A model generated the notes under the pieces. It searched no databases and was not told where the DNA came from. It saw nothing but the letters and a program-made list of their open reading frames with translations. From Candidatus Nanopelagicales bacterium (GTDB taxonomy: Bacteria; Actinomycetota; Actinomycetes; S36-B12): a DNA stretch of 61,122 bases. The translations under genes and the position numbers were made by a program. The stretch spans positions 1-61,122 of the forward strand of contig JBMTDJ010000005.1 in the NCBI GenBank assembly GCA_049431945.1, in the 5' to 3' direction. Shown piece after piece: positions 1 through 61,122 of this stretch. The number at the start of each line of letters is the position of its first letter. Positions within the stretch are counted from its first letter, which is position 1.

Positions 1-280
1 AGTCACCGGCCTCGAGTTCCATCGCGGCGAGGCCGTAGGACACAGCGTTGGTGCCCGCGCATCCGTAGCCCTCGAGGTGCATGCCCAGCACCCCGAGCTC
101 GCCGAACTCCCGTGCCAGCTCGCGCGCCGGGATCGTGCCGGCCTCGAACCAGTCCGCGACCTCCGGCTTGATGCGCCGCTCGACGAAGTCCCGCACGACA
201 TCGCGGATGGCCCGCTCCTCCTCGGTAAGAAGGCCTTCGATGGCAAAGAGCTCCAGTGGCGGGCGGGGAGCGGTGGTCAC
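1..280 (-). CDS. Acyl-CoA dehydrogenase, glutaryl-CoA dehydrogenase-like (partial; N-terminus only, runs off the window start)
   Basis: Manual minus-strand translation from GTG at 280 gives MTTAPRPPLELFAIEGLLTEEERAIRDVVRDFVERRIKPEVADWFEAG...GVLGMHLEGYGCAGTNAVSYGLAAMELEAGD, a typical acyl-CoA dehydrogenase N-terminus. AGGAGG RBS at 285-290. Not in the ORF track because it is truncated. Confidence 0.85.
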   Translation of the reverse strand, partial: MTTAPRPPLELFAIEGLLTEEERAIRDVVRDFVERRIKPEVADWFEAGTIPARELAREFGELGVLGMHLEGYGCAGTNAVSYGLAAMELEAGD

Positions 281-425
281 GGGTCCTCCTGGCGACCCCG
301 GGATCGGGCGTACCGGGTGTCGATCCCAGTATTCCGCAGGCCCGCGGAATCGGCGCCGCGGGGCGAGCCGGGCCAATCCCGGGTCACGGCCACACCGGGA
401 GGGCCCATGCGCGAGGATGTGGGCC

Positions 426-2522
426 ATGCCATCGCTGCTTTCCCGCATTCGAGTTCCCCGGGACCTCGACCCCTCATCCCGGGCGGGGCTCATGCTCGCC
501 GCCGTGAGCGTCGGCTTGTCGTACCAACCGAATCTGCTCACGCGCAAGAGCATCGACCAGGGCATCATCACCGGAGTCTCGGGACTGGCGGGGTACTCGT
601 GGGGGGTGTCTGCGCACAGCGCCATGAGCGCGCTGGGCTCGCGCGTCGGGGGCAAGCGCGGTCAGGTCGCGGGCGATGCTCTCGTCGTCCTCGGGTCGGT
701 GGGCGTGAATCGGCTCCTCGCATGGCGCGAGCACGAGCCCACCTGGCGCTCCGCCGCTCGGTTGCTGAGCGGGGCAATGGCGGCGGCCGCGGCGGCAGGC
801 ATGGCATCGCGCGTGGTCGAGGCCATCCCGAGCACGCCCGTGCGCATTGCTGCGACCACAGGGAGCGTCGCGGCCCTCGGCGCAGGTGTCTACGGCGCGA
901 CGCGGCTGTTGGGTCAGCAGGTCGGGACCACCGAACTCGAAACGTTCCGGTCTGCTCGTGACGAGGGGCTCGGGGGAGTCGTGCGCGCCATCCGGCAGAT
1001 TGCGACGGGGGAGCCGGACGATCTTGCCCAGGACCAGGACCTCACCGTCAATCCGATGGTGGCCAGCGGGATCGGTATCGCCGTCACCGGCACCCTGCTC
1101 GGCCTGGCCGCGGTGGAGTCACGCGTCACGCGGCTGTGGGGTCGCGGCGTGGCCTCCCTCTTCGGGGGTACGCCGGAGGAGCACGCCACGATCGCGCGCG
1201 GTCTCACGGCGGCAGCCACCGTCGTGGCCGGCGGCCTTGCACTCAAACTGGTCGATCGCGAACTCGGCAACGCTGGCGAGGGCACGGAGCCCGCGCACGC
1301 GATTCCGCCGGACATCCCGGAGATCACGGGCTCGCCGGTGTCCGGGCAGTCCTGGTCGGATCAGAGCCGCGAGGGTCGGCGCTGGCTCAGCATGGTTCTG
1401 CGTCCCGAGACGATCTCGGCCGTCATGGGCGAGCCCGCGACGCAGCCGATACGTGTCTACGCGAGCCTGTCGAGTTCGACGACCAAGGAGGGGCGCGCTC
1501 AGGTGCTCCTTGACGAGATCGACCGCACGCACGCGCTCGAGCGGCCGTACGTCGCGCTGTGGTCCCCGACAGGTTCCGGCTACGTCAACTACGTCGGATG
1601 CGAGACCTTCGAGTACCTCACCCGCGGCAACTGCGCCAGCCTGGCCATTCAGTACTCCGTCTTGCCGTCGTCGCTGTCGCTCACCGACGTGAAGCTCGGC
1701 ACCGACCAGACCCGCATGGTCTTCGCCGGAATCACCGAGCGGCTCATGGCGATGGATCCCGACAAGCGTCCTCGACTGTTCCTCTTCGGCGAGAGCCTGG
1801 GCTCACAGGTGAGCGAGGAGATGTTCGAGGGCATGGGGGTCTTCGGGCCGCAGAGCCTGGGCATCGAGGCCGGCCTGTGGATCGGCACTCCCGAGGCGAC
1901 GAAGTGGCGTCAGCAGCTGTGGGGCGACCGATCCGTGGCCGACGTACCCGGCGTTGGGCCGGGCGACATCTTCCTTCCGCGCTGGGTGGGCGACTGGACG
2001 CATATGCCGACGGAAGAGCGCGCACGGGTCCGCTACCTGCTCCTGCAGAACGGCGACGATCCCATCCCGAAGTTCTGGACCCCGGTGCTCTGGAAGCGTC
2101 CGGCATGGCTCGGCCCGTGGGGCAAGCGGCCCCCCGGATCGCCCCGGCACACCATCTGGTGGCCCGTGACGACCTTCCTCGCGACGTTCATCGACATGCT
2201 CAACGCGCTCGCGCCGACGCCAGGGATCTTCGTCGAGGGAGGCCACGACTATCGCCTCGAGCTCCCCGACGCCGTCCGCGAGGTTTGGCGCTTGGAATGC
2301 ACCGACGACCAGATGGCGTCCATGCAGCAGGCTCTGAGGCGCCGAGAGCTCGGCTGGGAAACCAAGCGCCGCTGGATGGAGGCCGAGGCCGTAGTCGGGC
2401 CCGAGGCCCGTGCGGAGAAGGAGCGCAAGGTCCTCGACGATGTCGCCACATGGACCGGGCGCACTTCCGTTACGGCCGCCGACGTCGTGCACATCATTGA
2501 TACTGACTGCCAGCCGACCTGA
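426..2522 (+). CDS. Membrane-anchored alpha/beta-hydrolase family protein (Abhydrolase_9-like)
   Basis: ORF 81..2522, start placed at ATG 426. Hydrophobic N-terminal helices, then PTGSGYVN, QYSVLPS, GESLG nucleophile elbow, GDDPI and GGHDY motifs. Confidence 0.75.
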   Translation: MPSLLSRIRVPRDLDPSSRAGLMLAAVSVGLSYQPNLLTRKSIDQGIITGVSGLAGYSWGVSAHSAMSALGSRVGGKRGQVAGDALVVLGSVGVNRLLAWREHEPTWRSAARLLSGAMAAAAAAGMASRVVEAIPSTPVRIAATTGSVAALGAGVYGATRLLGQQVGTTELETFRSARDEGLGGVVRAIRQIATGEPDDLAQDQDLTVNPMVASGIGIAVTGTLLGLAAVESRVTRLWGRGVASLFGGTPEEHATIARGLTAAATVVAGGLALKLVDRELGNAGEGTEPAHAIPPDIPEITGSPVSGQSWSDQSREGRRWLSMVLRPETISAVMGEPATQPIRVYASLSSSTTKEGRAQVLLDEIDRTHALERPYVALWSPTGSGYVNYVGCETFEYLTRGNCASLAIQYSVLPSSLSLTDVKLGTDQTRMVFAGITERLMAMDPDKRPRLFLFGESLGSQVSEEMFEGMGVFGPQSLGIEAGLWIGTPEATKWRQQLWGDRSVADVPGVGPGDIFLPRWVGDWTHMPTEERARVRYLLLQNGDDPIPKFWTPVLWKRPAWLGPWGKRPPGSPRHTIWWPVTTFLATFIDMLNALAPTPGIFVEGGHDYRLELPDAVREVWRLECTDDQMASMQQALRRRELGWETKRRWMEAEAVVGPEARAEKERKVLDDVATWTGRTSVTAADVVHIIDTDCQPT

Positions 2523-2528
2523 GGCTCC

Positions 2529-3899
2529 CTAACCGAGGAAGCGGGAGAACACCCTGGCGCGCAGGGCGGGCTTGCCGGTGCGTGTCTCCACGTCATCGGC
2601 CGAGCCCATGACGCGCAGGCCGACGTTGACACCGAGCCAGCGCAGGGGCTCGGGCTCCCACTCCGGCGAGAGGTGACCCACCCAGGGCAGCGAGGTGAGA
2701 TCGGTCTGGCGACCGCAGATGAGGTCGGCGAGCGTCTTGCCGCCAAGGTGCGAGGTGCCCACACCGTCACCGACATAGCCGCCGCCCCAGGCGATCCGCG
2801 TCACCGGGTCCAGGCCACACGACGCGAACCAGTCGCGCGGGATGCCGAGGGCCCCGCCCCAGGAGTGCGTGACCGCGTGACCGGAGACCGCGGGAAACAG
2901 GTCGACGAGGTTGCGCCACAAATCGGCGAAAACGGCGGGGTTGCTGTCGTACTCGGGTCGGATCGAGGATCTGAAGTGGTACGGCGCGCCCCTGCCTCCG
3001 AACGCGAAGCGGTCGTCGGCGGTGCGCTGGCCGTAGATGATCAGGTGGCGACCATCGGAGAAGGTCTGCCGTCGGTCGAGACCGATGGTGTCCCAGACGT
3101 CCGCGCCCAGGGGCTCGGTGGCGATCATGAGCGAGTAGACCGGCACCATGGCGCGCGAATAGCCGGGGAGCTCGGAGGTGTAGCCCTCGGTGGCGCGCAC
3201 CACGTACTGCGCCCTGACTCGTCCATGCTCGGTGCGCACGAACCCCGGACGCAACTCGGTAACGCGCGAGTGCTCGTGGATGCGGCCGCCGCGCTGGACG
3301 ACGGTGCGCGCCAGTGAACGCACGAGACGCGCGGGGTGGATCGCCGCGCAGTGAGGCGTGTACGTCGCGCCGATGACGTCGGTGGCATCGAGCATGGCCC
3401 GAGCCTCGTCGCGGGAGAGGAGTCTGTAGTCGTCCTCGCCGAAACCCCAGCGGCGCCACTCGGCGATCTCCTCCTGGGCTCGCTGCCACTGCAGGGGCGT
3501 GCGGGCGGCGATCACGGATCCACCCTTCGCCCAGTGGATGTCCCAGCCCTCGGATTCAGCCACGCGACCGATGTCGTCCACGGTGTCGTGCATCGCGCGC
3601 TGCAGCCGCACCGCCGCATCGCGACTGCTCTGGGCAGCCACGGTGGCCACGCTGGCCGGGAAGAGGGCCGAGCACCAGCCGCCATTGCGTCCGCTCGCGC
3701 CGAATCCCGCGTGCTCAGCCTCCAGGATGGTCACACGGATACCGGGCTGCGTGGTGAGCAGGTAGTACGCGGTCCACAGCCCGGTGTAGCCGGCGCCGAC
3801 GATCACCACATCCGCATCGGCGTCGCCGCTGAGCGGCTCGCCAAGCGGTGCGCGCAGGTCATCGGGCAGGGTGTCCCACCACAGGGATCGCGTGGTCAT
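2529..3899 (-). CDS. FAD-dependent oxidoreductase (DAO/PuuB gamma-glutamylputrescine oxidase-like)
   Basis: GAGYTGLW dinucleotide-binding motif, GASGRNGG, YVGDGVG. ATG 3899 overlaps the upstream stop (ATGA). Confidence 0.8.
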   Translation of the reverse strand: MTTRSLWWDTLPDDLRAPLGEPLSGDADADVVIVGAGYTGLWTAYYLLTTQPGIRVTILEAEHAGFGASGRNGGWCSALFPASVATVAAQSSRDAAVRLQRAMHDTVDDIGRVAESEGWDIHWAKGGSVIAARTPLQWQRAQEEIAEWRRWGFGEDDYRLLSRDEARAMLDATDVIGATYTPHCAAIHPARLVRSLARTVVQRGGRIHEHSRVTELRPGFVRTEHGRVRAQYVVRATEGYTSELPGYSRAMVPVYSLMIATEPLGADVWDTIGLDRRQTFSDGRHLIIYGQRTADDRFAFGGRGAPYHFRSSIRPEYDSNPAVFADLWRNLVDLFPAVSGHAVTHSWGGALGIPRDWFASCGLDPVTRIAWGGGYVGDGVGTSHLGGKTLADLICGRQTDLTSLPWVGHLSPEWEPEPLRWLGVNVGLRVMGSADDVETRTGKPALRARVFSRFLG

Positions 3900-4561
3900 C
3901 GTCTCCACTGTCGCACGTAGTCAGGCAGTGGCACGTCGACGGCAAGGTCGTCGGCTACTGGCTCGCCGAACGACTCCTCGATCGGCACCCAGCCGGCCCA
4001 GATGCGCGAGTAGACCGGATCGACGAGGTCGGTGTCCACGTCCTCCGGAGGGCCGTCACCGACCTTGACCGAGATCTCGTCGAGCGGCAGGGCAAGGGTG
4101 ATGGTCGCCTTGAGCTCCTGCGGTGCGGGGTGGCGGGCATCCACGGTGCGGCCCGGCATGAGGCTCTCCGAGAGGTCCAGGAGCGCCTCGATCTCCTCGT
4201 CACCTTCGAGCCGCCGGCAGGTGCCGAGCGCCATGACGCAGCGGTAGTGCATGGACGACTCGAAGAGACTGCGTGCGAGCACGAGACCATCCAGCAGGGT
4301 GACGGTCAGGCAGGTGGGTGCACCATCTGCCAGGGTGCGGAACAGTCGCGAGGCGCTCGACCCGTGGAAGATCACCTCGTCGCCGCGGCGCGCGTAGCCG
4401 ACGGGGACGACGTACGGCTGACCGTCGGTGACAACGGCGACATGGGCCATGAGTCCCGCGTCGAGGATGGCGTAGGCGACCTCTCGCTCCGTCACGGACT
4501 TCTCGGGGATCCGCTTCACGCGCGTGCGCGCGGTGGAGCCGGGGTCGGGTAGTGATGTCAT
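3896..4561 (-). CDS. Pyridoxamine 5'-phosphate oxidase-like flavin-nucleotide-binding protein
   Basis: PYVVPVGY, FHGSSASRL, TLLDGLVLARS..SMHYR motifs of the split beta-barrel flavin-binding family; translationally coupled on both sides. Confidence 0.8.
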   Translation of the reverse strand: MTSLPDPGSTARTRVKRIPEKSVTEREVAYAILDAGLMAHVAVVTDGQPYVVPVGYARRGDEVIFHGSSASRLFRTLADGAPTCLTVTLLDGLVLARSLFESSMHYRCVMALGTCRRLEGDEEIEALLDLSESLMPGRTVDARHPAPQELKATITLALPLDEISVKVGDGPPEDVDTDLVDPVYSRIWAGWVPIEESFGEPVADDLAVDVPLPDYVRQWRR

Positions 4562-5961
4562 AGCCGGTTGCCCGCCTCGGTGAGGACCGCGCGCAGGATC
4601 TGCTCGATCTCGTCGAAGTGCGACTGATCGCAGATGAGTGGTGGAGAGAGCTGGATGACGGGATCCCCGCGATCATCCGCCCGGCAGTAGAGTCCGTTGT
4701 CGAACAGCGCCTTGTCGAGGTAGCCCCGCAGCAGGCGTTCGGACTCCTCGTCGCTGAAGGTCTCTCGGGTCTCCTTGTCCTTGACCAGTTCGATGCCATA
4801 GAAGAAGCCGGCACCTCGGACGTCGCCGACGATCGGCAGGTCGTAGAGCCGTTCCAGGGTGGTGCGGAAGGCAGCCTCGTTGTCGCGCACGTGCTCAAGT
4901 AGCCCCTCGCGTTCGAAGAGGTCGAGATTGGCGAGCGCCACCGCGCTGGCGACCGGATGGCCACCCCAGGTGTAACCGTGGAGGAATGTATTGGTCCCGT
5001 GGCGAAAGGGCTCGAAGAGTCGATCGCTGGCGATCATGGCGCCGGCTGCGGCGTACCCAGAGGTCATGCCCTTGGCGCAGGTGATGATGTCAGGCTGCAC
5101 GCCGAAGCGATTGATGGCGAAGATGTCGCCGATGCGACCAAACGCCGTGATGGTCTCGTCCGCGACGAAGAGCACGTCGTACTCGTCGCAGATCTCGCGC
5201 ACGCGCTCGAGGTAGCCGGACGGGGGAGGGAAGCAACCGCCGGAGTTCTGCACCGGTTCGAGGAAGACGGCGGCCACTGTCTCGGGTCCCTCGAATTCGA
5301 TCGCCTCACGGATGCGTTCCGCAGCCCACAAGCCGAATGCCTTCTCGTCGTAGCGGTACTCCTCGGGCGCCCGGTAGAAGTTTGTATTGGGCACCTTGAT
5401 GCCGGTGGGCACCAGCGGCTCGAAGTACTTCTTGGCACCGGTGAGGCCCGTGATCGACAGCGCACCATGGGGTGTGCCGTGGTAGGCGATATTGCGGCTG
5501 ATCACCTTGTGCTTCATCGGTTTGCCCGTGAGCTTGAAGTACTGCTTCGCGAGCTTCCAGGCGCTCTCGACGGCCTCGCCGCCGCCCGTGGTGAAGAAGA
5601 CTCGGTTCAGGTCCCCGGGTGCATAGTGCGCGAGGCGCTCCGCAAGTTCGATCGCGCGTGGGTGGGCGTAGGACCAGATGGGGAAGAAGCCGAGCTCCTC
5701 CGCCTGGCGAGCGGCCGCGGCCGCGAGTTCCTTGCGCCCGTGGCCCGCCTGCACGACGAAGAGGCCGGCCAGGCCATCGAGGTAGCGCCGGCCCTGGTCG
5801 TCCCAAACGTAGGCCCCCTCTCCGCGCACCATGACCGGCACGTGGCCCTCGCCTGATTCGTAGATCGAGTGCCGGGTGAAGTGCATCCACAGGTGGCGCT
5901 CGGCTGCCGCGGCAAGGCGGTCGTCGCCCGGCTCGGTGACGAACTGCGGAGTGATAGTCAT
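4558..5961 (-). CDS. Class III PLP-dependent aminotransferase (omega-amino/polyamine transaminase)
   Basis: YLDGLAGL, GGGEAVESA, YHG, EPVQNSGG, DETITAFGRIG, AKGMTSGY (PLP lysine), HGYTWGGHP. Confidence 0.9.
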   Translation of the reverse strand: MTITPQFVTEPGDDRLAAAAERHLWMHFTRHSIYESGEGHVPVMVRGEGAYVWDDQGRRYLDGLAGLFVVQAGHGRKELAAAAARQAEELGFFPIWSYAHPRAIELAERLAHYAPGDLNRVFFTTGGGEAVESAWKLAKQYFKLTGKPMKHKVISRNIAYHGTPHGALSITGLTGAKKYFEPLVPTGIKVPNTNFYRAPEEYRYDEKAFGLWAAERIREAIEFEGPETVAAVFLEPVQNSGGCFPPPSGYLERVREICDEYDVLFVADETITAFGRIGDIFAINRFGVQPDIITCAKGMTSGYAAAGAMIASDRLFEPFRHGTNTFLHGYTWGGHPVASAVALANLDLFEREGLLEHVRDNEAAFRTTLERLYDLPIVGDVRGAGFFYGIELVKDKETRETFSDEESERLLRGYLDKALFDNGLYCRADDRGDPVIQLSPPLICDQSHFDEIEQILRAVLTEAGNRL

Positions 5962-6446
5962 CGGGTGCCCCAGGTGTAGATCTGCTTGCGGAGTTGCAGA
6001 TAGACGAATGTCTCGGTGCGCTTGACGCCCGGTATCGGGCGGATACGGCGATTGAGGATCTCGAGCAGATGGTCGTCGTCTTCGGCGACGACTTCTGCCA
6101 TGAGGTCGAACCCGCCAGCGCAGATGACGAGGTAGTCGACCTCAGGCAGTGCTTCGACCTCGGAGGCGACGGCCTCGAGGTCACCCTCGACCGTGATTCC
6201 GATCATTGCCGCCCGTGGAAAGCCAACCTGCAAGGGATTCGTGACGGCGACCACCTGGATGACACCGGAATCGACCAAGCGCTGGACGCGGTGGCGCACC
6301 GCCGCCTCGGAGAGCCCCACCGCCTTGCCGATCGCCGCGTAAGGGCGTCGGCCGTCCTGCTGCAGTTGCTCGATGATCGCCTTGGCGACATCGTCGATCG
6401 GTGCGGCAGCTCGGTCGCCCTCTCGGGTCAATGTGAGTCGGGGCAT
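5958..6446 (-). CDS. Lrp/AsnC family transcriptional regulator
   Basis: IIEQLQQDGRRPYAAIGKAVGLSEAAVRHRVQRL HTH plus RAM domain (GGFDL). TAGGCT -10-like hexamer 6 nt before the ATG (probably leaderless). Confidence 0.92.
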   Translation of the reverse strand: MPRLTLTREGDRAAAPIDDVAKAIIEQLQQDGRRPYAAIGKAVGLSEAAVRHRVQRLVDSGVIQVVAVTNPLQVGFPRAAMIGITVEGDLEAVASEVEALPEVDYLVICAGGFDLMAEVVAEDDDHLLEILNRRIRPIPGVKRTETFVYLQLRKQIYTWGTR

Positions 6447-6483
6447 GGAGGCAGCCTAGGCAGTGAGGGGGTGTCCAATCAAG

Positions 6484-6526
6484 GGAATTCGTCGTGTGAG
6501 GTCGATATAAGTATCGGAATTCGTCG
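6484..6526. promoter_or_regulatory. Direct repeat GGAATTCGTCG x2 (32-bp period) in the divergent Lrp/dehydrogenase promoter; candidate Lrp operator
   Basis: Exact 11-mers at 6484-6494 and 6516-6526 in an AT-richer intergenic region. Confidence 0.5.
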
Positions 6527-6621
6527 CGCATGGAGGCCCGAGCATGCGGGATGGTGAGCCAGCGCTAGCGTGAGCCTGCCGACCGGCCAGGGTGGCCGGT
6601 CCTCGGACCAAAGGATGCGCT

Positions 6622-8067
6622 GTGAGCGACAAGCGGGTGCTGAACAACGTGATCGGCGGCGAGCGCGTGCCTTCGATGAGTGGCCAGACGCAGGATCTGG
6701 TCAATCCCTCGACCGGCGAGGTGTTCGCCTCGGCGCCCGTCTCGGGACCGGAGGACATCGACCGCGCGTACGCCGTGGCTGCTGATGCCTTCGCCGAATG
6801 GCGCGATTCGACCCCGGCTGAGCGTCAGAAAGCCCTCCTGGCGATCGCGGATCTCTTCGAGGAGCACGCCGACGAACTCGTCGCGCTGGAGAGCGAGAAC
6901 ACCGGCAAGCCCATCGCGGTGACCATGTCGGAGGAGATCCCCCCGATGGTCGATCAGATCCGCTTCTTCGCCGGTGCTGCGCGAGTGCTCGAGGGACGAG
7001 CCGCCGGTGAGTACATGAAGGGCTTCACGTCGATCATCCGTCGTGAGCCCGTGGGCGTCATCGGGCAGGTGACCCCGTGGAACTACCCGATGATGATGGC
7101 CGTCTGGAAGTACGCCCCGGCGATCGCCGCGGGCAACACCGTGGTTCTCAAGCCCTCAGACACGACTCCGGTTTCGACCGTGCGTATGGCGGAGCTCATC
7201 ACCGACGCGGGGATTCTGCCCCCCGGTGTCCTCAACGTGGTGACCGGTGATCGCGACACGGGTCGTGCGCTGGTGTCGCACCCCACGCCGCAGATGGTCG
7301 CGATCACCGGTTCCGTACGCGCGGGTATGGAGGTCGCGGGGGAGGCAGCCCGCGATGTGAAGCGCGTGCACCTGGAGCTCGGCGGCAAGGCCCCCATCGT
7401 GATCTTCGACGACGCCGACGTCGAGGCTGCCGCGGAGTGGCTGGCTGTCGCCGGCTACTTCAACGCCGGTCAGGACTGCACCGCCGCGACGCGCATGATC
7501 GTGGCTCCGGGAATCTACGACGATTTCGTCGCGGCAATCGGCCAACAGGCATCGGCTACGGCGACGACGTTCGACGACGGCCCGGGGGGCGAGGCGCTCG
7601 TGCCTCCGGTCAACAACGTCAATCAGCTCGAGCGCGTCCTCGGGTTCATCGAGCGGGCACCGTCGCATGCCCGCATCGTGGCCGGCGGCAAGCGCCAGGG
7701 TGATCGGGGCTTCTACATCGAGCCGACCGTCGTGGCCGACCTGCGGCAGGACGACGAGATGATCCAGAACGAGATGTTCGGCCCGGTCATCACCGTGCAG
7801 AAGTTTTCGGACGAGGCCGAGGCCCTCGCCTGGGCCAACGGCGTCAACTACGGCCTTGCCTCCTCCGTGTGGACCAAGGACTTCGGACGCGCCATGCGCA
7901 TGGCCAAGAACCTTGACTTCGGCTGTGTGTGGATCAACACCCACATCCCGCTCGTGGCCGAGATGCCTCACGGTGGCTTCAAGCACTCCGGCTACGGCAA
8001 GGATCTATCGATGTACGGGTTCGAGGACTACACCCGCATCAAGCACGTCATGGCCAGCCTGGACTAG
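6622..8067 (+). CDS. Gamma-aminobutyraldehyde dehydrogenase (aldehyde dehydrogenase family)
   Basis: [23 protein letters not shown] catalytic Cys, [20 protein letters not shown] 6622 follows AAGGA. Confidence 0.88.
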
Positions 8068-8092
8068 TCCAGCGCTTGACCCATGGCACGGC

Positions 8093-8114
8093 CCCCGGAC
8101 CATCAGGTCCGGGG
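8093..8114. terminator. GC-rich hairpin between convergent genes; putative bidirectional terminator
   Basis: CCCCGGACC-atca-GGTCCGGGG perfect 9-bp stem. Confidence 0.6.
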
Positions 8115-8137
8115 CCCTTCACTTGATGCCTGTGGTG

Positions 8138-9352
8138 CTAGTTGCCGCCCTCGTTAAGGGTGACGGTGATCGGTGCGAAGCCGTCGCCCGTCGTGTTGAG
8201 GCCCATGGCCGTCAACTCGGCGTTGGCTGCCTCGGCGAACTGGTTGGTGTAGGCATCCGCCGGCGGCTCAGCCGTGATGACGGTGAGGCCCTCGAGGTTC
8301 GGAGTATTGAGCGAGATTGCCACGGTCTGGGCCCATGCGGCCGGGTCCATGACGCCCACGCCGTTGGGGGAGGGCCAGATGAGCTTGTTGATCTCGTTCA
8401 TCATCCACAGCTGGTGGCTGGCACCGAGTTGCGAACCGTTGGCCGTCACGATGTCAGCGCACTCCTGTGCGTTGTCGCGGCAGTAGATCCAGCCCTGGAG
8501 CGACGCGGTAACAAAACGCTGCGTCAGATCCTGGTACGCCGCATCGGCGAGACGCTCCTGAGAAGCCCAGATCGCGTCCTGGAGCATGCCCACGCCGTAG
8601 TCGGTGTAGTTGATCACCGTGAAGTCCTCGGGCTTGTAGAGCTCGCCCGTATCCGGGTTGACGGCCTCGAGCAACTGCGCGTACTCGTTGTACGTCATGG
8701 CCTCGGCGGCGTCGATCTCACGATTAAGCAGGGCCAGCATGTCGAACTGCTGCTGGACGAGCTCGACGTCCTTGGCGGGGTCGAGGCCCTCCTTGGCGAG
8801 GGCAGCGAAGATCTCGTACTCGTTGCCGAAGCCCCAGTTGCCGATCTTCTTGCCCTTGAAGTCCGCAGGGGTCTTGATGCCGGAGTCGGCCCAGGCCACC
8901 TGCAGCGTGCCGGAGCGCTGGAAGACCTGCGCGACATCGACGATGCCTGCGCCCTGCTCACGCGAGCTCAGAGCCTTGGGCACCCACGAGATGGCGAAGT
9001 CGGAGCCGCCCTGCGCAAGCACGGTCTGCGGGACGATGTCGACACCACCTTCGAGGATGGTGACATCGAGGCACTGCTCCTCGTAGAAGCCCTTGTCCTT
9101 AGCCGCGTAATAGCCGGCGAACTGCGCCTGCACGAACCACTGGAGCTGCAGGCTCGCCGGCGTGAGCTCAGCGCAGGCCTCCGTAGACTCCTCGGGCGCT
9201 GGCGCGCTGGACTCCGCTGCCGAGGACTCGGCCGGGGCGGAGCTGGACTCGCCGGAAGTGCTGCCACCGCCGCAGGCCGCAAGTACGAACGCGGCAGCAG
9301 AGGCGACTCCGACAACGGCCGCCAAGCGGCCGCGCGGTGGGATCCGCTTCAT
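8138..9352 (-). CDS. ABC transporter substrate-binding lipoprotein (NMT1/THI5-like; pyrimidine uptake inferred)
   Basis: Start placed at ATG 9352 (MKRIPPRGRL...VLAACGG lipobox); LQLQWFVQAQFAGYYAAKDKGFYEE is typical of NMT1/THI5 binding proteins. Confidence 0.85.
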   Translation of the reverse strand: MKRIPPRGRLAAVVGVASAAAFVLAACGGGSTSGESSSAPAESSAAESSAPAPEESTEACAELTPASLQLQWFVQAQFAGYYAAKDKGFYEEQCLDVTILEGGVDIVPQTVLAQGGSDFAISWVPKALSSREQGAGIVDVAQVFQRSGTLQVAWADSGIKTPADFKGKKIGNWGFGNEYEIFAALAKEGLDPAKDVELVQQQFDMLALLNREIDAAEAMTYNEYAQLLEAVNPDTGELYKPEDFTVINYTDYGVGMLQDAIWASQERLADAAYQDLTQRFVTASLQGWIYCRDNAQECADIVTANGSQLGASHQLWMMNEINKLIWPSPNGVGVMDPAAWAQTVAISLNTPNLEGLTVITAEPPADAYTNQFAEAANAELTAMGLNTTGDGFAPITVTLNEGGN

Positions 9353-9372
9353 TGGTGTTCCTTTCTGGTGGG

Positions 9373-10143
9373 TTAGGCCGATCGGGAGCGATCGGCCCAT
9401 GGAGTGGTCCATCGCTCGAGAGCGACCGTGACCAGGTAGAAAACGAGACCGGTGATGATGGCGGCCACGACATAGGCCCATGCCCGGCCGTAGGCGGTGT
9501 TCGCGGCCGAACTGGCGATGCGGCTGCCGAGTCCTTCCTGGGGTCCGCCGAAGTACTCGGCGACGAGGGCCGCGATCACCGAGAGCGGTGCGGCGATCTT
9601 GAGCCCGGTGAAGAAGAACGGTATGGCGTTGGGCACGCGGAGCACTCGGAGGACCGTGCGCGGCTTCGCGTTCATCGAGCGCATCAACTCCAATTGCACC
9701 GGCTGGACCTGCACTAGGCCGCGAATGACATTCACGAGCATGGGGAAGAACACGATGATCATCGTTACCAGGACTCTCGGAGTCCTGCTGGTGATGCTGA
9801 ACATGTTGTTGAGGATCGGTGTCAGGGCAATGATGGGCACCGCGGCCAGGCCCGCGGCAAGCGGCGTAACCAGATTGTTAACGACGATGAAGCGCTGCGC
9901 GAGGAAGGCCATGGCGACGCCCAGGATGGATCCCAGCACCAGGCCCAGGAAGGCGGTCGTGGCCGTGTAGAGGGCCGTGTTCCACATGAGGGAGAGGTCG
10001 CCGAAGAAGTTTTCAGCGATCAGGCTCGGGGCCGGCAGCAGGTAGGGCTGGATGTCCTGGACGACGACGACCGCCTGCCACGCCGCAAGCACGAGCACGC
10101 CGATGAGGATCGGCGGCCAGATGAACTTCAGGCGGTCGGACAT
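9373..10143 (-). CDS. ABC transporter permease (SsuC/TauC type)
   Basis: Multi-TM; LPAPS, FFP, LRVPNAIPFFFTGLK, AEYFGG..GLG. Confidence 0.88.
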   Translation of the reverse strand: MSDRLKFIWPPILIGVLVLAAWQAVVVVQDIQPYLLPAPSLIAENFFGDLSLMWNTALYTATTAFLGLVLGSILGVAMAFLAQRFIVVNNLVTPLAAGLAAVPIIALTPILNNMFSITSRTPRVLVTMIIVFFPMLVNVIRGLVQVQPVQLELMRSMNAKPRTVLRVLRVPNAIPFFFTGLKIAAPLSVIAALVAEYFGGPQEGLGSRIASSAANTAYGRAWAYVVAAIITGLVFYLVTVALERWTTPWADRSRSA

Positions 10144-10997
10144 CAGACCTCGCCCACCCGAGCCCGGGTGCTGGCGCCGCCGACATGCCCCCGCAAGGCC
10201 TCGCGCACGGCCGTGACGGAGTGGAAGAAGTCCTCCGACTCGCGCGTGTCTTCATCGCGCGCGTCACCGAGAGGGATCGGGACGATGTCGGTGATGCGCC
10301 CAGGACGAGGGGACATCACGACGACCCGATCGGAGAGGTAGACCGCCTCGGGAATCGAGTGCGTGACGAAGATGATCGACTTGCCCGTCTCGCGGCGGAT
10401 CCGCAGCAGTTCGTTCTGCATCCGCTCGCGAGTCATCTCGTCGAGAGCGCCGAAGGGCTCGTCCATGAGCAGGAGCGGCGGGTCGACCGCGAGGGATCGG
10501 GCGATCGCCACCCGCTGCTGCATGCCACCGGACAGCTGCCAGGGCCGATGCTCGGCGAAGTCCGCGAGCTGAACCATGTCAAGGAGCTCCATGGAGCGCT
10601 GCTGCCGCTTGTCCTTGCCCCACCCCATGAGCTCCAGAGGCAACTCCACGTTCTTGCGGACGGTGCGCCAATCGAACAGGGCGGCCTGCTGGAAGGCCAT
10701 GCCGTACAGCTGCTTCTGGCGCGCCTCGTGAGGCGTCACGCCCGCCACGAGCATCTCGCCCCGCGTGGCATCGGTGAGGTCGGCGATCACCCTGAGGAGG
10801 GTCGACTTGCCGCAGCCCGAAGGACCGATCAGGGAGACGAACTCGCCCGAGTCGACGGAGAGGTTGACGTCCTGCAGTGCCGTCACTTCGCCGGACTGGC
10901 CCTCGTTGAAGACCTTCCAGATGCCCTGGGCCTGGACGGCGAGGGGGCCCGGCGGGTCGGCCAAGCCGCCCCTGTCGGGCTGTGTCGCATTGCTCAT
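10143..10997 (-). CDS. ABC transporter ATP-binding protein (SsuB/TauB type)
   Basis: GPSGCGKST, LSGGMQQR, LLMDEPFGALD, VTH. Confidence 0.93.
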   Translation of the reverse strand: MSNATQPDRGGLADPPGPLAVQAQGIWKVFNEGQSGEVTALQDVNLSVDSGEFVSLIGPSGCGKSTLLRVIADLTDATRGEMLVAGVTPHEARQKQLYGMAFQQAALFDWRTVRKNVELPLELMGWGKDKRQQRSMELLDMVQLADFAEHRPWQLSGGMQQRVAIARSLAVDPPLLLMDEPFGALDEMTRERMQNELLRIRRETGKSIIFVTHSIPEAVYLSDRVVVMSPRPGRITDIVPIPLGDARDEDTRESEDFFHSVTAVREALRGHVGGASTRARVGEV

Positions 10998-11899
10998 GCG
11001 CTCTTCTCCTTGGGCAGGTGGCGGGTGAGGTAGACGTCAAGCGCCGCGACAAGGGCGGCTACCAGGAGGCCCATGGCCAGGGCGCCGAATACCGCGACGT
11101 AGACCTTGGAGGGCTGCGAGGTGATCTGGCGGGCGTACTCGATGAGCAGGCGGCCGATGCCACCGCGCACTCCGGTGGAGATCTCCGCAACCACCGTTCC
11201 AACGACGGCGGCCGCGGCCGAGACCTTCAGCGCTGGCACGAGGTAGGGGATCGATGCGGGGAATCGCAGCTTGCGGGTCATCTGCCCAGGGGTGGCTCCG
11301 TAAGAACGCATGAGTTCCAGTGCGGTGGCGGAAGGGGCCTGCAGGCCGCGCAGGGCGCCTACGGATACGGGGAAGAACGCGAGATAGGCGGCGATGAACA
11401 TGACCGAGTACGTCGTGTTCCACTGGACGGGCCCGATCGAGATGCGGTTGCCGATGCCCACGATGAGCGGTGCGAGGGCGATCAGCGGGACGGTCTGCGA
11501 GGCGATGACGAAGGGGAGTAGCCCGCGCTCCATGAAGAGGAACCGCTGCATGATGACGGCGAGCAGCAGGCCCACCCCGGCGCCGATGACGAAACCGCCC
11601 GCGGCGAGCAGCAGGGAGCGGAACGTCGCGGACATGACCGCTTGCAGGACAGTAGTGTCCGAGCCGCGCACCTCAGGCTCGCCCATGGCCGACACCATCG
11701 TCCAGACGTGCGGCATCGTCATGTCCGATGTGTTGAGGGGCAGGCTCACCACGGTGCCCAGCCACTTCACGAGTTCCCACATGAGGACAGCGATGGCGAT
11801 CCCCGCGAGGGCCCACAGCAGGCTAACCGCGCCGTTGCGCAGCCGACGGCCTACGCCGCGCGAGCGGCGGGGCCGCTCGAGCGATGCCGTACTGCTCAC
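10994..11899 (-). CDS. ABC transporter permease (SsuC/TauC type)
   Basis: Multi-TM; SQTVPLIALAP, FFP, KLRFPASIP, VVAEI...GGIG. Confidence 0.88.
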   Translation of the reverse strand: MSSTASLERPRRSRGVGRRLRNGAVSLLWALAGIAIAVLMWELVKWLGTVVSLPLNTSDMTMPHVWTMVSAMGEPEVRGSDTTVLQAVMSATFRSLLLAAGGFVIGAGVGLLLAVIMQRFLFMERGLLPFVIASQTVPLIALAPLIVGIGNRISIGPVQWNTTYSVMFIAAYLAFFPVSVGALRGLQAPSATALELMRSYGATPGQMTRKLRFPASIPYLVPALKVSAAAAVVGTVVAEISTGVRGGIGRLLIEYARQITSQPSKVYVAVFGALAMGLLVAALVAALDVYLTRHLPKEKSA

Positions 11900-11928
11900 C
11901 GTGAACTCCTCCCTGCGCGAGCGAGCGG

Positions 11929-12945
11929 CTAGGACTTGGCCAGCACGGTCTCGGAGACGGCGGGAATGATCCTCTCGCCGTACTCCAAGAGTGTGTGGTC
12001 CTTGTCGTCGTGCTGGAGGTAGACGGCGAACTGGTCAACCCCCAGTGCCTTAAGCTCCTCGATCCTGCGAACGTGCTCCTCGACCGGGCCGATGATGCAG
12101 AAGCGGTCGATGATCTCGTCCGGCACGAAGTCGGTGTGGGTGTTGCCCGCGCGACCATGCTCGTTGTAGTCGTAGCCCTGCCGGTTCTTGATGTAGTCGG
12201 TCAAGGCCGACGGCACGCCGCCGCCCTCGCCGTATCGGTCGACAATGTCGGCGACATGATTGCCGACCATTCCGCCGAACCAGCGAAGCTGATCGCGAGC
12301 GTGCGGCACGTCGTCAGTGACGTAGGCCGGCGCTGCCACGCAGATGTAGACGTCGTCGGGATTACGACCGGCATCCGCAGCTGCCTTTCGGACTGCCTCG
12401 ATGGTCCAGGCGGCGATCTGTGGATCAGCCAACTGCAGGATGAATCCGTCGCCCACCTCACCGGTGAGCGCGAGGACCTTGGGGCCGTAGGCCGCGACGA
12501 AGACGCTCGTGTGGCTGTCCTCGGCCCATGGGAGACGAATGTTGCTGCCCTTGTACTCAATCGGCCGTCCGTTGGTGAGGTCCTTCAATTGCACGACGGC
12601 TTCGCGCAGTTCCGCAACGCTGACCGGCTTGCCGTTCGTGACGCGGACCGCGGAGTCACCGCGGCCGATCCCAATCACGGTGCGGTCGCCGTACATCTCG
12701 TTGAGGGTGGCGAAGACGGACGCGGTTACCGTGATGTCTCGGGTGGCCGGATTCGTCACCATCGGCCCGACGATGACCTTGCGGGTTTCGTCGAGGATCT
12801 TCGAGTAGATGACGTACGGCTCCTCCCACAGGATGTGGGAGTCGAAGGTCCACACGTAGTCGAAGCCCAGCGTCTCAGCACGCCGAGCGAGGTCGATGAC
12901 GCGTGATGCCGGGGGAGTGCACTGCAGGACGACGCCGATATCCAT
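11929..12945 (-). CDS. LLM-class putative F420-dependent oxidoreductase (resembles the TIGR03842 family)
   Basis: Start placed at ATG 12945: MDIGVVLQCTPPASRVIDLARRAETLGFDYVWTFDSHILWEEP, GPMVTNPATR, GIGRGDS, AAYGPK; luciferase-like TIM barrel. Confidence 0.8.
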   Translation of the reverse strand: MDIGVVLQCTPPASRVIDLARRAETLGFDYVWTFDSHILWEEPYVIYSKILDETRKVIVGPMVTNPATRDITVTASVFATLNEMYGDRTVIGIGRGDSAVRVTNGKPVSVAELREAVVQLKDLTNGRPIEYKGSNIRLPWAEDSHTSVFVAAYGPKVLALTGEVGDGFILQLADPQIAAWTIEAVRKAAADAGRNPDDVYICVAAPAYVTDDVPHARDQLRWFGGMVGNHVADIVDRYGEGGGVPSALTDYIKNRQGYDYNEHGRAGNTHTDFVPDEIIDRFCIIGPVEEHVRRIEELKALGVDQFAVYLQHDDKDHTLLEYGERIIPAVSETVLAKS

Positions 12946-12964
12946 GTCTGTGATCTGCCCTTCG

Positions 12965-14452
<1,488 letters not shown>

Positions 14453-14488
14453 GTGCTACTCCGCTCGTTTGCTGTGACGTGGAATCGG

Positions 14489-15901
14489 TCAGATGAGGTA
14501 CTGCGAGAGGCCGCGCTTGAGGTAGCGGCCGCGACCCTTGGTTCCGTGGAAGCCCTGATCGTCGACGAGGACCTCGCCGCGGGACATGACGACGTCGACG
14601 TGTCCGTCGATCTCGTAGCCCTCCCAGGCGCTGTGGTCCATGTTCATGTGATGGGTCTTGTCGTACCCGATGCTCGTGTGTCCATTCGGGTCATACACGA
14701 CGATGTCCGCATCCGACCCGGGGGCGATGGCGCCCTTCTTCGGGTAGAGCCCGAACATCCGAGCAGGCGTCGTGGATGTGATCTCCACCCATCGCTCGAC
14801 GCTGAGCTGCCCGTCGACGACCCCCTGGTAGATGAGGTCCATGCGGTGCTCGACTGACCCGATGCCATTGGGGATCTTGGAGAAGTCGCCGAGACCGAGC
14901 TCCTTTTGCTCCTTGAAGCAGAAGGGGCAGTGGTCGGTGCTCACGATCGACAGGTCGTTGGTGCGCAGATAGCGCCAGAGCTCGTCCTGGTGCCCCTCCT
15001 CACGAGAGCGGAGCGGGGTGGAGCAGACCCACTTGGCGCCCTCGAAACCCGGAGCACCGAGTTGCTCCTCGAGGGACAGGTAGAGGTACTGCGGGCAGGT
15101 CTCGCCGAAGACGTTGAGTCCGAGGTCGCGGGCCTCCTGCAACGTCTGCACCGCTTGCTTGGCGGACATGTGGACGATGTAGAGCGGGGCTCCGGTGATT
15201 CGCGCGAGCATGATCGCGCGATGTGTCGCCTCCTCCTCCGTCTCCCAGGGGCGTGTCAGCCCATGGTTGATCGGGGCCGTCTCACCTCGGGCGAGGGCCT
15301 GCGCGACGAGCACGTCGATCGCGATGCCGTTCTCGGCGTGCATCATGATCATCGACCCGTTGTTCTTGGCCTGCTGCATGGCGCGAAGGATCTGGCCGTC
15401 GTCGCTGTAGAAGACGCCCGGATAGGCCATGAAGAGCTTGAAGCTCGTCACGCCTTCGTCGACCAGTTCGTCCATCGCCTTGAGGGAGTCATCGTCGACG
15501 CCGCCGATGATCTGATGGAAGCCGTAGTCGATGAGGCAGTTGCCGTCGGCTTTGGCGTGCCACGCGGCGAGGCCGTCCTGTACGCGCTCGCCGTAGCGTT
15601 GCACGGCGAAGTCGATGATCGTCGTCGTGCCACCCCACGCGGCTGCGCGCGTGCCGGTCTCGAAGGTGTCGGATGCAAACGTGCCACCGAACGGCAATTC
15701 CATGTGAGTGTGGGCATCGATGCCGCCGGGGATGACGTACTTGCCCGTGGCGTCGATGACGCGATCGACCTTGCCGGCGAGTTCGTCCGACGCTGCGCCT
15801 GGAGCAAGCAGCGCTGAGATGGTCTCGCCGTCGACGAGCACATCTGTCACGGTCATGCCCTGCGGGGTGACGACCGATCCGCCTTGAATGAGGGTGCGCA
15901 T
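14489..15901 (-). CDS. hydA: Dihydropyrimidinase (D-hydantoinase)
   Basis: Start placed at ATG 15901 (MRTLIQGG); PGGIDAHTH, GGTTTIIDF, SFKLFMAY, HAENG, STDHCPF, KIPNG. Confidence 0.93.
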   Translation of the reverse strand: MRTLIQGGSVVTPQGMTVTDVLVDGETISALLAPGAASDELAGKVDRVIDATGKYVIPGGIDAHTHMELPFGGTFASDTFETGTRAAAWGGTTTIIDFAVQRYGERVQDGLAAWHAKADGNCLIDYGFHQIIGGVDDDSLKAMDELVDEGVTSFKLFMAYPGVFYSDDGQILRAMQQAKNNGSMIMMHAENGIAIDVLVAQALARGETAPINHGLTRPWETEEEATHRAIMLARITGAPLYIVHMSAKQAVQTLQEARDLGLNVFGETCPQYLYLSLEEQLGAPGFEGAKWVCSTPLRSREEGHQDELWRYLRTNDLSIVSTDHCPFCFKEQKELGLGDFSKIPNGIGSVEHRMDLIYQGVVDGQLSVERWVEITSTTPARMFGLYPKKGAIAPGSDADIVVYDPNGHTSIGYDKTHHMNMDHSAWEGYEIDGHVDVVMSRGEVLVDDQGFHGTKGRGRYLKRGLSQYLI

Positions 15902-15924
15902 GTCAGCCTCCTGTGTGTCGGGAA

Positions 15925-16764
15925 TCAGGCGCGAGTGAGGTCGCCGTAGGCGTCCGGTCGACGATCGCGATAGAACGCCCACCGGTTGCGCACCTCTGCG
16001 AGCAGGTCCATGTCGAGGTCGCGGACGACAAGTTCGGGCTTGTAGGGGTCGGCAGGCTCGCCCACGAACTTGCCCTCGGGATCGACGAAGTAGCTGGTCC
16101 CGTAGAAGTCGTTGTCGCCGATCTCGGACTCGATGCCCACGCGGTTGATTGCGCCGACGAAGTACTCGTTGGCGACGGCCGAGGCGGGTTGCTCCAACTG
16201 CCAGAGGTACGCAGAGAGGCCACGGTGCGTGGCCGACGGATTGAAGACGATCTGGGCGCCGTTGAGACCCAGTGCGCGCCAGCCCTCGGGGAAGTGCCGG
16301 TCGTAGCAGATGTAGACGCCGACGGGGCCGACAGCTGTCTGGAAGACGGGGTAGCCGAGGTTGCCGGGACGGAAGTAGAACTTCTCCCAGAAGCCCTTGA
16401 CCTGCGGGATGTGGTTCTTGCGGTACTTGCCGAGGTAGGTGCCATCGGCATCGACGACCGCGGCGGTGTTGTAGAGGATGCCGGGCTGCTCCTCCTCGTA
16501 CATCGGGAGCACGAGCACCATGCCGAGCTCGGCCGCGAGGGCCTGGAAGCGCTCCGTGGTGGGTCCGGGAATGGACTCCGCGTACTCGTAGTACTTCGCA
16601 TCCTGCACCTGGCAGAAGTACGGGCCATAGAAAAGCTCCTGGAAGCACATGACCTTCGCGCCCTGCGCGGCCGCCTGCCGCGCGTACTCCTCGTGGGCGA
16701 CGATCATGGACTCCTTGTCGCCCGTCCAGTTGGTCTGGACAAGGGCTGCCCGCACGACGGACAT
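15925..16764 (-). CDS. Nitrilase-superfamily carbon-nitrogen hydrolase, probable beta-ureidopropionase
   Basis: E-K-C triad (QELF, YRKNHIP, ICYDRHFPE), FWEKFYFRPGN; adjacent to dihydropyrimidinase. Confidence 0.85.
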   Translation of the reverse strand: MSVVRAALVQTNWTGDKESMIVAHEEYARQAAAQGAKVMCFQELFYGPYFCQVQDAKYYEYAESIPGPTTERFQALAAELGMVLVLPMYEEEQPGILYNTAAVVDADGTYLGKYRKNHIPQVKGFWEKFYFRPGNLGYPVFQTAVGPVGVYICYDRHFPEGWRALGLNGAQIVFNPSATHRGLSAYLWQLEQPASAVANEYFVGAINRVGIESEIGDNDFYGTSYFVDPEGKFVGEPADPYKPELVVRDLDMDLLAEVRNRWAFYRDRRPDAYGDLTRA

Positions 16765-17038
16765 GGCACCTCCACGTGGCTCTCGGCGAAGGCCGAGGAC
16801 CCGGACTTCCCGGGACGGATCCTCACACTAGACCCGTACGTGGCGCCCGGTGAGGAGACCGGGCGAATCGCCCGTTCTGTCGTCCATGACCGCTCTGCCG
16901 CCGCGGATGTCGGAGTCCGCCAGCAGGCGTAGCGGTGACATCTGAGTCCCACCGGGTCGCCCCACGGGTACGGCGGGGGCCGCTAGTGTGGAGCGATCGC
17001 CCGAGCGACGAGGCGCGGGCCGCACTCGGGAGGTGATC

Positions 17039-18541
17039 GTGGTCGCGGGATTCATCGACGGGGCCCCCGTAGCCGCCGGCTCGGCCGGCACCTTTGATGT
17101 CATCGATCCTTCCGATGGCACCGTGGTGCAGACCGTGGGTCTCGCGGGTCCTACGGAGGTCGATAGCGCCGTCGCCGCAGCCAAGCGTGCTCAGCCCGAG
17201 TGGGCAGCGGCGACGCCGGCGGAGCGCGGGGCGGCACTGCTCGCGCTCGCGCAGCGCGTCGAGGCCAGGGCGGCGGAGTACGCCGAGGTCGAGTCCCGCC
17301 AGACCGGCAAGACGATCCGGCTGGCGACGGAGTTCGACGTCCCGGGCAGTATCGACAATGCCGTGTTCTTCGCCGGGGCCGCGCGTCAGCTCGAGGGGCT
17401 GGCGTCGGGGGAGTACGACGCGACGCACACCTCGGTGATCCGACGCGAGCCCGTGGGTGTGGTCGGCTCGATCGCCCCCTGGAACTACCCCCTGCAGATG
17501 GCCATGTGGAAGGTCCTCCCCGCGATTGCCGCAGGCAACACGATCGTGCTTAAGCCGGCGGAGATCACCCCGCTCACCACCCTCATGCTGGCCGAGGATG
17601 CGGCAGCCGCCGGAATCCCCGCGGGCGTCCTCAACGTCGTTGTCGGCCGTGGCCCCGAGGCTGGGGAGGCGCTCGTAAGCCATCCGGATGTCGCGATGGT
17701 GTCCTTCACCGGCTCGACGCCCGTAGGGCGGCGCGTCATGGAGCTCGCCGCGGGGCGGGCAGCCCGGGTCCATCTCGAGCTTGGGGGCAAGGCACCTTTC
17801 GTCGTGTACGACGACGCCGACATCGATGCGGCGATCCAGGGCGCGGTCGCTGGTGCCCTCATCAACGCGGGTCAGGACTGCACGGCTGCCACACGCATCT
17901 ACGCTCAGCGCGGGGTCTACGACGAGATCGTCGCGGGCGTGGCCGATCTGCTCGGCCGGGTCAGGGTCGGGGATCCGCGCGATCCCGCGACGGACCTCGG
18001 GCCCCTCGTCTCCTTCGCGCAGCGTGATCGCGTCGCGGGGTTCGTCGATCGGGCTCGCGGTGTTGGCGCCGAGGTCCGGGCCGGTGGCGTGATCCCCGGC
18101 GGCGACCTGGCCAAAGGTGCCTACTACGCCCCGACCCTGGTCACTGGGGCGGCCCAGGACGCCGAAATCGTCCAGGAGGAGATCTTCGGGCCGGTACTCG
18201 TCGCGCTGCCCTTCGACTCCGACGTTGAGGGCATCGACCTGGCCAATGACACCCGTTACGGCCTCGCGGCCTCGGTGTGGTCTCGGGATGTCTTCCGCAC
18301 GATGGGGGCACAACGGGCAATTCGGGCAGGGACCGTCTGGGTCAACGATCACATCCCCATCGTGAGCGAGATGCCCCATGGAGGGATGAAGCAATCCGGC
18401 TTCGGGAAGGACATGTCGAAGTACTCCCTCGAGGAATACACGGTGGTCAAGCATGTCTCGTGGGATATCTCAGGGGAGCCGCGCAAGGAGTGGCATCGCA
18501 CGATCTTCACCGATACCGGTCCGGCCCCGGCGGGGCGGTGA
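17039..18541 (+). CDS. Second gamma-aminobutyraldehyde/aminoaldehyde dehydrogenase
   Basis: [38 protein letters not shown]. Start placed at GTG 17039 after GGAGG. Confidence 0.85.
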   Translation: MVAGFIDGAPVAAGSAGTFDVIDPSDGTVVQTVGLAGPTEVDSAVAAAKRAQPEWAAATPAERGAALLALAQRVEARAAEYAEVESRQTGKTIRLATEFDVPGSIDNAVFFAGAARQLEGLASGEYDATHTSVIRREPVGVVGSIAPWNYPLQMAMWKVLPAIAAGNTIVLKPAEITPLTTLMLAEDAAAAGIPAGVLNVVVGRGPEAGEALVSHPDVAMVSFTGSTPVGRRVMELAAGRAARVHLELGGKAPFVVYDDADIDAAIQGAVAGALINAGQDCTAATRIYAQRGVYDEIVAGVADLLGRVRVGDPRDPATDLGPLVSFAQRDRVAGFVDRARGVGAEVRAGGVIPGGDLAKGAYYAPTLVTGAAQDAEIVQEEIFGPVLVALPFDSDVEGIDLANDTRYGLAASVWSRDVFRTMGAQRAIRAGTVWVNDHIPIVSEMPHGGMKQSGFGKDMSKYSLEEYTVVKHVSWDISGEPRKEWHRTIFTDTGPAPAGR

Positions 18542-18620
18542 GGCACCCCTTCCGGGGTTCCGCGTTAGCATCAGTCAGGAGCCAGGCGAGCGACCGCTCG
18601 ACGAACACGAGGAGTATGAG

Positions 18621-19847
18621 ATGACGAAGCGCCCCTTGTCCCCGCAGGCTGCCGCGATTGTGGCCATGTCCCGGTCCAGCCTGTCGCGCCGCCGGCTCCT
18701 TCAGGTGGCGGGCATCACGGGCGTGGCTGCTACGGCCGCCGCATGCGGTGCCGGGGGTGGTTCGAGCGACGAGAGCAGCGCCGCTCCCTCCCCGACGCAG
18801 GCATCGGATCTGTCCGACTCCGAGAAGTTCGTCAATTGGGCCAACTGGCCGCTCTACATCGACGTCAACGACGAGACCGGCGCGTACCCCACGCTCGAGG
18901 CGTTCACGGCCACGACGGGCATCGACGTCAACTACACCGAGGACGTCAACGACAACAACGAGTTCTACGCCAAGGTGCGCGCCCAGCTCGAGGCTGGCCA
19001 GTCGATCGATCGCGACATCGTCGTCCTGACTGACTGGATGGCAGCGCTGTGGATCAACAATGGCTTCGCAGCCAAGTTCGACAAGGCCCTGATTCCCAAC
19101 GCCGCCAACCTCGAGCCGGCGTACAACGGCGTCGCCTTCGACCCCAACCGCGACTACACCCTGCCGTGGTTCTCCGGCTTCGGGGCGTTCGGCTGGAACA
19201 AGGCGGCGCTCCAGGAGACCCTGGGCACCGGCAGCCTGACGTCACTCGATCAGCTCTGGGACCCGGCGCTCAAGGGCCGCATCACCGTCCTGTCCGAGAT
19301 GCGCGACACGATGGGCATCATCATGGCGTGGCAGGGCGCTGACCCCTCCAACTTCACCGATGACCAGTACCAGGCGGGCATCGCCGAGCTGCAGAAGCAG
19401 ATCGACAGCGGGCAGATCCGCCAGGTGGCGGGTAACGACTACGTCGCCGCGCTCGAGACCGGCGACGTCATCGCCGTCATCGGCTGGTCCGGCGACATGT
19501 TCCAGCTCGGCGATGACTACGGCGTGGGCCTGCCCGAGAGCGGCGGCATGCTGTGGACGGACAACATGCTCATCCCGTCCGTTGCGACCCACAAGAAGAA
19601 TGCCGAGGCGGTCATGAACTACTACTACGACCCCGCCGTCGCCGCCGAGGTCGCCGCCTACGTCCAGTACATCTCCCCAGTTGCGGGCGCCAAGGAGGCC
19701 ATGGCCGACATCGATCCCACCCTGGTCGACAACCAGTGGATCTTCCCGGATCAGGCCACCCTCGATAACTCCTACGTCTTCATGACCTTGACGCCGGAGC
19801 AGGACGAGGCCTACCAGCGCGAGTTCCAGAAGGCCATCGGTCTGTAG
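18621..19847 (+). CDS. Spermidine/putrescine ABC transporter substrate-binding protein (PotD/PotF-like)
   Basis: ATG 18621; SRRRLL twin-arginine-like signal and AAAC lipobox; NWPLYID, WSGD, WTDNM. Confidence 0.88.
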   Translation: MTKRPLSPQAAAIVAMSRSSLSRRRLLQVAGITGVAATAAACGAGGGSSDESSAAPSPTQASDLSDSEKFVNWANWPLYIDVNDETGAYPTLEAFTATTGIDVNYTEDVNDNNEFYAKVRAQLEAGQSIDRDIVVLTDWMAALWINNGFAAKFDKALIPNAANLEPAYNGVAFDPNRDYTLPWFSGFGAFGWNKAALQETLGTGSLTSLDQLWDPALKGRITVLSEMRDTMGIIMAWQGADPSNFTDDQYQAGIAELQKQIDSGQIRQVAGNDYVAALETGDVIAVIGWSGDMFQLGDDYGVGLPESGGMLWTDNMLIPSVATHKKNAEAVMNYYYDPAVAAEVAAYVQYISPVAGAKEAMADIDPTLVDNQWIFPDQATLDNSYVFMTLTPEQDEAYQREFQKAIGL

Positions 19848-19888
19848 TCCGAGAGGCGTAGGCTGCCGGGTCGCAGGAGAGGAGAGCC

Positions 19889-20989
19889 GTGGCGGCCAAT
19901 GATGGAGTTCAGGATCTGCACCTGGTCAACCTGGTCAAGTCCTTCGGTGACTTCGTTGCCGTCGACGATCTGACCCTGACTATTCCCGCGGGGTCGTTCT
20001 TCGCCCTCTTGGGGCCGTCAGGGTGCGGCAAGACCACGACCCTCCGCATGGTGGCCGGACTCGAGGATCCGACGAGCGGGCAGATCATGCTCGGCTCGAC
20101 GGACATCACGAATGAGAAGCCGTACAAGAGGCATGTCAATACGGTCTTCCAGTCGTATGCGCTCTTCCCGCACCTGGACATCTTCGAGAACGTCGCGTTC
20201 GGTCTGCGCCGCCGCGGCATCAAGGATGTGACGGGTCCGGTCAATGCCATGCTGGATCTCGTCGAGCTCGGGCCGATGGCACGGCGCAAGCCAGCACAGC
20301 TGTCCGGTGGTCAGCAGCAGCGCGTGGCGGTCGCTCGCGCGCTGATCAACCAGCCGGGTGTGCTCCTGCTGGACGAGCCTCTCGGCGCCCTCGACCTCAA
20401 GTTGCGTCGACAGATGCAGATCGAGCTCAAGCGCATTCAGACCGAGGTGGGGACGACATTCGTCCATGTCACCCATGACCAGGAAGAGGCCATGACGATG
20501 GCCGACACGGTCGCGGTCATGAACAAGGGGCGCATTGAGCAGATGGGTGCCCCGGTCGACATCTATGAGCTGCCGCGCACCGCGTTCGTGGCCAACTTCC
20601 TGGGCCAGTCCAACACCGTGGCCGGCACCGTGTCCGGTAGGTCGGGCAGCGATTTGGTCGTCAACGCCTATGGCGCGTCGTTTACGGTTCCGTCCGCCCG
20701 GTCGACGCGGCAGGACGGCGCCATCCTCGTCGGGGTCCGACCCGAGAAGTTGTCGGTCGCCTCAGCTGGGGGCGCTGTTCCGGATCGCAGCAACAGGGTC
20801 ACCGGCAAGGTGACCGACGCCTCTTTCACGGGCGTGTCCACTCAGTACCTCGTCATGACCAGCTGGGGCGATGAGTGGACGGTGTTCGAGCAGAATAGGT
20901 CCGCGGACATCCTGCGCCCGGGCGACGAGGTGGTCATGCACTGGGCGCCTGAGCACACCTTCGGCCTCGACGTCCCGTCGGAGTCCTGA
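19889..20989 (+). CDS. potA: Polyamine ABC transporter ATP-binding protein (PotA-like)
   Basis: GPSGCGKTT, VFQSYALFPH, LSGGQQQR, LLLDEPLGALDLKLR, C-terminal TOBE-like region. Confidence 0.88.
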   Translation: MAANDGVQDLHLVNLVKSFGDFVAVDDLTLTIPAGSFFALLGPSGCGKTTTLRMVAGLEDPTSGQIMLGSTDITNEKPYKRHVNTVFQSYALFPHLDIFENVAFGLRRRGIKDVTGPVNAMLDLVELGPMARRKPAQLSGGQQQRVAVARALINQPGVLLLDEPLGALDLKLRRQMQIELKRIQTEVGTTFVHVTHDQEEAMTMADTVAVMNKGRIEQMGAPVDIYELPRTAFVANFLGQSNTVAGTVSGRSGSDLVVNAYGASFTVPSARSTRQDGAILVGVRPEKLSVASAGGAVPDRSNRVTGKVTDASFTGVSTQYLVMTSWGDEWTVFEQNRSADILRPGDEVVMHWAPEHTFGLDVPSES

Positions 20990-20990
20990 C

Positions 20991-21893
20991 ATGCCGGCAC
21001 TCGCCCCCAGCGCCGGAGGGTCTGCCGGTGTCGTCGTCTCGGGAGCTGCCGCCCAGCGGCGTCCGCGCACCGCGTATCTGCTGCTCATTCCCGGTATCGC
21101 CTGGCTGACGATCTTCTTCGTCGTCCCGCTCATCTCGCTGTTCTTCACCAGCCTCCAGGCACCCACCGGCAAGTCTGGCGTCTATCAGCCCGCCTTCGAG
21201 GTGTCGAACTACCTCGTCGCCATCCAGGAGTACTGGCCCACATTCGTCAAGTCCTTCATCTACTCCGGCATCGCGACGGTCCTCGCCCTGGTCATCGCCT
21301 ACCCCCTGGCCTACTTCATCGCCTTCCGCGCCGGCAAGTGGCGTGCGCTGCTCCTCGTGCTCGTCGTCGCGCCGTTCTTCGCGTCGTTCCTGCTTCGCAC
21401 ATACGCGTGGCGGACGATCCTGGCGGACGAGGGCTTCATCACCAGCTTCTTCAATGCCCTGCACCTGCTGCCGGAGAACCGCATTCTCAACACCCCGATC
21501 GCGGTCGTCCTCGGCCTGACATACAACTTCTTGCCCTTCATGATCCTGCCCCTCTACGCCGCACTCGAGCGCATCGACCCGCGTCTGATCGAGGCGGCCG
21601 GCGACCTCTATGCCTCGCCATTCACCGGCTTCCGCAAGGTCATCTGGCCCCTGAGCCTGCCGGGCGTCGTGGCGGGGACGCTGCTGACATTCATTCCCGC
21701 GTCAGGCGACTACATCAACGCCACCCTGCTCGGTGCTCCGAGCGATCGCATGGTGGGCAATGCGATCCAGACCAACTTCTTGCAGTTCCGCGACTACCCG
21801 ATCGCGAGCGCATTGTCGTTCATCCTCATGGCGATCATCCTCACCGTCGTCTTCGTGTATATCCGACGGGCCGGCACGGAGGATCTCGTCTGA
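20991..21893 (+). CDS. potB: Polyamine ABC transporter permease (PotB-like)
   Basis: AYPLAY, RTYAW, LPFMILPLY, EAAGDLYA (EAA loop). Confidence 0.85.
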   Translation: MPALAPSAGGSAGVVVSGAAAQRRPRTAYLLLIPGIAWLTIFFVVPLISLFFTSLQAPTGKSGVYQPAFEVSNYLVAIQEYWPTFVKSFIYSGIATVLALVIAYPLAYFIAFRAGKWRALLLVLVVAPFFASFLLRTYAWRTILADEGFITSFFNALHLLPENRILNTPIAVVLGLTYNFLPFMILPLYAALERIDPRLIEAAGDLYASPFTGFRKVIWPLSLPGVVAGTLLTFIPASGDYINATLLGAPSDRMVGNAIQTNFLQFRDYPIASALSFILMAIILTVVFVYIRRAGTEDLV

Positions 21894-22699
21894 TGCGTTG
21901 GCTGCGCAAGAACCTCATACCGATCATCGGACTGCTCGTCCTGGTCTATCTCTTCGTTCCTATCGCTGTTGTCGCGATCCTCAGCTTCAACAAGCCGGAC
22001 GGGAAGTTCAACATCTCCTGGAACCAGTTCTCGCTCGATGCGTGGCAGAACATCTGCGGCGTACCCGGCGTCTGTGGATCCTTCGTCACCAGCATCCAGA
22101 TCGGCCTCATCGCGACGCTCGTCGGCACCATCTTCGGAACGATGATCGCCTTCGCCCTGGTGCGCTACCGATTCCGCGGGCGCTCGACGACCAATCTGCT
22201 CATCTTCCTGCCGATGGCCACACCTGAAGTCGTCCTCGGCTCAAGCCTTCTGGCCCTGTTCCTCAACCTGGCCTTCCCCTTGGGCTTTTGGACCGTGACC
22301 ATCGCCCACATCATGTTCATCATCAGCTTCGTCGTGGTGACGGTGAAGGCTCGCCTGCAGGGCATGGACCCCAGGCTCGAGGAGGCGGCGCGCGATCTCT
22401 ACGCCGATCCCACGGCGACCTTCCGCTACGTCACCTTCCCGCTGGTCCTCCCCGGCATTCTCGGTGCGGCGCTCCTCGGATTCAGCCTGTCCTTCGACGA
22501 CTACATCATCAGTGCGTTCAATGCTGGCACGCTTGTGACGTTCCCGATCTACATCTGGGGTGCCGCTCAGCGCGGCATCCCGGTGCAGGTCAACGCTCTG
22601 GCCACCCTCGTGTTCGTCATCGCCCTCGTCACGGTCGTGTCGGTGCAGATCATCGGTGCTCGTCGTCGCCGCAAGATGGAGAGCGCCGTCGGCAGCTGA
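21893..22699 (+). CDS. potC: Polyamine ABC transporter permease (PotC-like)
   Basis: ATG overlaps the upstream TGA; PEVVLG, LEEAARDLYA, SFDDY. Confidence 0.85.
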   Translation: MRWLRKNLIPIIGLLVLVYLFVPIAVVAILSFNKPDGKFNISWNQFSLDAWQNICGVPGVCGSFVTSIQIGLIATLVGTIFGTMIAFALVRYRFRGRSTTNLLIFLPMATPEVVLGSSLLALFLNLAFPLGFWTVTIAHIMFIISFVVVTVKARLQGMDPRLEEAARDLYADPTATFRYVTFPLVLPGILGAALLGFSLSFDDYIISAFNAGTLVTFPIYIWGAAQRGIPVQVNALATLVFVIALVTVVSVQIIGARRRRKMESAVGS

Positions 22700-22705
22700 T
22701 CACCC

Positions 22706-24118
22706 ATGCCCTTCCCTGACGTCGTCACATCCCAAGCACGCGCGGCACTCGCCGACGTGCACTTCGTGCCGTACTGGCTCGACCAGCCCGATCGTCCGGC
22801 CCCGCGTCCGGCGCTGGTCGGTGATATCGAGGCGGATCTCGTCGTGGTCGGTGCCGGGCTCAGCGGCCTGTGGACCGCGTATGAGGCGCGGCGGCGCTTC
22901 CCGGCTTGGCGGGTGGTGCTGCTCGACGGCCAGCGCATCGCCGAGGCAGCCTCGGGGCGCAACGGCGGGTTCGTCGCGGCGTCCTTGACGCACGGCCTGC
23001 CCAATGGCCTGTCGCGTTGGCCCGACGACATGCACGAGCTCGTCCGGCAGGGGCAGGCGAACCTCGATGGGATCGTCGCCGTCATCGAGGCCGAGGGGAT
23101 CGACTGCGACCTGGTGCGCTCGGGGGAGCTCGACGTCGCGGTCGAGGACTACCAGGTGGCCGACCTGCGTGAGATGGTCGATGAGGCCGCCGGCCTGGGT
23201 CTGGACTACGAATTCCTCGACCGAGATGACGTGCGGTCGCTCGTCGATTCGCCGACGTACCGCGCCGGGGTTCTCGATCGCTCGGGGGTGGTCATGGTCG
23301 ATCCGGCGCGACTGTCGTGGGGACTTGCCGCGGCGAGCGAGCGCGCCGGGGTGGAGATCTTCGAGCACACGCGTGTCACCTCGCTGGATCGCGCAGGGGC
23401 GGGCATGCGCGTCACCACGGACTTCGGCTCAGTGCGCGCCCGACGGGTCGCGCTGGCCACCAGCGCGTTCCCGCCGCTGCTCAAGCGTCTGGGCCATTAC
23501 GTCGTGCCGGTCTACGACTCGGTGCTCATGACCGAGCCGCTCACCGCTGACCAGCGAGCCGCAATCGGCTGGCAGGACCGGGTCGGCATCGGCGACGCCG
23601 GCAACCAGTTCCACTACTACCGGATGACCGCAGACGGCCGGATCCTGTGGGGTGGGTACGACGCGTCGTACTACGGCGGCTTCAACCCGATGCACGAGCG
23701 ACAGGGTGCACCCTTCGCTCGCCTCTCCGAGCACTTTCGCTATACGTTCCCGCAACTCGAGGGCTTGCGGTTCACGCATGCGTGGGCCGGTGCGATCGAC
23801 ACGTGCTCCCGCTTCAGCGCGTTCTGGGGTACGGCCTACGACGGGCGGGTGTCGTACAGCCTCGGGTTCACTGGGCTCGGCGTGGGTGCGAGCAGGTTCG
23901 GTGCCCAGGTGATGCTGGACCTGCTGTCCGGCGAGCACACCGAGCGCACGAGCCTGGAGATGGTCCAGAGCAAGCCCATTCCCTTCCCGCCGGAGCCCAT
24001 TCGCGGCCTCGGGATCGGCATCACGCGTCGCGCCATCGACAAGGCCGACCGCAACGAGGGCAGGCGCAACCTGTGGCTGCGCACCCTTGACCGCATCGGC
24101 CTCGGCTTCGACAGCTGA
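22706..24118 (+). CDS. FAD-dependent oxidoreductase (second DAO/PuuB-like enzyme)
   Basis: GAGLSGLW, ASGRNGG, GFTGLGVGASRFGA, C-terminal GLGFDS. Confidence 0.82.
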   Translation: MPFPDVVTSQARAALADVHFVPYWLDQPDRPAPRPALVGDIEADLVVVGAGLSGLWTAYEARRRFPAWRVVLLDGQRIAEAASGRNGGFVAASLTHGLPNGLSRWPDDMHELVRQGQANLDGIVAVIEAEGIDCDLVRSGELDVAVEDYQVADLREMVDEAAGLGLDYEFLDRDDVRSLVDSPTYRAGVLDRSGVVMVDPARLSWGLAAASERAGVEIFEHTRVTSLDRAGAGMRVTTDFGSVRARRVALATSAFPPLLKRLGHYVVPVYDSVLMTEPLTADQRAAIGWQDRVGIGDAGNQFHYYRMTADGRILWGGYDASYYGGFNPMHERQGAPFARLSEHFRYTFPQLEGLRFTHAWAGAIDTCSRFSAFWGTAYDGRVSYSLGFTGLGVGASRFGAQVMLDLLSGEHTERTSLEMVQSKPIPFPPEPIRGLGIGITRRAIDKADRNEGRRNLWLRTLDRIGLGFDS

Positions 24119-24135
24119 CCCCCTAGGGTGGGCTC

Positions 24136-25158
24136 ATGACTCGCTACGGCGGACAGTTCGGGCCGGACCTGACCTTTCTCGGCGTGCCCCGTTGCGATCT
24201 CGACGACCCGGCGACCTACGCCGATGCGGACGTCGTGATCCTGGGCGCTCCCTTTGATGGCGGCACGTCGTTCCGCAGCGGGGCCCGCTTCGGGCCCCAG
24301 GCGCTGCGCATGGCCTGCTATCTCGGTCACGACGGCTCCCGCCCCTCCCTCGCCCTGCGCACCGATGGCCTGCAGGACCTCCGAGTCGTCGACGGTGGCG
24401 ATGTCGAGATGTTCAGTGGCGATGCTGCGCGCTCCTGCGCGGACCTCGAGGTGGTCGTGCAACGGGTCGCCGAGACAGGTGCTGTGCCGCTGGTGCTCGG
24501 CGGCGACCACACCATCACGTGGCCCGACGTCACCGGCGTCGCTCGGGCTCGCGGCTGGGGACGGGTATCGGTGCTGCACTTCGATGCCCATGCCGACACG
24601 GGTGACATCGAGTTCGGCTCCCTCATCGGGCACGGACAGCCCATGCGCAGGCTCATCGAGTCGGGAGCGGCGCGAGGGGACCGCTTTCTCCAGATTGGCC
24701 TGCGCGGCTACTGGCCCCCGCCGGACATCCTTGACTGGATGGCCGAGCAGCGGATGCGCTCCTACGAGATGACCGAGATTGTGACGCGCGGACTCGACGA
24801 CTGTCTCACCGAATCCTTCGAGATCGCGATGGACGACTGCGACGGGGTCTTCCTCTCAGTCGACATCGACGTGGCCGATCCGGGTCACGCCCCCGGCACA
24901 GGCACGCCTGAGCCGGGCGGACTGAGTTCGCGGCAACTTCTCGACGCCGTGCGACGAATCTGCCTCGAACTGCCCGTCGTCGGCATGGACGTCGTTGAGG
25001 TGTCCCCGCCCTACGATCATGCGGACATCACCGCAATGCTCGGCAATCGCGTGATCCTCGAGGCGCTATCGGCGATGGCACGACGCCGCCGGGACGAAGC
25101 GACAGGGGAGTCGTGGGATCCATCGACACCATTGCTTGCCGACCGGGGGGATTTCTGA
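24136..25158 (+). CDS. speB: Agmatinase / guanidinobutyrase (ureohydrolase family)
   Basis: GARFGP, GGDHT, DAHAD, DIDVADP, GTGTPEPGG, EVSPPYD. TAGGGT 6 nt before the ATG. Confidence 0.85.
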   Translation: MTRYGGQFGPDLTFLGVPRCDLDDPATYADADVVILGAPFDGGTSFRSGARFGPQALRMACYLGHDGSRPSLALRTDGLQDLRVVDGGDVEMFSGDAARSCADLEVVVQRVAETGAVPLVLGGDHTITWPDVTGVARARGWGRVSVLHFDAHADTGDIEFGSLIGHGQPMRRLIESGAARGDRFLQIGLRGYWPPPDILDWMAEQRMRSYEMTEIVTRGLDDCLTESFEIAMDDCDGVFLSVDIDVADPGHAPGTGTPEPGGLSSRQLLDAVRRICLELPVVGMDVVEVSPPYDHADITAMLGNRVILEALSAMARRRRDEATGESWDPSTPLLADRGDF

Positions 25159-26369
25159 TGCGCGTCCTAGCGATCGGCTCTGGCGGTGTCGGCACCTCCG
25201 CGGCGCTCATCGCGGCGCGCCGCGACTTCTTCGAGGCGTGGGTGTGTGCCGACTACGACGAGTCGCGGTCTCGCGCGCTCAGTGATCGGGTCGGTGACGC
25301 GAGATTCACCGGCATCGCTCTCGATGCGAGCGATCTGGGCGCGGTCGAGGCAGCCTGTCGTGCTCACGGCATCACGCATGTGCTCAATGTGGTCGATCCG
25401 CGATTCAACATGTCGATCTTTGACGGCGCCTTCGCCGCGGGCGCCCACTATCTCGACACGGCCATGAGCCTGTCGCGCCCGCACCCGGAGCGCCCCCACT
25501 CGGACACCTTCGTCAAACTCGGCGACGAGCAGTTCGACAGGTCAGACGCTTGGGCGGAGCGCGGACTTCTGGCCCTGTGCGGCATCGGCGTCGAGCCGGG
25601 CCTCGCGGACGTCTTCGCCCGCTACGCCGCGGATCACCTCTTCACGGAAATCGACGAGATCGGCATCCGCGATGGCGCGAACCTGCTCGTCGCCGGGTAC
25701 GACTTCGCGCCGAGCTTCTCGATCTGGACCACGATCGAGGAGTGCCTGAACCCGCCGGTGATCTGGGAGCGCGACCGTGGCTGGTTCACCACCGCGCCGT
25801 TCTCTGAGCCCGAGGTCTTCGACTTCCCCGAGGGCATCGGACCCGTCGAGTGCGTCAACGTCGAGCACGAAGAGGTGCTCCTTGTGCCTCGCTGGATCGA
25901 GTGCAAGCGGGTGACGTTCAAGTACGGCCTGGGCGATGAGTTCATCGAGGTCCTCAAGACACTGCACAAGCTTGGCCTCGATCGCACCGAGCCGGTCTCT
26001 GTGCGCGGAGCACAGGTCAGCCCCCGTGACGTCGTGGCTGCATGCCTGCCGGACCCTGCTCAGCTCGGCGACAGGATGAGCGGCAAGACCTGCGCGGGGA
26101 CATGGATCACCGGGACGGGCCCAGATGGTGCACGGCGCGAGGTCTACCTCTTCCACGTGGCCGACAACGAGTGGACGATGCGCGAGTACGGCACCCAGGC
26201 GGTCACCTGGCAGACGGCGATGAATCCGGTGATCGCGCTGGAGTTGCTCGCGGCTGGCACGTGGACGGGGACCGGCGTCCTCGGCCCGGAGGCCTTCGAT
26301 GCGGTGCCGTACCTCGACCTCATGCGTGACGGCTACGGCCAGGAGTGGGGCATGCGCGAGCAGGCGTAG
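25158..26369 (+). CDS. Saccharopine dehydrogenase-like NAD(P)-dependent oxidoreductase (carboxynorspermidine dehydrogenase-like)
   Basis: GSGGVG Rossmann motif, HYLDTA, GVEPG, VEHEEV, GVLGPE; ATG overlaps the speB stop. Confidence 0.8.
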   Translation: MRVLAIGSGGVGTSAALIAARRDFFEAWVCADYDESRSRALSDRVGDARFTGIALDASDLGAVEAACRAHGITHVLNVVDPRFNMSIFDGAFAAGAHYLDTAMSLSRPHPERPHSDTFVKLGDEQFDRSDAWAERGLLALCGIGVEPGLADVFARYAADHLFTEIDEIGIRDGANLLVAGYDFAPSFSIWTTIEECLNPPVIWERDRGWFTTAPFSEPEVFDFPEGIGPVECVNVEHEEVLLVPRWIECKRVTFKYGLGDEFIEVLKTLHKLGLDRTEPVSVRGAQVSPRDVVAACLPDPAQLGDRMSGKTCAGTWITGTGPDGARREVYLFHVADNEWTMREYGTQAVTWQTAMNPVIALELLAAGTWTGTGVLGPEAFDAVPYLDLMRDGYGQEWGMREQA

Positions 26370-26497
26370 GCGGCCTCAGGGCCGACCGTGGGCTCCGGAC
26401 CGTCCGGGCCGGGCACCGGCGTCGGGTAGACTCTCGGCGTCCGGCTGACTGCCGGCGCCCGTCAATCGCAAGAGCGAGCCATCCGTGAGAGGTCGAC

Positions 26498-26815
26498 ATG
26501 TCAGCGTCCGCGCGCCCCGAGGGCATCATCTACCCGCCCATTGACGACCTGCTCGCGAAGTCCGACTCGAAGTACTCCCTGGTGATCTACGCCGCCAAGC
26601 GGGCTCGACAGATCAACGCCTACTACTCCCAGCTCGGCGAGGGACTGCTGGAGTACGTCGGCCCGCTTGTGGAGACCCACGTGCAGGAGAAGCCGCTCTC
26701 GATCGCCATGCGCGAGATCGACGCCGGCCTGCTCACCTCCGAGCCTTTCGACCCCGCGGCCGAGCCCGTTGCCGAAGCGACCGTCGTCGAGGTGGTCGAG
26801 GAGGACCTCACCTGA
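26498..26815 (+). CDS. rpoZ: RNA polymerase omega subunit
   Basis: [25 protein letters not shown]...[11 protein letters not shown]. Confidence 0.97.
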
Positions 26816-28017
26816 GCGCACGCATCGTCCTTGGCGTCTCCGGGGGCATCGCCGCCTACAAGGCGTGCACCCTGCTGAGGATCCTGCGCGAATCCGGTCA
26901 CGACGTGCGCGTTGTGCCGACGGCTTCCGCACTGCGCTTCGTCGGTGCACCGACATGGGAGGCGCTCTCCGGACACTCGGTGAGCGACTCGGTGTGGGAC
27001 GACGTGCCTGCAGTCCCCCATGTATCGCTGGGTCGCTGGGCCGATGCGGTCATCATCGCGCCTGCAAGTGCCAACGTTCTCGCGCGCGCCGCCGCAGGTA
27101 TGTCCGATGATCTCCTCACCGCCACCCTTCTCACGGCAACGTGCCCGATTCTTATGGCGCCTGCCATGCACACCGAGATGTGGGAGCACCCCGCCACGAG
27201 AGCGAACGTCGCCACCCTGCGCGGCAGGGGCGTGCAGATCATCGAGCCCGCGGTCGGCCGTCTCACCGGCGCCGACACCGGGCCTGGCCGCCTGCCTGAG
27301 CCTGAGGACCTTGCCCGAGCGCTCGAGGCTGCCCTGGAGTCATCGCCCCGCGATCTTGCGGGCAGGCGGCTGCTCGTCTCGGTGGGAGGCACCCGCGAGC
27401 CACTTGATCCCGTGCGGTTCCTGGGCAACCACTCGAGTGGGCGTCAGGGTTTCGCCATCGTCGAGCGGGCGTTGGCTCGGGGCGCTCAGGTGACGGCTGT
27501 CGTCGGCGCGGTCGACGTCCCCGCACCTGCGGGTGCTCGCGTGCTGCCCGTCGTCACGGCGGCGCAGATGCGCGAGGCCATGCTCGCTGAGCAGGCATCG
27601 GCAGATGCGGTCGTGATGGCAGCGGCCGTCGCGGACTTCCGGCCCGATCGTGTCGCCGAAAGCAAGATCAAGAAGTCCGATGACGTGGCTCCCGAGCCGG
27701 TGAATCTTGTGCGCAACCCCGACATCCTCGTCGACCTCGTCGCATCACGACGCCAGCCGCAGGTGATCGTCGGATTCGCGGCCGAGACGGCGACTGATGA
27801 TTCGCAGCTCCTGTCGCTGGCCCGGGCCAAGCTCACGCGCAAGGGCTGCGATCTCCTCGTGGTCAACGACGTTGGAGATGATCGGGTCTTCGGCCGCGAT
27901 GAGACGCGCGTGCAGGTGCTGGCTGCGGACGGGGGAGTGCGGGCCGATGTGCGCGGCCGCAAGGCTGCGGCGGCCGACGCCGTACTCGACGAGATCGTCA
28001 AAATTCTTCCCGCCTAG
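26812..28017 (+). CDS. coaBC: Phosphopantothenoylcysteine decarboxylase/ligase; probable CTG start
   Basis: The conserved [14 protein letters not shown] begins in frame upstream of the first GTG (26905); [33 protein letters not shown]. Confidence 0.93.
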
Positions 28018-28064
28018 CGCTGTCCCCTCAGGCTGGCCCCTCGTGCGTCGGGTAGGGTCGGCGA

Positions 28065-28175
28065 CGTCAAGAGCGCCAGCATCAAGCCCCGGCTCGCTGG
28101 CCGGCAACCCTCGCGCCGCGGTGGGGTGCCCCGGGTGAGGACTTGGCCCGCTCCGGCGGGCAAGCGCGGGTCGAC
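28065..28175 (+). ncRNA. SAM-IV riboswitch
   Basis: GTCAAGAGCGCCAGC-ATCAAGCCCCGGCTCGCTGGCCGGCAACCCTC...GCGGTGGGGTGCCCCGGGTGAGGAC...GGCAAGCGCGGGTC closely follows the actinobacterial SAM-IV pattern as I recall it; directly upstream of metK. Confidence 0.88.
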
Positions 28176-28200
28176 AGACCCCTGAACGGAAGGCATGCGC

Positions 28201-29397
<1,197 letters not shown>

Positions 29398-29424
29398 TCC
29401 CGGTTGTCCCGGTGTACCCGGGAC

Positions 29425-30663
29425 CTAGGCGCTGGCGCTCTGGGTCGCCTGCTCGACGAGCTGCTCAAGTGTCGTCTCGTCGGGTCGGCCCGTCGCGCAG
29501 CCCACGTCGACGATGACGGGGCGCTTGCCCAGCGCCACACCACTGGTGACCAGGGCTGATTCGATCTTCGCCTGCACGCTCGCGTGATCGGGGGCCGGTT
29601 CGCCGAGGAGTGCGAGGAACGTCTCGCCACCCCAGCGCGCGATCAGGGCGCCTTGCGGCAGGGCGCCCGCGAACGCGCGAGCGGTCGTCGTGAGAACGTC
29701 GCGGCCGTAGGTGAACCCATAGTCGGCGTTGATGCCGTTCATGCCCTCGACTCGACACACCACGACGCCCACCTCGCTGCGGGACTGCTCCGCAGTCTGG
29801 GCGACGGCCGGCGCCAACGCGAGGATGCCGGTGCGTGAGAAGGTGCCCGTGAGGGGGTCGGTGCTCTCGAGCGTTTGGGCGCGTACCCGCTCGACCGCCT
29901 CTCGCGACACCGCGGCCAAGCGTAGGCCGAGCAGGACGAAACTTGCGCCCGCGGCCGTGACGGCAGCGATGGCCCACGACAGCGTGTCCACGCGCGTGAC
30001 GTCCACTCCCGCGAGGACGATCGGCGTCAGGCTCAGCAGCGCCCCGATCACGCCCGCTCGCCACGATAGGGCGATGGGGGCGAGGACGACGAGGGCGATG
30101 ACCGCGTAGGTCAGCACCACCGCGCTGTCCTGGATCGCCGCACGCCAGGAGTTCTCGACGACGAGAAGGGTCATCAGGATCGTCCAGGTCCAGGTCATGA
30201 TGGCGCTCGAGACCCGAGTCCGGGCCATGATCTGGGCGAGGATGATGAGGACCAGGCCGTAGACGGCGGGGAACACCACGATGGGGCCGAGCGTGGCCAG
30301 ATTGAAGAAGGCATTGACCAGTCCGGAGATGATGGCCACGATCCCGGTGAGCGCCAGGGCGAGCGGGATCGTCTGCCGGGCGACTGATGCGCGCAACTGC
30401 TCTCGCGCGTCGGCCGTGCGATCGTGGTGCTCAGAGAGACGTCGAGACATGACGTGGTCCTCCGTGTCGTGGATGCGGAGCACGGCGCGCACCTGGTCCG
30501 GGTGCATCGGGGTCGGCCAGGGCATGAACTTGGCCAGTGTGAGACCGAGGTAGATCACCGTGTTGAGGCCGACGAAGAGCGCGAACCCGCCGAACCAGGG
30601 TGAAGCAAGGATCGACTCCGGCAGCACGATGCCTGCCTGAAGTTGGGGGACGACGCCGATCAC
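29425..30663 (-). CDS. Multi-TM membrane protein with a C-terminal degenerate GGDEF domain
   Basis: GTG 30663 overlaps the GT2 stop; TDPLTGTFSR, INADYGFTYGRDVL, RWGGETF in place of GG(D/E)EF. Confidence 0.78.
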   Translation of the reverse strand: MIGVVPQLQAGIVLPESILASPWFGGFALFVGLNTVIYLGLTLAKFMPWPTPMHPDQVRAVLRIHDTEDHVMSRRLSEHHDRTADAREQLRASVARQTIPLALALTGIVAIISGLVNAFFNLATLGPIVVFPAVYGLVLIILAQIMARTRVSSAIMTWTWTILMTLLVVENSWRAAIQDSAVVLTYAVIALVVLAPIALSWRAGVIGALLSLTPIVLAGVDVTRVDTLSWAIAAVTAAGASFVLLGLRLAAVSREAVERVRAQTLESTDPLTGTFSRTGILALAPAVAQTAEQSRSEVGVVVCRVEGMNGINADYGFTYGRDVLTTTARAFAGALPQGALIARWGGETFLALLGEPAPDHASVQAKIESALVTSGVALGKRPVIVDVGCATGRPDETTLEQLVEQATQSASA

Positions 30664-32105
30664 CGGGCACCTGCCCCGTGCTCGACGTGTCCCCACTGTG
30701 CCTCGCGGCCGGTGCTGATGCGCCACAGCGAGTTGATGAAGACCACCTGGAGGAACACGTCATAGGCGAGTTCGGGGAGGAGTGCGGCCGCGAGCAGTCG
30801 AGCTCGCCAGCCGCCTCGCCAGACGGTGATAACGCGTTCGGCAAGGAATACCGCTCCGATCGTCGTCCAGAAGGGAAACCAGATCCACGTGTCCAGCGCC
30901 AGGAAGGTGATCAGTATCAGTACGAGCGCGCAGTTCAGTGCGACGGTGCCGTAGCCGATGCCGATCTGCTGGCCCCAGTACCTCACCGTCGCGCCTGTGA
31001 CGCCGTAAGCGGAGAGGTTCTCGAGCGCTCCGCGCTGCCAGCGCTGGCGTTGGGTCCACAGATTGCGCCAGGTCGGCATGATCTCGGTGACGACGTAGCA
31101 CTCCTGGGGCGACACCATCGTCGCGCCGAGGGACTTCAGGGCGAGTGTGAGTTCGTTGTCCTCCGTGAGAGCGGCCGTGTCGTAGACCTTGCCGGGCTCG
31201 CCGGGGATGTAGACGCCCCGGGCCGCGGCGACATCGAGGAGTGCCTCGGCGCGGAACATCGTCGCCGTGCCCGTGAGGACGAAGACTCGGCCGCGCCGTT
31301 GGCGGATCTGCACGCTGTAGCGGGTGTACTCGTTGCGCTGGAACTGCCCGAGGATCCCGCCGCCGCCCTCGCCGTAGAACAGCCCGCCCACGGCGGCGAG
31401 CTCCGGATCGGCTTCGAGGCGCCCGGCGGCTGCCTCGATGAACTCCGGTCCCAGGCTGGTGTCGGCATCCATGACGAGGACCACATCCCGCGGTCCTGTC
31501 GTCGGGAGGAGCGCGGTGAGCACCTGGTTGAGCGCGCCGCCCTTCTTGTGCCGGTTATCGACGGTCTCGAATGCCTCGTAGCCCATCTCGCGCGCGATCA
31601 GGGGGGTGCGGTCGGTGCAGTTGTCGGCGACGACAATGACGCGATCAGGCTTGCGTGTCTGCGCAGCGAGCGCGCCGAGAGTGATCGGGAGCGCCTGCTC
31701 CTCGTTGTGTGCAGGCACGAGCACGGTGATCCGCACTTGTTCACCGGGACGGATGTCCACGGATCGACCTCCGCGCAGGGCTTCGAGGTAGCGCCGCCTC
31801 GGGCTGATGGTCATGAATGTCGTGATCGCCTCGAGCGACAGCGCGACAACCGCAACGATTGCCATCCCCAGCACGGCGATGATCAGCAGTTCAGCCGGCG
31901 GACGTTCGTCGGAAATCAGGAGGCTCCATGAGCCGACGAATATCTCGCGCACCGGGCTCGGCGCACGATCGGCCTCGAGGGAGGCGCTCAGGAAGGCTGC
32001 AGCGAAGGCCACGAGCGCGACGCAGGTGATCACGATGACGACAATGAGGCGGCTGTAGAGCGGCGACTCGGGGACGGTGGGGGGCTTCGGCAGTGGCGTG
32101 GTCAC
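30660..32105 (-). CDS. Processive family 2 glycosyltransferase (PgaC/IcaA-like polysaccharide synthase)
   Basis: VPAHNEE, ADNCTD, KKGGALN, DADT, TED, QRQRW motifs with flanking TM helices; start codon uncertain (GTG 32105 chosen). Confidence 0.82.
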   Translation of the reverse strand: MTTPLPKPPTVPESPLYSRLIVVIVITCVALVAFAAAFLSASLEADRAPSPVREIFVGSWSLLISDERPPAELLIIAVLGMAIVAVVALSLEAITTFMTISPRRRYLEALRGGRSVDIRPGEQVRITVLVPAHNEEQALPITLGALAAQTRKPDRVIVVADNCTDRTPLIAREMGYEAFETVDNRHKKGGALNQVLTALLPTTGPRDVVLVMDADTSLGPEFIEAAAGRLEADPELAAVGGLFYGEGGGGILGQFQRNEYTRYSVQIRQRRGRVFVLTGTATMFRAEALLDVAAARGVYIPGEPGKVYDTAALTEDNELTLALKSLGATMVSPQECYVVTEIMPTWRNLWTQRQRWQRGALENLSAYGVTGATVRYWGQQIGIGYGTVALNCALVLILITFLALDTWIWFPFWTTIGAVFLAERVITVWRGGWRARLLAAALLPELAYDVFLQVVFINSLWRISTGREAQWGHVEHGAGAR

Positions 32106-32205
32106 GAAGGGTCGTTGGCCCCCCGGTGGATCAGGCCGTGCGTCGTCCACGCCCCCATCCTGGCAGTGTCGGTGGGGCGTCGCACCCACCTGGCACGATC
32201 ACCCC

Positions 32206-34155
32206 ATGACGGACGCTGTGGCCAAAGTCGCGGTCGATGTCCCCCTTGCCCACCTTGATCGCCTCTTCGACTACTCCGTCCCCGCGTCGATGGGCGCGGA
32301 GGCGATGCCCGGAGTTCGGGTGCGGGTGCGCTTCGCCGGACGCCTCGTCGACGGCTACATTATTGAGCGCGTAGCAGAGAGCGACCACGCCAAGCTCGCC
32401 CCGTTGCAGCGAGTCACCTCGCCGTTGCCCGTGCTGACTCCGGAGGTGCTGGCCCTCTGCCGTGCCGTCGCCGATCGGTACGCCGGCATCCTGCCGGATC
32501 TGCTGCGCGCGGCGATACCTCCGCGCCACGCGCGTGCCGAGGCCGCGCTTCTGGCCAAGGAGATCGAGCCACTCGCCCTGCCCGGGGATGTCGACCTCTC
32601 CGCCTGGGATTCCTATTCGGGGGGCGCCGCCCTCGCGCGACGCATCGCAGACGGTCAGCACGACCTGAGGGCTGTGTGGACATGCGCGCCGTCCACGACG
32701 ACGGCTCCGGGCGACTGGCCGGCGATGATTGCGGTCACCGCGGCCTCCGCCGCCCGCCACGGGGGAGTCGTCATCGTCGCCCCGGACGCACGCGACATCA
32801 CTCGGATCGCCGCCGCACTCGATGCGACGGTCGGGCGCTCCGCCTACTCCACCCTCACCGCCGACATGGGCCCGCAGCGTCGCTACACCGAGTTCCTCAA
32901 GGTCCTCACCGGTCGGGTGCCCATCGCCCTCGGCACGCGCGGGGCAGCGTTTGCTCCCGTGTCCGATCCCGCATTGCTCCTGCTGTGGGATGACGGGGAC
33001 GAGTCCCTCGCCGAGCCGCACGCACCGGGCTGGCATGCGCGCGAAGTACTCGGGTTGCGTTCGCAGATGACAGGCGCCTCTCTCATCGTCGGTGGCTACA
33101 CCCGCAGCACCGAAGCGCAGCAGTGGGTCGAGACGTCCTGGGCAGCAGGCATCGTGCCGACACGCGAGGTGGTGCGGCGCGACGGACCACGCGTGATCTG
33201 CGAGGACCCGGATCACTCCCGGATTCCGCGGCGCGCCTTCGATGCTGCGCGGAATAGTCTTCGCGAGGGGCCGGTGCTCGTCCAGGTCGGCCGGCGCGGA
33301 TACCTCCCGGGCCTGGCCTGTCAGCGTTGCCGCACACGGGCGAGTTGCGCAGCCTGCGGTGGCCCACTCGCACTCGGTCAGTCCGGCGCCGCACCCGTCT
33401 GCCGGTGGTGCGGCACGCGAGCCGCGCCCTGGCACTGCCGCGAGTGCGGGTCCGATCGGCTGCGGGCTACGTCGGTGGGTTCGGGTCGCACGGCGGAGGA
33501 GCTCGGCCGCGCGTTCCCGGGCGTCCCCGTCATCACGTCCACGGCCGAGAATGCGGTCGCCGACGTGCCGGCCGAGCCCGCGCTCGTGGTCGCCACGACC
33601 GGCACCGAGCCATGGGCCCACGGCGGGTACGCCGGCGTACTCCTGCTCGATGCTGACCTTCAGGCCTCGCGCGTCGCACTCCGGGCCAGCGAGGAGACGG
33701 CCCGTCGCTGGTTCGCCGCCTCAGCGCTCGCTCGCCCTCGCGCTCCCGTGATCATCACCGCCGATGCGGGGTTGCCGGTGGTGCAAGCGCTCATCCGATG
33801 GGATCCGGCGTGGCTCGCCGGGCGCGAGTTGGCCGAAAGGCGCGAGCTGGGCATGCCCCCGGCCGTGCGTGCGGCGACCCTGACCGGCGATCCGGTCGCG
33901 GTCGACGCAGCCGCTTCCACTCTGCCCGAGCAGGCACGCATCATGGGTCCCCTCCCGGTCCCGTCCCCGCGGGGTCGGTCGGGAGAGACGCCCGGTGCGG
34001 GCGCCGACGATGTCCGCCTCCTCGTCACGATCGATCGCCGTCACGGCGCCGATCTCGCGCGCGCACTCGCGGCGATCGCGGCCACACGCACCGCACGCAA
34101 GGATCCCGCGCGTCTGCACCACGTCGTCGACCCACCGGACTGGGGCAGCGACTGA
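32206..34155 (+). CDS. priA: Primosomal protein N' (actinobacterial PriA)
   Basis: HLDRLFDYSVP..GVRVRVRF, GTRGAAFAP, four CxxC zinc pairs, G..RTAEELGRAFP; conserved position near metK and def/fmt. Confidence 0.9.
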   Translation: MTDAVAKVAVDVPLAHLDRLFDYSVPASMGAEAMPGVRVRVRFAGRLVDGYIIERVAESDHAKLAPLQRVTSPLPVLTPEVLALCRAVADRYAGILPDLLRAAIPPRHARAEAALLAKEIEPLALPGDVDLSAWDSYSGGAALARRIADGQHDLRAVWTCAPSTTTAPGDWPAMIAVTAASAARHGGVVIVAPDARDITRIAAALDATVGRSAYSTLTADMGPQRRYTEFLKVLTGRVPIALGTRGAAFAPVSDPALLLLWDDGDESLAEPHAPGWHAREVLGLRSQMTGASLIVGGYTRSTEAQQWVETSWAAGIVPTREVVRRDGPRVICEDPDHSRIPRRAFDAARNSLREGPVLVQVGRRGYLPGLACQRCRTRASCAACGGPLALGQSGAAPVCRWCGTRAAPWHCRECGSDRLRATSVGSGRTAEELGRAFPGVPVITSTAENAVADVPAEPALVVATTGTEPWAHGGYAGVLLLDADLQASRVALRASEETARRWFAASALARPRAPVIITADAGLPVVQALIRWDPAWLAGRELAERRELGMPPAVRAATLTGDPVAVDAAASTLPEQARIMGPLPVPSPRGRSGETPGAGADDVRLLVTIDRRHGADLARALAAIAATRTARKDPARLHHVVDPPDWGSD

Positions 34156-34196
34156 GCCTGCCTAGACTGGAAGCCCCAACGCATCAAGGAGTCCCC

Positions 34197-34742
34197 GTGG
34201 CCGTGCAGACGATCCGCCTCTTCGGCGATCCTGTCCTGCGCACGCCCGCCGGGCCGGTCGAGACCTTCGACAAGGAGCTCCGCAAACTCGTCCAGGACCT
34301 CACCGACACCATGCGAGAGGCGCCGGGCAGTGGGCTCGCGGCCCCTCAAATCGGCGTTTCGCTTCGTGTCTTCACGTGGTGGGTCGACGACGAGTTGGGT
34401 CACCTGTGCAATCCCGTGCTCGATCTGTCCGATGAGATCCAGGACGGAGACGAGGGCTGCCTGTCGATCCCCGACCTGGCCTTCGACACCCCGCGCGCAC
34501 GACGCGTGGTGGCCAAGGGGGTGGACATGCATGGTGAGCCCGTCGTCATCGAAGGCAGCGACCTGCTCGCCCGCGCGATCCAGCACGAGACGGATCACCT
34601 TGACGGCATCCTCTTCATCGATCGGCTCGATGCAGAGACGCGCAAGGCGGCCATGAAGGCCATCCGGGAGTCCGAGTGGTTCGGCGAGCCCGCACCCGAG
34701 GTGCGCATCAGCCCGCACACTGTCTCCGCCAAGTGGCTGTGA
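34197..34742 (+). CDS. def: Peptide deformylase
   Basis: GSGLAAPQIG, EGCLS, QHETDHLDG; GTG after AAGGAG. Confidence 0.95.
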   Translation: MAVQTIRLFGDPVLRTPAGPVETFDKELRKLVQDLTDTMREAPGSGLAAPQIGVSLRVFTWWVDDELGHLCNPVLDLSDEIQDGDEGCLSIPDLAFDTPRARRVVAKGVDMHGEPVVIEGSDLLARAIQHETDHLDGILFIDRLDAETRKAAMKAIRESEWFGEPAPEVRISPHTVSAKWL

Positions 34743-34745
34743 CGC

Positions 34746-35666
34746 ATGCGCCTGCTCTTCGCCGGCACCCCTGACGTCGCGCTGCCCAGCCTCGACGCGT
34801 TGATGCGCTCCACCCACGACGTCATCGGCGTCCTCACCCGGCCGCCCGCACCCGCGGGCCGCGGTCGCTCGGAGAGGCCCAGCCCGGTGCACGACCGCGC
34901 CCTGGATCTCGGACTTCCTGTCATCACCGCCGCGCGCCTCGATGCCGGCGTGATCGCGGCCGTGCGCGACCTCGGCCCGGACTGCTGCCCCGTCGTTGCT
35001 TACGGCGCCCTCATCACCCCCTCAGCACTGGATCTGCCCCGCTTCGGCTGGATCAACCTCCACTTCTCGCTCCTGCCGCGTTGGCGGGGTGCGGCGCCGG
35101 TCCAGCACGCAATCCGAGCAGGCGATGAGTACACCGGCGCCACGACGTTCCGCATCGACGCGGGGCTCGACACGGGCCCGATCCTCCTCGAGGAGTCCAC
35201 TCCTGTCGGTGATCGAGAGACCAGTGGAGAGCTGCTCGGGCGCCTCGCTGTTTCGGGTGCACGCTTGCTGCTGCGAACCATGGATCGCTTGGAGTCAGAC
35301 ACCATCGATGCTGTGCCGCAACGTGACGCCGGAGTGACACTCGCTCCGCGGATCGGCGTGGATGACGCGCGCATCAACTGGTCGCGTTCGGCCGCAGAGG
35401 TCGATCGCCTGGTGCGTGCCATGACGCCTACTCCCGGCGCCTGGACCACGCTGCGCGATGAGCGCATCAAGATCGGCCCGGTCGCTCCGCTAGACACATC
35501 GCACCTGGGTGCGGGGGAGATCCGCGCCGAGCGCTCATCCGTCACCGTCGGCACGCACACCGGTGATGTGCGCCTCGGGGAGGTGCAGCCGCACGGCAAG
35601 CGCGCCATGCCGGCGGCCGACTGGGCTCGAGGCCTGCGCCTGGCCGGCGGGGAGCGCTTCGCGTGA
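34746..35666 (+). CDS. fmt: Methionyl-tRNA formyltransferase
   Basis: FAGTP, VAYG, NLHFSLLPRWRGAAP, GLDTGPI. Confidence 0.96.
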   Translation: MRLLFAGTPDVALPSLDALMRSTHDVIGVLTRPPAPAGRGRSERPSPVHDRALDLGLPVITAARLDAGVIAAVRDLGPDCCPVVAYGALITPSALDLPRFGWINLHFSLLPRWRGAAPVQHAIRAGDEYTGATTFRIDAGLDTGPILLEESTPVGDRETSGELLGRLAVSGARLLLRTMDRLESDTIDAVPQRDAGVTLAPRIGVDDARINWSRSAAEVDRLVRAMTPTPGAWTTLRDERIKIGPVAPLDTSHLGAGEIRAERSSVTVGTHTGDVRLGEVQPHGKRAMPAADWARGLRLAGGERFA

Positions 35667-37069
35667 CCGCACCCCGCACACCAGGCAAGGGGCCGAGGCG
35701 CGCCAGCCGACAGCAGCGCGTGGGGCGACCACCTCGGGGGGCGCGCGGTGCGGCGTACGACCTGCTCCATGCCGTTGCCGCGGACGATGCCTACGCCAAC
35801 CTCGTATGGCCGACGATCCTGGCTGACGCGCGGCTCGATGCGCGCGATGCAGGTTTTGCCACGGAGCTGGCCTACGGCACGCTTCGCTGGCGCGGACTCT
35901 ACGACGAAGTACTCACGCGCTGCGTGGATCGCCCACTCGACAAGCTCGACGGTCGGGTGCTCGACCTGCTCCGGCTCGGCACGCATCAGATCCTGTCGAT
36001 GCGAGTGCCCGAGCATGCCGCCGTGAGCGAGACGGTCGCGCTCACGCGGCAGGTCGCGGGGGAAGGGCCGGCCAAACTTGTCAACGCCGTGCTCCGACGG
36101 GTGATCGACGGCGGCGACCGTGACGCGTGGATAGCGAAGGTCGCCCCGGGTGACTCGCGTGATGAGCTCGCCATCGCCACCTCGCACCCGCGCTGGATCA
36201 TCACCGCCTTCGCCGAGGCGCTTGCTGCCCACCGTGGCGCCCCCGATCCCGAGGGCCTGCGTGCGGTGCTGGCAGCGGACAACGCGCCGGCGAGCCCCGT
36301 GCTCGTCGCGCGTGACGTGACTGGCGAGGATCTCCAGGGCCTGCCGGGCGTCGAACCCGGCAGGTGGTCGCCGCTGGCTGCGACGCTCGTCGACGGCCGG
36401 CCGGAGGATCTGCCGCTGGTGCGCTCCGGTGCCGTAGGCGTGCAGGATGAGGGCAGTCAACTCGTTGCTCTCGCGCTCGCGGCGGTGCCGGTCGAGGGTC
36501 GGGATCAGGTCTGGGTCGATCTCGCCGCTGGTCCCGGGGGCAAGGCGGCGCTGCTCGCGCGCGAGGTCGGTCGGCGCGGTGGTCGATTGATCGCCGTCGA
36601 GCAGCACCCACATCGCGCGGAGCTGGTGCGCCATTCATTGCCACCCGGGGCCCACGAGGTCCTCGTCGCCGACGGACGCGAGGCCCTGCCCGCTGCCACT
36701 GCCGACCGGACTCTCGTCGACGCTCCGTGCACGGGAATCGGTGCTCTGCGGCGCCGGCCCGAGGCGCGGTGGCGCCGGAGTCCGAGTGACCTGGCCACGC
36801 TCGGGCCGCTCCAGCGCGAACTGCTCGACGCCGCCATCGCGCTTACGCGCCCGGGCGGCGTCATCGCCTACTCCACGTGCTCACCCCACGTGGCCGAGAC
36901 CGATCTTGTCGTGACCGACGCCCTGCGTCGGCGCGGCGACGTCGAGATGATTGATGCCCGCCCGTATCTGCCCGACGTTCCCGATCTCGGCCCCGGCCCT
37001 GCGGTGCGACTCTGGCCGCACGTGCACGGCACGGACGGTATGTATCTCGCGCTGCTTCGCCGCCTCTAG
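35663..37069 (+). CDS. rsmB: RsmB/NOP family rRNA m5C methyltransferase with NusB-like N-terminal domain
   Basis: ELAYGTLR, VQDEGSQ, AAGPGGK, DAPCTG, YSTCS. Confidence 0.9.
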   Translation: MTAPRTPGKGPRRASRQQRVGRPPRGARGAAYDLLHAVAADDAYANLVWPTILADARLDARDAGFATELAYGTLRWRGLYDEVLTRCVDRPLDKLDGRVLDLLRLGTHQILSMRVPEHAAVSETVALTRQVAGEGPAKLVNAVLRRVIDGGDRDAWIAKVAPGDSRDELAIATSHPRWIITAFAEALAAHRGAPDPEGLRAVLAADNAPASPVLVARDVTGEDLQGLPGVEPGRWSPLAATLVDGRPEDLPLVRSGAVGVQDEGSQLVALALAAVPVEGRDQVWVDLAAGPGGKAALLAREVGRRGGRLIAVEQHPHRAELVRHSLPPGAHEVLVADGREALPAATADRTLVDAPCTGIGALRRRPEARWRRSPSDLATLGPLQRELLDAAIALTRPGGVIAYSTCSPHVAETDLVVTDALRRRGDVEMIDARPYLPDVPDLGPGPAVRLWPHVHGTDGMYLALLRRL

Positions 37070-37154
37070 GCCGCGTGGGCCCAGGCTCGCCGCATGGCCT
37101 CGACCTCGACGCGTCGCGCTCTGGCCGACCCGCGTCGAGGGCGCTAGCTTCCTC

Positions 37155-37289
37155 GTGTTCGGGATCTCCATGATCGGGGCCTCGGTCGCCCAGGTGAGCT
37201 ACAAGCGCGGTGTCCCGATGGCAGTGGCCTCTCTCGCCTCCAGCGGCATGATGACCTGGATCGGGCTGGCGGGCATCGCAGCCGCCTAG
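37155..37289 (+). CDS. Putative 44-aa hydrophobic small protein or gene remnant
   Basis: MFGISMIGASVAQVSYKRGVPMAVASLASSGMMTWIGLAGIAAA; nearly all codons end in G/C; TAGCTT just upstream of the GTG. Confidence 0.35.
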   Translation: MFGISMIGASVAQVSYKRGVPMAVASLASSGMMTWIGLAGIAAA

Positions 37290-37337
37290 TGCGCCTCGGC
37301 GCGCCTGCCCCGGGGACGCAGTCGCTACCCTTCCCAC

Positions 37338-38003
37338 GTGGGCATCCAGATTTCTCCGAGCATCCTCTCCGCGGATTTTGCGCGGCTGGGGGAGGAGATC
37401 GCTCGCGTACCGGACGCGGACTGGATCCACGTGGACGTTATGGACAACCACTTCGTCCCCAACCTCACGGTCGGCCTCCCTGTCGTGGAGAGCCTGCTGG
37501 CCGCGACGCCGATCCCCCTCGACTGCCATCTGATGATCACCGACCCCGACCGCTGGGCCCCGGGCTACGCCGAGGCGGGCGCGGGCAGCGTCACCTTCCA
37601 CGCGGAGGCCGTCAAGGCCCCGGTGCGATTGGCGCGTACCTTGCGCGGGCTCGGCGCTCGCGCCGGCCTCGCGGTCAACCCCGCGACCCCCATCACGCCG
37701 TACGCCGACCTGCTGCCGGACCTCGACATGCTCTTGATCATGTCCGTCGAGCCTGGGTTCGGCGGTCAGCCCTTCCTCGACATGGTGCTGCCCAAGATCG
37801 CGCAAGCGCGCGAAATGGTGCGGCGCTACGGCGGAGACATCTGGGTACAGGTGGACGGTGGCGTGAGCGAGGCAACGATCGGACGTTGCGCCGAGGCGGG
37901 CGCCGACGTCTTCGTCGCGGGTTCGGCGGTCTTCGGCGCGGACGACCCCGACCGCATGGTGAAGACGCTGCGCGATCTGGCCATCGCAGCCGCGGGGGAG
38001 TAG
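37338..38003 (+). CDS. rpe: Ribulose-phosphate 3-epimerase
   Basis: [40 protein letters not shown]. Confidence 0.97.
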
Positions 38004-39013
38004 TGACCCGCGCGCGGGAGCAGGAGGCGATGCGCCGGGCTATCGACCTCGCTGTCACCGCCGACATCCCCGACGGTCCCAATCCGCGAGTGGGGTGCGT
38101 GCTCCTGGCGTCCGATGGGACCGTCATCGGTGAGGGCAGGCACCTCGGTGCGGGGACCGCCCATGCCGAGGTCCAGGCGCTCCAGCAGGCAGGCGCGGCC
38201 GCTCGTGGCGCCACGGCGATCGTCACCCTCGAGCCGTGCAATCACACCGGCCGCACCGGCCCGTGCAGCGAGGCGCTCATCGCAGCAGGCGTCGAACGTG
38301 TCGTGTTCGCGCAGTCGGACCCCCACGCCCTTGCGGCGGGTGGTGCCGCGCGTCTGCGCGATGCCGGCATCGACGTCGAGGGCGGTGTGCTGGAGAGCCA
38401 GGCGGAGCACATCAACATCGCGTGGACGCATGCGGTCACCACGGGCAAGCCCTTCGTCACCTGGAAGGTCGCGTCGACTCTGGACGGACGTGTCGCAGCA
38501 GCCGACGGCACGAGCCGATGGATCACCGGAGAGGCGTCGCGCGCAGAGGTTCATCGTTGGCGACGTCAGTGTGATGCGATCGTCGTCGGCACGGGCACGG
38601 TCGCGATCGACGATCCGCACCTCACCGCGCGCGATCACACGGGACAACTTGCCGACATCCAGCCCCTGCGCGTGATCGTTGGCAACAGCGAGATCCCCGA
38701 CGGGGCACGGGTGCTCGACGACGCCGCGCCCACCCTCCGCCTACGCACTCACGACGTCGGCGAGGTCCTGTCCGCGCTGGCGCAGCGAGATGTGCGCCAC
38801 CTCCTTCTCGAGGGGGGCCCGCGTTTGGCGGCCGCATTCCTGGCGTCAGGGGCGGTCGACGAGGTCGTCTGGTACGTCGCCCCGCTGATGCTGGGCGGTG
38901 GTCCACCGGCACTCGCCGACATGGGAGTGGCCACCCTCGCTGACGGCATCCGCCTGAGGGACGTGCGCGTCGAGCAGGTGGGCGAGGATGCGAGGATCAG
39001 CGGGCGCATCTGA
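38003..39013 (+). CDS. ribD: Riboflavin biosynthesis deaminase/reductase
   Basis: PNPRVGC, HAE, TLEPCNHTGRTGPC, STLDG, EGGP; GTG overlaps the rpe stop. Confidence 0.95.
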   Translation: MTRAREQEAMRRAIDLAVTADIPDGPNPRVGCVLLASDGTVIGEGRHLGAGTAHAEVQALQQAGAAARGATAIVTLEPCNHTGRTGPCSEALIAAGVERVVFAQSDPHALAAGGAARLRDAGIDVEGGVLESQAEHINIAWTHAVTTGKPFVTWKVASTLDGRVAAADGTSRWITGEASRAEVHRWRRQCDAIVVGTGTVAIDDPHLTARDHTGQLADIQPLRVIVGNSEIPDGARVLDDAAPTLRLRTHDVGEVLSALAQRDVRHLLLEGGPRLAAAFLASGAVDEVVWYVAPLMLGGGPPALADMGVATLADGIRLRDVRVEQVGEDARISGRI

Positions 39014-39025
39014 TCAGGAGGACCC

Positions 39026-39637
39026 GTGTTCACCGGCATTGTCGAGGAAGCAGGCGAGATCACCGAGGTGGTCCGTCTTCCCGATGATGCCCTTCGGCTC
39101 GTGGTCCGCGGCAATGTCGTCACGGAAGGAACCAGGCACGGCGACTCCATTGCGGTCAACGGCGTGTGTCTCACAGTGACGGACGTCGCAGGAGACACGT
39201 TCTCCGCTGATGTCATGCGCGAGACACTCGTGCGGAGCTCGCTGAGGGGAGCGGAGGCGGGGATGCGGGTCAACCTCGAGCGCGCCATGCTGCCGACCTC
39301 ACGTCTCGGGGGCCACATCGTCCAAGGCCACGTCGACGGCACAGGGACGCTCCTGTCTCGTCAGCGGTCAGAGCACTGGGACGTGCTGCGTTTCGAGCCC
39401 CCAGCGGATCTTGTCCGCTATCTGGTCGACAAGGGCTCGGTCGCCGTGGATGGCGTGTCTCTCACCGTGTCGGCCGTCGATCCTCAGGCGGGCTGGTTCG
39501 AGGTTTCGCTCATCCCTACGACGTTGACGCTCACGACTCTGGGGGAGCGGGAGGCGGGCGACGTGGTCAATCTCGAGGTCGATGTGATTGCGAAGTACGT
39601 TGAAGGACTCCTGCGGGGCGGGGAGCGCGATGTCTGA
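39026..39637 (+). CDS. ribE: Riboflavin synthase
   Basis: MFTGIVEE, GDSIAVNGVCLTV, GGHIVQGHVDG, NLEVD. Confidence 0.96.
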   Translation: MFTGIVEEAGEITEVVRLPDDALRLVVRGNVVTEGTRHGDSIAVNGVCLTVTDVAGDTFSADVMRETLVRSSLRGAEAGMRVNLERAMLPTSRLGGHIVQGHVDGTGTLLSRQRSEHWDVLRFEPPADLVRYLVDKGSVAVDGVSLTVSAVDPQAGWFEVSLIPTTLTLTTLGEREAGDVVNLEVDVIAKYVEGLLRGGERDV

Positions 39638-40880
39638 ACGTGGGCGCGACCTCGACAAAGCCCTCGACTCCCTCGCGCGCGGTGAGGTTGTCGTGGTGAT
39701 CGACCAGGGGGACGAGGCAGCCGGGGAACCCGGTGGCGCAGACCTGGTACTTGGGGGCGCCCTCGCGCGGGGTGATCGCGTGGCGTTCCTCGTTCGGCAC
39801 GGTTCCGGGTGCGAACAGGTCGCCATGGACGGGGAGATCCTGGATCGGCTCGACCTTCCGCCGATGACACTCGGCATCGACGGCCGGCCCTCTGCCGCAT
39901 CGATCACCGTGGACGCACGCACTGCCCGCAGCGGCGGAGTCAGCTCGGACGACCGCAGCCTCGCGCTCCGCCTGCTGGCGGATCCGCGCACTCGCCCGGG
40001 AGACCTTGTGCGTCCAGGGCACCTTGCTCCCGTGCGCACGGTGGCAGGTGGCACGTTGCGGCGCCCCGGGCGGCCCGAGGCCGCCGCCGACCTGGCGATC
40101 CTCGCCGAGCAGGTTCCGGTAGCGCTGCGCGTGGAACTCGTCGACGACGACGGTGCGCTCATGACGCCACGCCAGGCGCGGGACTTCGCTCGCGAACATG
40201 GCCTGGCGTGCGTGACCATCTCCGAACTTATCGCGCGACGGCGCCGTGGCGAGCGCCATGTGGAACGCTGCGCGGAGTCCTTGCTCATGACCGAGTTCGG
40301 CGCATTCCGTGCCATCGACTATCGGAATCGGCTCGATGGCATCGAGCACGTCGCCCTCGTGGCCGGCGACATCGGCGATGGTGAGCGCGTGCTGGTTCGG
40401 GTCCATTCCGAATGCCTCACCGGGGACATCCTCGGTTCGCTGCGTTGCGACTGCGGCCCCCAACTGCGCGCGGCCATGCGAGCGGTCGCCGAAGAGGGGA
40501 GGGGGATCGTCCTATACCTACGCGGGCACGAGGGCCGCGGCATCGGCCTGCTCCACAAACTGCAGGCCTACCAACTCCAGGACTCCGGTCGCGACACGGT
40601 CGACGCCAATCTCGATCTCGGGCTGCCGGCCGACGCCCGCGACTACGGCATCGGCGCGCAGATCCTGAGTGACCTCGGCGTGCGCTCGATGCGGTTACTG
40701 AGCAACAACCCCGCCAAGCGCGCGGGCCTCGAGGGCTATGGCCTGTCCATCGCCGAGCGCGTCCCCCTCGTCATCGTCCCCAACGAGCACAATGCGCGCT
40801 ATCTCGCGACCAAGGCCGAGCGGATGGGTCACGAATATCGTGACGCGACAGAGGAGACCGTCGACGGGAGGACTGCATGA
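39630..40880 (+). CDS. ribBA: RibBA fusion: GTP cyclohydrolase II with a degenerate DHBP synthase domain
   Basis: C-terminal [22 protein letters not shown] and NNPAK intact; N-terminal RibB-like region lacks RENEGD and GHTE. Confidence 0.88.
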
Positions 40881-41353
40881 GTGGCGCGGGTGCAGCTCGC
40901 ATGAGTGTCGAGGGTGCGCAGGGCATGCGCATCGACATCGTCGCCGCCTCGTGGCATGCCGGCGTCATGTCCGGTCTCATTGCCGGCGCCGAGAGGATCC
41001 TGCGTGAGGCTGGATGCGATGCCCGACTGCTGCGTGTCCCGGGTGCCTTCGAACTCCCCGTCGTCGCGGGCGCCAGCGCTCGGGCCGGGGCTGAGGCTGT
41101 CGTCGCCCTCGGTGTCGTCATCCGCGGTGGCACTCCGCACTTCGACTACGTGTGCGAGGCGGCGACTTCCGGCCTGACGCGGGTGGCATTGGACACGGGG
41201 GTCCCGGTCGGCTTCGGGCTGCTCACCTGTGACGACGAGCAGCAGGCGCTCGACCGCGCGGGGCTCGACGGGTCGCGCGAGGACAAGGGTGCCGAGGCGG
41301 CGGAAGCCGCTATCGCGACGGCGCTGCTGCTGCGGCAGATCCGCACGCCCTAG
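40877..41353 (+). CDS. ribH: 6,7-dimethyl-8-ribityllumazine synthase
   Basis: [36 protein letters not shown]. Confidence 0.95.
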
Positions 41354-41363
41354 GCTGACCGTC

Positions 41364-41627
41364 GTGAAGACCTTCGATGCTCTGTACGCCGAGCTCCACG
41401 AGAAGGCCGCCTTCCCGGGGAGCACGGGCAACACTCGGCGCCTGCTGGACGAGGGAGTGCACGCCATCGGCAAGAAGGTCGTCGAGGAGGCCGCCGAGGC
41501 CTGGATGGCGGCCGAGCACGAGGGTCGCGAACGGACCGCTGAGGAGATCGCGCAGTTGCTCTATCACGCCCAGGTGCTCATGCTCGCGAGTGGCGTCACG
41601 CTCACCGATGTCTACGAGCGGCTCTGA
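41364..41627 (+). CDS. hisE: Phosphoribosyl-ATP pyrophosphatase
   Basis: [11 protein letters not shown]...[19 protein letters not shown]...EEIAQLLYH. Confidence 0.95.
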
Positions 41628-41628
41628 C

Positions 41629-42474
41629 ATGCTCCGCGTCGCACTGCCCAACAAGGGCCAACTCGCCGAGCCGGCACGCGAGATGCTGCACGAGGCTGGC
41701 TATCTCAGGTCCGCAGGCTTGCGAGACCTCGTTGTCCAAGACCCCGACAACGACGTCGAGTTCTTCTTCTTGCGGCCCAAGGACATCGCGATCTATGTCG
41801 GGGAAGGCACGCTCGATCTCGGGATCACCGGCCGCGACATGCTTCTGGACTCCGGTGCCGATGCCGAGGAGGTCGCCCGACTCGGATTCGGTGCCTCGAC
41901 ATTCCGGCTCGCCGCCCCTCCCGGCATTGCCAGGCGCGTGGAGGACCTGGCCGGTCGTCGCATCGCCACGTCCTACCCCGGTGTCCTCGAGTCATTTCTG
42001 GGCCAGCGCGGCATCGACGCACGTATCGTGCGACTCGACGGTGCTGTCGAGAACGCCGTGCGCCTGGGCGTCGCTGATGCCGTGGCCGACGTCGTCGCGA
42101 CGGGCACGACCCTGCGCCAGGCCGGGCTGGAGACGCTAGGGGAGCCGATCCTGGTGAGCGAGGCGCTGGTCGTGCGGCGCACGGGAGCGACCTCCGATGC
42201 GGATGTCGACACATTCGTGCGGCGCTTGCACGGAGTCATGGTCGCGCGCTCCTACGTACTCGTCGACTACGACATCCGCGTGGAGCAGGTCGACTCGGCA
42301 TGCACGGTCACGCCCGGCTTCGAGTCCCCGACTATCTCCTCTCTTCACGATCCCGCGTGGGTCGCGGTTCGCGCCATGGTGCCGCGACGCGACGTGCACC
42401 ATGTCATGGATGAGCTGTACGACCTCGGTGCGCGCGGGATCCTCGTGACGGCGATCCACGCCAGTCGGCTGTGA
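41629..42474 (+). CDS. hisG: ATP phosphoribosyltransferase (long form)
   Basis: MLRVALPNKG, RPKDI, GITGRD, IATSYP, DVVATGTTL, C-terminal regulatory domain. Confidence 0.96.
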   Translation: MLRVALPNKGQLAEPAREMLHEAGYLRSAGLRDLVVQDPDNDVEFFFLRPKDIAIYVGEGTLDLGITGRDMLLDSGADAEEVARLGFGASTFRLAAPPGIARRVEDLAGRRIATSYPGVLESFLGQRGIDARIVRLDGAVENAVRLGVADAVADVVATGTTLRQAGLETLGEPILVSEALVVRRTGATSDADVDTFVRRLHGVMVARSYVLVDYDIRVEQVDSACTVTPGFESPTISSLHDPAWVAVRAMVPRRDVHHVMDELYDLGARGILVTAIHASRL

Positions 42475-42947
42475 GCCAGCCCGACGGAGACTCAGCCGTG
42501 CCGCCGGGCCCTGGCCGCGGCCGGCACATTGAGACCCCGGCCCGCTTCGCCGGTGACGACGGCAGCGCCGACCCGCGCTGGGTCGACGCCTACGCCGATC
42601 CCGCTGCGGTCGAGCAGCTGCTGCGCGACGGCGTCCGTCTGCTCGTCCCGATCGTGTCCGTGCTGGACGAGGTGGACGACGTCACTGGTGGCGACAAGTC
42701 CAGCCACATGGCGAGCGTCAGCCTGATTCAGGCCGATGGGCGGCGCGGGCTTCTTGCGTTCACCGGCGTCGAGACGATGCGGCTGTGGGATCCCGCCGCG
42801 CGGCCCGTGCCCGTGGCGTCGTACGACGTCGCGGCTGCGGCGACCGAGGAAGGCGCGGACGGCGTACTCGTCGACATTGCGGGACCGGTTCGCTTCGCGA
42901 TCGATGGGGAGTTGCTCGTCGAGCTCGCGGCCCGTGTGCAGTCTTAG
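42471..42947 (+). CDS. SseB family protein
   Basis: FAGDDGSADP, RLLVPIV, DKSSHMA, DGRRGLLAFT, ARPVPV. Confidence 0.75.
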   Translation: MSQPDGDSAVPPGPGRGRHIETPARFAGDDGSADPRWVDAYADPAAVEQLLRDGVRLLVPIVSVLDEVDDVTGGDKSSHMASVSLIQADGRRGLLAFTGVETMRLWDPAARPVPVASYDVAAAATEEGADGVLVDIAGPVRFAIDGELLVELAARVQS

Positions 42948-43303
42948 GTGACGGGGCCGGTCAGCCGCTCACCAGGGCCGTCGCCCGGTGCGTCCGGGAT
43001 CGGGGATGCTTCGCGGAATGCCCGTTGCAGGGTGGACAGGCCATCGCGCAGCGGAGCGGCGTGCTGCGATCCCAGGTCCGGTGCCGAGGCGACGACCATC
43101 CCGGCCAGCGCGTTGATGAGGATGCGCGCTTCGGCCAGGTCGAGCTCGTCGGCGGCCTCGGGCCCTTCGCTGAGCCCGCAGCGGATGGCCGCGGCCGTCA
43201 TCAGGTGGACGGCCAGGGTCGACACCACCTCGACGGCAGGGACGTCGGCCAGATCGCGCACGGCGCCATCGGGGGATCCGGCGGCACGGGGAGAGTCGGT
43301 CAC
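42944..43303 (-). CDS. DUF1844 domain-containing protein
   Basis: RDLADVPAVEV...HLMTAAA..GL...DLAEARILINALAG...LQRAFREAS; usual position divergent from infC. Confidence 0.8.
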   Translation of the reverse strand: MTDSPRAAGSPDGAVRDLADVPAVEVVSTLAVHLMTAAAIRCGLSEGPEAADELDLAEARILINALAGMVVASAPDLGSQHAAPLRDGLSTLQRAFREASPIPDAPGDGPGERLTGPVT

Positions 43304-43439
43304 GTCCCCAGCCTGCCAGCCGGTCCACGGCCGGGTCATGGGTATCCACCCGCCGAGGCGCTCGGGCCCGAGCACCTCGGCGGCGGATCACTCCGTCGGG
43401 GCTGGTAGCCTTGCCTGCGTTCGGCTGCTCCGTGCAGCC

Positions 43440-43590
43440 CGCGAAGTGGAACTCGGTTCCCACCTGCCGCCCCCGGGTGTCAGGTCTCGATAGCCCGCTG
43501 ATCGGGCCTGTCGTGCCGAGCCCTCGCGTCGAGGGCCATCCTCGAGATCAGCGCCGGTGAAGGCCATCGGTGAACGACGTCGAGGAGGCG
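43440..43590 (+). promoter_or_regulatory. Structured 5' leader of infC-rpmI-rplT
   Basis: Hairpin GTGGAAC-tcg-GTTCCCAC; stem CGCTGATC/GATCAGCG enclosing CCCTCG-cgt-CGAGGG; TAGCCT -10-like hexamer at about 43406. Confidence 0.4.
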
Positions 43591-43592
43591 CC

Positions 43593-44156
43593 ATCAGCGT
43601 CGAGCCAAGGATCAACGACCGGATCCGCGTCCCCGAGGTGCGACTTGTCGGACCTCAGGGTGAGCAGGTGGGCATCGTCCGTATCGAGGATGCGCTCAGG
43701 CTGGCCCTGGAGTCCGATCTCGATCTCGTCGAGGTCGCGCCCATGGCCAAGCCGCCCGTGTGCAAGCTCATGGACTACGGCAAGTTCAAGTACGAAGCCG
43801 CAGTCAAGCTCCGCGAAGCGCGCAAGAACCAGGCGCACACCGTCATCAAGGAGATGAAGCTCCGCCCCAAGATCGACCAGCACGACTACGACACCAAGAA
43901 GGGTCACGTCGTGCGGTTCCTCAAGGCGGGCGACAAGGTGAAGATCACGATCATGTTCCGCGGGCGCGAGCAGTCCCGACCCGAGCTCGGGTTGAGGCTT
44001 CTGGCCAAGCTCGCAGAGGATGTGCAGGATCTCGGATTCGTCGAGGCCGCCCCCAAGCAGGACGGTCGCAACATGATCATGGTGCTCGCGCCGCATCGGA
44101 CGAAGGCAGCCCAAGCACGGGTAGCCGACACCGAGGCGATCGCCGCCGAGGCCTGA
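43593..44156 (+). CDS. infC: Translation initiation factor IF-3 (ATC start)
   Basis: [47 protein letters not shown] at 43582-43588 precedes ATC 43593. Confidence 0.95.
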
Positions 44157-44199
44157 GCACGACCCCCAATCCTGGGGCCGCCCTACCGAGAGGACAGCA

Positions 44200-44394
44200 A
44201 TGCCGAAGCAGAAGACGCACAGCGGTGCCAAGAAGCGATTCAAGGTGACCGGCTCGGGCAAGATCACGCACGAGCAGGCCAATCGGCGCCACCTCATGGA
44301 GGGCAAGTCCAGCCGCCGCACCCGTCGCCTCATGGCGGACGAGACCGTCAAGCCCGCCGACGTCAAGAAGGTCAAGCGCCTTCTGGCGAAGTGA
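44200..44394 (+). CDS. rpmI: 50S ribosomal protein L35
   Basis: [21 protein letters not shown]. Confidence 0.97.
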
Positions 44395-44421
44395 CCCGCA
44401 CACCCTCGAAGGAGAACCGAC

Positions 44422-44790
44422 ATGGCACGCGTGAAGAGAGCAGTCAACGCTCACAAGAAGCGCCGTGAGGTCCTGGAGCAGGCAAGCGGGTACCGCGGCC
44501 AGCGCTCCCGGCTCTACCGCAAGGCCAAGGAGCAGGTCACTCACTCGCTCGTCTACGCCTACAACGACCGCAAGGACCGCAAGGGCGACTTCCGTCGTCT
44601 GTGGATCCAGCGCATCAATGCAGCGGTCCGCGCTCGCGGCATGACCTACAACCGCTTCATCCAGGGGCTCAAGGCCGCCGACGTCCAGGTCGACCGCCGC
44701 ATGCTTGCCGAGATCGCCGTGAGCGATCCGCAGGCGTTCGACGCCCTGGTCGATCTGGCGAAGTCCTCGCTCCCCGCATCGGCGGCCTGA
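44422..44790 (+). CDS. rplT: 50S ribosomal protein L20
   Basis: [15 protein letters not shown]...[14 protein letters not shown]. Confidence 0.98.
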
Positions 44791-44799
44791 CCGCCCACG

Positions 44800-45606
44800 A
44801 TGCCAGCCGACCTGACGTCGCCGCGCTCCGCGCGCGTCACCGAGGTCCGGCACCTGCACGAACGAAGGCACCGCGCTGAGCGCGGTGCCTTCGTCGTCGA
44901 GGGGCCCCAGGCAGTGAGGGAAGCACTCGGCCAGGGTGTCCTCGAGCTCTACTTGACCGAGGCGGCCGCCGACCGCCACCCGGAGTTCGTGGAGCAGGCG
45001 CGCGACGCCGGTGGGCGGGTCGTCCTCGCCACCGAGGACGTTCTCGTGGCCATGTCGGAGACCCGCCATCCGCAGGGAGTTCTCGCTGTCTGCGCGCTCG
45101 TAGCGCGTCCTCTTGATGACGTGGTCGCGTCTCTGCCAGGCGCAGCGCCCTTAGTCGTTGTCCTCGACCGGGTGTCCGATCCCGGCAATGCCGGCACGAT
45201 CATCCGCACCGCTGACGCGATGGGCGCGGACGCGGTCGTCCTCACGGAGGGTTCAGTTGATCCGCACAATGGCAAATGCGTGCGCGCGACTGCGGGGTCG
45301 ATCTTCCACGTGCCGATCAGCGTCGATGTTCCGGCCGGTGATGTCAGGCGCGTTTTCGGCGACGCCGGGCTGTCCCTCGTCGCGGCCGACGCCCACGCTG
45401 AAGCGTCGCTCGACGATGAGCCGGATCTCCTGCGTGGGCCGATCGCCTGGGTCTTCGGGAGCGAAGCGCACGGTGTCGATGCCGCGTGGCTGGAGTCGGC
45501 CTCGGCCACACTGAGGATCCCTATGTCGGGGGACGTCGAGAGCCTCAACCTCGCAGCGTCCGCTGCCATCTGCCTCTACGCGACATCGCGCGCTCGTGGG
45601 ACCTAG
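44800..45606 (+). CDS. TrmH/SpoU family RNA methyltransferase
   Basis: DPGNAGTIIRTADA, FGSEAHG, IPMSG.VESLNLA SPOUT motifs. Confidence 0.92.
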   Translation: MPADLTSPRSARVTEVRHLHERRHRAERGAFVVEGPQAVREALGQGVLELYLTEAAADRHPEFVEQARDAGGRVVLATEDVLVAMSETRHPQGVLAVCALVARPLDDVVASLPGAAPLVVVLDRVSDPGNAGTIIRTADAMGADAVVLTEGSVDPHNGKCVRATAGSIFHVPISVDVPAGDVRRVFGDAGLSLVAADAHAEASLDDEPDLLRGPIAWVFGSEAHGVDAAWLESASATLRIPMSGDVESLNLAASAAICLYATSRARGT

Positions 45607-45620
45607 GTCCTACCCAGACA

Positions 45621-45760
45621 GGCCCTTTCGACAACGACGATGTCGTCATCATTGAGCCTCGTGAATGGCGGGCCCGGAATACGTCGACTGGAGATCCTCG
45701 GGCGATACCCGCAACGTCCGGTACGGCTACGACCCCACGGCGGTCATGAGCGAGGCCTGG
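45621..45760 (+). pseudogene. Internally deleted, frameshifted remnant of a paralogue of the 45881..46642 gene
   Basis: 45677-45712 encodes EYVDWRSSGDTR (gene: EFVDWKSSGDTR). 45743-45759 GTCATGAGCGAGGCCTG is identical to 46625-46641 (VMSEA at the gene end). Confidence 0.7.
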
Positions 45761-45880
45761 GCGCCGCCGCGTGACGCACACGACACCCGCGTGCCCTGCC
45801 AGGCGATCCTGCGGCCATAGGAGAGAATGGAGGGCCAGGATGGGCCGGTCGCGCTCGCGGCCACGCGAAAGAGGTGTCGG

Positions 45881-46642
45881 ATGAGTTACGTCAAGCTGCC
45901 CGAGCTCGAGGAGACCGGCTACGTCGTCCTGGAGTCCTATGACCAGTCGCAGGACCCCCAGGAGTGGCTGGATATCGAGTTCGTCGACTGGAAGTCCTCC
46001 GGCGACACCCGTTTCGCCCCGCTCGCCTCGGCGTACGGCGACCTCGAGTGCAACGGCTTCTGGCATCACAACCCGCCCAAGACCGATAAGGACGGGGTTT
46101 GGGTGGATGCCAACATCGAGCGTGCCCCGCGTCTCAAGGCGCGCGCAGAGGAGCCGGGCGCCAATATTGGCCGCTGCCGGGTCATCGAGCTCCAGCCCAA
46201 CGAGTACGCCGATTGCATCTGGAATCTTCACCAGGACGACAACAATCGTCTCAATCCGGAGGGGACTGGCTGGATCGTCCGAGGATTCTTCAATCTCACC
46301 GACAATCCCGACTCCTACATGATCCTGCGCGAGGACAAGGATGACCCGGCGACGGAGACGCGCATCCCGTTGCCGTCCGGCACCCAGGTGATCATCGACA
46401 CGCAACGCCTCTGGCATGCGGTGTGGCACACCGGCGAAGAACCGCGGTACTGCCTCATCACCTCCTGGGAGTCCGGTCCGGAGCTCGGCGAGTACATCCG
46501 GGCGCGCAGCCCGAGGAGCAAGGTGGACAACGCTCCGCTGGATCAGAGCGTGATCGACGAGGCGCAGGCATCCGTGGCGCGCCGTCGTGCTGAGCGTGAG
46601 GCAAAGTCCGGCGCCATGGTCGACGTCATGAGCGAGGCCTGA
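45881..46642 (+). CDS. Hypothetical protein, putative Fe(II)/2-oxoglutarate dioxygenase (aspartyl/asparaginyl beta-hydroxylase-like)
   Basis: ATG after GAGGTG RBS; HxD (NLHQD) ... WHAVWH ... EPRYCLI facial-triad-plus-Arg pattern; strong GC3 bias. Confidence 0.6.
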   Translation: MSYVKLPELEETGYVVLESYDQSQDPQEWLDIEFVDWKSSGDTRFAPLASAYGDLECNGFWHHNPPKTDKDGVWVDANIERAPRLKARAEEPGANIGRCRVIELQPNEYADCIWNLHQDDNNRLNPEGTGWIVRGFFNLTDNPDSYMILREDKDDPATETRIPLPSGTQVIIDTQRLWHAVWHTGEEPRYCLITSWESGPELGEYIRARSPRSKVDNAPLDQSVIDEAQASVARRRAEREAKSGAMVDVMSEA

Positions 46643-46720
46643 GTCGGTTTCGCTCCGCTGGCCCTCCGCGGGTAGCGTGGAGGGCATCGTGACCCGCGGA
46701 CCCGCGGGCTACCCAGGAAG

Positions 46721-47653
46721 GTGATCGTGACCTCCGCTGCCCACGCGACGGTGTCCGAAGACGACGTCCTCGATGCACTTGAGGCCGAGGCGATCCACGT
46801 CTACCGCGAGGTGGCCGGCGCCTTCCGCCGTCCGGTCCTGCTGTATTCGATCGGCAAGGACTCCTCGGTGCTCCTGCACCTGGCGCGCAAGGCGTTCGCG
46901 CCTGCGCCGATCCCCTTCAAGGTCATGCACATCGACACGACCTGGAAGTTCCGGGAGATGATCGAGTTCCGCGAGCGGATGCGCGAGGAGCTCAGCCTGG
47001 ACCTCAAAGTCCAGACCAATCTCGAAGCCGTGGCCGAGGGGGTGACGCCGTTCACCCATGGCACTCACGAGTACACCCGGATCATGAAGACGGTCGCCCT
47101 GCGCCAGGGCCTCGATGAGCTTCAGGCGGACTGCGCCATCGGCGGAGCTCGGCGTGACGAGGAGAAGTCCCGCGCCAAGGAGCGCATCTTCTCGCTGCGC
47201 GAACCGGGCCACCGCTGGGACCCTCGCAAGCAGCGACCTGAGTTCTGGCGCACCGCCAACACGGTGCTGGCCGACGGTCAGACCATGCGGGCCTTCCCGA
47301 TCAGCAACTGGACGGAGTTCGACGTCTGGCGGTACATCCGTCGCGAGCAGATCCCCATCCCGGATCTGTACTTCGCGCGTCCGCGCCCGGTCGTCCAGCG
47401 CGAGGGGACTTGGATCATGGTCGATGACGACCGGCTGCCCCTGCGCGAGGGTGAGTCGCCCGAGATCCGGTCGGTGCGATTCCGCACCCTTGGCTGCTAC
47501 CCCTTGTCGGGCGCGGTTGAGTCGACCGCAGCTGATCTCGACACGCTCATCACGGAGATGCTGGAGAGCAACGTCTCGGAGCGTGCCGGTCGTCTCATCG
47601 ACGGCGAGGGCTCGGGCTCCATGGAGGCCAAGAAGGCGGAGGGCTACTTCTGA
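46721..47653 (+). CDS. cysD: Sulfate adenylyltransferase subunit 2
   Basis: [48 protein letters not shown]; start could be 46727. Confidence 0.95.
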
Positions 47654-49542
47654 TGACCACCCTTCTCGAGCGCTCGTCGGGCATCGACGTCACCCCAGTC
47701 GTTCGCCTGGTCACCTGCGGCTCAGTCGATGACGGGAAGTCGACGCTCATCGGTCGGCTCCTCGCGGAGACTGGGTCCATCCCCGAGGACCAGTTGGACT
47801 ATGCCCGCCAAACGCGCAGAGGCGGATCGACGATCCCGGTGGGGGAGGTCGACTTCTCCCTCCTTACTGATGGCCTGGAGGCCGAGCGCGAGCAGGGCAT
47901 CACGATCGATGTCGCGTACCGGCACATGTACCTGCCGAGCGGGCGCCGGGTGATCATCGCCGATGCTCCTGGACACGAGCAGTACACCCGCAATATGGCT
48001 GTTGCGGCATCCAACGCTGACGTGGCGGTCCTCCTGGTCGATGCGGCTCGTGGCGTGCGCCCTCAGACGTTCCGACATCTGACCGTGTGCGCGCTGATGG
48101 GCGTCACTACGATCATGATCGCGATCAACAAGATGGACCTTGTCGGCTACGAGCACGCGACCTTCGAGGAACTCTCGGGGCAGGTGAAGGCGGCGGCTGC
48201 ACGTCTGGGCATCAACGAGGTCATGACGATCCCTGTGAGCGCTGTAGCAGGGGACAACGTCACCTCGCCAACCACGCACATGGCCTGGTGGCGCGGCCCC
48301 TCGCTCCTGAGTGCTCTGCAGGACTGGACCCCGCCCGAGAGCGACTCGACTCATCCCTTCCGTCTGCCCGTGCAGTTTGTCTCGCGCGCAGACGGCAACT
48401 TCCGCGGCTACGCGGGCACCGTGGCCGCGGGCGTCGTGCGGCCGGGTGACAAGGTTGTCGTGGCCGATTCGGGTCAGACGGCAACGGTTGCGCGCATCGT
48501 CGGCTTCCATGGCGACATGGCTGAAGCGGCGACCGGCGACGCCGTGACCGTCACGCTTGATCGCGAGGTGGACGTCACCCGCGGTGACCTGATCGCTGCC
48601 GATGGCACGACCGAGTCAGGAGAGACGGCGTGGCCGCAGCCCGCGGACCGCTTTGCCGCCGATGTCGTGTGGGTAGGCGAGGAAGCGCTCATGCACGGTC
48701 GCTCCTACCTCCTCGCTGTCGGCCCTCGCACGGTGCCGGCAACGGTGACGGTTGTTCGTCATCGCCTTGACGTGGTGTCCGGGCAGAAATTGGCCGCGCG
48801 CGTGCTTGATATGAACGACATCGGGCGCATCGAGATTGCCACCGACACGCCCATCCCCATGGACATGTACGCCCAGTGCCGTGACACGGGCGGCTTCCTC
48901 CTCATCGACCGAGTCACCGCGGACACCGTGGCAGCGGGGATGGTGACACATGCCCTGCGTCGTTCGCTCAACGTGGTTCCGCACTCCTACGAGGTCGACC
49001 GGGAGGCCCGCGCCCGGCTCAAGCATCAGACCCCGCGAGTGGTGTGGCTGACCGGACTGTCGGGGTCGGGCAAGTCGACCGTCGCCGATGCTCTCGAGCG
49101 CCGGCTCTATGCGCTGGGTATGCACACCTTCGTGCTCGACGGCGACAACGTCCGCACCGGCATCAACAAGGACCTCGGCTTCACGCCTGAGGATCGCGCG
49201 GAGAACGTGCGGCGCGTCGCGGAGGCGGCGAAGCTCATGTTGGAGGCCGGCCTCATCGTCGTCGTGGCTCTCATCTCGCCTTTCCGCGCTGATCGTCGGG
49301 CAGCCCGCGAGATCTTCGGAGAGGGTGATTTCCTCGAGGTCTTCGTGGATACCCCCGTCGAGATGTGCGCGACGCGCGACCCCAAGGGACTCTATGCCAA
49401 GGCGCAGTCGGGCACGCTTCCCAACATGACCGGAATCGGCCAGGAGTACGAGGCACCGGAGAACCCCGACGTCCACCTCGATGGCACAGCGTCGGTCGAT
49501 GACAACGTCGAGTCGCTCGTCCGGCTTCTCGTGGGCGACTAG
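47653..49542 (+). CDS. cysNC: Bifunctional sulfate adenylyltransferase subunit 1 / adenylyl-sulfate kinase (CysNC, NodQ-like)
   Basis: GSVDDGKST, EREQGITIDVAY, DAPGHEQY, NKMD; C-terminal WLTGLSGSGKST, LDGDNVR, RDPKGLY. Confidence 0.95.
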   Translation: MTTLLERSSGIDVTPVVRLVTCGSVDDGKSTLIGRLLAETGSIPEDQLDYARQTRRGGSTIPVGEVDFSLLTDGLEAEREQGITIDVAYRHMYLPSGRRVIIADAPGHEQYTRNMAVAASNADVAVLLVDAARGVRPQTFRHLTVCALMGVTTIMIAINKMDLVGYEHATFEELSGQVKAAAARLGINEVMTIPVSAVAGDNVTSPTTHMAWWRGPSLLSALQDWTPPESDSTHPFRLPVQFVSRADGNFRGYAGTVAAGVVRPGDKVVVADSGQTATVARIVGFHGDMAEAATGDAVTVTLDREVDVTRGDLIAADGTTESGETAWPQPADRFAADVVWVGEEALMHGRSYLLAVGPRTVPATVTVVRHRLDVVSGQKLAARVLDMNDIGRIEIATDTPIPMDMYAQCRDTGGFLLIDRVTADTVAAGMVTHALRRSLNVVPHSYEVDREARARLKHQTPRVVWLTGLSGSGKSTVADALERRLYALGMHTFVLDGDNVRTGINKDLGFTPEDRAENVRRVAEAAKLMLEAGLIVVVALISPFRADRRAAREIFGEGDFLEVFVDTPVEMCATRDPKGLYAKAQSGTLPNMTGIGQEYEAPENPDVHLDGTASVDDNVESLVRLLVGD

Positions 49543-50652
49543 ATGTCTGCGCCCAACAATCCGTACGATCCCGTGGCCGTGTCCTCTCTCGAGCCGGCCG
49601 CGGTCGAGGCCATGGTCGCAGCAGCCCTCACGTCTATCGCTGCAGCGGGTGACCTCGACGAGTTGAAGGCCGTGCGCCTGGCGCATGCCGGTGATCGGTC
49701 GCCGCTGGCCCTAGCCAATCGCGAGATCGGAGCCCTCCCGCCCGCAGCCAAGGCCGAGGCCGGCAAACGCGTGGGCAGCGCACGGGCAGCGGTGCGCGAA
49801 GCCCTCGACCAACGCCTGGGCGAACTCGAGGCGGAGCGCGACGCCCGTGTGCTGGTCGAGGAATCCGTCGATGTCACGATGCCGACCGACCGCATGTCTC
49901 GAGGCGGTCGCCATCCGCTGACGACGCTGATGGAGCGCATGGCGGAGGTGTTCATCGCCATGGGCTACGAGGTGGCCGAGGGGCCAGAAGCCGAGGCGGA
50001 GTGGTTCAACTTCGACGCGCTCAACGTCCCCCCGGACCACCCCGCGCGCACGATGCAGGACACGTTCTTCGTGGGCAGTGAGCACAGCGGAGTGGTCATG
50101 CGCACCCAGACTTCCCCGATCCAACTTCGCGCGATGCTCGAGCGCGATCTGCCGATCTACGTGGTCGCACCCGGGCGCGTGTTCCGCACCGATGAGCTCG
50201 ATGCCACCCACACGCCTGTCTTCCACCAGATCGAGGGCCTGGCCATCGACGAGGGCATCACCATGGCGGACCTCAAGGGCACGCTCGAGCACCTCGCGGC
50301 GGCAATGTTCGGCGAGGGCGTCCAGATCCGCCTGCGTCCGTCCTACTTCCCCTTCACCGAGCCGAGCGCCGAGCTGGACCTGCAGTGCTTCGTCTGCCGC
50401 GGAGCCTCCGTCGGCAACCCGGATGCACCGTGTCGCACCTGCTCGAGCGAGGGATGGATCGAGTGGGGCGGCTGCGGCATGGTCAATCCGCGCGTCCTTC
50501 GGGCCGCCGGTATCGACACCGACCGCTACTCCGGATTCGCCTTCGGCATGGGAGTTGAACGCACCCTGATGTTCCGTCACGGCGTCACCGACATGCGCGA
50601 CATGGTCGAGGGTGATGTTCGCTTCACCCGTGCCTTCGGGCTGGAGGTCTGA
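49543..50652 (+). CDS. pheS: Phenylalanine--tRNA ligase alpha subunit
   Basis: [40 protein letters not shown]. Confidence 0.98.
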
Positions 50653-53147
50653 TGCGCGTCCCCATGGAGTGGCTGCGCGAGATGGTGAACCTCCCGCCCA
50701 GCATCGACGCGCGGGCTGTCGCCGAGCGCCTCATCGCCGCTGGACTCGAGGTGGAGTCCGTGGAGGTTGCCGGCGGCGATCTCACGGGACCGCTCGTCGT
50801 CGGTCGGGTCGAGTCGATCGAGGAACTCACCGAATTCAAGAAGCCGATCCGCTGGTGCCAGGTCGATGTCGGCCCGGCGCACGGGGGAGTGCGCGGGATC
50901 GTCTGCGGTGCTCGCAACTTTGCCGAGGGCGATCTCGTTGCTGTCGCGCTGCCGGGTGCGGTCCTTCCCGGTGGTTTTGCGATCTCGGCGCGAGAGACCT
51001 ACGGCCATGTGTCGGACGGCATGATCTGCTCGCAGCGCGAGGTCGGCCTGGGAGACGAGCACGACGGGATCATGGTGCTCGCCTCCGGGTCGATCGGCGA
51101 TGACGCCGCCGCACTGCTCGGGTTGGGCGAGGAGACGCTCGACATCGCGGTGACGCCCGACCGCGGCTATGCGCTCTCGATCCGCGGCGTGGCCCGCGAG
51201 GTGGCTATCGCCTTCGGCCTGCCCTTCGACGACCCTGGCCAACGGCTTGTCGAGTTGCCCGCGCCGGCGCCCGACATGGCGCCCTGGCCGTGCGAGGTCG
51301 ATGACCCCAGCATGTGTCAGCTCTTCACCCTCAGGCGCATCGTCGGATTCGATCCGTCGGCCCCGACACCGGAGTGGATGAGTCGGCGTCTCATCGCCGC
51401 AGGGATGCGCCCGGTGTCGCTTGCGGTCGATGTCACCAACTACGTCATGCTCGAGCTCGGCCAGCCGCTGCACGCCTTCGATGCGGCGAAGTTGCACGGC
51501 CCGATCCGCGCCGGGCGCGCCGAGGCGGGAGAGCAACTCGAGACGCTCGACCACGTCGTGCGCGCTCTTGACGCCGATGACGTCGTCATCCGAGACGACT
51601 CCGGCGTCATCGGGCTCGCGGGCACGATGGGCGGGTTGCATTCCGAGATCGACAACGACTCCTCCGACATCGCATTGGAGGCCGCGCGCTTCGTCCCGGA
51701 GCCGGTGGCACGCACCGCGCGCCGGCATCGTCTGAGTTCGGAAGCATCCCGGCGCTTCGAGCGCGGGGTCGATCGGGTGCTCGCGCCCTATGCCTCGGCG
51801 CGTGCGGCGCAACTGCTGCTCGAGTACGGAGGAGGGACGTACGCGGGGATGACCGCGTGGGAGTCCCCCTACGACGCCACGGTCATCACCATGGACTCCA
51901 CGCTTCCCGAGAGCACGGCCGGCATGCCCATCGGTCGGGAGACCGTCATCGAGCGCCTCGCGCAGGTGGGCTGCGAAGTCGAGGGCGTCGACCGGCTCTC
52001 CGTGGCCGTGCCCTCGTGGCGACCGGACCTCACCGATCCGGCGGATCTGGTGGAGGAGGTCGTCCGCCTCATCGGATACGACGCGATCCCGGCCCGGCTA
52101 CCCCAGGCGCCAGCAGGATTCGGGCTCACGCGTGAGCAGCGGCTTCGACGCCGCGCGGGCATCTCGCTGGGAGCGGCCGGGATCGTCGACGTGCTCACCT
52201 ATCCGTTCATGGGCGAGCAGGATCTCGATGCCCTCCTGTTCGACGTCGATGACCCCAGGCGACGGGCGCCGCGTCTGGCCAATCCGCTGTCCGAGGAGCA
52301 GCCGCTGCTGCGCACGACGCTCCTGCCCGGCCTGATGACCGCCGTCCGACGCAACCTCTCGCGCGGCATGGATGACGTCGCGATCGGCGAGATCGGCCGC
52401 GTCTTCGTCCGCGCATCGCACCAGGAGGCCGGTGGGGTCGCGGCTCCGCCGCGCCCGCAAGTCACCGGTCGTCCGAGCGACGAAGAACTCGCGGCACTCG
52501 AGGCCCTCTTGCCTGACCAGCCCCATCACGTCGCCGTGGTGTTGACCGGGGACCGGGAGCCTGCCGGCTGGTGGGGTGGTGCCCGGGCCGTCTCGTGGGC
52601 CGATGCGGTGGAGATTGCTCGGATGATCGCTGCATCCTTGGGCGCGGCACTCGACGTGAGCCAGGGGACGGATGGTCCGTTCCATCCGGGGCGTACCGCC
52701 GTGCTCGAGGTCGGCGGTCGCGCCGTCGGCTACGCCGGTGAGCTCCATCCGCGTGTGATCGCGGCGTACTCCCTGCCGCCTCGCACCTGCGCTCTCGAAA
52801 TCGACTTGGATGCCCTCATCGCCGCGGCCGACGCGGTCGCCCCGGCTCCGGATGTCACCACGCAGCCCGTGGCCAAGGAGGACGTGGCCCTGGTCGTCGC
52901 CGACTCGGTGCCCGTCGCCGACGTCGCGGATGCCCTGCGCGCGGGAGCAGGGGAGCTCTGCGAGGACGTTCGGCTCTTCGATGTCTATGTCGGTCCCCAG
53001 GTGCCGGAGGGTCATCGGTCCCTGGCATTCGCCCTGCGTTTCCGCGCACCTGACCGCACGCTGTCCGCCGAGGACATCGCGGGCGCGCGCCAGGCGGGCA
53101 TCGCCGAGGCCGAGCGGCGGCACGGCGCGGTGCTTCGCGGCGGCTGA
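50652..53147 (+). CDS. pheT: Phenylalanine--tRNA ligase beta subunit
   Basis: IVCGARN, TPDRGYALS, NYVMLELGQPLHAFD, RFERGVD, FDVYVG. Confidence 0.97.
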   Translation: MRVPMEWLREMVNLPPSIDARAVAERLIAAGLEVESVEVAGGDLTGPLVVGRVESIEELTEFKKPIRWCQVDVGPAHGGVRGIVCGARNFAEGDLVAVALPGAVLPGGFAISARETYGHVSDGMICSQREVGLGDEHDGIMVLASGSIGDDAAALLGLGEETLDIAVTPDRGYALSIRGVAREVAIAFGLPFDDPGQRLVELPAPAPDMAPWPCEVDDPSMCQLFTLRRIVGFDPSAPTPEWMSRRLIAAGMRPVSLAVDVTNYVMLELGQPLHAFDAAKLHGPIRAGRAEAGEQLETLDHVVRALDADDVVIRDDSGVIGLAGTMGGLHSEIDNDSSDIALEAARFVPEPVARTARRHRLSSEASRRFERGVDRVLAPYASARAAQLLLEYGGGTYAGMTAWESPYDATVITMDSTLPESTAGMPIGRETVIERLAQVGCEVEGVDRLSVAVPSWRPDLTDPADLVEEVVRLIGYDAIPARLPQAPAGFGLTREQRLRRRAGISLGAAGIVDVLTYPFMGEQDLDALLFDVDDPRRRAPRLANPLSEEQPLLRTTLLPGLMTAVRRNLSRGMDDVAIGEIGRVFVRASHQEAGGVAAPPRPQVTGRPSDEELAALEALLPDQPHHVAVVLTGDREPAGWWGGARAVSWADAVEIARMIAASLGAALDVSQGTDGPFHPGRTAVLEVGGRAVGYAGELHPRVIAAYSLPPRTCALEIDLDALIAAADAVAPAPDVTTQPVAKEDVALVVADSVPVADVADALRAGAGELCEDVRLFDVYVGPQVPEGHRSLAFALRFRAPDRTLSAEDIAGARQAGIAEAERRHGAVLRGG

Positions 53148-53216
53148 GGGCACCCCGCAGGCCACGCACCGCACAGCGCCACAGCCCCGACCATCCCGCC
53201 CCACCCGTCCCAGGCA

Positions 53217-53243
53217 CTATGCGTGTATGCGTATACTTTCGGC
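53217..53243 (+). promoter_or_regulatory. argC promoter (-10 TATACT, leaderless) overlapped by possible ARG-box half-sites
   Basis: TATACT at 53232-53237, 6 nt before ATG 53244; tandem TATGCGT resembles ArgR TGCAT/ATGCA half-sites, but the spacing is imperfect. Confidence 0.45.
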
Positions 53244-54272
53244 ATGTCCATGACCGCCGCGGTGGCCGGCGCTTCCGGCTATGCCGGAGGCGAGCTCCTG
53301 CGTCTGCTCCTGGGCCACCCCGAGTTGGAGATCGGCGTGGTCGCAGCGGGGAGCAAGGCCGGCAGGCGCCTGGGGGAGGTCCATCCCGCGTTGCCGGCAC
53401 TTGCCGACCGCCAGCTCGTGGCCGCCGATCCAGATGCCCTGTCCGGTGCTGACGTCGTGTTCCTGGCCCTGCCCCACGGCGAATCCGCGGCCATCGCGCG
53501 CGCTCTGCCCAGTGATCAACTCATCGTCGATCTGGGCGCGGACTTCCGCCTCGGCGATGAGTCGGCGTGGCATGCGTTCTACAACGACTCCTACGCCGGG
53601 CACTGGGTCTACGGCCTGCCCGAACTTCCGGGGGCACGTGCGCAGATCGCGGAGTCCACTCATGTGGCAAATCCCGGGTGCTATCCCACCGCCGTCGCCG
53701 TGGCGCTCGCACCCGTGCTCGCCGAGGGCTTGATCGACACGCGGGTGAGCGTCGTCGCAGCCTCGGGCACCTCCGGGGCTGGCCGCTCGCCGAGTGAAAC
53801 CCTGCTGGCATCGCAGGTGATGGGCTCCATGTCCGCCTACAAGGTCGGCGGGGTGCACCAGCACACGCCGGAGATGGAGCAGAGCCTGTCGCATGCGGCA
53901 GGAGCCTCCGTCCTGGTGTCCTTCACACCGCTGCTGGCGCCCATGCCGCGCGGCATCCTCGCGACGTGCTCGGCGGACCTGTCCGACGGTGTCACGGCCG
54001 ACGATCTCCAGGAGTGCCTGCACGCCGCCTACGCCCACGAGCCATTCGTCCATGTGCTGCCCCCCGGGCAGTGGCCCCAGACCTCGTCAACCCTGGGTGG
54101 CAACGCCGTGCACGTGCAGGCGACCGCGGATCCGCGCACCGGGCGTGCGGTGGTCATGGCCGCCCTCGACAACCTCGTCAAGGGTGCCGCCGGGCAAGCA
54201 CTGCAGAACGCCAACCTCATGCTCGGCCTCGATGAGCAGGCGGGTCTCACAGCGTCGGGAGTCGCACCATGA
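53244..54272 (+). CDS. argC: N-acetyl-gamma-glutamyl-phosphate reductase
   Basis: GASGYAGGELLRLL, ANPGCYPT, SGTSGAGR, DNLVKGAAGQA. Confidence 0.97.
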   Translation: MSMTAAVAGASGYAGGELLRLLLGHPELEIGVVAAGSKAGRRLGEVHPALPALADRQLVAADPDALSGADVVFLALPHGESAAIARALPSDQLIVDLGADFRLGDESAWHAFYNDSYAGHWVYGLPELPGARAQIAESTHVANPGCYPTAVAVALAPVLAEGLIDTRVSVVAASGTSGAGRSPSETLLASQVMGSMSAYKVGGVHQHTPEMEQSLSHAAGASVLVSFTPLLAPMPRGILATCSADLSDGVTADDLQECLHAAYAHEPFVHVLPPGQWPQTSSTLGGNAVHVQATADPRTGRAVVMAALDNLVKGAAGQALQNANLMLGLDEQAGLTASGVAP

Positions 54273-55435
54273 GCGTCACCACCCCCCAGGGCTTCCGGGC
54301 CGCGGGCGTCACCGCCGGTCTCAAGGCGAGCGGCCGGCCGGACGTTGCACTCGTCGTGAACGACGGTCCGCTGCAGTCTGCAGCAGCGGTCTTCACCTCG
54401 AACCGCTTTCCGGCCGCCCCGGTGCTGTGGACGCGCCAGGTGCTCGCTGACGGTGAGCTCCATGCCGTGATCCTCAACTCCGGGGGCGCCAATGCGTGCA
54501 CCGGTCCCGATGGCTTCGCTGACACCCACCGCACGGCCGAGCACGTGGCCGCAGTGCTCAGTGGGCAGGGGAGTGACGTCGGAGCCGGTGAGATCGCCGT
54601 GTGCTCGACGGGTCTCATCGGTGAGCGACTGCCCATGGACGTGCTGCTCGCAGGCGTCGATGCGGCAGCAGCGGCACTGGGCGTCGATGGTGGTCCGGAC
54701 GCTGCTGTCGCCATCATGACGACCGACACCGTTCCCAAGGTGGCCGTCGCCCAGGGCAACGGCTACACGGTGGGAGGGATGGCGAAAGGCGCCGGCATGC
54801 TCGCTCCGGGGCTGGCGACCATGCTCGTCGTCATCACGACTGACGCGGTCGCGCATCCGGATACTCTCCAGGAGGCGCTTGCTGCCGCGACGCGCGTGAC
54901 CTTCGACCGCATCGACTCCGATGGCTGCATGTCCACCAACGACACTGTCATTGCGATGGCGAGCGGTGCTGCGATGCGACAACCGTCTGCCACCGACCTC
55001 ACCCATGCGATCACCGCCGTCTGTGGCGATCTTGCGCTCCAGCTCATCGGCGATGCAGAGGGCGCGAGCAAGGACATCGCGATCACCGTGACCCACGCGG
55101 CGAGCGAGGATGACGCGGTCGAGGTCGCCCGCGCCGTCGCGCGCAGCAATCTGCTGAAGTGCGCGATCCATGGGGAGGACCCCAATTGGGGCCGCGTGCT
55201 TTCGGCTATCGGCACGACCGATGCGGCCTTCGATTCCGACCGGGTCGATGTAGCCATCAATGGCGTCTGGATCTGTCGCGGCGGTGCTGCGGGTGACTCG
55301 CGTGACCTCGTGGACATGTCCGGCCGGACGGTGCGGATTGGGATCGATCTGGGTGCCGGGATGGAGCAGGCGACGGTGTGGACCAACGACCTGACCGCCG
55401 ATTACGTCCACGAGAATTCGGCGTACTCCACATGA
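54269..55435 (+). CDS. argJ: Ornithine acetyltransferase / N-acetylglutamate synthase
   Basis: [40 protein letters not shown]. Confidence 0.97.
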
Positions 55436-56310
55436 GCGCCCAGGAGAAGGCATCTGTCCTGGCCGAGGCGCTGCCGTGGCTCGAGCGCTTCCGCGGAGCG
55501 ACGGTCGTCGTCAAGTACGGCGGCAACGCCATGACCGACGACGCACTGAAGCGCTCCTTCGCGGAGGACATCGTCTTCCTTCGACTCGCGGGGCTGCGTC
55601 CTGTGGTTGTGCACGGCGGTGGTCCGCAGATCTCCGCCATGCTTGACAGAGTCGGCATCGCCAGTGAATTTCGCGGCGGACTGCGCGTGACGACTCCCGA
55701 GGCGATGGAGGTCGTGCGCATGGTCCTCACCGGTCAAGTGCAGCGCGACATCGTCACGCTCATCAACGCGCATGGACCCTTTGCGGTCGGGCTCTCGGGG
55801 GAGGATGCTCACCTGTTCCGCGCGGAACGCCGAGGCGTGGTGGTCGAGGGTGTCGAGGTCGACCTCGGCCTCGTCGGCGATGTGGTCGAGGTGCGCCCGG
55901 ATTTCGTCACCGCACTCCTTGACGAGGGCCGTATCCCCGTCGTGTCGACGGTCGCCCCCGATGAGGCGGGCGTGGCCCACAACGTCAATGCCGACACTGC
56001 CGCCGCGGCCCTGGCTGTGGCGTTGGGTGCGGAGAAGCTCGTCGTGCTGACCGATGTGCCCGGCCTCTGCGCGGATTGGCCGGCGAGCACCGACGTGATC
56101 CCGGAGATACGGGCCTCGGCTTTGGCGTCGATGCTGCCCTCGCTCGAGTCGGGCATGGCGCCGAAGATGGAGGCTTGCCTGCGCGCTGTGGAGGGCGGCG
56201 TGCCACGCGCCCACGTCATTGACGGGCGGGTGCCGCACGGTCTCCTCGTCGAGGTGTTCACCGACACCGGTGTCGGCACGATGGTGCTTCCGGACGAGGC
56301 CCGATCATGA
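55432..56310 (+). CDS. argB: Acetylglutamate kinase
   Basis: [30 protein letters not shown]. Confidence 0.97.
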
Positions 56311-57505
56311 CCACGTCCTCCGTGTCGGTGACTCAGGATCTGCAGCGGCGCTGGCAGGCGTCGCTGATGGACAACTACGGCACACCGACCATCGCACTCG
56401 TGCGCGGCGCAGGTGCGCGGGTGTGGGATGCCGATGGGCGTGACTACGTCGATCTGCTTGCGGGGATCGCCGTCAATGCACTCGGTCATGCGCATCCGCG
56501 CGTCATCGAGGCCGTGACGGAGCAGATCTCGACGCTCGGCCACACGAGCAACCTCGCGATGACCGCGCCACCCATCGCCCTCGCGGAGCGGCTGCTCGAC
56601 CTGCTGGATCCGGCGGGCACCCGCGGTGGACGCGTCTTCTTCTGCAACTCCGGTGCGGAGGCCAACGAGGCCGCCTTCAAACTCGCTCGTCGCACGGGCC
56701 GCAGCAGGGTCGTCGTCGCCGAGCGTTCGTTTCACGGTCGCACCATGGGTGCACTTGCGCTCACGGCCCAGCCGGCCAAGCAGGACCCCTTCCGTCCGCT
56801 GCCCGGCGACGTCGTCGCCGTGCCGTTTGGTGATGCGGCCGCCCTGGCGGCGGCGGTCGACGCCGACACCGCGGCCGTGTTCCTCGAGCCCATCCAGGGC
56901 GAAGGTGGAGTCATCCCCGCGCCGTCCGGCTACCTGCGTGCCGCGCGCGATGCGTGCGATGCCCACGGGGCCCTTCTCGTCTTCGACGAGGTGCAGACCG
57001 GCATCGGACGCACCGGATCGTGGTTCGCGCACCAGGCGATGGACAACGGCGTCGCTCCAGATGTCATCACGCTGGCTAAGGGCCTCGGTGGTGGCCTGCC
57101 CATCGGTGCCATGGTGGCCTTCGGTGAGGCGGCCTCGCTGCTCGGCCCCGGCAGTCACGGCTCGACGTTCGGCGGCAACCCCGTGAGTTGCGCGGCGGCC
57201 CTCGCGGTGCTCGATGCCATCGAGTCGGCGGGCCTCCTCGCTCGTGTCGGCGAGGTGAGCGAACGCCTCACGGGAATCGTGTCCGCCTCGAGCATCGTCG
57301 ATCACGTGCGCGGCAGCGGGCTCCTGATCGGAGTTGTCCTGTCGCAGCCGGTCGCAGCTGATCTCGAAGCGGCGGCGCGGGCACACGGCCTCATCGTCAA
57401 TGCGATCGGCGCCGATGTCATCCGGCTTGCCCCACCCCTGGTCATCACTGACGACGACCTCGATGAGGTCGAGCGCCGCTGGACCGCAGCCGTGGGGGAT
57501 GTGTC

Positions 57506-57509
<4 letters not shown>
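56307..57509 (+). CDS. argD: Acetylornithine aminotransferase
   Basis: [43 protein letters not shown]. Confidence 0.95.
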
Positions 57510-59797
<2,288 letters not shown>

Positions 59798-59934
59798 GCC
59801 GGTTGTCCTCGCGTGCCGGCCCGGCCCGGGGGGCGGTCAAGCCACCCGTGTCGGGCAGCCCCGCCCGCTCCCGACACATCGGGGGGAGTGCGCGTGGGCG
59901 GGCGGCGCACCTCGTCAAGGACACTGATGCCGTG

Positions 59935-60564
59935 ATGCAGGCGACGACGCGGGCTCCGCGGTGGATGAGCGAGCCCGTCGCCGCGATCGCTCCGCGATTC
60001 CTCGGCTCGGTGCTGCGCTCGAACCTGGGCGGCGAGATCGTGGCGGTGCGCATCACCGAAGTGGAGGCGTACGCGGGAGAGGGAGAGGATCCCGGCTCCC
60101 ACGCGTTCCGGGGCCGTGGCAAGCGCAATGCCACGATGTTCGGCCCACCTGGGCGCGCCTACATCTACTTCACCTATGGCATGCACTGGTGCAGCAATGT
60201 GGTCACGGGCCCGGAGGGCTCTGCGTCGGCAGTGCTCCTGCGTGCCGGCGAGGTGATCGAGGGCGTCGAGGCTGCCCGCGAACGACGGCCGTCGGCACGG
60301 GCGGATCGCGACCTCGCCCGCGGACCTGCGAGGCTCAGCCTGGCCCTCGGGCTCACGGGTGAGTACGACGGGTGCGCCTTGTTCGACCCGGCATCACCGG
60401 TGAGTCTGGCCTTGCCGCAGCGGCCACTGGCGGTGCACGCGGTGACGCCCCGCACGGGTGTCGGGGGAGCCGGCGCCGCCACGGCCTGGCGATTCATCTG
60501 TGATCATCCGACCGTGAGCCCTTATCGCGCCGCCGCACGCCGTCGGCCAACGAGATCTCCATGA
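59935..60564 (+). CDS. mpg: DNA-3-methyladenine glycosylase (MPG/AAG family)
   Basis: RITEVEAY, MFGPPG..YIYFTYGMHWC, AVLLRA, GPARL; start uncertain (59935 or 59965). Confidence 0.9.
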   Translation: MQATTRAPRWMSEPVAAIAPRFLGSVLRSNLGGEIVAVRITEVEAYAGEGEDPGSHAFRGRGKRNATMFGPPGRAYIYFTYGMHWCSNVVTGPEGSASAVLLRAGEVIEGVEAARERRPSARADRDLARGPARLSLALGLTGEYDGCALFDPASPVSLALPQRPLAVHAVTPRTGVGGAGAATAWRFICDHPTVSPYRAAARRRPTRSP

Positions 60565-60650
60565 GGTCCCCGATGGCCACCCTGCTCCCCACGCTGAGGT
60601 CCCCTGGCCGCCTACGGGCGGAACAGTGACATGCGGGAGGATGCATGCTC

Positions 60651-61122
60651 GTGAGCGCACTCATCGATGACCTGCAGTGGCGTGGACTCATCGCACAGAG
60701 CACCGATCTGGATGCCCTGCGCACCGAGCTCGATGCCGGACCGCTCACCTACTACATCGGATTCGATCCCACTGCGCCGAGCCTGCACCTGGGCAACCTC
60801 CTGCAGATCCAGACGATGCGTCGCTTCCAAGCCGATGGCCATCGGCCCCTCGCTCTCGTCGGCGGCGCGACGGGTCTCATCGGCGATCCGAAGATGACGG
60901 GGGAGCGCACTCTCAACCCTGTCGAGACCGTGGAGCAATGGGTGGATCGCCTGCGCGCAGAGCTCTCGCGATTCTTCGACTTCGATGGCCCTGCGGCGGC
61001 GCGTTTGGTGAATAACTACGACTGGACAAAGGACGTCGACGTCATCTCCTTCATGCGCGATATCGGTAAGCACTTCAGCGTCAATCGCATGCTCGATCGC
61101 GAAGCGGTGTCCGCGCGCCTTG
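60651..61122 (+). CDS. tyrS: Tyrosine--tRNA ligase (partial; runs off the window end)
   Basis: Manual translation [18 protein letters not shown]...[16 protein letters not shown]...[10 protein letters not shown]...NNYDW. Confidence 0.95.

Follow-up and report, generated by a model that had tools for sequence, protein, structure and literature searches.

Reductive catabolism of uracil and thymine is encoded in Pyd clusters, for which the pathway scheme in the available portion of PMC7332683 serves as our reference; neither F420 nor luciferase occurs in that paper (0 occurrences). The first step is assigned to PydA or PreT-PreA (EC 1.3.1.1, 1.3.1.2; PydAc is ferredoxin-dependent), an FMN/Fe-S enzyme of the dihydroorotate dehydrogenase fold. 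For Mycobacterium smegmatis, the accessible part of PMC4617892 describes the first enzyme of the reductive pathway as not fully identified. In the mureidomycin and napsamycin clusters, SSGG-03002 and NpsU are described, from gene disruption and NMR, as putative F420/FMN oxidoreductases that reduce the uracil C5=C6 bond (PMC10714638, seen in part); these enzymes serve antibiotic tailoring, not catabolism, are reported without in vitro activity, and resemble the protein analyzed here in the described reaction. A parallel replacement has been proposed for the reductive uric-acid pathway, where a luciferase-family protein would act as an F420-dependent yanthine reductase in place of an Fe-S flavoenzyme (PMC12507026, from the part available); that proposal concerns purines, and the luciferase-like proteins found here in such clusters are 24-26% identical to ours and fall outside its family, TIGR03842.

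The window analyzed here, the whole 61,122-nt stretch of DNA, comes from a coastal actinobacterium and contains, at 8138-16764, an operon of eight open reading frames, all on the minus strand (Table 1). Clusters of this kind share with Pyd clusters PydB, PydC, MmsA, an aminotransferase, an importer and a RutR-like regulator; instead of the Fe-S enzyme, however, there is a single 338-aa luciferase-like hydride transferase (LLM), together with F420 supply genes. We consider it very probable, judging from sequence comparison and a predicted structure, that this TIGR03842 protein is an F420H2-dependent uracil/thymine reductase, that is, a non-homologous replacement of PreTA/PydA in a reductive pyrimidine-degradation operon. 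Such an unrelated-fold substitute for the known PreTA step is likely a new function as far as the literature was searched: the papers covered, which are part of the relevant ones, contain no mention of this role for the enzyme.

Table 1. Features of the predicted pyrimidine-degradation operon and its 3' flank (window positions)
Feature	Position	Strand	Evidence
N-carbamoyl amidohydrolase of the nitrilase family (279 aa), likely PydC (beta-ureidopropionase)	15925..16764	-	PF00795
Dihydropyrimidinase (PydB/HydA), 470 aa	14489..15901	-	TIGR02033 546 bits, cut-off 393
CoA-acylating (methyl)malonate-semialdehyde dehydrogenase MmsA, 495 aa	12965..14452	-	TIGR01722 718 bits, cut-off 448.5
TIGR03842 luciferase-like hydride transferase (LLM), 338 aa; proposed F420H2-dependent uracil/thymine reductase	11929..12945	-	TIGR03842 572 bits; fold; profile; synteny
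ABC permease 1 (NitT/TauT type)	10994..11899	-	PF00528
ABC ATPase (TauB/NtrCD type)	10143..10997	-	PF00005; best NCBIfam TauB, under cut-off
ABC permease 2	9373..10143	-	PF00528
NMT1/THI5-like substrate-binding protein, likely pyrimidine-binding, 404 aa	8138..9352	-	PF09084, E 1e-38
G+C-rich hairpin 3' of the last operon gene, between converging genes; possible terminator	8090..8117	-	fold z -3.5

Profile searches detected neither PreA nor PreT, whether in the window itself or elsewhere in its assembly (162 contigs, 94.3% complete). The best score against the PreA model NF006183 was 115, with a cut-off of 335, and the gene in question is PyrD (NF005574, 330 against 269); the sole Fer4_20 match is the small subunit of glutamate synthase (TIGR01317, 677 against 448). 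A PreA disguised as PyrD or GltD was rejected on these scores. The same genome encodes CofD, CofE, FbiC and CofC, all above their cut-offs, as well as Fno (233 bits, cut-off 150) and PntAB, and holds only two LLM-family proteins. Barbiturase (PF09663) had no match in it, nor in the control genomes, so that this negative carries no weight. A preliminary description of this DNA had reported the eight co-oriented genes and the lack of a PreTA-like protein in the window; both observations hold, and the absence extends to the assembly. It had also named two genome-level findings that could overturn its F420-based reading, missing F420 biosynthesis genes and a PreTA elsewhere in the genome, and the searches of the 94.3% complete assembly gave the opposite result on each count.

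The LLM, for which the same description had suggested a family check, is a member of TIGR03842 (F420_CPS_4043) with 572.3 bits against a cut-off of 295.45 over model positions 1-329 of 329; its sole Pfam match is PF00296, and it lacks the PydA/PreTA domain set (dihydroorotate dehydrogenase-fold FMN plus Fe-S, NF006183). The family model names no substrate, so the function proposed here would be new to the family as far as searched. In the predicted structure (pLDDT 91.5), the 15 best structural neighbors are all F420 enzymes, and Foldseek ranks 1-8 are Mer, the F420H2-dependent methylene-H4MPT reductase (EC 1.5.98.2; PDB 1Z69, 8QPL). The fold thus likely makes the LLM an F420-dependent luciferase-like hydride transferase. 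RutA, the FMN- and O2-dependent enzyme of oxidative uracil degradation, also combines a luciferase-like fold with uracil as its substrate, and 42 of 80 loci of a proteobacterial LLM clade have a RutR-like regulator in their vicinity, so we considered a RutA-like monooxygenase that opens the uracil ring oxidatively. The match to RutA is, however, only at rank 35 (Z 24.9, 18% identity, compared with Z 36 for Mer); RutA has no place among the phmmer matches of the LLM in the PDB, the NCBIfam matches listed include no RutA model, and the LLM is tightly linked to F420 genes. Oxidative ring opening, moreover, bypasses the substrate of dihydropyrimidinase, so that an O2-dependent reaction would deprive the adjacent gene product of its substrate. 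Taken with the predicted fold, these points make a RutA-like activity extremely improbable.

Mer is both the closest solved sequence (E 5e-31) and the closest fold (Z 36.1, rmsd 2.7, 313 residues aligned), although identity is only 24-26% and the LLM fails the Mer cut-offs (TIGR03555, 130 against 349 bits; NF002619, 147 against 276). The LLM keeps Mer Val62, Asp96 and the position-178 carboxamide as Val63, Asp97 and Gln171, whereas the catalytic Glu6 is replaced by Val6, and by Val, Thr or Cys in homologs (the other clade has Thr or Cys). Val63 is invariant in 177 of 177 homologs; its Mer counterpart is a site relevant to the non-prolyl cis-peptide under the deazaflavin ring, an equivalence drawn from alignment. 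Mer position 178 is Gln in the paper and, by our count, Asn in the PDB chain. The motifs DSH.LW, WF..MV.NH and YDY..HG are specific to the LLM family.

Leisingera-like homologs, 41% identical to the window LLM, form the end of a cofGHDCE-fno run inside pyd clusters, in five loci as hydA-cofGHDCE-fno-LLM-pydC on one strand; canonical pyd clusters have preT-preA in the place of cofGHDCE-fno-LLM. In 75 of 80 related loci, dihydropyrimidinase and the LLM are neighbors, which indicates that the gene order is conserved and not due to chance. Neither preT nor preA was found in the 80 proteobacterial-clade loci, and the 52 plasmid records with hydA comprise 39 with preA, 10 with the LLM, none with both and 3 with neither, although these counts are not independent because the 80 metagenome loci include many near copies and the 10 LLM plasmids represent two Leisingera species. 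This exclusion was scored on loci and plasmids; in the whole-replicon check, which covered Leisingera and Paracoccus, no preA was found on replicons that carry the LLM. Across loci, the LLM and hydA are constant, whereas the third enzyme is either a nitrilase or an M20 hydrolase and the transporter is of either the ABC or the NCS1 type. Against the reductase reading, 13 of 28 long proteobacterial-clade loci lack hydA and pydC within the available stretch, and in 3 of the 28 (L123, L126, L171), as in the Paracoccus locus L089, no gene for pyrimidine degradation lies nearby.

A phylogenetic profile, proposed in the preliminary description, points in the same direction. Among 351 Actinomycetota genomes, 75 encode a TIGR03842 LLM; hydA is present in 74 of these and in 33 of the 276 others, cofD in 73 of the 75, and in 63 of 74 the LLM and hydA are no more than 10 kb apart. 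Of the cofD-positive genomes, 91 have hydA, and 72 of these carry the LLM, as against 1 of the 121 that lack hydA. PreA scored above the cut-off in a single genome of the 351, an LLM-negative one; given its near absence with or without the LLM, mutual exclusion is visible only in proteobacteria. Of the 33 genomes with hydA and no LLM, 19 loci were fetched: 13 carry purine-catabolism families, which indicates another pathway, 3 are lone genes, and 3 are distant or at a contig edge. Some LLM matches have long open frames upstream of them; in the two loci checked (L211, L212), these are not hydA fusions. Two further observations count against the reductase reading: one 96% complete genome (G238) has the LLM operon and lacks cofD, cofE and cofH, and three genomes without LLM or PreA keep a hydA 54-64% identical to that of the window. 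Comparative genomics nonetheless favors the LLM in place of PreTA, as the preliminary description had suggested.

Another possibility is that dihydropyrimidines or hydantoins are what the operon degrades and that the LLM has a side job, the oxidation of dihydrouracil to uracil for salvage or the reduction of malonic semialdehyde. F420 enzymes can catalyze their reactions in either direction (PMC8498797, in the part available), and lone hydA genes and hydantoinase-carbamoylase clusters exist without any first-step enzyme; no value for the redox potential of uracil was found in the paper searched. The predicted structure, however, is nearer to reductases (Mer, Z 34-36) than to F420 dehydrogenases (Z 29-34), sources of F420H2 (Fno, Fgd-type enzymes or transhydrogenase) travel with the LLM, and the semialdehyde step is already covered by MmsA here and by a YdfG-like reductase in four loci without MmsA. 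Such a side job, which would leave the either-or pattern with preA unexplained, is very unlikely.

Dependence on F420 is further suggested by a large actinobacterial family (f8), in which 68 of 131 sampled genomes carry the LLM. All 68 carriers encode CofE, and the LLM is found in 68 of 73 CofE-positive and 0 of 58 CofE-negative genomes; where both are on the same contig, they are at most 25 kb apart in 48 of 53 pairs. In 14 of the 68 carriers, cofD is absent and no FO synthase is found. We dropped these genomes as evidence against F420: all 14 keep CofE, and in 9 a gene for a putative F420-0 importer adjoins the operon.

In the proposed pathway, whose substrate and direction are suggested by gene association, the ABC system would import pyrimidines, Fno would reduce F420 to F420H2 with NADPH, and the LLM would use F420H2 to deliver a hydride to C6 of uracil or thymine, with C5 protonated by a family-specific residue (candidates, His37, His230 and His263). 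Dihydropyrimidinase would open the ring of the 5,6-dihydro base, the nitrilase would yield beta-alanine or beta-aminoisobutyrate with release of NH3 and CO2, an aminotransferase whose gene lies outside the operon (G000:C61) would produce the semialdehyde, and MmsA would convert this to acetyl- or propionyl-CoA. The genome thus appears to hold a set for beta-alanine disposal, MmsA in the operon and the putative aminotransferase on contig C61, which is 62-65% identical to operon-linked enzymes of three relatives and whose substrate is suggested by that likeness.

The closest solved structures to the dihydropyrimidinase are D-hydantoinase and dihydropyrimidinase (E 1e-141 to 1e-138). The nitrilase is about equally near to N-carbamoylputrescine amidase (190 bits) and beta-ureidopropionases (181 and 175), reaches no NCBIfam cut-off (AguB, 241 against 410), and shares 56% identity with the nitrilase from a Thalassospira cluster on a replicon that carries preA; its active-site motifs RKNHIP, CY.RH.P and FNPSAT follow the ureidopropionase pattern, not that of the putrescine enzyme, and operon context likely favors PydC. 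The slightly better score to the putrescine enzyme and the polyamine genes that adjoin the operon on its flanks are points against the main reading. The importer bears on whether the LLM might be an F420H2-dependent reductase of the same pathway with another substrate, either a different pyrimidine or a nucleoside (uridine, thymidine, a 5-substituted or damaged base). The binding protein belongs to the THI5/NMT1 family, Tsx nucleoside channels lie inside two LLM operons (L165, L169), and the mureidomycin enzyme left free uracil unreduced in vitro under the conditions tried (PMC10714638, in the part seen). The binding protein is, however, 40% identical (E 2e-70) to that of a preTA-pydC-hydA operon (L174) and matches solved ThiY and THI5 far more weakly (E 4e-11 and 1e-4). 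The downstream enzymes, RutR-like regulator and importer family are all common to preTA operons, the annotated loci show no nucleoside-specific or tailoring enzyme as a recurrent neighbor of the LLM, and our search found no alternative first-step enzyme, so that a substrate other than free uracil or thymine seems very unlikely.

More broadly, we think it probable that TIGR03842 is an undescribed dihydropyrimidine dehydrogenase that needs F420H2 and no iron, and that reductive pyrimidine catabolism in Actinomycetota normally starts with it. On this reading, it would also be the chief reason for the uptake of complete F420 cassettes by marine proteobacteria and for the completion or import, in family f8, of F420 that its members cannot make. 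If so, about one-fifth of the sampled Actinomycetota genomes (75 of 351) would have a named enzyme for the missing first step of uracil and thymine breakdown, the orphan family TIGR03842 would gain a substrate, and F420H2 would become the third electron donor for this step, after NAD(P)H and ferredoxin, acting through an unrelated fold. This would also account for the retention or import of F420 by many bacteria and would give a testable answer to why Proteobacteria make it, listed as an open question in the accessible part of an F420 review (PMC8498797). A single-chain, metal-free ring reductase could be of use in biocatalysis and might act on 5-fluorouracil.

Within the operon, intergenic gaps are 19-36 bases, or genes overlap by 1-4 bases, and most starts are preceded by purine-rich sequences resembling ribosome-binding sites. 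A consensus scan listed no promoter or terminator at the operon; the hairpin beyond its last gene has no U-run and was therefore missed by the terminator consensus, although region 8070-8140 folds at -37.5 kcal/mol (z -3.5, equaled by 0 of 200 shuffles). Contigs from four RNA-library runs span much of the operon; in two libraries, they reach 22 kb, for which reason DNA is suspected there, and the other contigs are short pieces.

The system is genuine and conserved, and very probably represents a variant of the reductive pyrimidine pathway in which the first enzyme is F420H2-dependent and non-homologous to PreTA, the usual Fe-S flavoenzyme; the cofactor of the LLM protein is better supported than its substrate. 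ORF and gap checks of the window bear out eight genuine, closely packed, co-oriented genes, with true starts at 15901, 12945 and 9352, around which the mechanical ORFs run longer. In HMM searches, the LLM belongs to TIGR03842 (572 vs cut-off 295), the dihydropyrimidinase to TIGR02033 (546 vs 393), and MmsA to TIGR01722 (718 vs 448.5). The transporter genes encode a pair of permeases (PF00528), one ABC-type ATPase and a binding protein (PF09084) that is 40% identical to its counterpart in a preTA operon. The nitrilase (PF00795) had been called ureidopropionase-like; the motifs RKNHIP, CY.RH.P and FNPSAT, shared with ureidopropionases, support this label, but the best scores are ambiguous (190 bits for N-carbamoylputrescine amidase, 181 and 175 for beta-ureidopropionases). 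Four loci of close relatives (L014, L016, L024, L058) retain nitrilase/hydA-mmsA-LLM and lack the four ABC genes 3' of the LLM, so that the importer is a separable module.

Coordinates of the operon, its flanks and the loci compared with it
Feature	Location	Coordinates	Strand
Pyrimidine operon	window	8138-16764	-
LLM gene	window	11929-12945	-
Polyamine-use genes	window	2529-8067	
Polyamine-use genes	window	16988-26369	
Purine-cluster LLM	L181	900-1847	
Purine-cluster LLM	L190	13469-14497	
Purine-cluster LLM	L191	11621-12646	
cofGHDCE-npdG-LLM, then ABC system, Paracoccus alcaliphilus plasmid	L089	8587-17794	

Contig C5, the window, belongs to an assembly of 2.30 Mb in 162 contigs (94.3% complete, 67% G+C). 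The LLM had been proposed to use F420H2 in place of PreTA, and the rest of the genome agrees: cofD, cofE and fbiC reside on C93 and cofC on C33, and no PreTA was found when this 94.3% complete assembly was searched for PreA and PreT. The best-scoring PreA candidate is PyrD and the PreT-like match is GltD; both were rejected. An Fno gene is present on C48 and PntAB on C79; given that the own-genome search detected neither Fgd nor an F420-0 importer, Fno is the likely source of F420H2. The assembly encodes only two LLM proteins, that of the operon and a TIGR03559 protein, and hence no RutA. This 2.3-Mb genome retains the entire F420 pathway (C93, C33, C48, C13) alongside only two members of the LLM family, the one family counted. 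The nearest relatives of the LLM, Candidatus Nanopelagicales among them, are 90-93% identical, and 80-97% of the operon's sampled words are present in 14 marine, estuary or lagoon runs from 9 studies, one possibly the source.

The structure model of the LLM (pLDDT 91.5) is nearest to Mer, the F420H2-dependent methylene-H4MPT reductase, by sequence, Foldseek and VIA-align (Z 36.1, rmsd 2.7, 313 aligned). VIA-align ranks 1-15 are all F420 enzymes; Z is 27 for luciferase and 24.9 for RutA. Compared with the residues named in a Mer mutagenesis paper (PMC11094777), the LLM conserves Val62, Asp96 and a carboxamide at position 178 but not the catalytic Glu6. At least 97% conservation in both TIGR03842 clades (97 and 80 sequences) is seen at 54 positions, including Asp35, Ser36, His37, Trp40, Asp97, Gln171, Asn229, His230 and His263; the same active site on both sides of a split at 41% identity fits a single substrate. 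PMC8498797 gives -340 mV as the standard potential of F420, which serves to reduce alkenes, enamines and enoates. By analogy with enoate-type reduction, hydride would be transferred to C6 and a proton to C5 of the pyrimidine.

The strongest evidence in the analysis that the LLM cofactor would be F420 comes from gene co-occurrence in family f8, where LLM, cofD and CofE are found in 68, 59 and 73 of the 131 genomes, respectively. CofE is present in all 68 LLM carriers, the LLM in 0 of the 58 CofE-negative genomes, and 48 of the 53 LLM-CofE pairs on one contig lie within 25 kb. In 14 carriers, cofD and FO synthase were not found; 9 of these 14 cofD-negative loci encode a homolog of the binding protein from a putative F420-0 importer (representatives scored by TIGR03868, permease by TIGR03869, homologs then counted), and 5 encode Fgd or an Fgd-family enzyme. 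An exception is G238 (family f20; 96% complete, about 20 contigs), which has the operon, a complete hydA-aminotransferase-M20-NCS1-LLM cluster (L234, contig C9), but in which cofD, cofE and cofH were not found. Among the f8 genomes checked for salvage (loci L220-L239), CofE was present in 16/16 and FO synthase above cut-off in 0/16, and the pyrimidine operon forms clusters with Fgd-type genes and with genes for a putative F420-0 importer (TIGR03868, TIGR03869). Genome G406 has cofD, cofC and the importer, with FO synthase not found, a combination that points to uptake of FO or F420-0.

Among the best 80 of 594 related actinobacterial stretches, hydA occurs in 75, a nitrilase in 61, an M20 hydrolase in 8, and preA or preT in none; all 33 stretches with 8 kb on both sides contain hydA plus a third enzyme (nitrilase or M20 hydrolase), and PreA is missing from each of the 50 source genomes, out of 80, that were searched. 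An even sample of 351 Actinomycetota genomes, each at least 90% complete, includes five unpublished ones (the LLM carrier G138, and G170, G098, G051 and G366). With the best 4-6 candidates scored per genome, and kin not being independent, TIGR03842 exceeds its cut-off in 75, hydA is found in 107 (E 1e-100) and cofD in 212 (E 1e-50). LLM carriers have hydA in 74/75 cases (the exception being a 600-contig assembly) vs 33/276 non-carriers, and cofD in 73/75 vs 139/276; among cofD-positive genomes, the LLM is present in 72/91 with hydA vs 1/121 without. The two genes are at most 10 kb apart in 63 of 74 genomes, farther in 5 and on separate contigs in 6, and carrier loci of several clades and gene orders include hydA in 20/20. 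The phylogenetic profile thus upholds the link of LLM to hydA but not mutual exclusion with PreA, which is so rare in the phylum (matched in 2 of the 351 genomes, above cut-off in 1, both LLM-negative) that the LLM tracks a pathway hole.

From the 33 hydA-positive, LLM-negative genomes, 19 loci were retrieved. Purine-catabolism families are present at 13 (xanthine dehydrogenase FAD subunit, 8-oxoguanine deaminase, carbamoyltransferase, diaminopropionate ammonia-lyase, YgeY, adenine deaminase); of the other loci, 3 have hydA on its own and 3 are distant or cut. The lone genes (L185, L186, L187; 54-64% identical to the window's) have unrelated neighbors, and their genomes lack LLM and PreA. Actinobacterial purine-catabolism clusters L181, L190 and L191 carry a separate clade of Mer-like LLMs, 24-26% identical to the window's and under every NCBIfam cut-off. 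This clade fits the putative F420-dependent yanthine reductase proposed for Chloroflexota in PMC12507026.

The LLM is also found on eleven proteobacterial plasmid records (41-43% identity). In Leisingera, NCS1-hydA-Zn hydrolase-aminotransferase-pntBA is divergent from cofG-H-D-C-E-npdG-LLM with a RutR-like gene, and PreA was not found on the replicon. Around the Paracoccus alcaliphilus cassette, no hydA occurs within 14 kb, and the ABC binding protein is 24-27% identical to pyd binding proteins. The best 80 of 238 metagenome stretches, which carry no stated taxonomy, are 67-100% identical to the Leisingera protein, and the 12 of these LLMs that were included in the tree group as a single clade. 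These 80 loci include fno (56), cofE (54), cofD (47), a RutR-like gene (42), M20 hydrolase (34), hydA (26), NCS1 (23), aminotransferase (20), MmsA (18), nitrilase (11) and transhydrogenase (9), with no preA or preT. Of these, 28 extend at least 8 kb to either side; a pyrimidine-linked gene is present at 25 of the 28 and absent at 3, and hydA or pydC occurs at 15. Five loci (L131, L162, L165, L169, L170) show hydA-cofGHDCE-fno-LLM-pydC on a single strand, interrupted by a Tsx channel in both of two such loci checked. Canonical pyd clusters carry preT-preA at the position occupied by cof-fno-LLM in Leisingera-like loci. Among 52 hydA plasmid records (plasmids only), preA is present in 39, the LLM in 10 (two Leisingera species), both in 0 and neither in 3, two of which are hydantoinase-carbamoylase clusters.

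Full-text search, with most subscription journals outside its scope, returned no paper assigning TIGR03842 LLMs a pyrimidine reductase role and no matches for "TIGR03842" or "CPS_4043"; the accessible portions of PMC10714638, PMC4617892, PMC3897704, PMC12516864 and PMC6279831 likewise assign none, so that the role is provisionally undescribed. In the available text, PMC8498797 does not mention uracil, thymine or hydantoin and lists the reason why Proteobacteria make F420 as open, and F420 is absent from the portions of PMC7332683 and PMC4016543 covered. Excerpts of PMC13718301 report binding of GlnR and MtrA to the msmeg_3553 promoter, and those of PMC11578590 label MSMEG_3554 as Mer.

Polyamine-use genes flank the operon on either side, a linkage that persists in close relatives: two aminobutyraldehyde dehydrogenases, a PotABCD-like importer, a class III aminotransferase with an Lrp regulator, two FAD oxidoreductases, an agmatinase-like gene and a carboxynorspermidine-synthase-like gene. 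Disposal of beta-alanine through MmsA may be common to the polyamine and pyrimidine routes.

Follow-up and report, generated by a model that had tools for sequence, protein, structure and literature searches.

Gene order at the locus

The window, by which we mean the whole 61,122-nucleotide stretch of DNA analysed, carries on its forward strand a methyltransferase gene, a 253-amino-acid open reading frame, cysD, cysNC and pheS, in this order (Table 1). The initial annotation had described three co-oriented genes interrupting a trmH-pheS pair. The three genes are real and intact, but the upstream neighbor is not a tRNA TrmH: this SpoU-family methyltransferase exceeds no specific cut-off (its best NCBIfam model, TIGR00186, stays below threshold), and its top scores are to RlmB/TsnR-like rRNA methyltransferases. 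Likewise, only cysDNC is inserted, whereas the gene encoding the 253-amino-acid protein, a predicted oxygenase, is an old resident before pheS. Among the best 80 loci, the oxygenase gene directly precedes pheS in 24, all without cysDNC, and cysDNC is therefore the later arrival. It would have entered between the oxygenase gene and pheS in an ancestor within the host order and may be cotranscribed with pheST.

Table 1. Features of the oxygenase-cysDNC region (positions of the window)
Feature	Coordinates	Strand	Basis
SpoU/TrmH-family RNA 2'-O-methyltransferase (RlmB/TsnR-like), upstream context gene	44800..45606	+	PF00588, 126 bits
Remnant of a second, paralogous oxygenase gene, eroded; 5' fragment fused by deletion to the 3' end	45639..45757	+	
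Putative -10 box GAGAAT of the oxygenase gene	45823..45828	+	GAGAAT or GACAAT in 12/12 relatives inspected
Predicted Fe(II)/2-oxoglutarate hydroxylase, 253 aa, cis-proline-hydroxylase/AspH branch	45881..46642	+	AlphaFold model, fold searches, conservation
Putative -10 box TAGCGT ahead of cysD	46673..46678	+	Conserved gap motif
cysD, ATP sulfurylase small subunit, sole genome copy	46721..47653	+	NCBIfam cut-offs passed
cysNC, ATP sulfurylase GTPase subunit-APS kinase fusion	47653..49542	+	NCBIfam models; start overlaps cysD stop
pheS, downstream context gene	49543..50652	+	Sequence reading and locus synteny; 0-base gap after cysNC

The gap before the oxygenase gene holds the remnant of a paralogue that the initial annotation had passed over; tblastn with the paralogue from a related locus (L085) placed its pieces at query positions 20-51, 31-44 and 236-253. 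In many relatives this second gene is intact, and the two stand as tandem paralogues. Apart from one chance match (E 1.9), an Rfam scan of positions 45400-46900 detected neither a riboswitch nor any other RNA family, and a generic sigma-70 and terminator scan called no promoter or terminator. A GGTA(A/G)CGT-type box is found in 23 of 37 oxygenase-cysD gaps compared to none of 23 oxygenase-pheS gaps, and TANNNT occurs in 29 of the 37 compared to 9.0 expected from shuffles. Judged by this conservation, the TAGCGT box is likely the promoter of cysD-cysNC-pheS-pheT. Short RNA-library contigs identical to the window cover parts of the oxygenase gene, cysD and cysNC, and one of 151 bases reaches from the oxygenase stop codon across to the start codon of cysD; these contigs carry no information on strand, transcript start or level.

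Sulfate activation by CysD-CysNC

The sulfate-activating genes of the block are ordinary. CysD passes NF009214 (453.8 bits; cut-off, 413) and TIGR02039 (451.3; cut-off, 396.6), and CysNC includes an APS kinase, as had been annotated, with a score of 799.5 on the bifunctional CysN/APS-kinase model NF004035 (cut-off, 715) and with TIGR02034 and TIGR00455 also above cut-off. The observation that no cysH, sulfite reductase, sulfate transporter or sulfotransferase adjoins the block holds as well. In the host genome (94.3% complete; unassembled parts may differ), the single PF01507 match is CysD itself, and neither a cysH nor a sulfite reductase (PF01077) was found, i.e., the gene pair that defines assimilatory sulfate reduction was not detected. 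This cysDNC is the sole copy in the genome and probably does not feed assimilation. Three sulfotransferases are encoded elsewhere in the genome, one of them in a Stealth/CDP-alcohol-phosphotransferase surface-polymer cluster on another contig. Given these and the missing cysH and sulfite reductase, CysD-CysNC very probably makes PAPS for sulfation, in line with the initial annotation, and the PAPS would go to these three enzymes. Of the relatives that have a PF01507 gene, 44 of 54 also encode sulfotransferases, versus one of the seven that lack it (that one 68% complete); among family relatives, 34 of 36 do. The host genome also encodes two sulfatases; TauD (PF02668) and a SulP transporter were not found in it by family search.

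Predicted fold and active site of the oxygenase

The AlphaFold model of the 253-amino-acid protein (pLDDT, 75.5) is a predicted double-stranded beta-helix with the HxD...H triad and the 2-oxoglutarate-binding arginine of Fe(II)/2-oxoglutarate oxygenases. The annotated AspH-like oxygenase is thereby borne out at the level of the model, and so is its HxD...H...R pattern: the predicted iron ligands H117, D119 and H179 and the predicted 2-oxoglutarate residue R189 are kept in 606, 607, 605 and 606 of 608 homologues, respectively. The best fold match is L-proline cis-4-hydroxylase (4p7x; VIA Z, 12.8; rmsd, 3.7; 218 residues aligned), followed by proline 3-hydroxylase (P3H) (1e5r; VIA Z, 12.3); Foldseek gave E values of 1e-6 to 4p7w and 1e-4 to 1e5r. 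AspH and the caprazamycin beta-hydroxylase Cpz10 (PMC9814697) come close behind, and the protein hydroxylases PHD, AspH and EF-Tu P4H are among the matches at Z 10-11.

Three further arginines, R98, R100 and R134, are conserved in 607, 601 and 605 of the 608 homologues. When the spacing of the motifs is compared with that in the 1e5r sequence, they match R95, R97 and R122 of P3H, which bind the substrate carboxylate (PMC9968057). Since identity is 13-16% and an hhalign comparison with a P3H homologue fell short of significance (probability, 0.05%), the assignment of these arginines is based on the fold and the motif spacing. The PDB holds no real sequence or profile match to the protein. PF05118 scores 14.5 bits against a gathering threshold of 22.6, over the H179-R189 strand pair, and distant family members reach 22.2 and 20.4. 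PHROGs and NCBIfam searches with the family gave nothing meaningful. The protein lacks a hydrophobic segment by hydropathy, a PF02668 (TauD/AtsK) match and the PF05373 C-terminal domain; the latter was also absent in 61 related genomes, in a search whose controls stayed silent though the model matched in one other genome (G529).

Distribution and genome contexts

The oxygenase is encoded in 28 of 401 genomes of the phylum, i.e., in about 7% of the sampled actinobacterial genomes. In the Microbacteriaceae, it is present in 58 of 301 genomes and 17 of 91 genera, nearly all-or-none per genus, with 74 sampled genera devoid of it. One genus (g34) has it in 97 of 121 genomes, and the nearest named relatives of that enzyme are Microbacterium proteins (the family tree is a quick version). 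Named carriers include Subtercola vilae, S. boreus, S. frigoramans, S. lobariae, Herbiconiux solani, H. moechotypicola, H. gentiana, H. daphne, Agreia bicolorata and many Microbacterium species; further carriers belong to Nakamurella, Jatrophihabitantaceae, Aurantimicrobium and Marisediminicola.

In the class of the host, the gene lies behind the methyltransferase gene and before cysD or pheS in 61 of the best 80 loci, and it is far from translation genes in Microbacteriaceae and other classes. Overall, its neighbors vary: it stands before pheS, radA, mreB or a respiratory-complex-I-like gene, or opposite GmrSD. In one genome (G284), it sits inside the wall operon ndk-rodZ-[gene]-mreB-mreC-mreD-pbp2-rodA, and in another (G332) an L,D-transpeptidase gene precedes it. 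Within the family f54, it precedes mreB in three of seven published carriers (four of eight counting one unpublished genome). The mreB position is limited to this lineage, where four of the eight carriers have the gene elsewhere; operons unrelated to the wall can harbor it as well.

In the loci examined, the neighbors of the gene include no recurrent transporter, dehydrogenase or biosynthetic cluster. That no partner enzyme travels with it fits a substrate that every cell already has. Viral contigs and phage and plasmid records held no homologue, and among the longer homologues (50% representatives, 28 of 150 scanned) none was credibly fused to a sulfur enzyme. The ESM Atlas lists Actinomycetota clusters and one phage cluster in which 11% of the members carry PF05118, which we take as a lead only.

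A candidate peptidoglycan glutamate 3-hydroxylase

To our knowledge, threo-3-hydroxyglutamate (Hyg) has been used in actinobacterial taxonomy for decades and has no gene assigned to it; our search of the published literature also found no gene for a peptidoglycan glutamate 3-hydroxylase. We propose, with a probability of roughly 0.35, that the oxygenase is a hydroxylase making Hyg in peptidoglycan. At the same odds, its family would be the D-glutamate 3-hydroxylase behind this residue, and the modification would be far wider than recorded, extending to the Nanopelagicales of freshwater and to further classes of the phylum. In this model, iron held by H117, D119 and H179 would split O2 together with 2-oxoglutarate, R98, R100 and R134 would bind the substrate carboxylate, and C3 of D-glutamate, the carbon next to the carboxylate, would be hydroxylated on a cytoplasmic peptidoglycan precursor. 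Beta-hydroxylation beside a carboxylate is the usual chemistry of the AspH family, and Hyg formation is said to be O2-dependent.

The chemotaxonomic record points in the same direction. The walls of S. vilae DB165 and of the other Subtercola species described so far contain Hyg according to PMC5945732, and strain DB165, which has two copies of the oxygenase gene and neither cysD nor cysH, is the one match of gene and wall at the strain level. For Herbiconiux, Hyg "may be present" (PMC10011130). H. gentiana and H. daphne have the oxygenase gene, but no amino acids other than alanine, glutamate and glycine are named in their descriptions. Microbacterium meiriae and M. paraoxydans are reported to contain Hyg (PMC12521503); these two species are not among the named carriers listed. 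All three genera with Hyg reports found, Subtercola, Herbiconiux and Microbacterium, thus carry the family, Microbacterium having been examined only after the idea had formed. Given how closely Subtercola, Agreia and Herbiconiux are related, this agreement should be counted as that of about two independent lineages. For Nakamurella, Jatrophihabitantaceae, Aurantimicrobium, Marisediminicola and the uncultured host, the literature search returned no Hyg report.

Hydroxyglutamate has reportedly been seen in Ilumatobacter walls as well; the literature search gave no confirmation of this, and the argument made here does not draw on it. The two oxygenase paralogues found per genome have no account under the Hyg model.

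Alternative substrates

The oxygenase may instead, unlinked to its neighbors, hydroxylate a free imino or amino acid such as proline, pipecolate or a related solute, as the cis-P3H/P4H enzymes do, for a protective solute or for catabolism. The closest folds are indeed free-proline hydroxylases, over 195-218 residues, and the carboxylate-binding arginines appear to be kept. However, the missing PF05373 domain, the lack of an acidic match to P3H E112 by spacing and the absence of any recurring transporter, dehydrogenase or biosynthetic cluster make this rather unlikely.

Even less probable is a target in the translation machinery (a ribosomal protein, an elongation factor or tRNA). It would account for the home of the gene between the infC-rplT-methyltransferase genes and pheST, as seen in the 61 of 80 loci, and agrees with the protein hydroxylases among the fold matches and with the lack of partner genes, but the gene is far from translation genes in Microbacteriaceae and other classes, and its occurrence in the phylum is patchy.

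Oxygenase and CysDNC as probably separate functions

The initial annotation had joined the three genes into one hydroxylate-then-sulfate module, in which a lipid, glycan or metabolite would be hydroxylated and then sulfated with PAPS from the neighboring cysDNC. This reading is considered here for at least the host family. The oxygenase gene does adjoin cysD in 35 of 37 genomes of this family and in one further genome (G044), the two overlap or nearly abut in three loci (L067, L030 and L031), the 151-base contig bridges them, and nearly all family relatives have a sulfotransferase. However, the adjacency is confined to one order, and the inspection of homologue neighborhoods that had been proposed revealed cysD, cysNC, sulfotransferase or sulfatase homologues near 0 of 47 distant oxygenase loci. 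Four of five named carriers tested and five near-complete relatives of the same order have the oxygenase but no cysD at all; conversely, 10 genomes of the order have cysDNC without the oxygenase, and in the family f5, whose cysD orthologues nest in the same clade, the oxygenase is found in 0 of 5 genomes. Furthermore, no sulfotransferase adjoins the oxygenase gene in any locus examined, the host genome lacks the sulfotransferase that typically stands behind secA in the genus, although its block is intact, and the oxygenase gene and cysD each have their own conserved -10-like box. With adjacency in one order, no distant association and independent distributions, a joint system is poorly supported and quite improbable; the oxygenase and CysD-CysNC are likely two unlinked functions side by side.

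A further reading suggested initially has the oxygenase act on organosulfur compounds, with CysDNC reactivating the sulfate set free. Taken as a TauD/AtsK-like release of sulfate or sulfite, it is very improbable: the missing TauD and SulP would call for another route to sulfate, but the protein has no TauD family match, its fold matches are proline hydroxylases (TauD-type folds are not among the matches listed, a list that leaves room for them), the genome has two sulfatases, and the gene persists in carriers that have no sulfate activation at all.

Implications and comparison with known systems

If the Hyg model is true, an enzyme is named for an oxygen-dependent modification of the peptidoglycan stem peptide, and what the modification is for, be it protection from wall hydrolases or phage lysins, wall mechanics or a response to oxygen, becomes testable in a tractable Microbacterium. 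The chemotaxonomic marker Hyg would become a genomic marker, and a new glutamate C3-hydroxylase would be on offer. Even if the glutamate reading is wrong, a highly conserved oxygenase family without a name remains.

The oxygenase shares with proline cis-4-hydroxylase (4p7w/4p7x) and type II P3H (1e5r) the predicted double-stranded beta-helix, the HxD...H triad, the 2-oxoglutarate arginine ten residues past the last histidine and, by motif spacing, an RxR plus a third arginine that may bind a carboxylate. It differs in its low identity (13-16%), without a sequence-level match or PF05373, in its own conserved HxDDNNR loop and VDWKSSG segment, and in being a stand-alone, housekeeping-like gene here. 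With the AspH family (PF05118; human AspH; Cpz10, 7v4p) it has in common the fold (Z, 10.2-10.8) and the weak PF05118 match over H179-R189, but it stays below the PF05118 cut-off and has no membrane anchor. The cysDNC of Mycobacterium is a sulfate-activating complex of the NodPQ type. The CysD-CysNC described here resembles that type in its CysD and CysN-APS kinase fusion, both above curated cut-offs, and in the predicted supply of PAPS for sulfotransferases; it differs in being wedged into the pheST operon of a genome in which no cysH or sulfite reductase was found.

Locus organization

The oxygenase, a predicted Fe(II)/2-oxoglutarate hydroxylase of 253 aa, is encoded on the + strand of the window in the order infC-rpmI-rplT, SpoU-family methyltransferase, oxygenase, cysD, cysNC, pheS. 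The three genes between the methyltransferase and pheS are real (open reading frames and curated NCBIfam cut-offs) and, as stated in the initial annotation, are co-oriented, and CysNC includes an APS kinase. Their GC (0.64 to 0.66) and GC3 (0.81 to 0.88) resemble those of the neighbors (0.68 to 0.70 and 0.80 to 0.84), so that they do not form a recent island. Close relatives of the genome (G000; 2.3 Mb, 94.3% complete) come from fresh waters and are labeled Candidatus Nanopelagicales or Actinomycetota. Many relatives have a tandem paralogue, about 60% identical, 5' of the oxygenase; only a deleted remnant of it is left in the window, and it is also broken in the relatives G015 and G026, indicating repeated loss within the genus. 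In genome G034, an adenosine-deaminase-family gene lies between cysNC and pheS, and thus the site 5' of pheS accepts further insertions. Elsewhere in the window, a RibBA-like ORF has a GTP cyclohydrolase II half that looks intact and a DHBP-synthase half that, by eye, has diverged.

Coordinates of features in the window and at related loci
Feature	Location	Strand	Remark
RibBA-like ORF	window 39588-40880
SpoU-family methyltransferase	window 44800-45606	+
Paralogue remnant	window 45639-45757
Oxygenase, 253-aa ORF	window 45881-46642	+
cysD	window 46721-47653	+	above curated NCBIfam cut-off
cysNC	window 47653-49542	+	APS kinase fused; above curated NCBIfam cut-off
pheS	first base is the base after the cysNC stop	+
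Adenosine-deaminase-family gene	L132:10820-12307		G034
Sulfotransferase cluster	G000:C42:3005-10880 (L196)		candidate
Sulfotransferase behind secA	L245:5053-6009	-	example
Site lacking that gene	G000:C4:3471-3715
cysDNC cluster	L123:5235-13124; L124:4182-11963		family f7
Oxygenase in ndk-rodZ-mreB-mreC-mreD-pbp2-rodA operon	L186:582-8138		family f54
Oxygenase paralogue divergent to GmrSD-family gene	L218:4110-6176		Microbacteriaceae

Sulfate activation

The cysDNC genes here are an ordinary PAPS operon. G000 has a single cysD and a single cysNC (tblastn), the one PF01507 match is cysD itself, and PF01077 (sulfite reductase), PF00916 (SulP), and PF02668 (TauD) have no matches in this genome; the second cysDN with cysH/sir, for which the initial annotation suggested a search, was not found. 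Three sulfotransferase genes (contigs C137, C12, and C42) and two sulfatases (C10 and C69) are present, and among 61 related genomes, which are kin and hence not independent, PF13469 sulfotransferases occur in 44/54 with a PF01507 gene versus 1/7 without. Taken together, the sole cysDNC, the lack of a sulfite reductase match, and the co-occurring sulfotransferases make PAPS formation for sulfation, rather than for cysteine, likely, in agreement with the initial annotation. A likely PAPS sink is the C42 sulfotransferase, whose gene adjoins Stealth, NTP-transferase, and two CDP-alcohol phosphotransferase genes in what, judged from gene content, may be a sulfated surface polymer locus.

One sulfotransferase is conserved within the genus directly behind secA; it clustered in 15 of the 20 sulfotransferase loci read, 9 of those beside secA. 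In G000 it is absent both from this site and from the rest of the genome. In family f7, cysDNC is clustered with glycosyltransferases, a sulfotransferase, and TauE, likely a sulfated-glycan locus.

Relationship of the oxygenase to cysDNC

The initial annotation proposed one system, in which the oxygenase hydroxylates a substrate and cysDNC supplies PAPS for its sulfation. In its favor, both genes are adjacent in 35/37 genomes of their own family (both exceptions are contig ends), the oxygenase and cysD overlap or nearly touch in loci L067, L030, and L031, and a 151-base RNA-library contig, identical to the window, spans the oxygenase stop and cysD start, with DNA carry-over possible. Against it, each is kept without the other: five relatives with a completeness of 92% or more carry the oxygenase but lack any PF01507 gene, and another ten encode cysD-cysNC, at unrelated sites, but lack the oxygenase. 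In other families of the order, adjacency is found in 1/12 carriers. Among the best 80 loci (including L052 and L053, duplicates from one assembly), the oxygenase is followed by cysD in 37, by pheS in 24, and by another gene in 16; in the other 3 the contig ends there. Farther away, a PF01507 gene is missing from four oxygenase carriers (S. vilae, S. boreus, H. gentiana, and one Nakamurella assembly) and present in a fifth, a Jatrophihabitantaceae assembly. The expected tie of homologues to sulfur genes did not appear: of 47 distant loci (27 from a phylum sample, in which 28/401 genomes carry the oxygenase, and 20 from Microbacteriaceae), none encodes a homologue of cysD, cysNC, a sulfotransferase, or a sulfatase in the surrounding region of about 6 kb to either side.

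The cysD start is preceded, at a distance of 43 bases, by a conserved TAGCGT box; boxes of this type occur in 23/37 oxygenase-cysD gaps versus 0/23 oxygenase-pheS gaps, 20 of which have a TAGACT-type box instead. With the zero gap before pheS, this makes cysDNC-pheST likely a single transcript under its own promoter. The cysD of family f5 is nested inside the clade of oxygenase-adjacent cysD (FastTree, 51 rows). We therefore regard a joint module as highly improbable and a linkage of the oxygenase to cysDNC as unlikely; in our reading, one old cysDNC insertion 5' of pheS was retained by inheritance. The interest of the locus is the oxygenase family, not the PAPS operon.

Distribution of the oxygenase family

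In Microbacteriaceae, the oxygenase is found in 58/301 genomes and 17/91 genera, nearly all-or-none per genus and mostly in two copies. In genus g34 it occurs in 97/121 genomes and, among the matches listed, is nearest to named Microbacterium proteins. Named carriers among the best 120 matches or 15 per cluster, outside of which further genera may carry it, are many Microbacterium species, four Subtercola species, Herbiconiux, Agreia, Aurantimicrobium, Marisediminicola, Lacisediminihabitans, Diaminobutyricimonas, Terrimesophilobacter, Glaciihabitans, Nakamurella alba, and Jatrophihabitantaceae. In G284 (family f54, another class), the gene lies between rodZ and mreB of a rod-shape operon, and it is 5' of mreB in 3/7 published carriers of that family (4/8 with the unpublished G148). 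It is 3' of an L,D-transpeptidase gene in genome G332, follows a LysM protein gene in five loci, and is also found in radA, pheS, and other operons. In 10 Microbacteriaceae loci, one paralogue is in divergent orientation to a gene of the GmrSD family (modification-dependent restriction).

A candidate substrate in peptidoglycan

A conserved enzyme without a travelling partner gene points to a substrate present in every cell. As the best reading, to which we give a probability of roughly one in three, the family is a candidate peptidoglycan glutamate 3-hydroxylase forming 3-hydroxyglutamate (Hyg). Hyg formation requires oxygen, and Agreia contains Hyg. The idea was formed on Subtercola and Herbiconiux, and Microbacterium was examined afterwards. 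According to the respective papers, Hyg almost wholly replaces glutamate in S. vilae DB165 (locus L071, two oxygenase copies) and is likewise found in the other Subtercola species (PMC5945732), "may present" in Herbiconiux at the genus level (PMC10011130), and is reported for M. meiriae and M. paraoxydans (PMC12521503). The Hyg-positive taxa represent some two independent lineages. The oxygenase also occurs in H. gentiana and H. daphne, in whose descriptions Hyg is not listed. Our literature search found no Hyg reports for the remaining carriers or the host of the window and, in the part of the open-access literature searched, no described Hyg-forming enzyme; a search of the two supplements of PMC6113628 found nothing on Hyg.

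Comparison with proline hydroxylases

The oxygenase has 2261 homologues of similar length, no hydrophobic segment, no Pfam or NCBIfam family above cut-off, and no match in a PDB sequence search. The double-stranded beta-helix anticipated in the initial annotation is present in the AlphaFold model (pLDDT 75.5, pTM 0.78, 43 rows), whose best fold match is L-proline cis-4-hydroxylase (Z 12.8, rmsd 3.7, 218 aligned; Foldseek E 1e-6), followed by proline 3-hydroxylase (P3H; Z 12.3) and by PHD, AspH, and Cpz10 (Z 10 to 11). C3 hydroxylation beside a carboxylate is the usual chemistry of this branch. In P3H, as described in PMC9968057, the substrate carboxylate is bound by R95, R97, and R122 and 2OG by R168. 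Since no significant match to a P3H homologue emerged when profiles were compared, we infer the correspondence only from motif spacing in the 1e5r sequence, by which R95, R97, R122, and R168 would equal R98, R100, R134, and R189 of the oxygenase, and H107, D109, and H158 its putative iron ligands H117, D119, and H179; each of these oxygenase residues is kept in at least 601 of 608 near-full-length homologues (772 proteins fetched, minus short, gapped, or duplicate ones).
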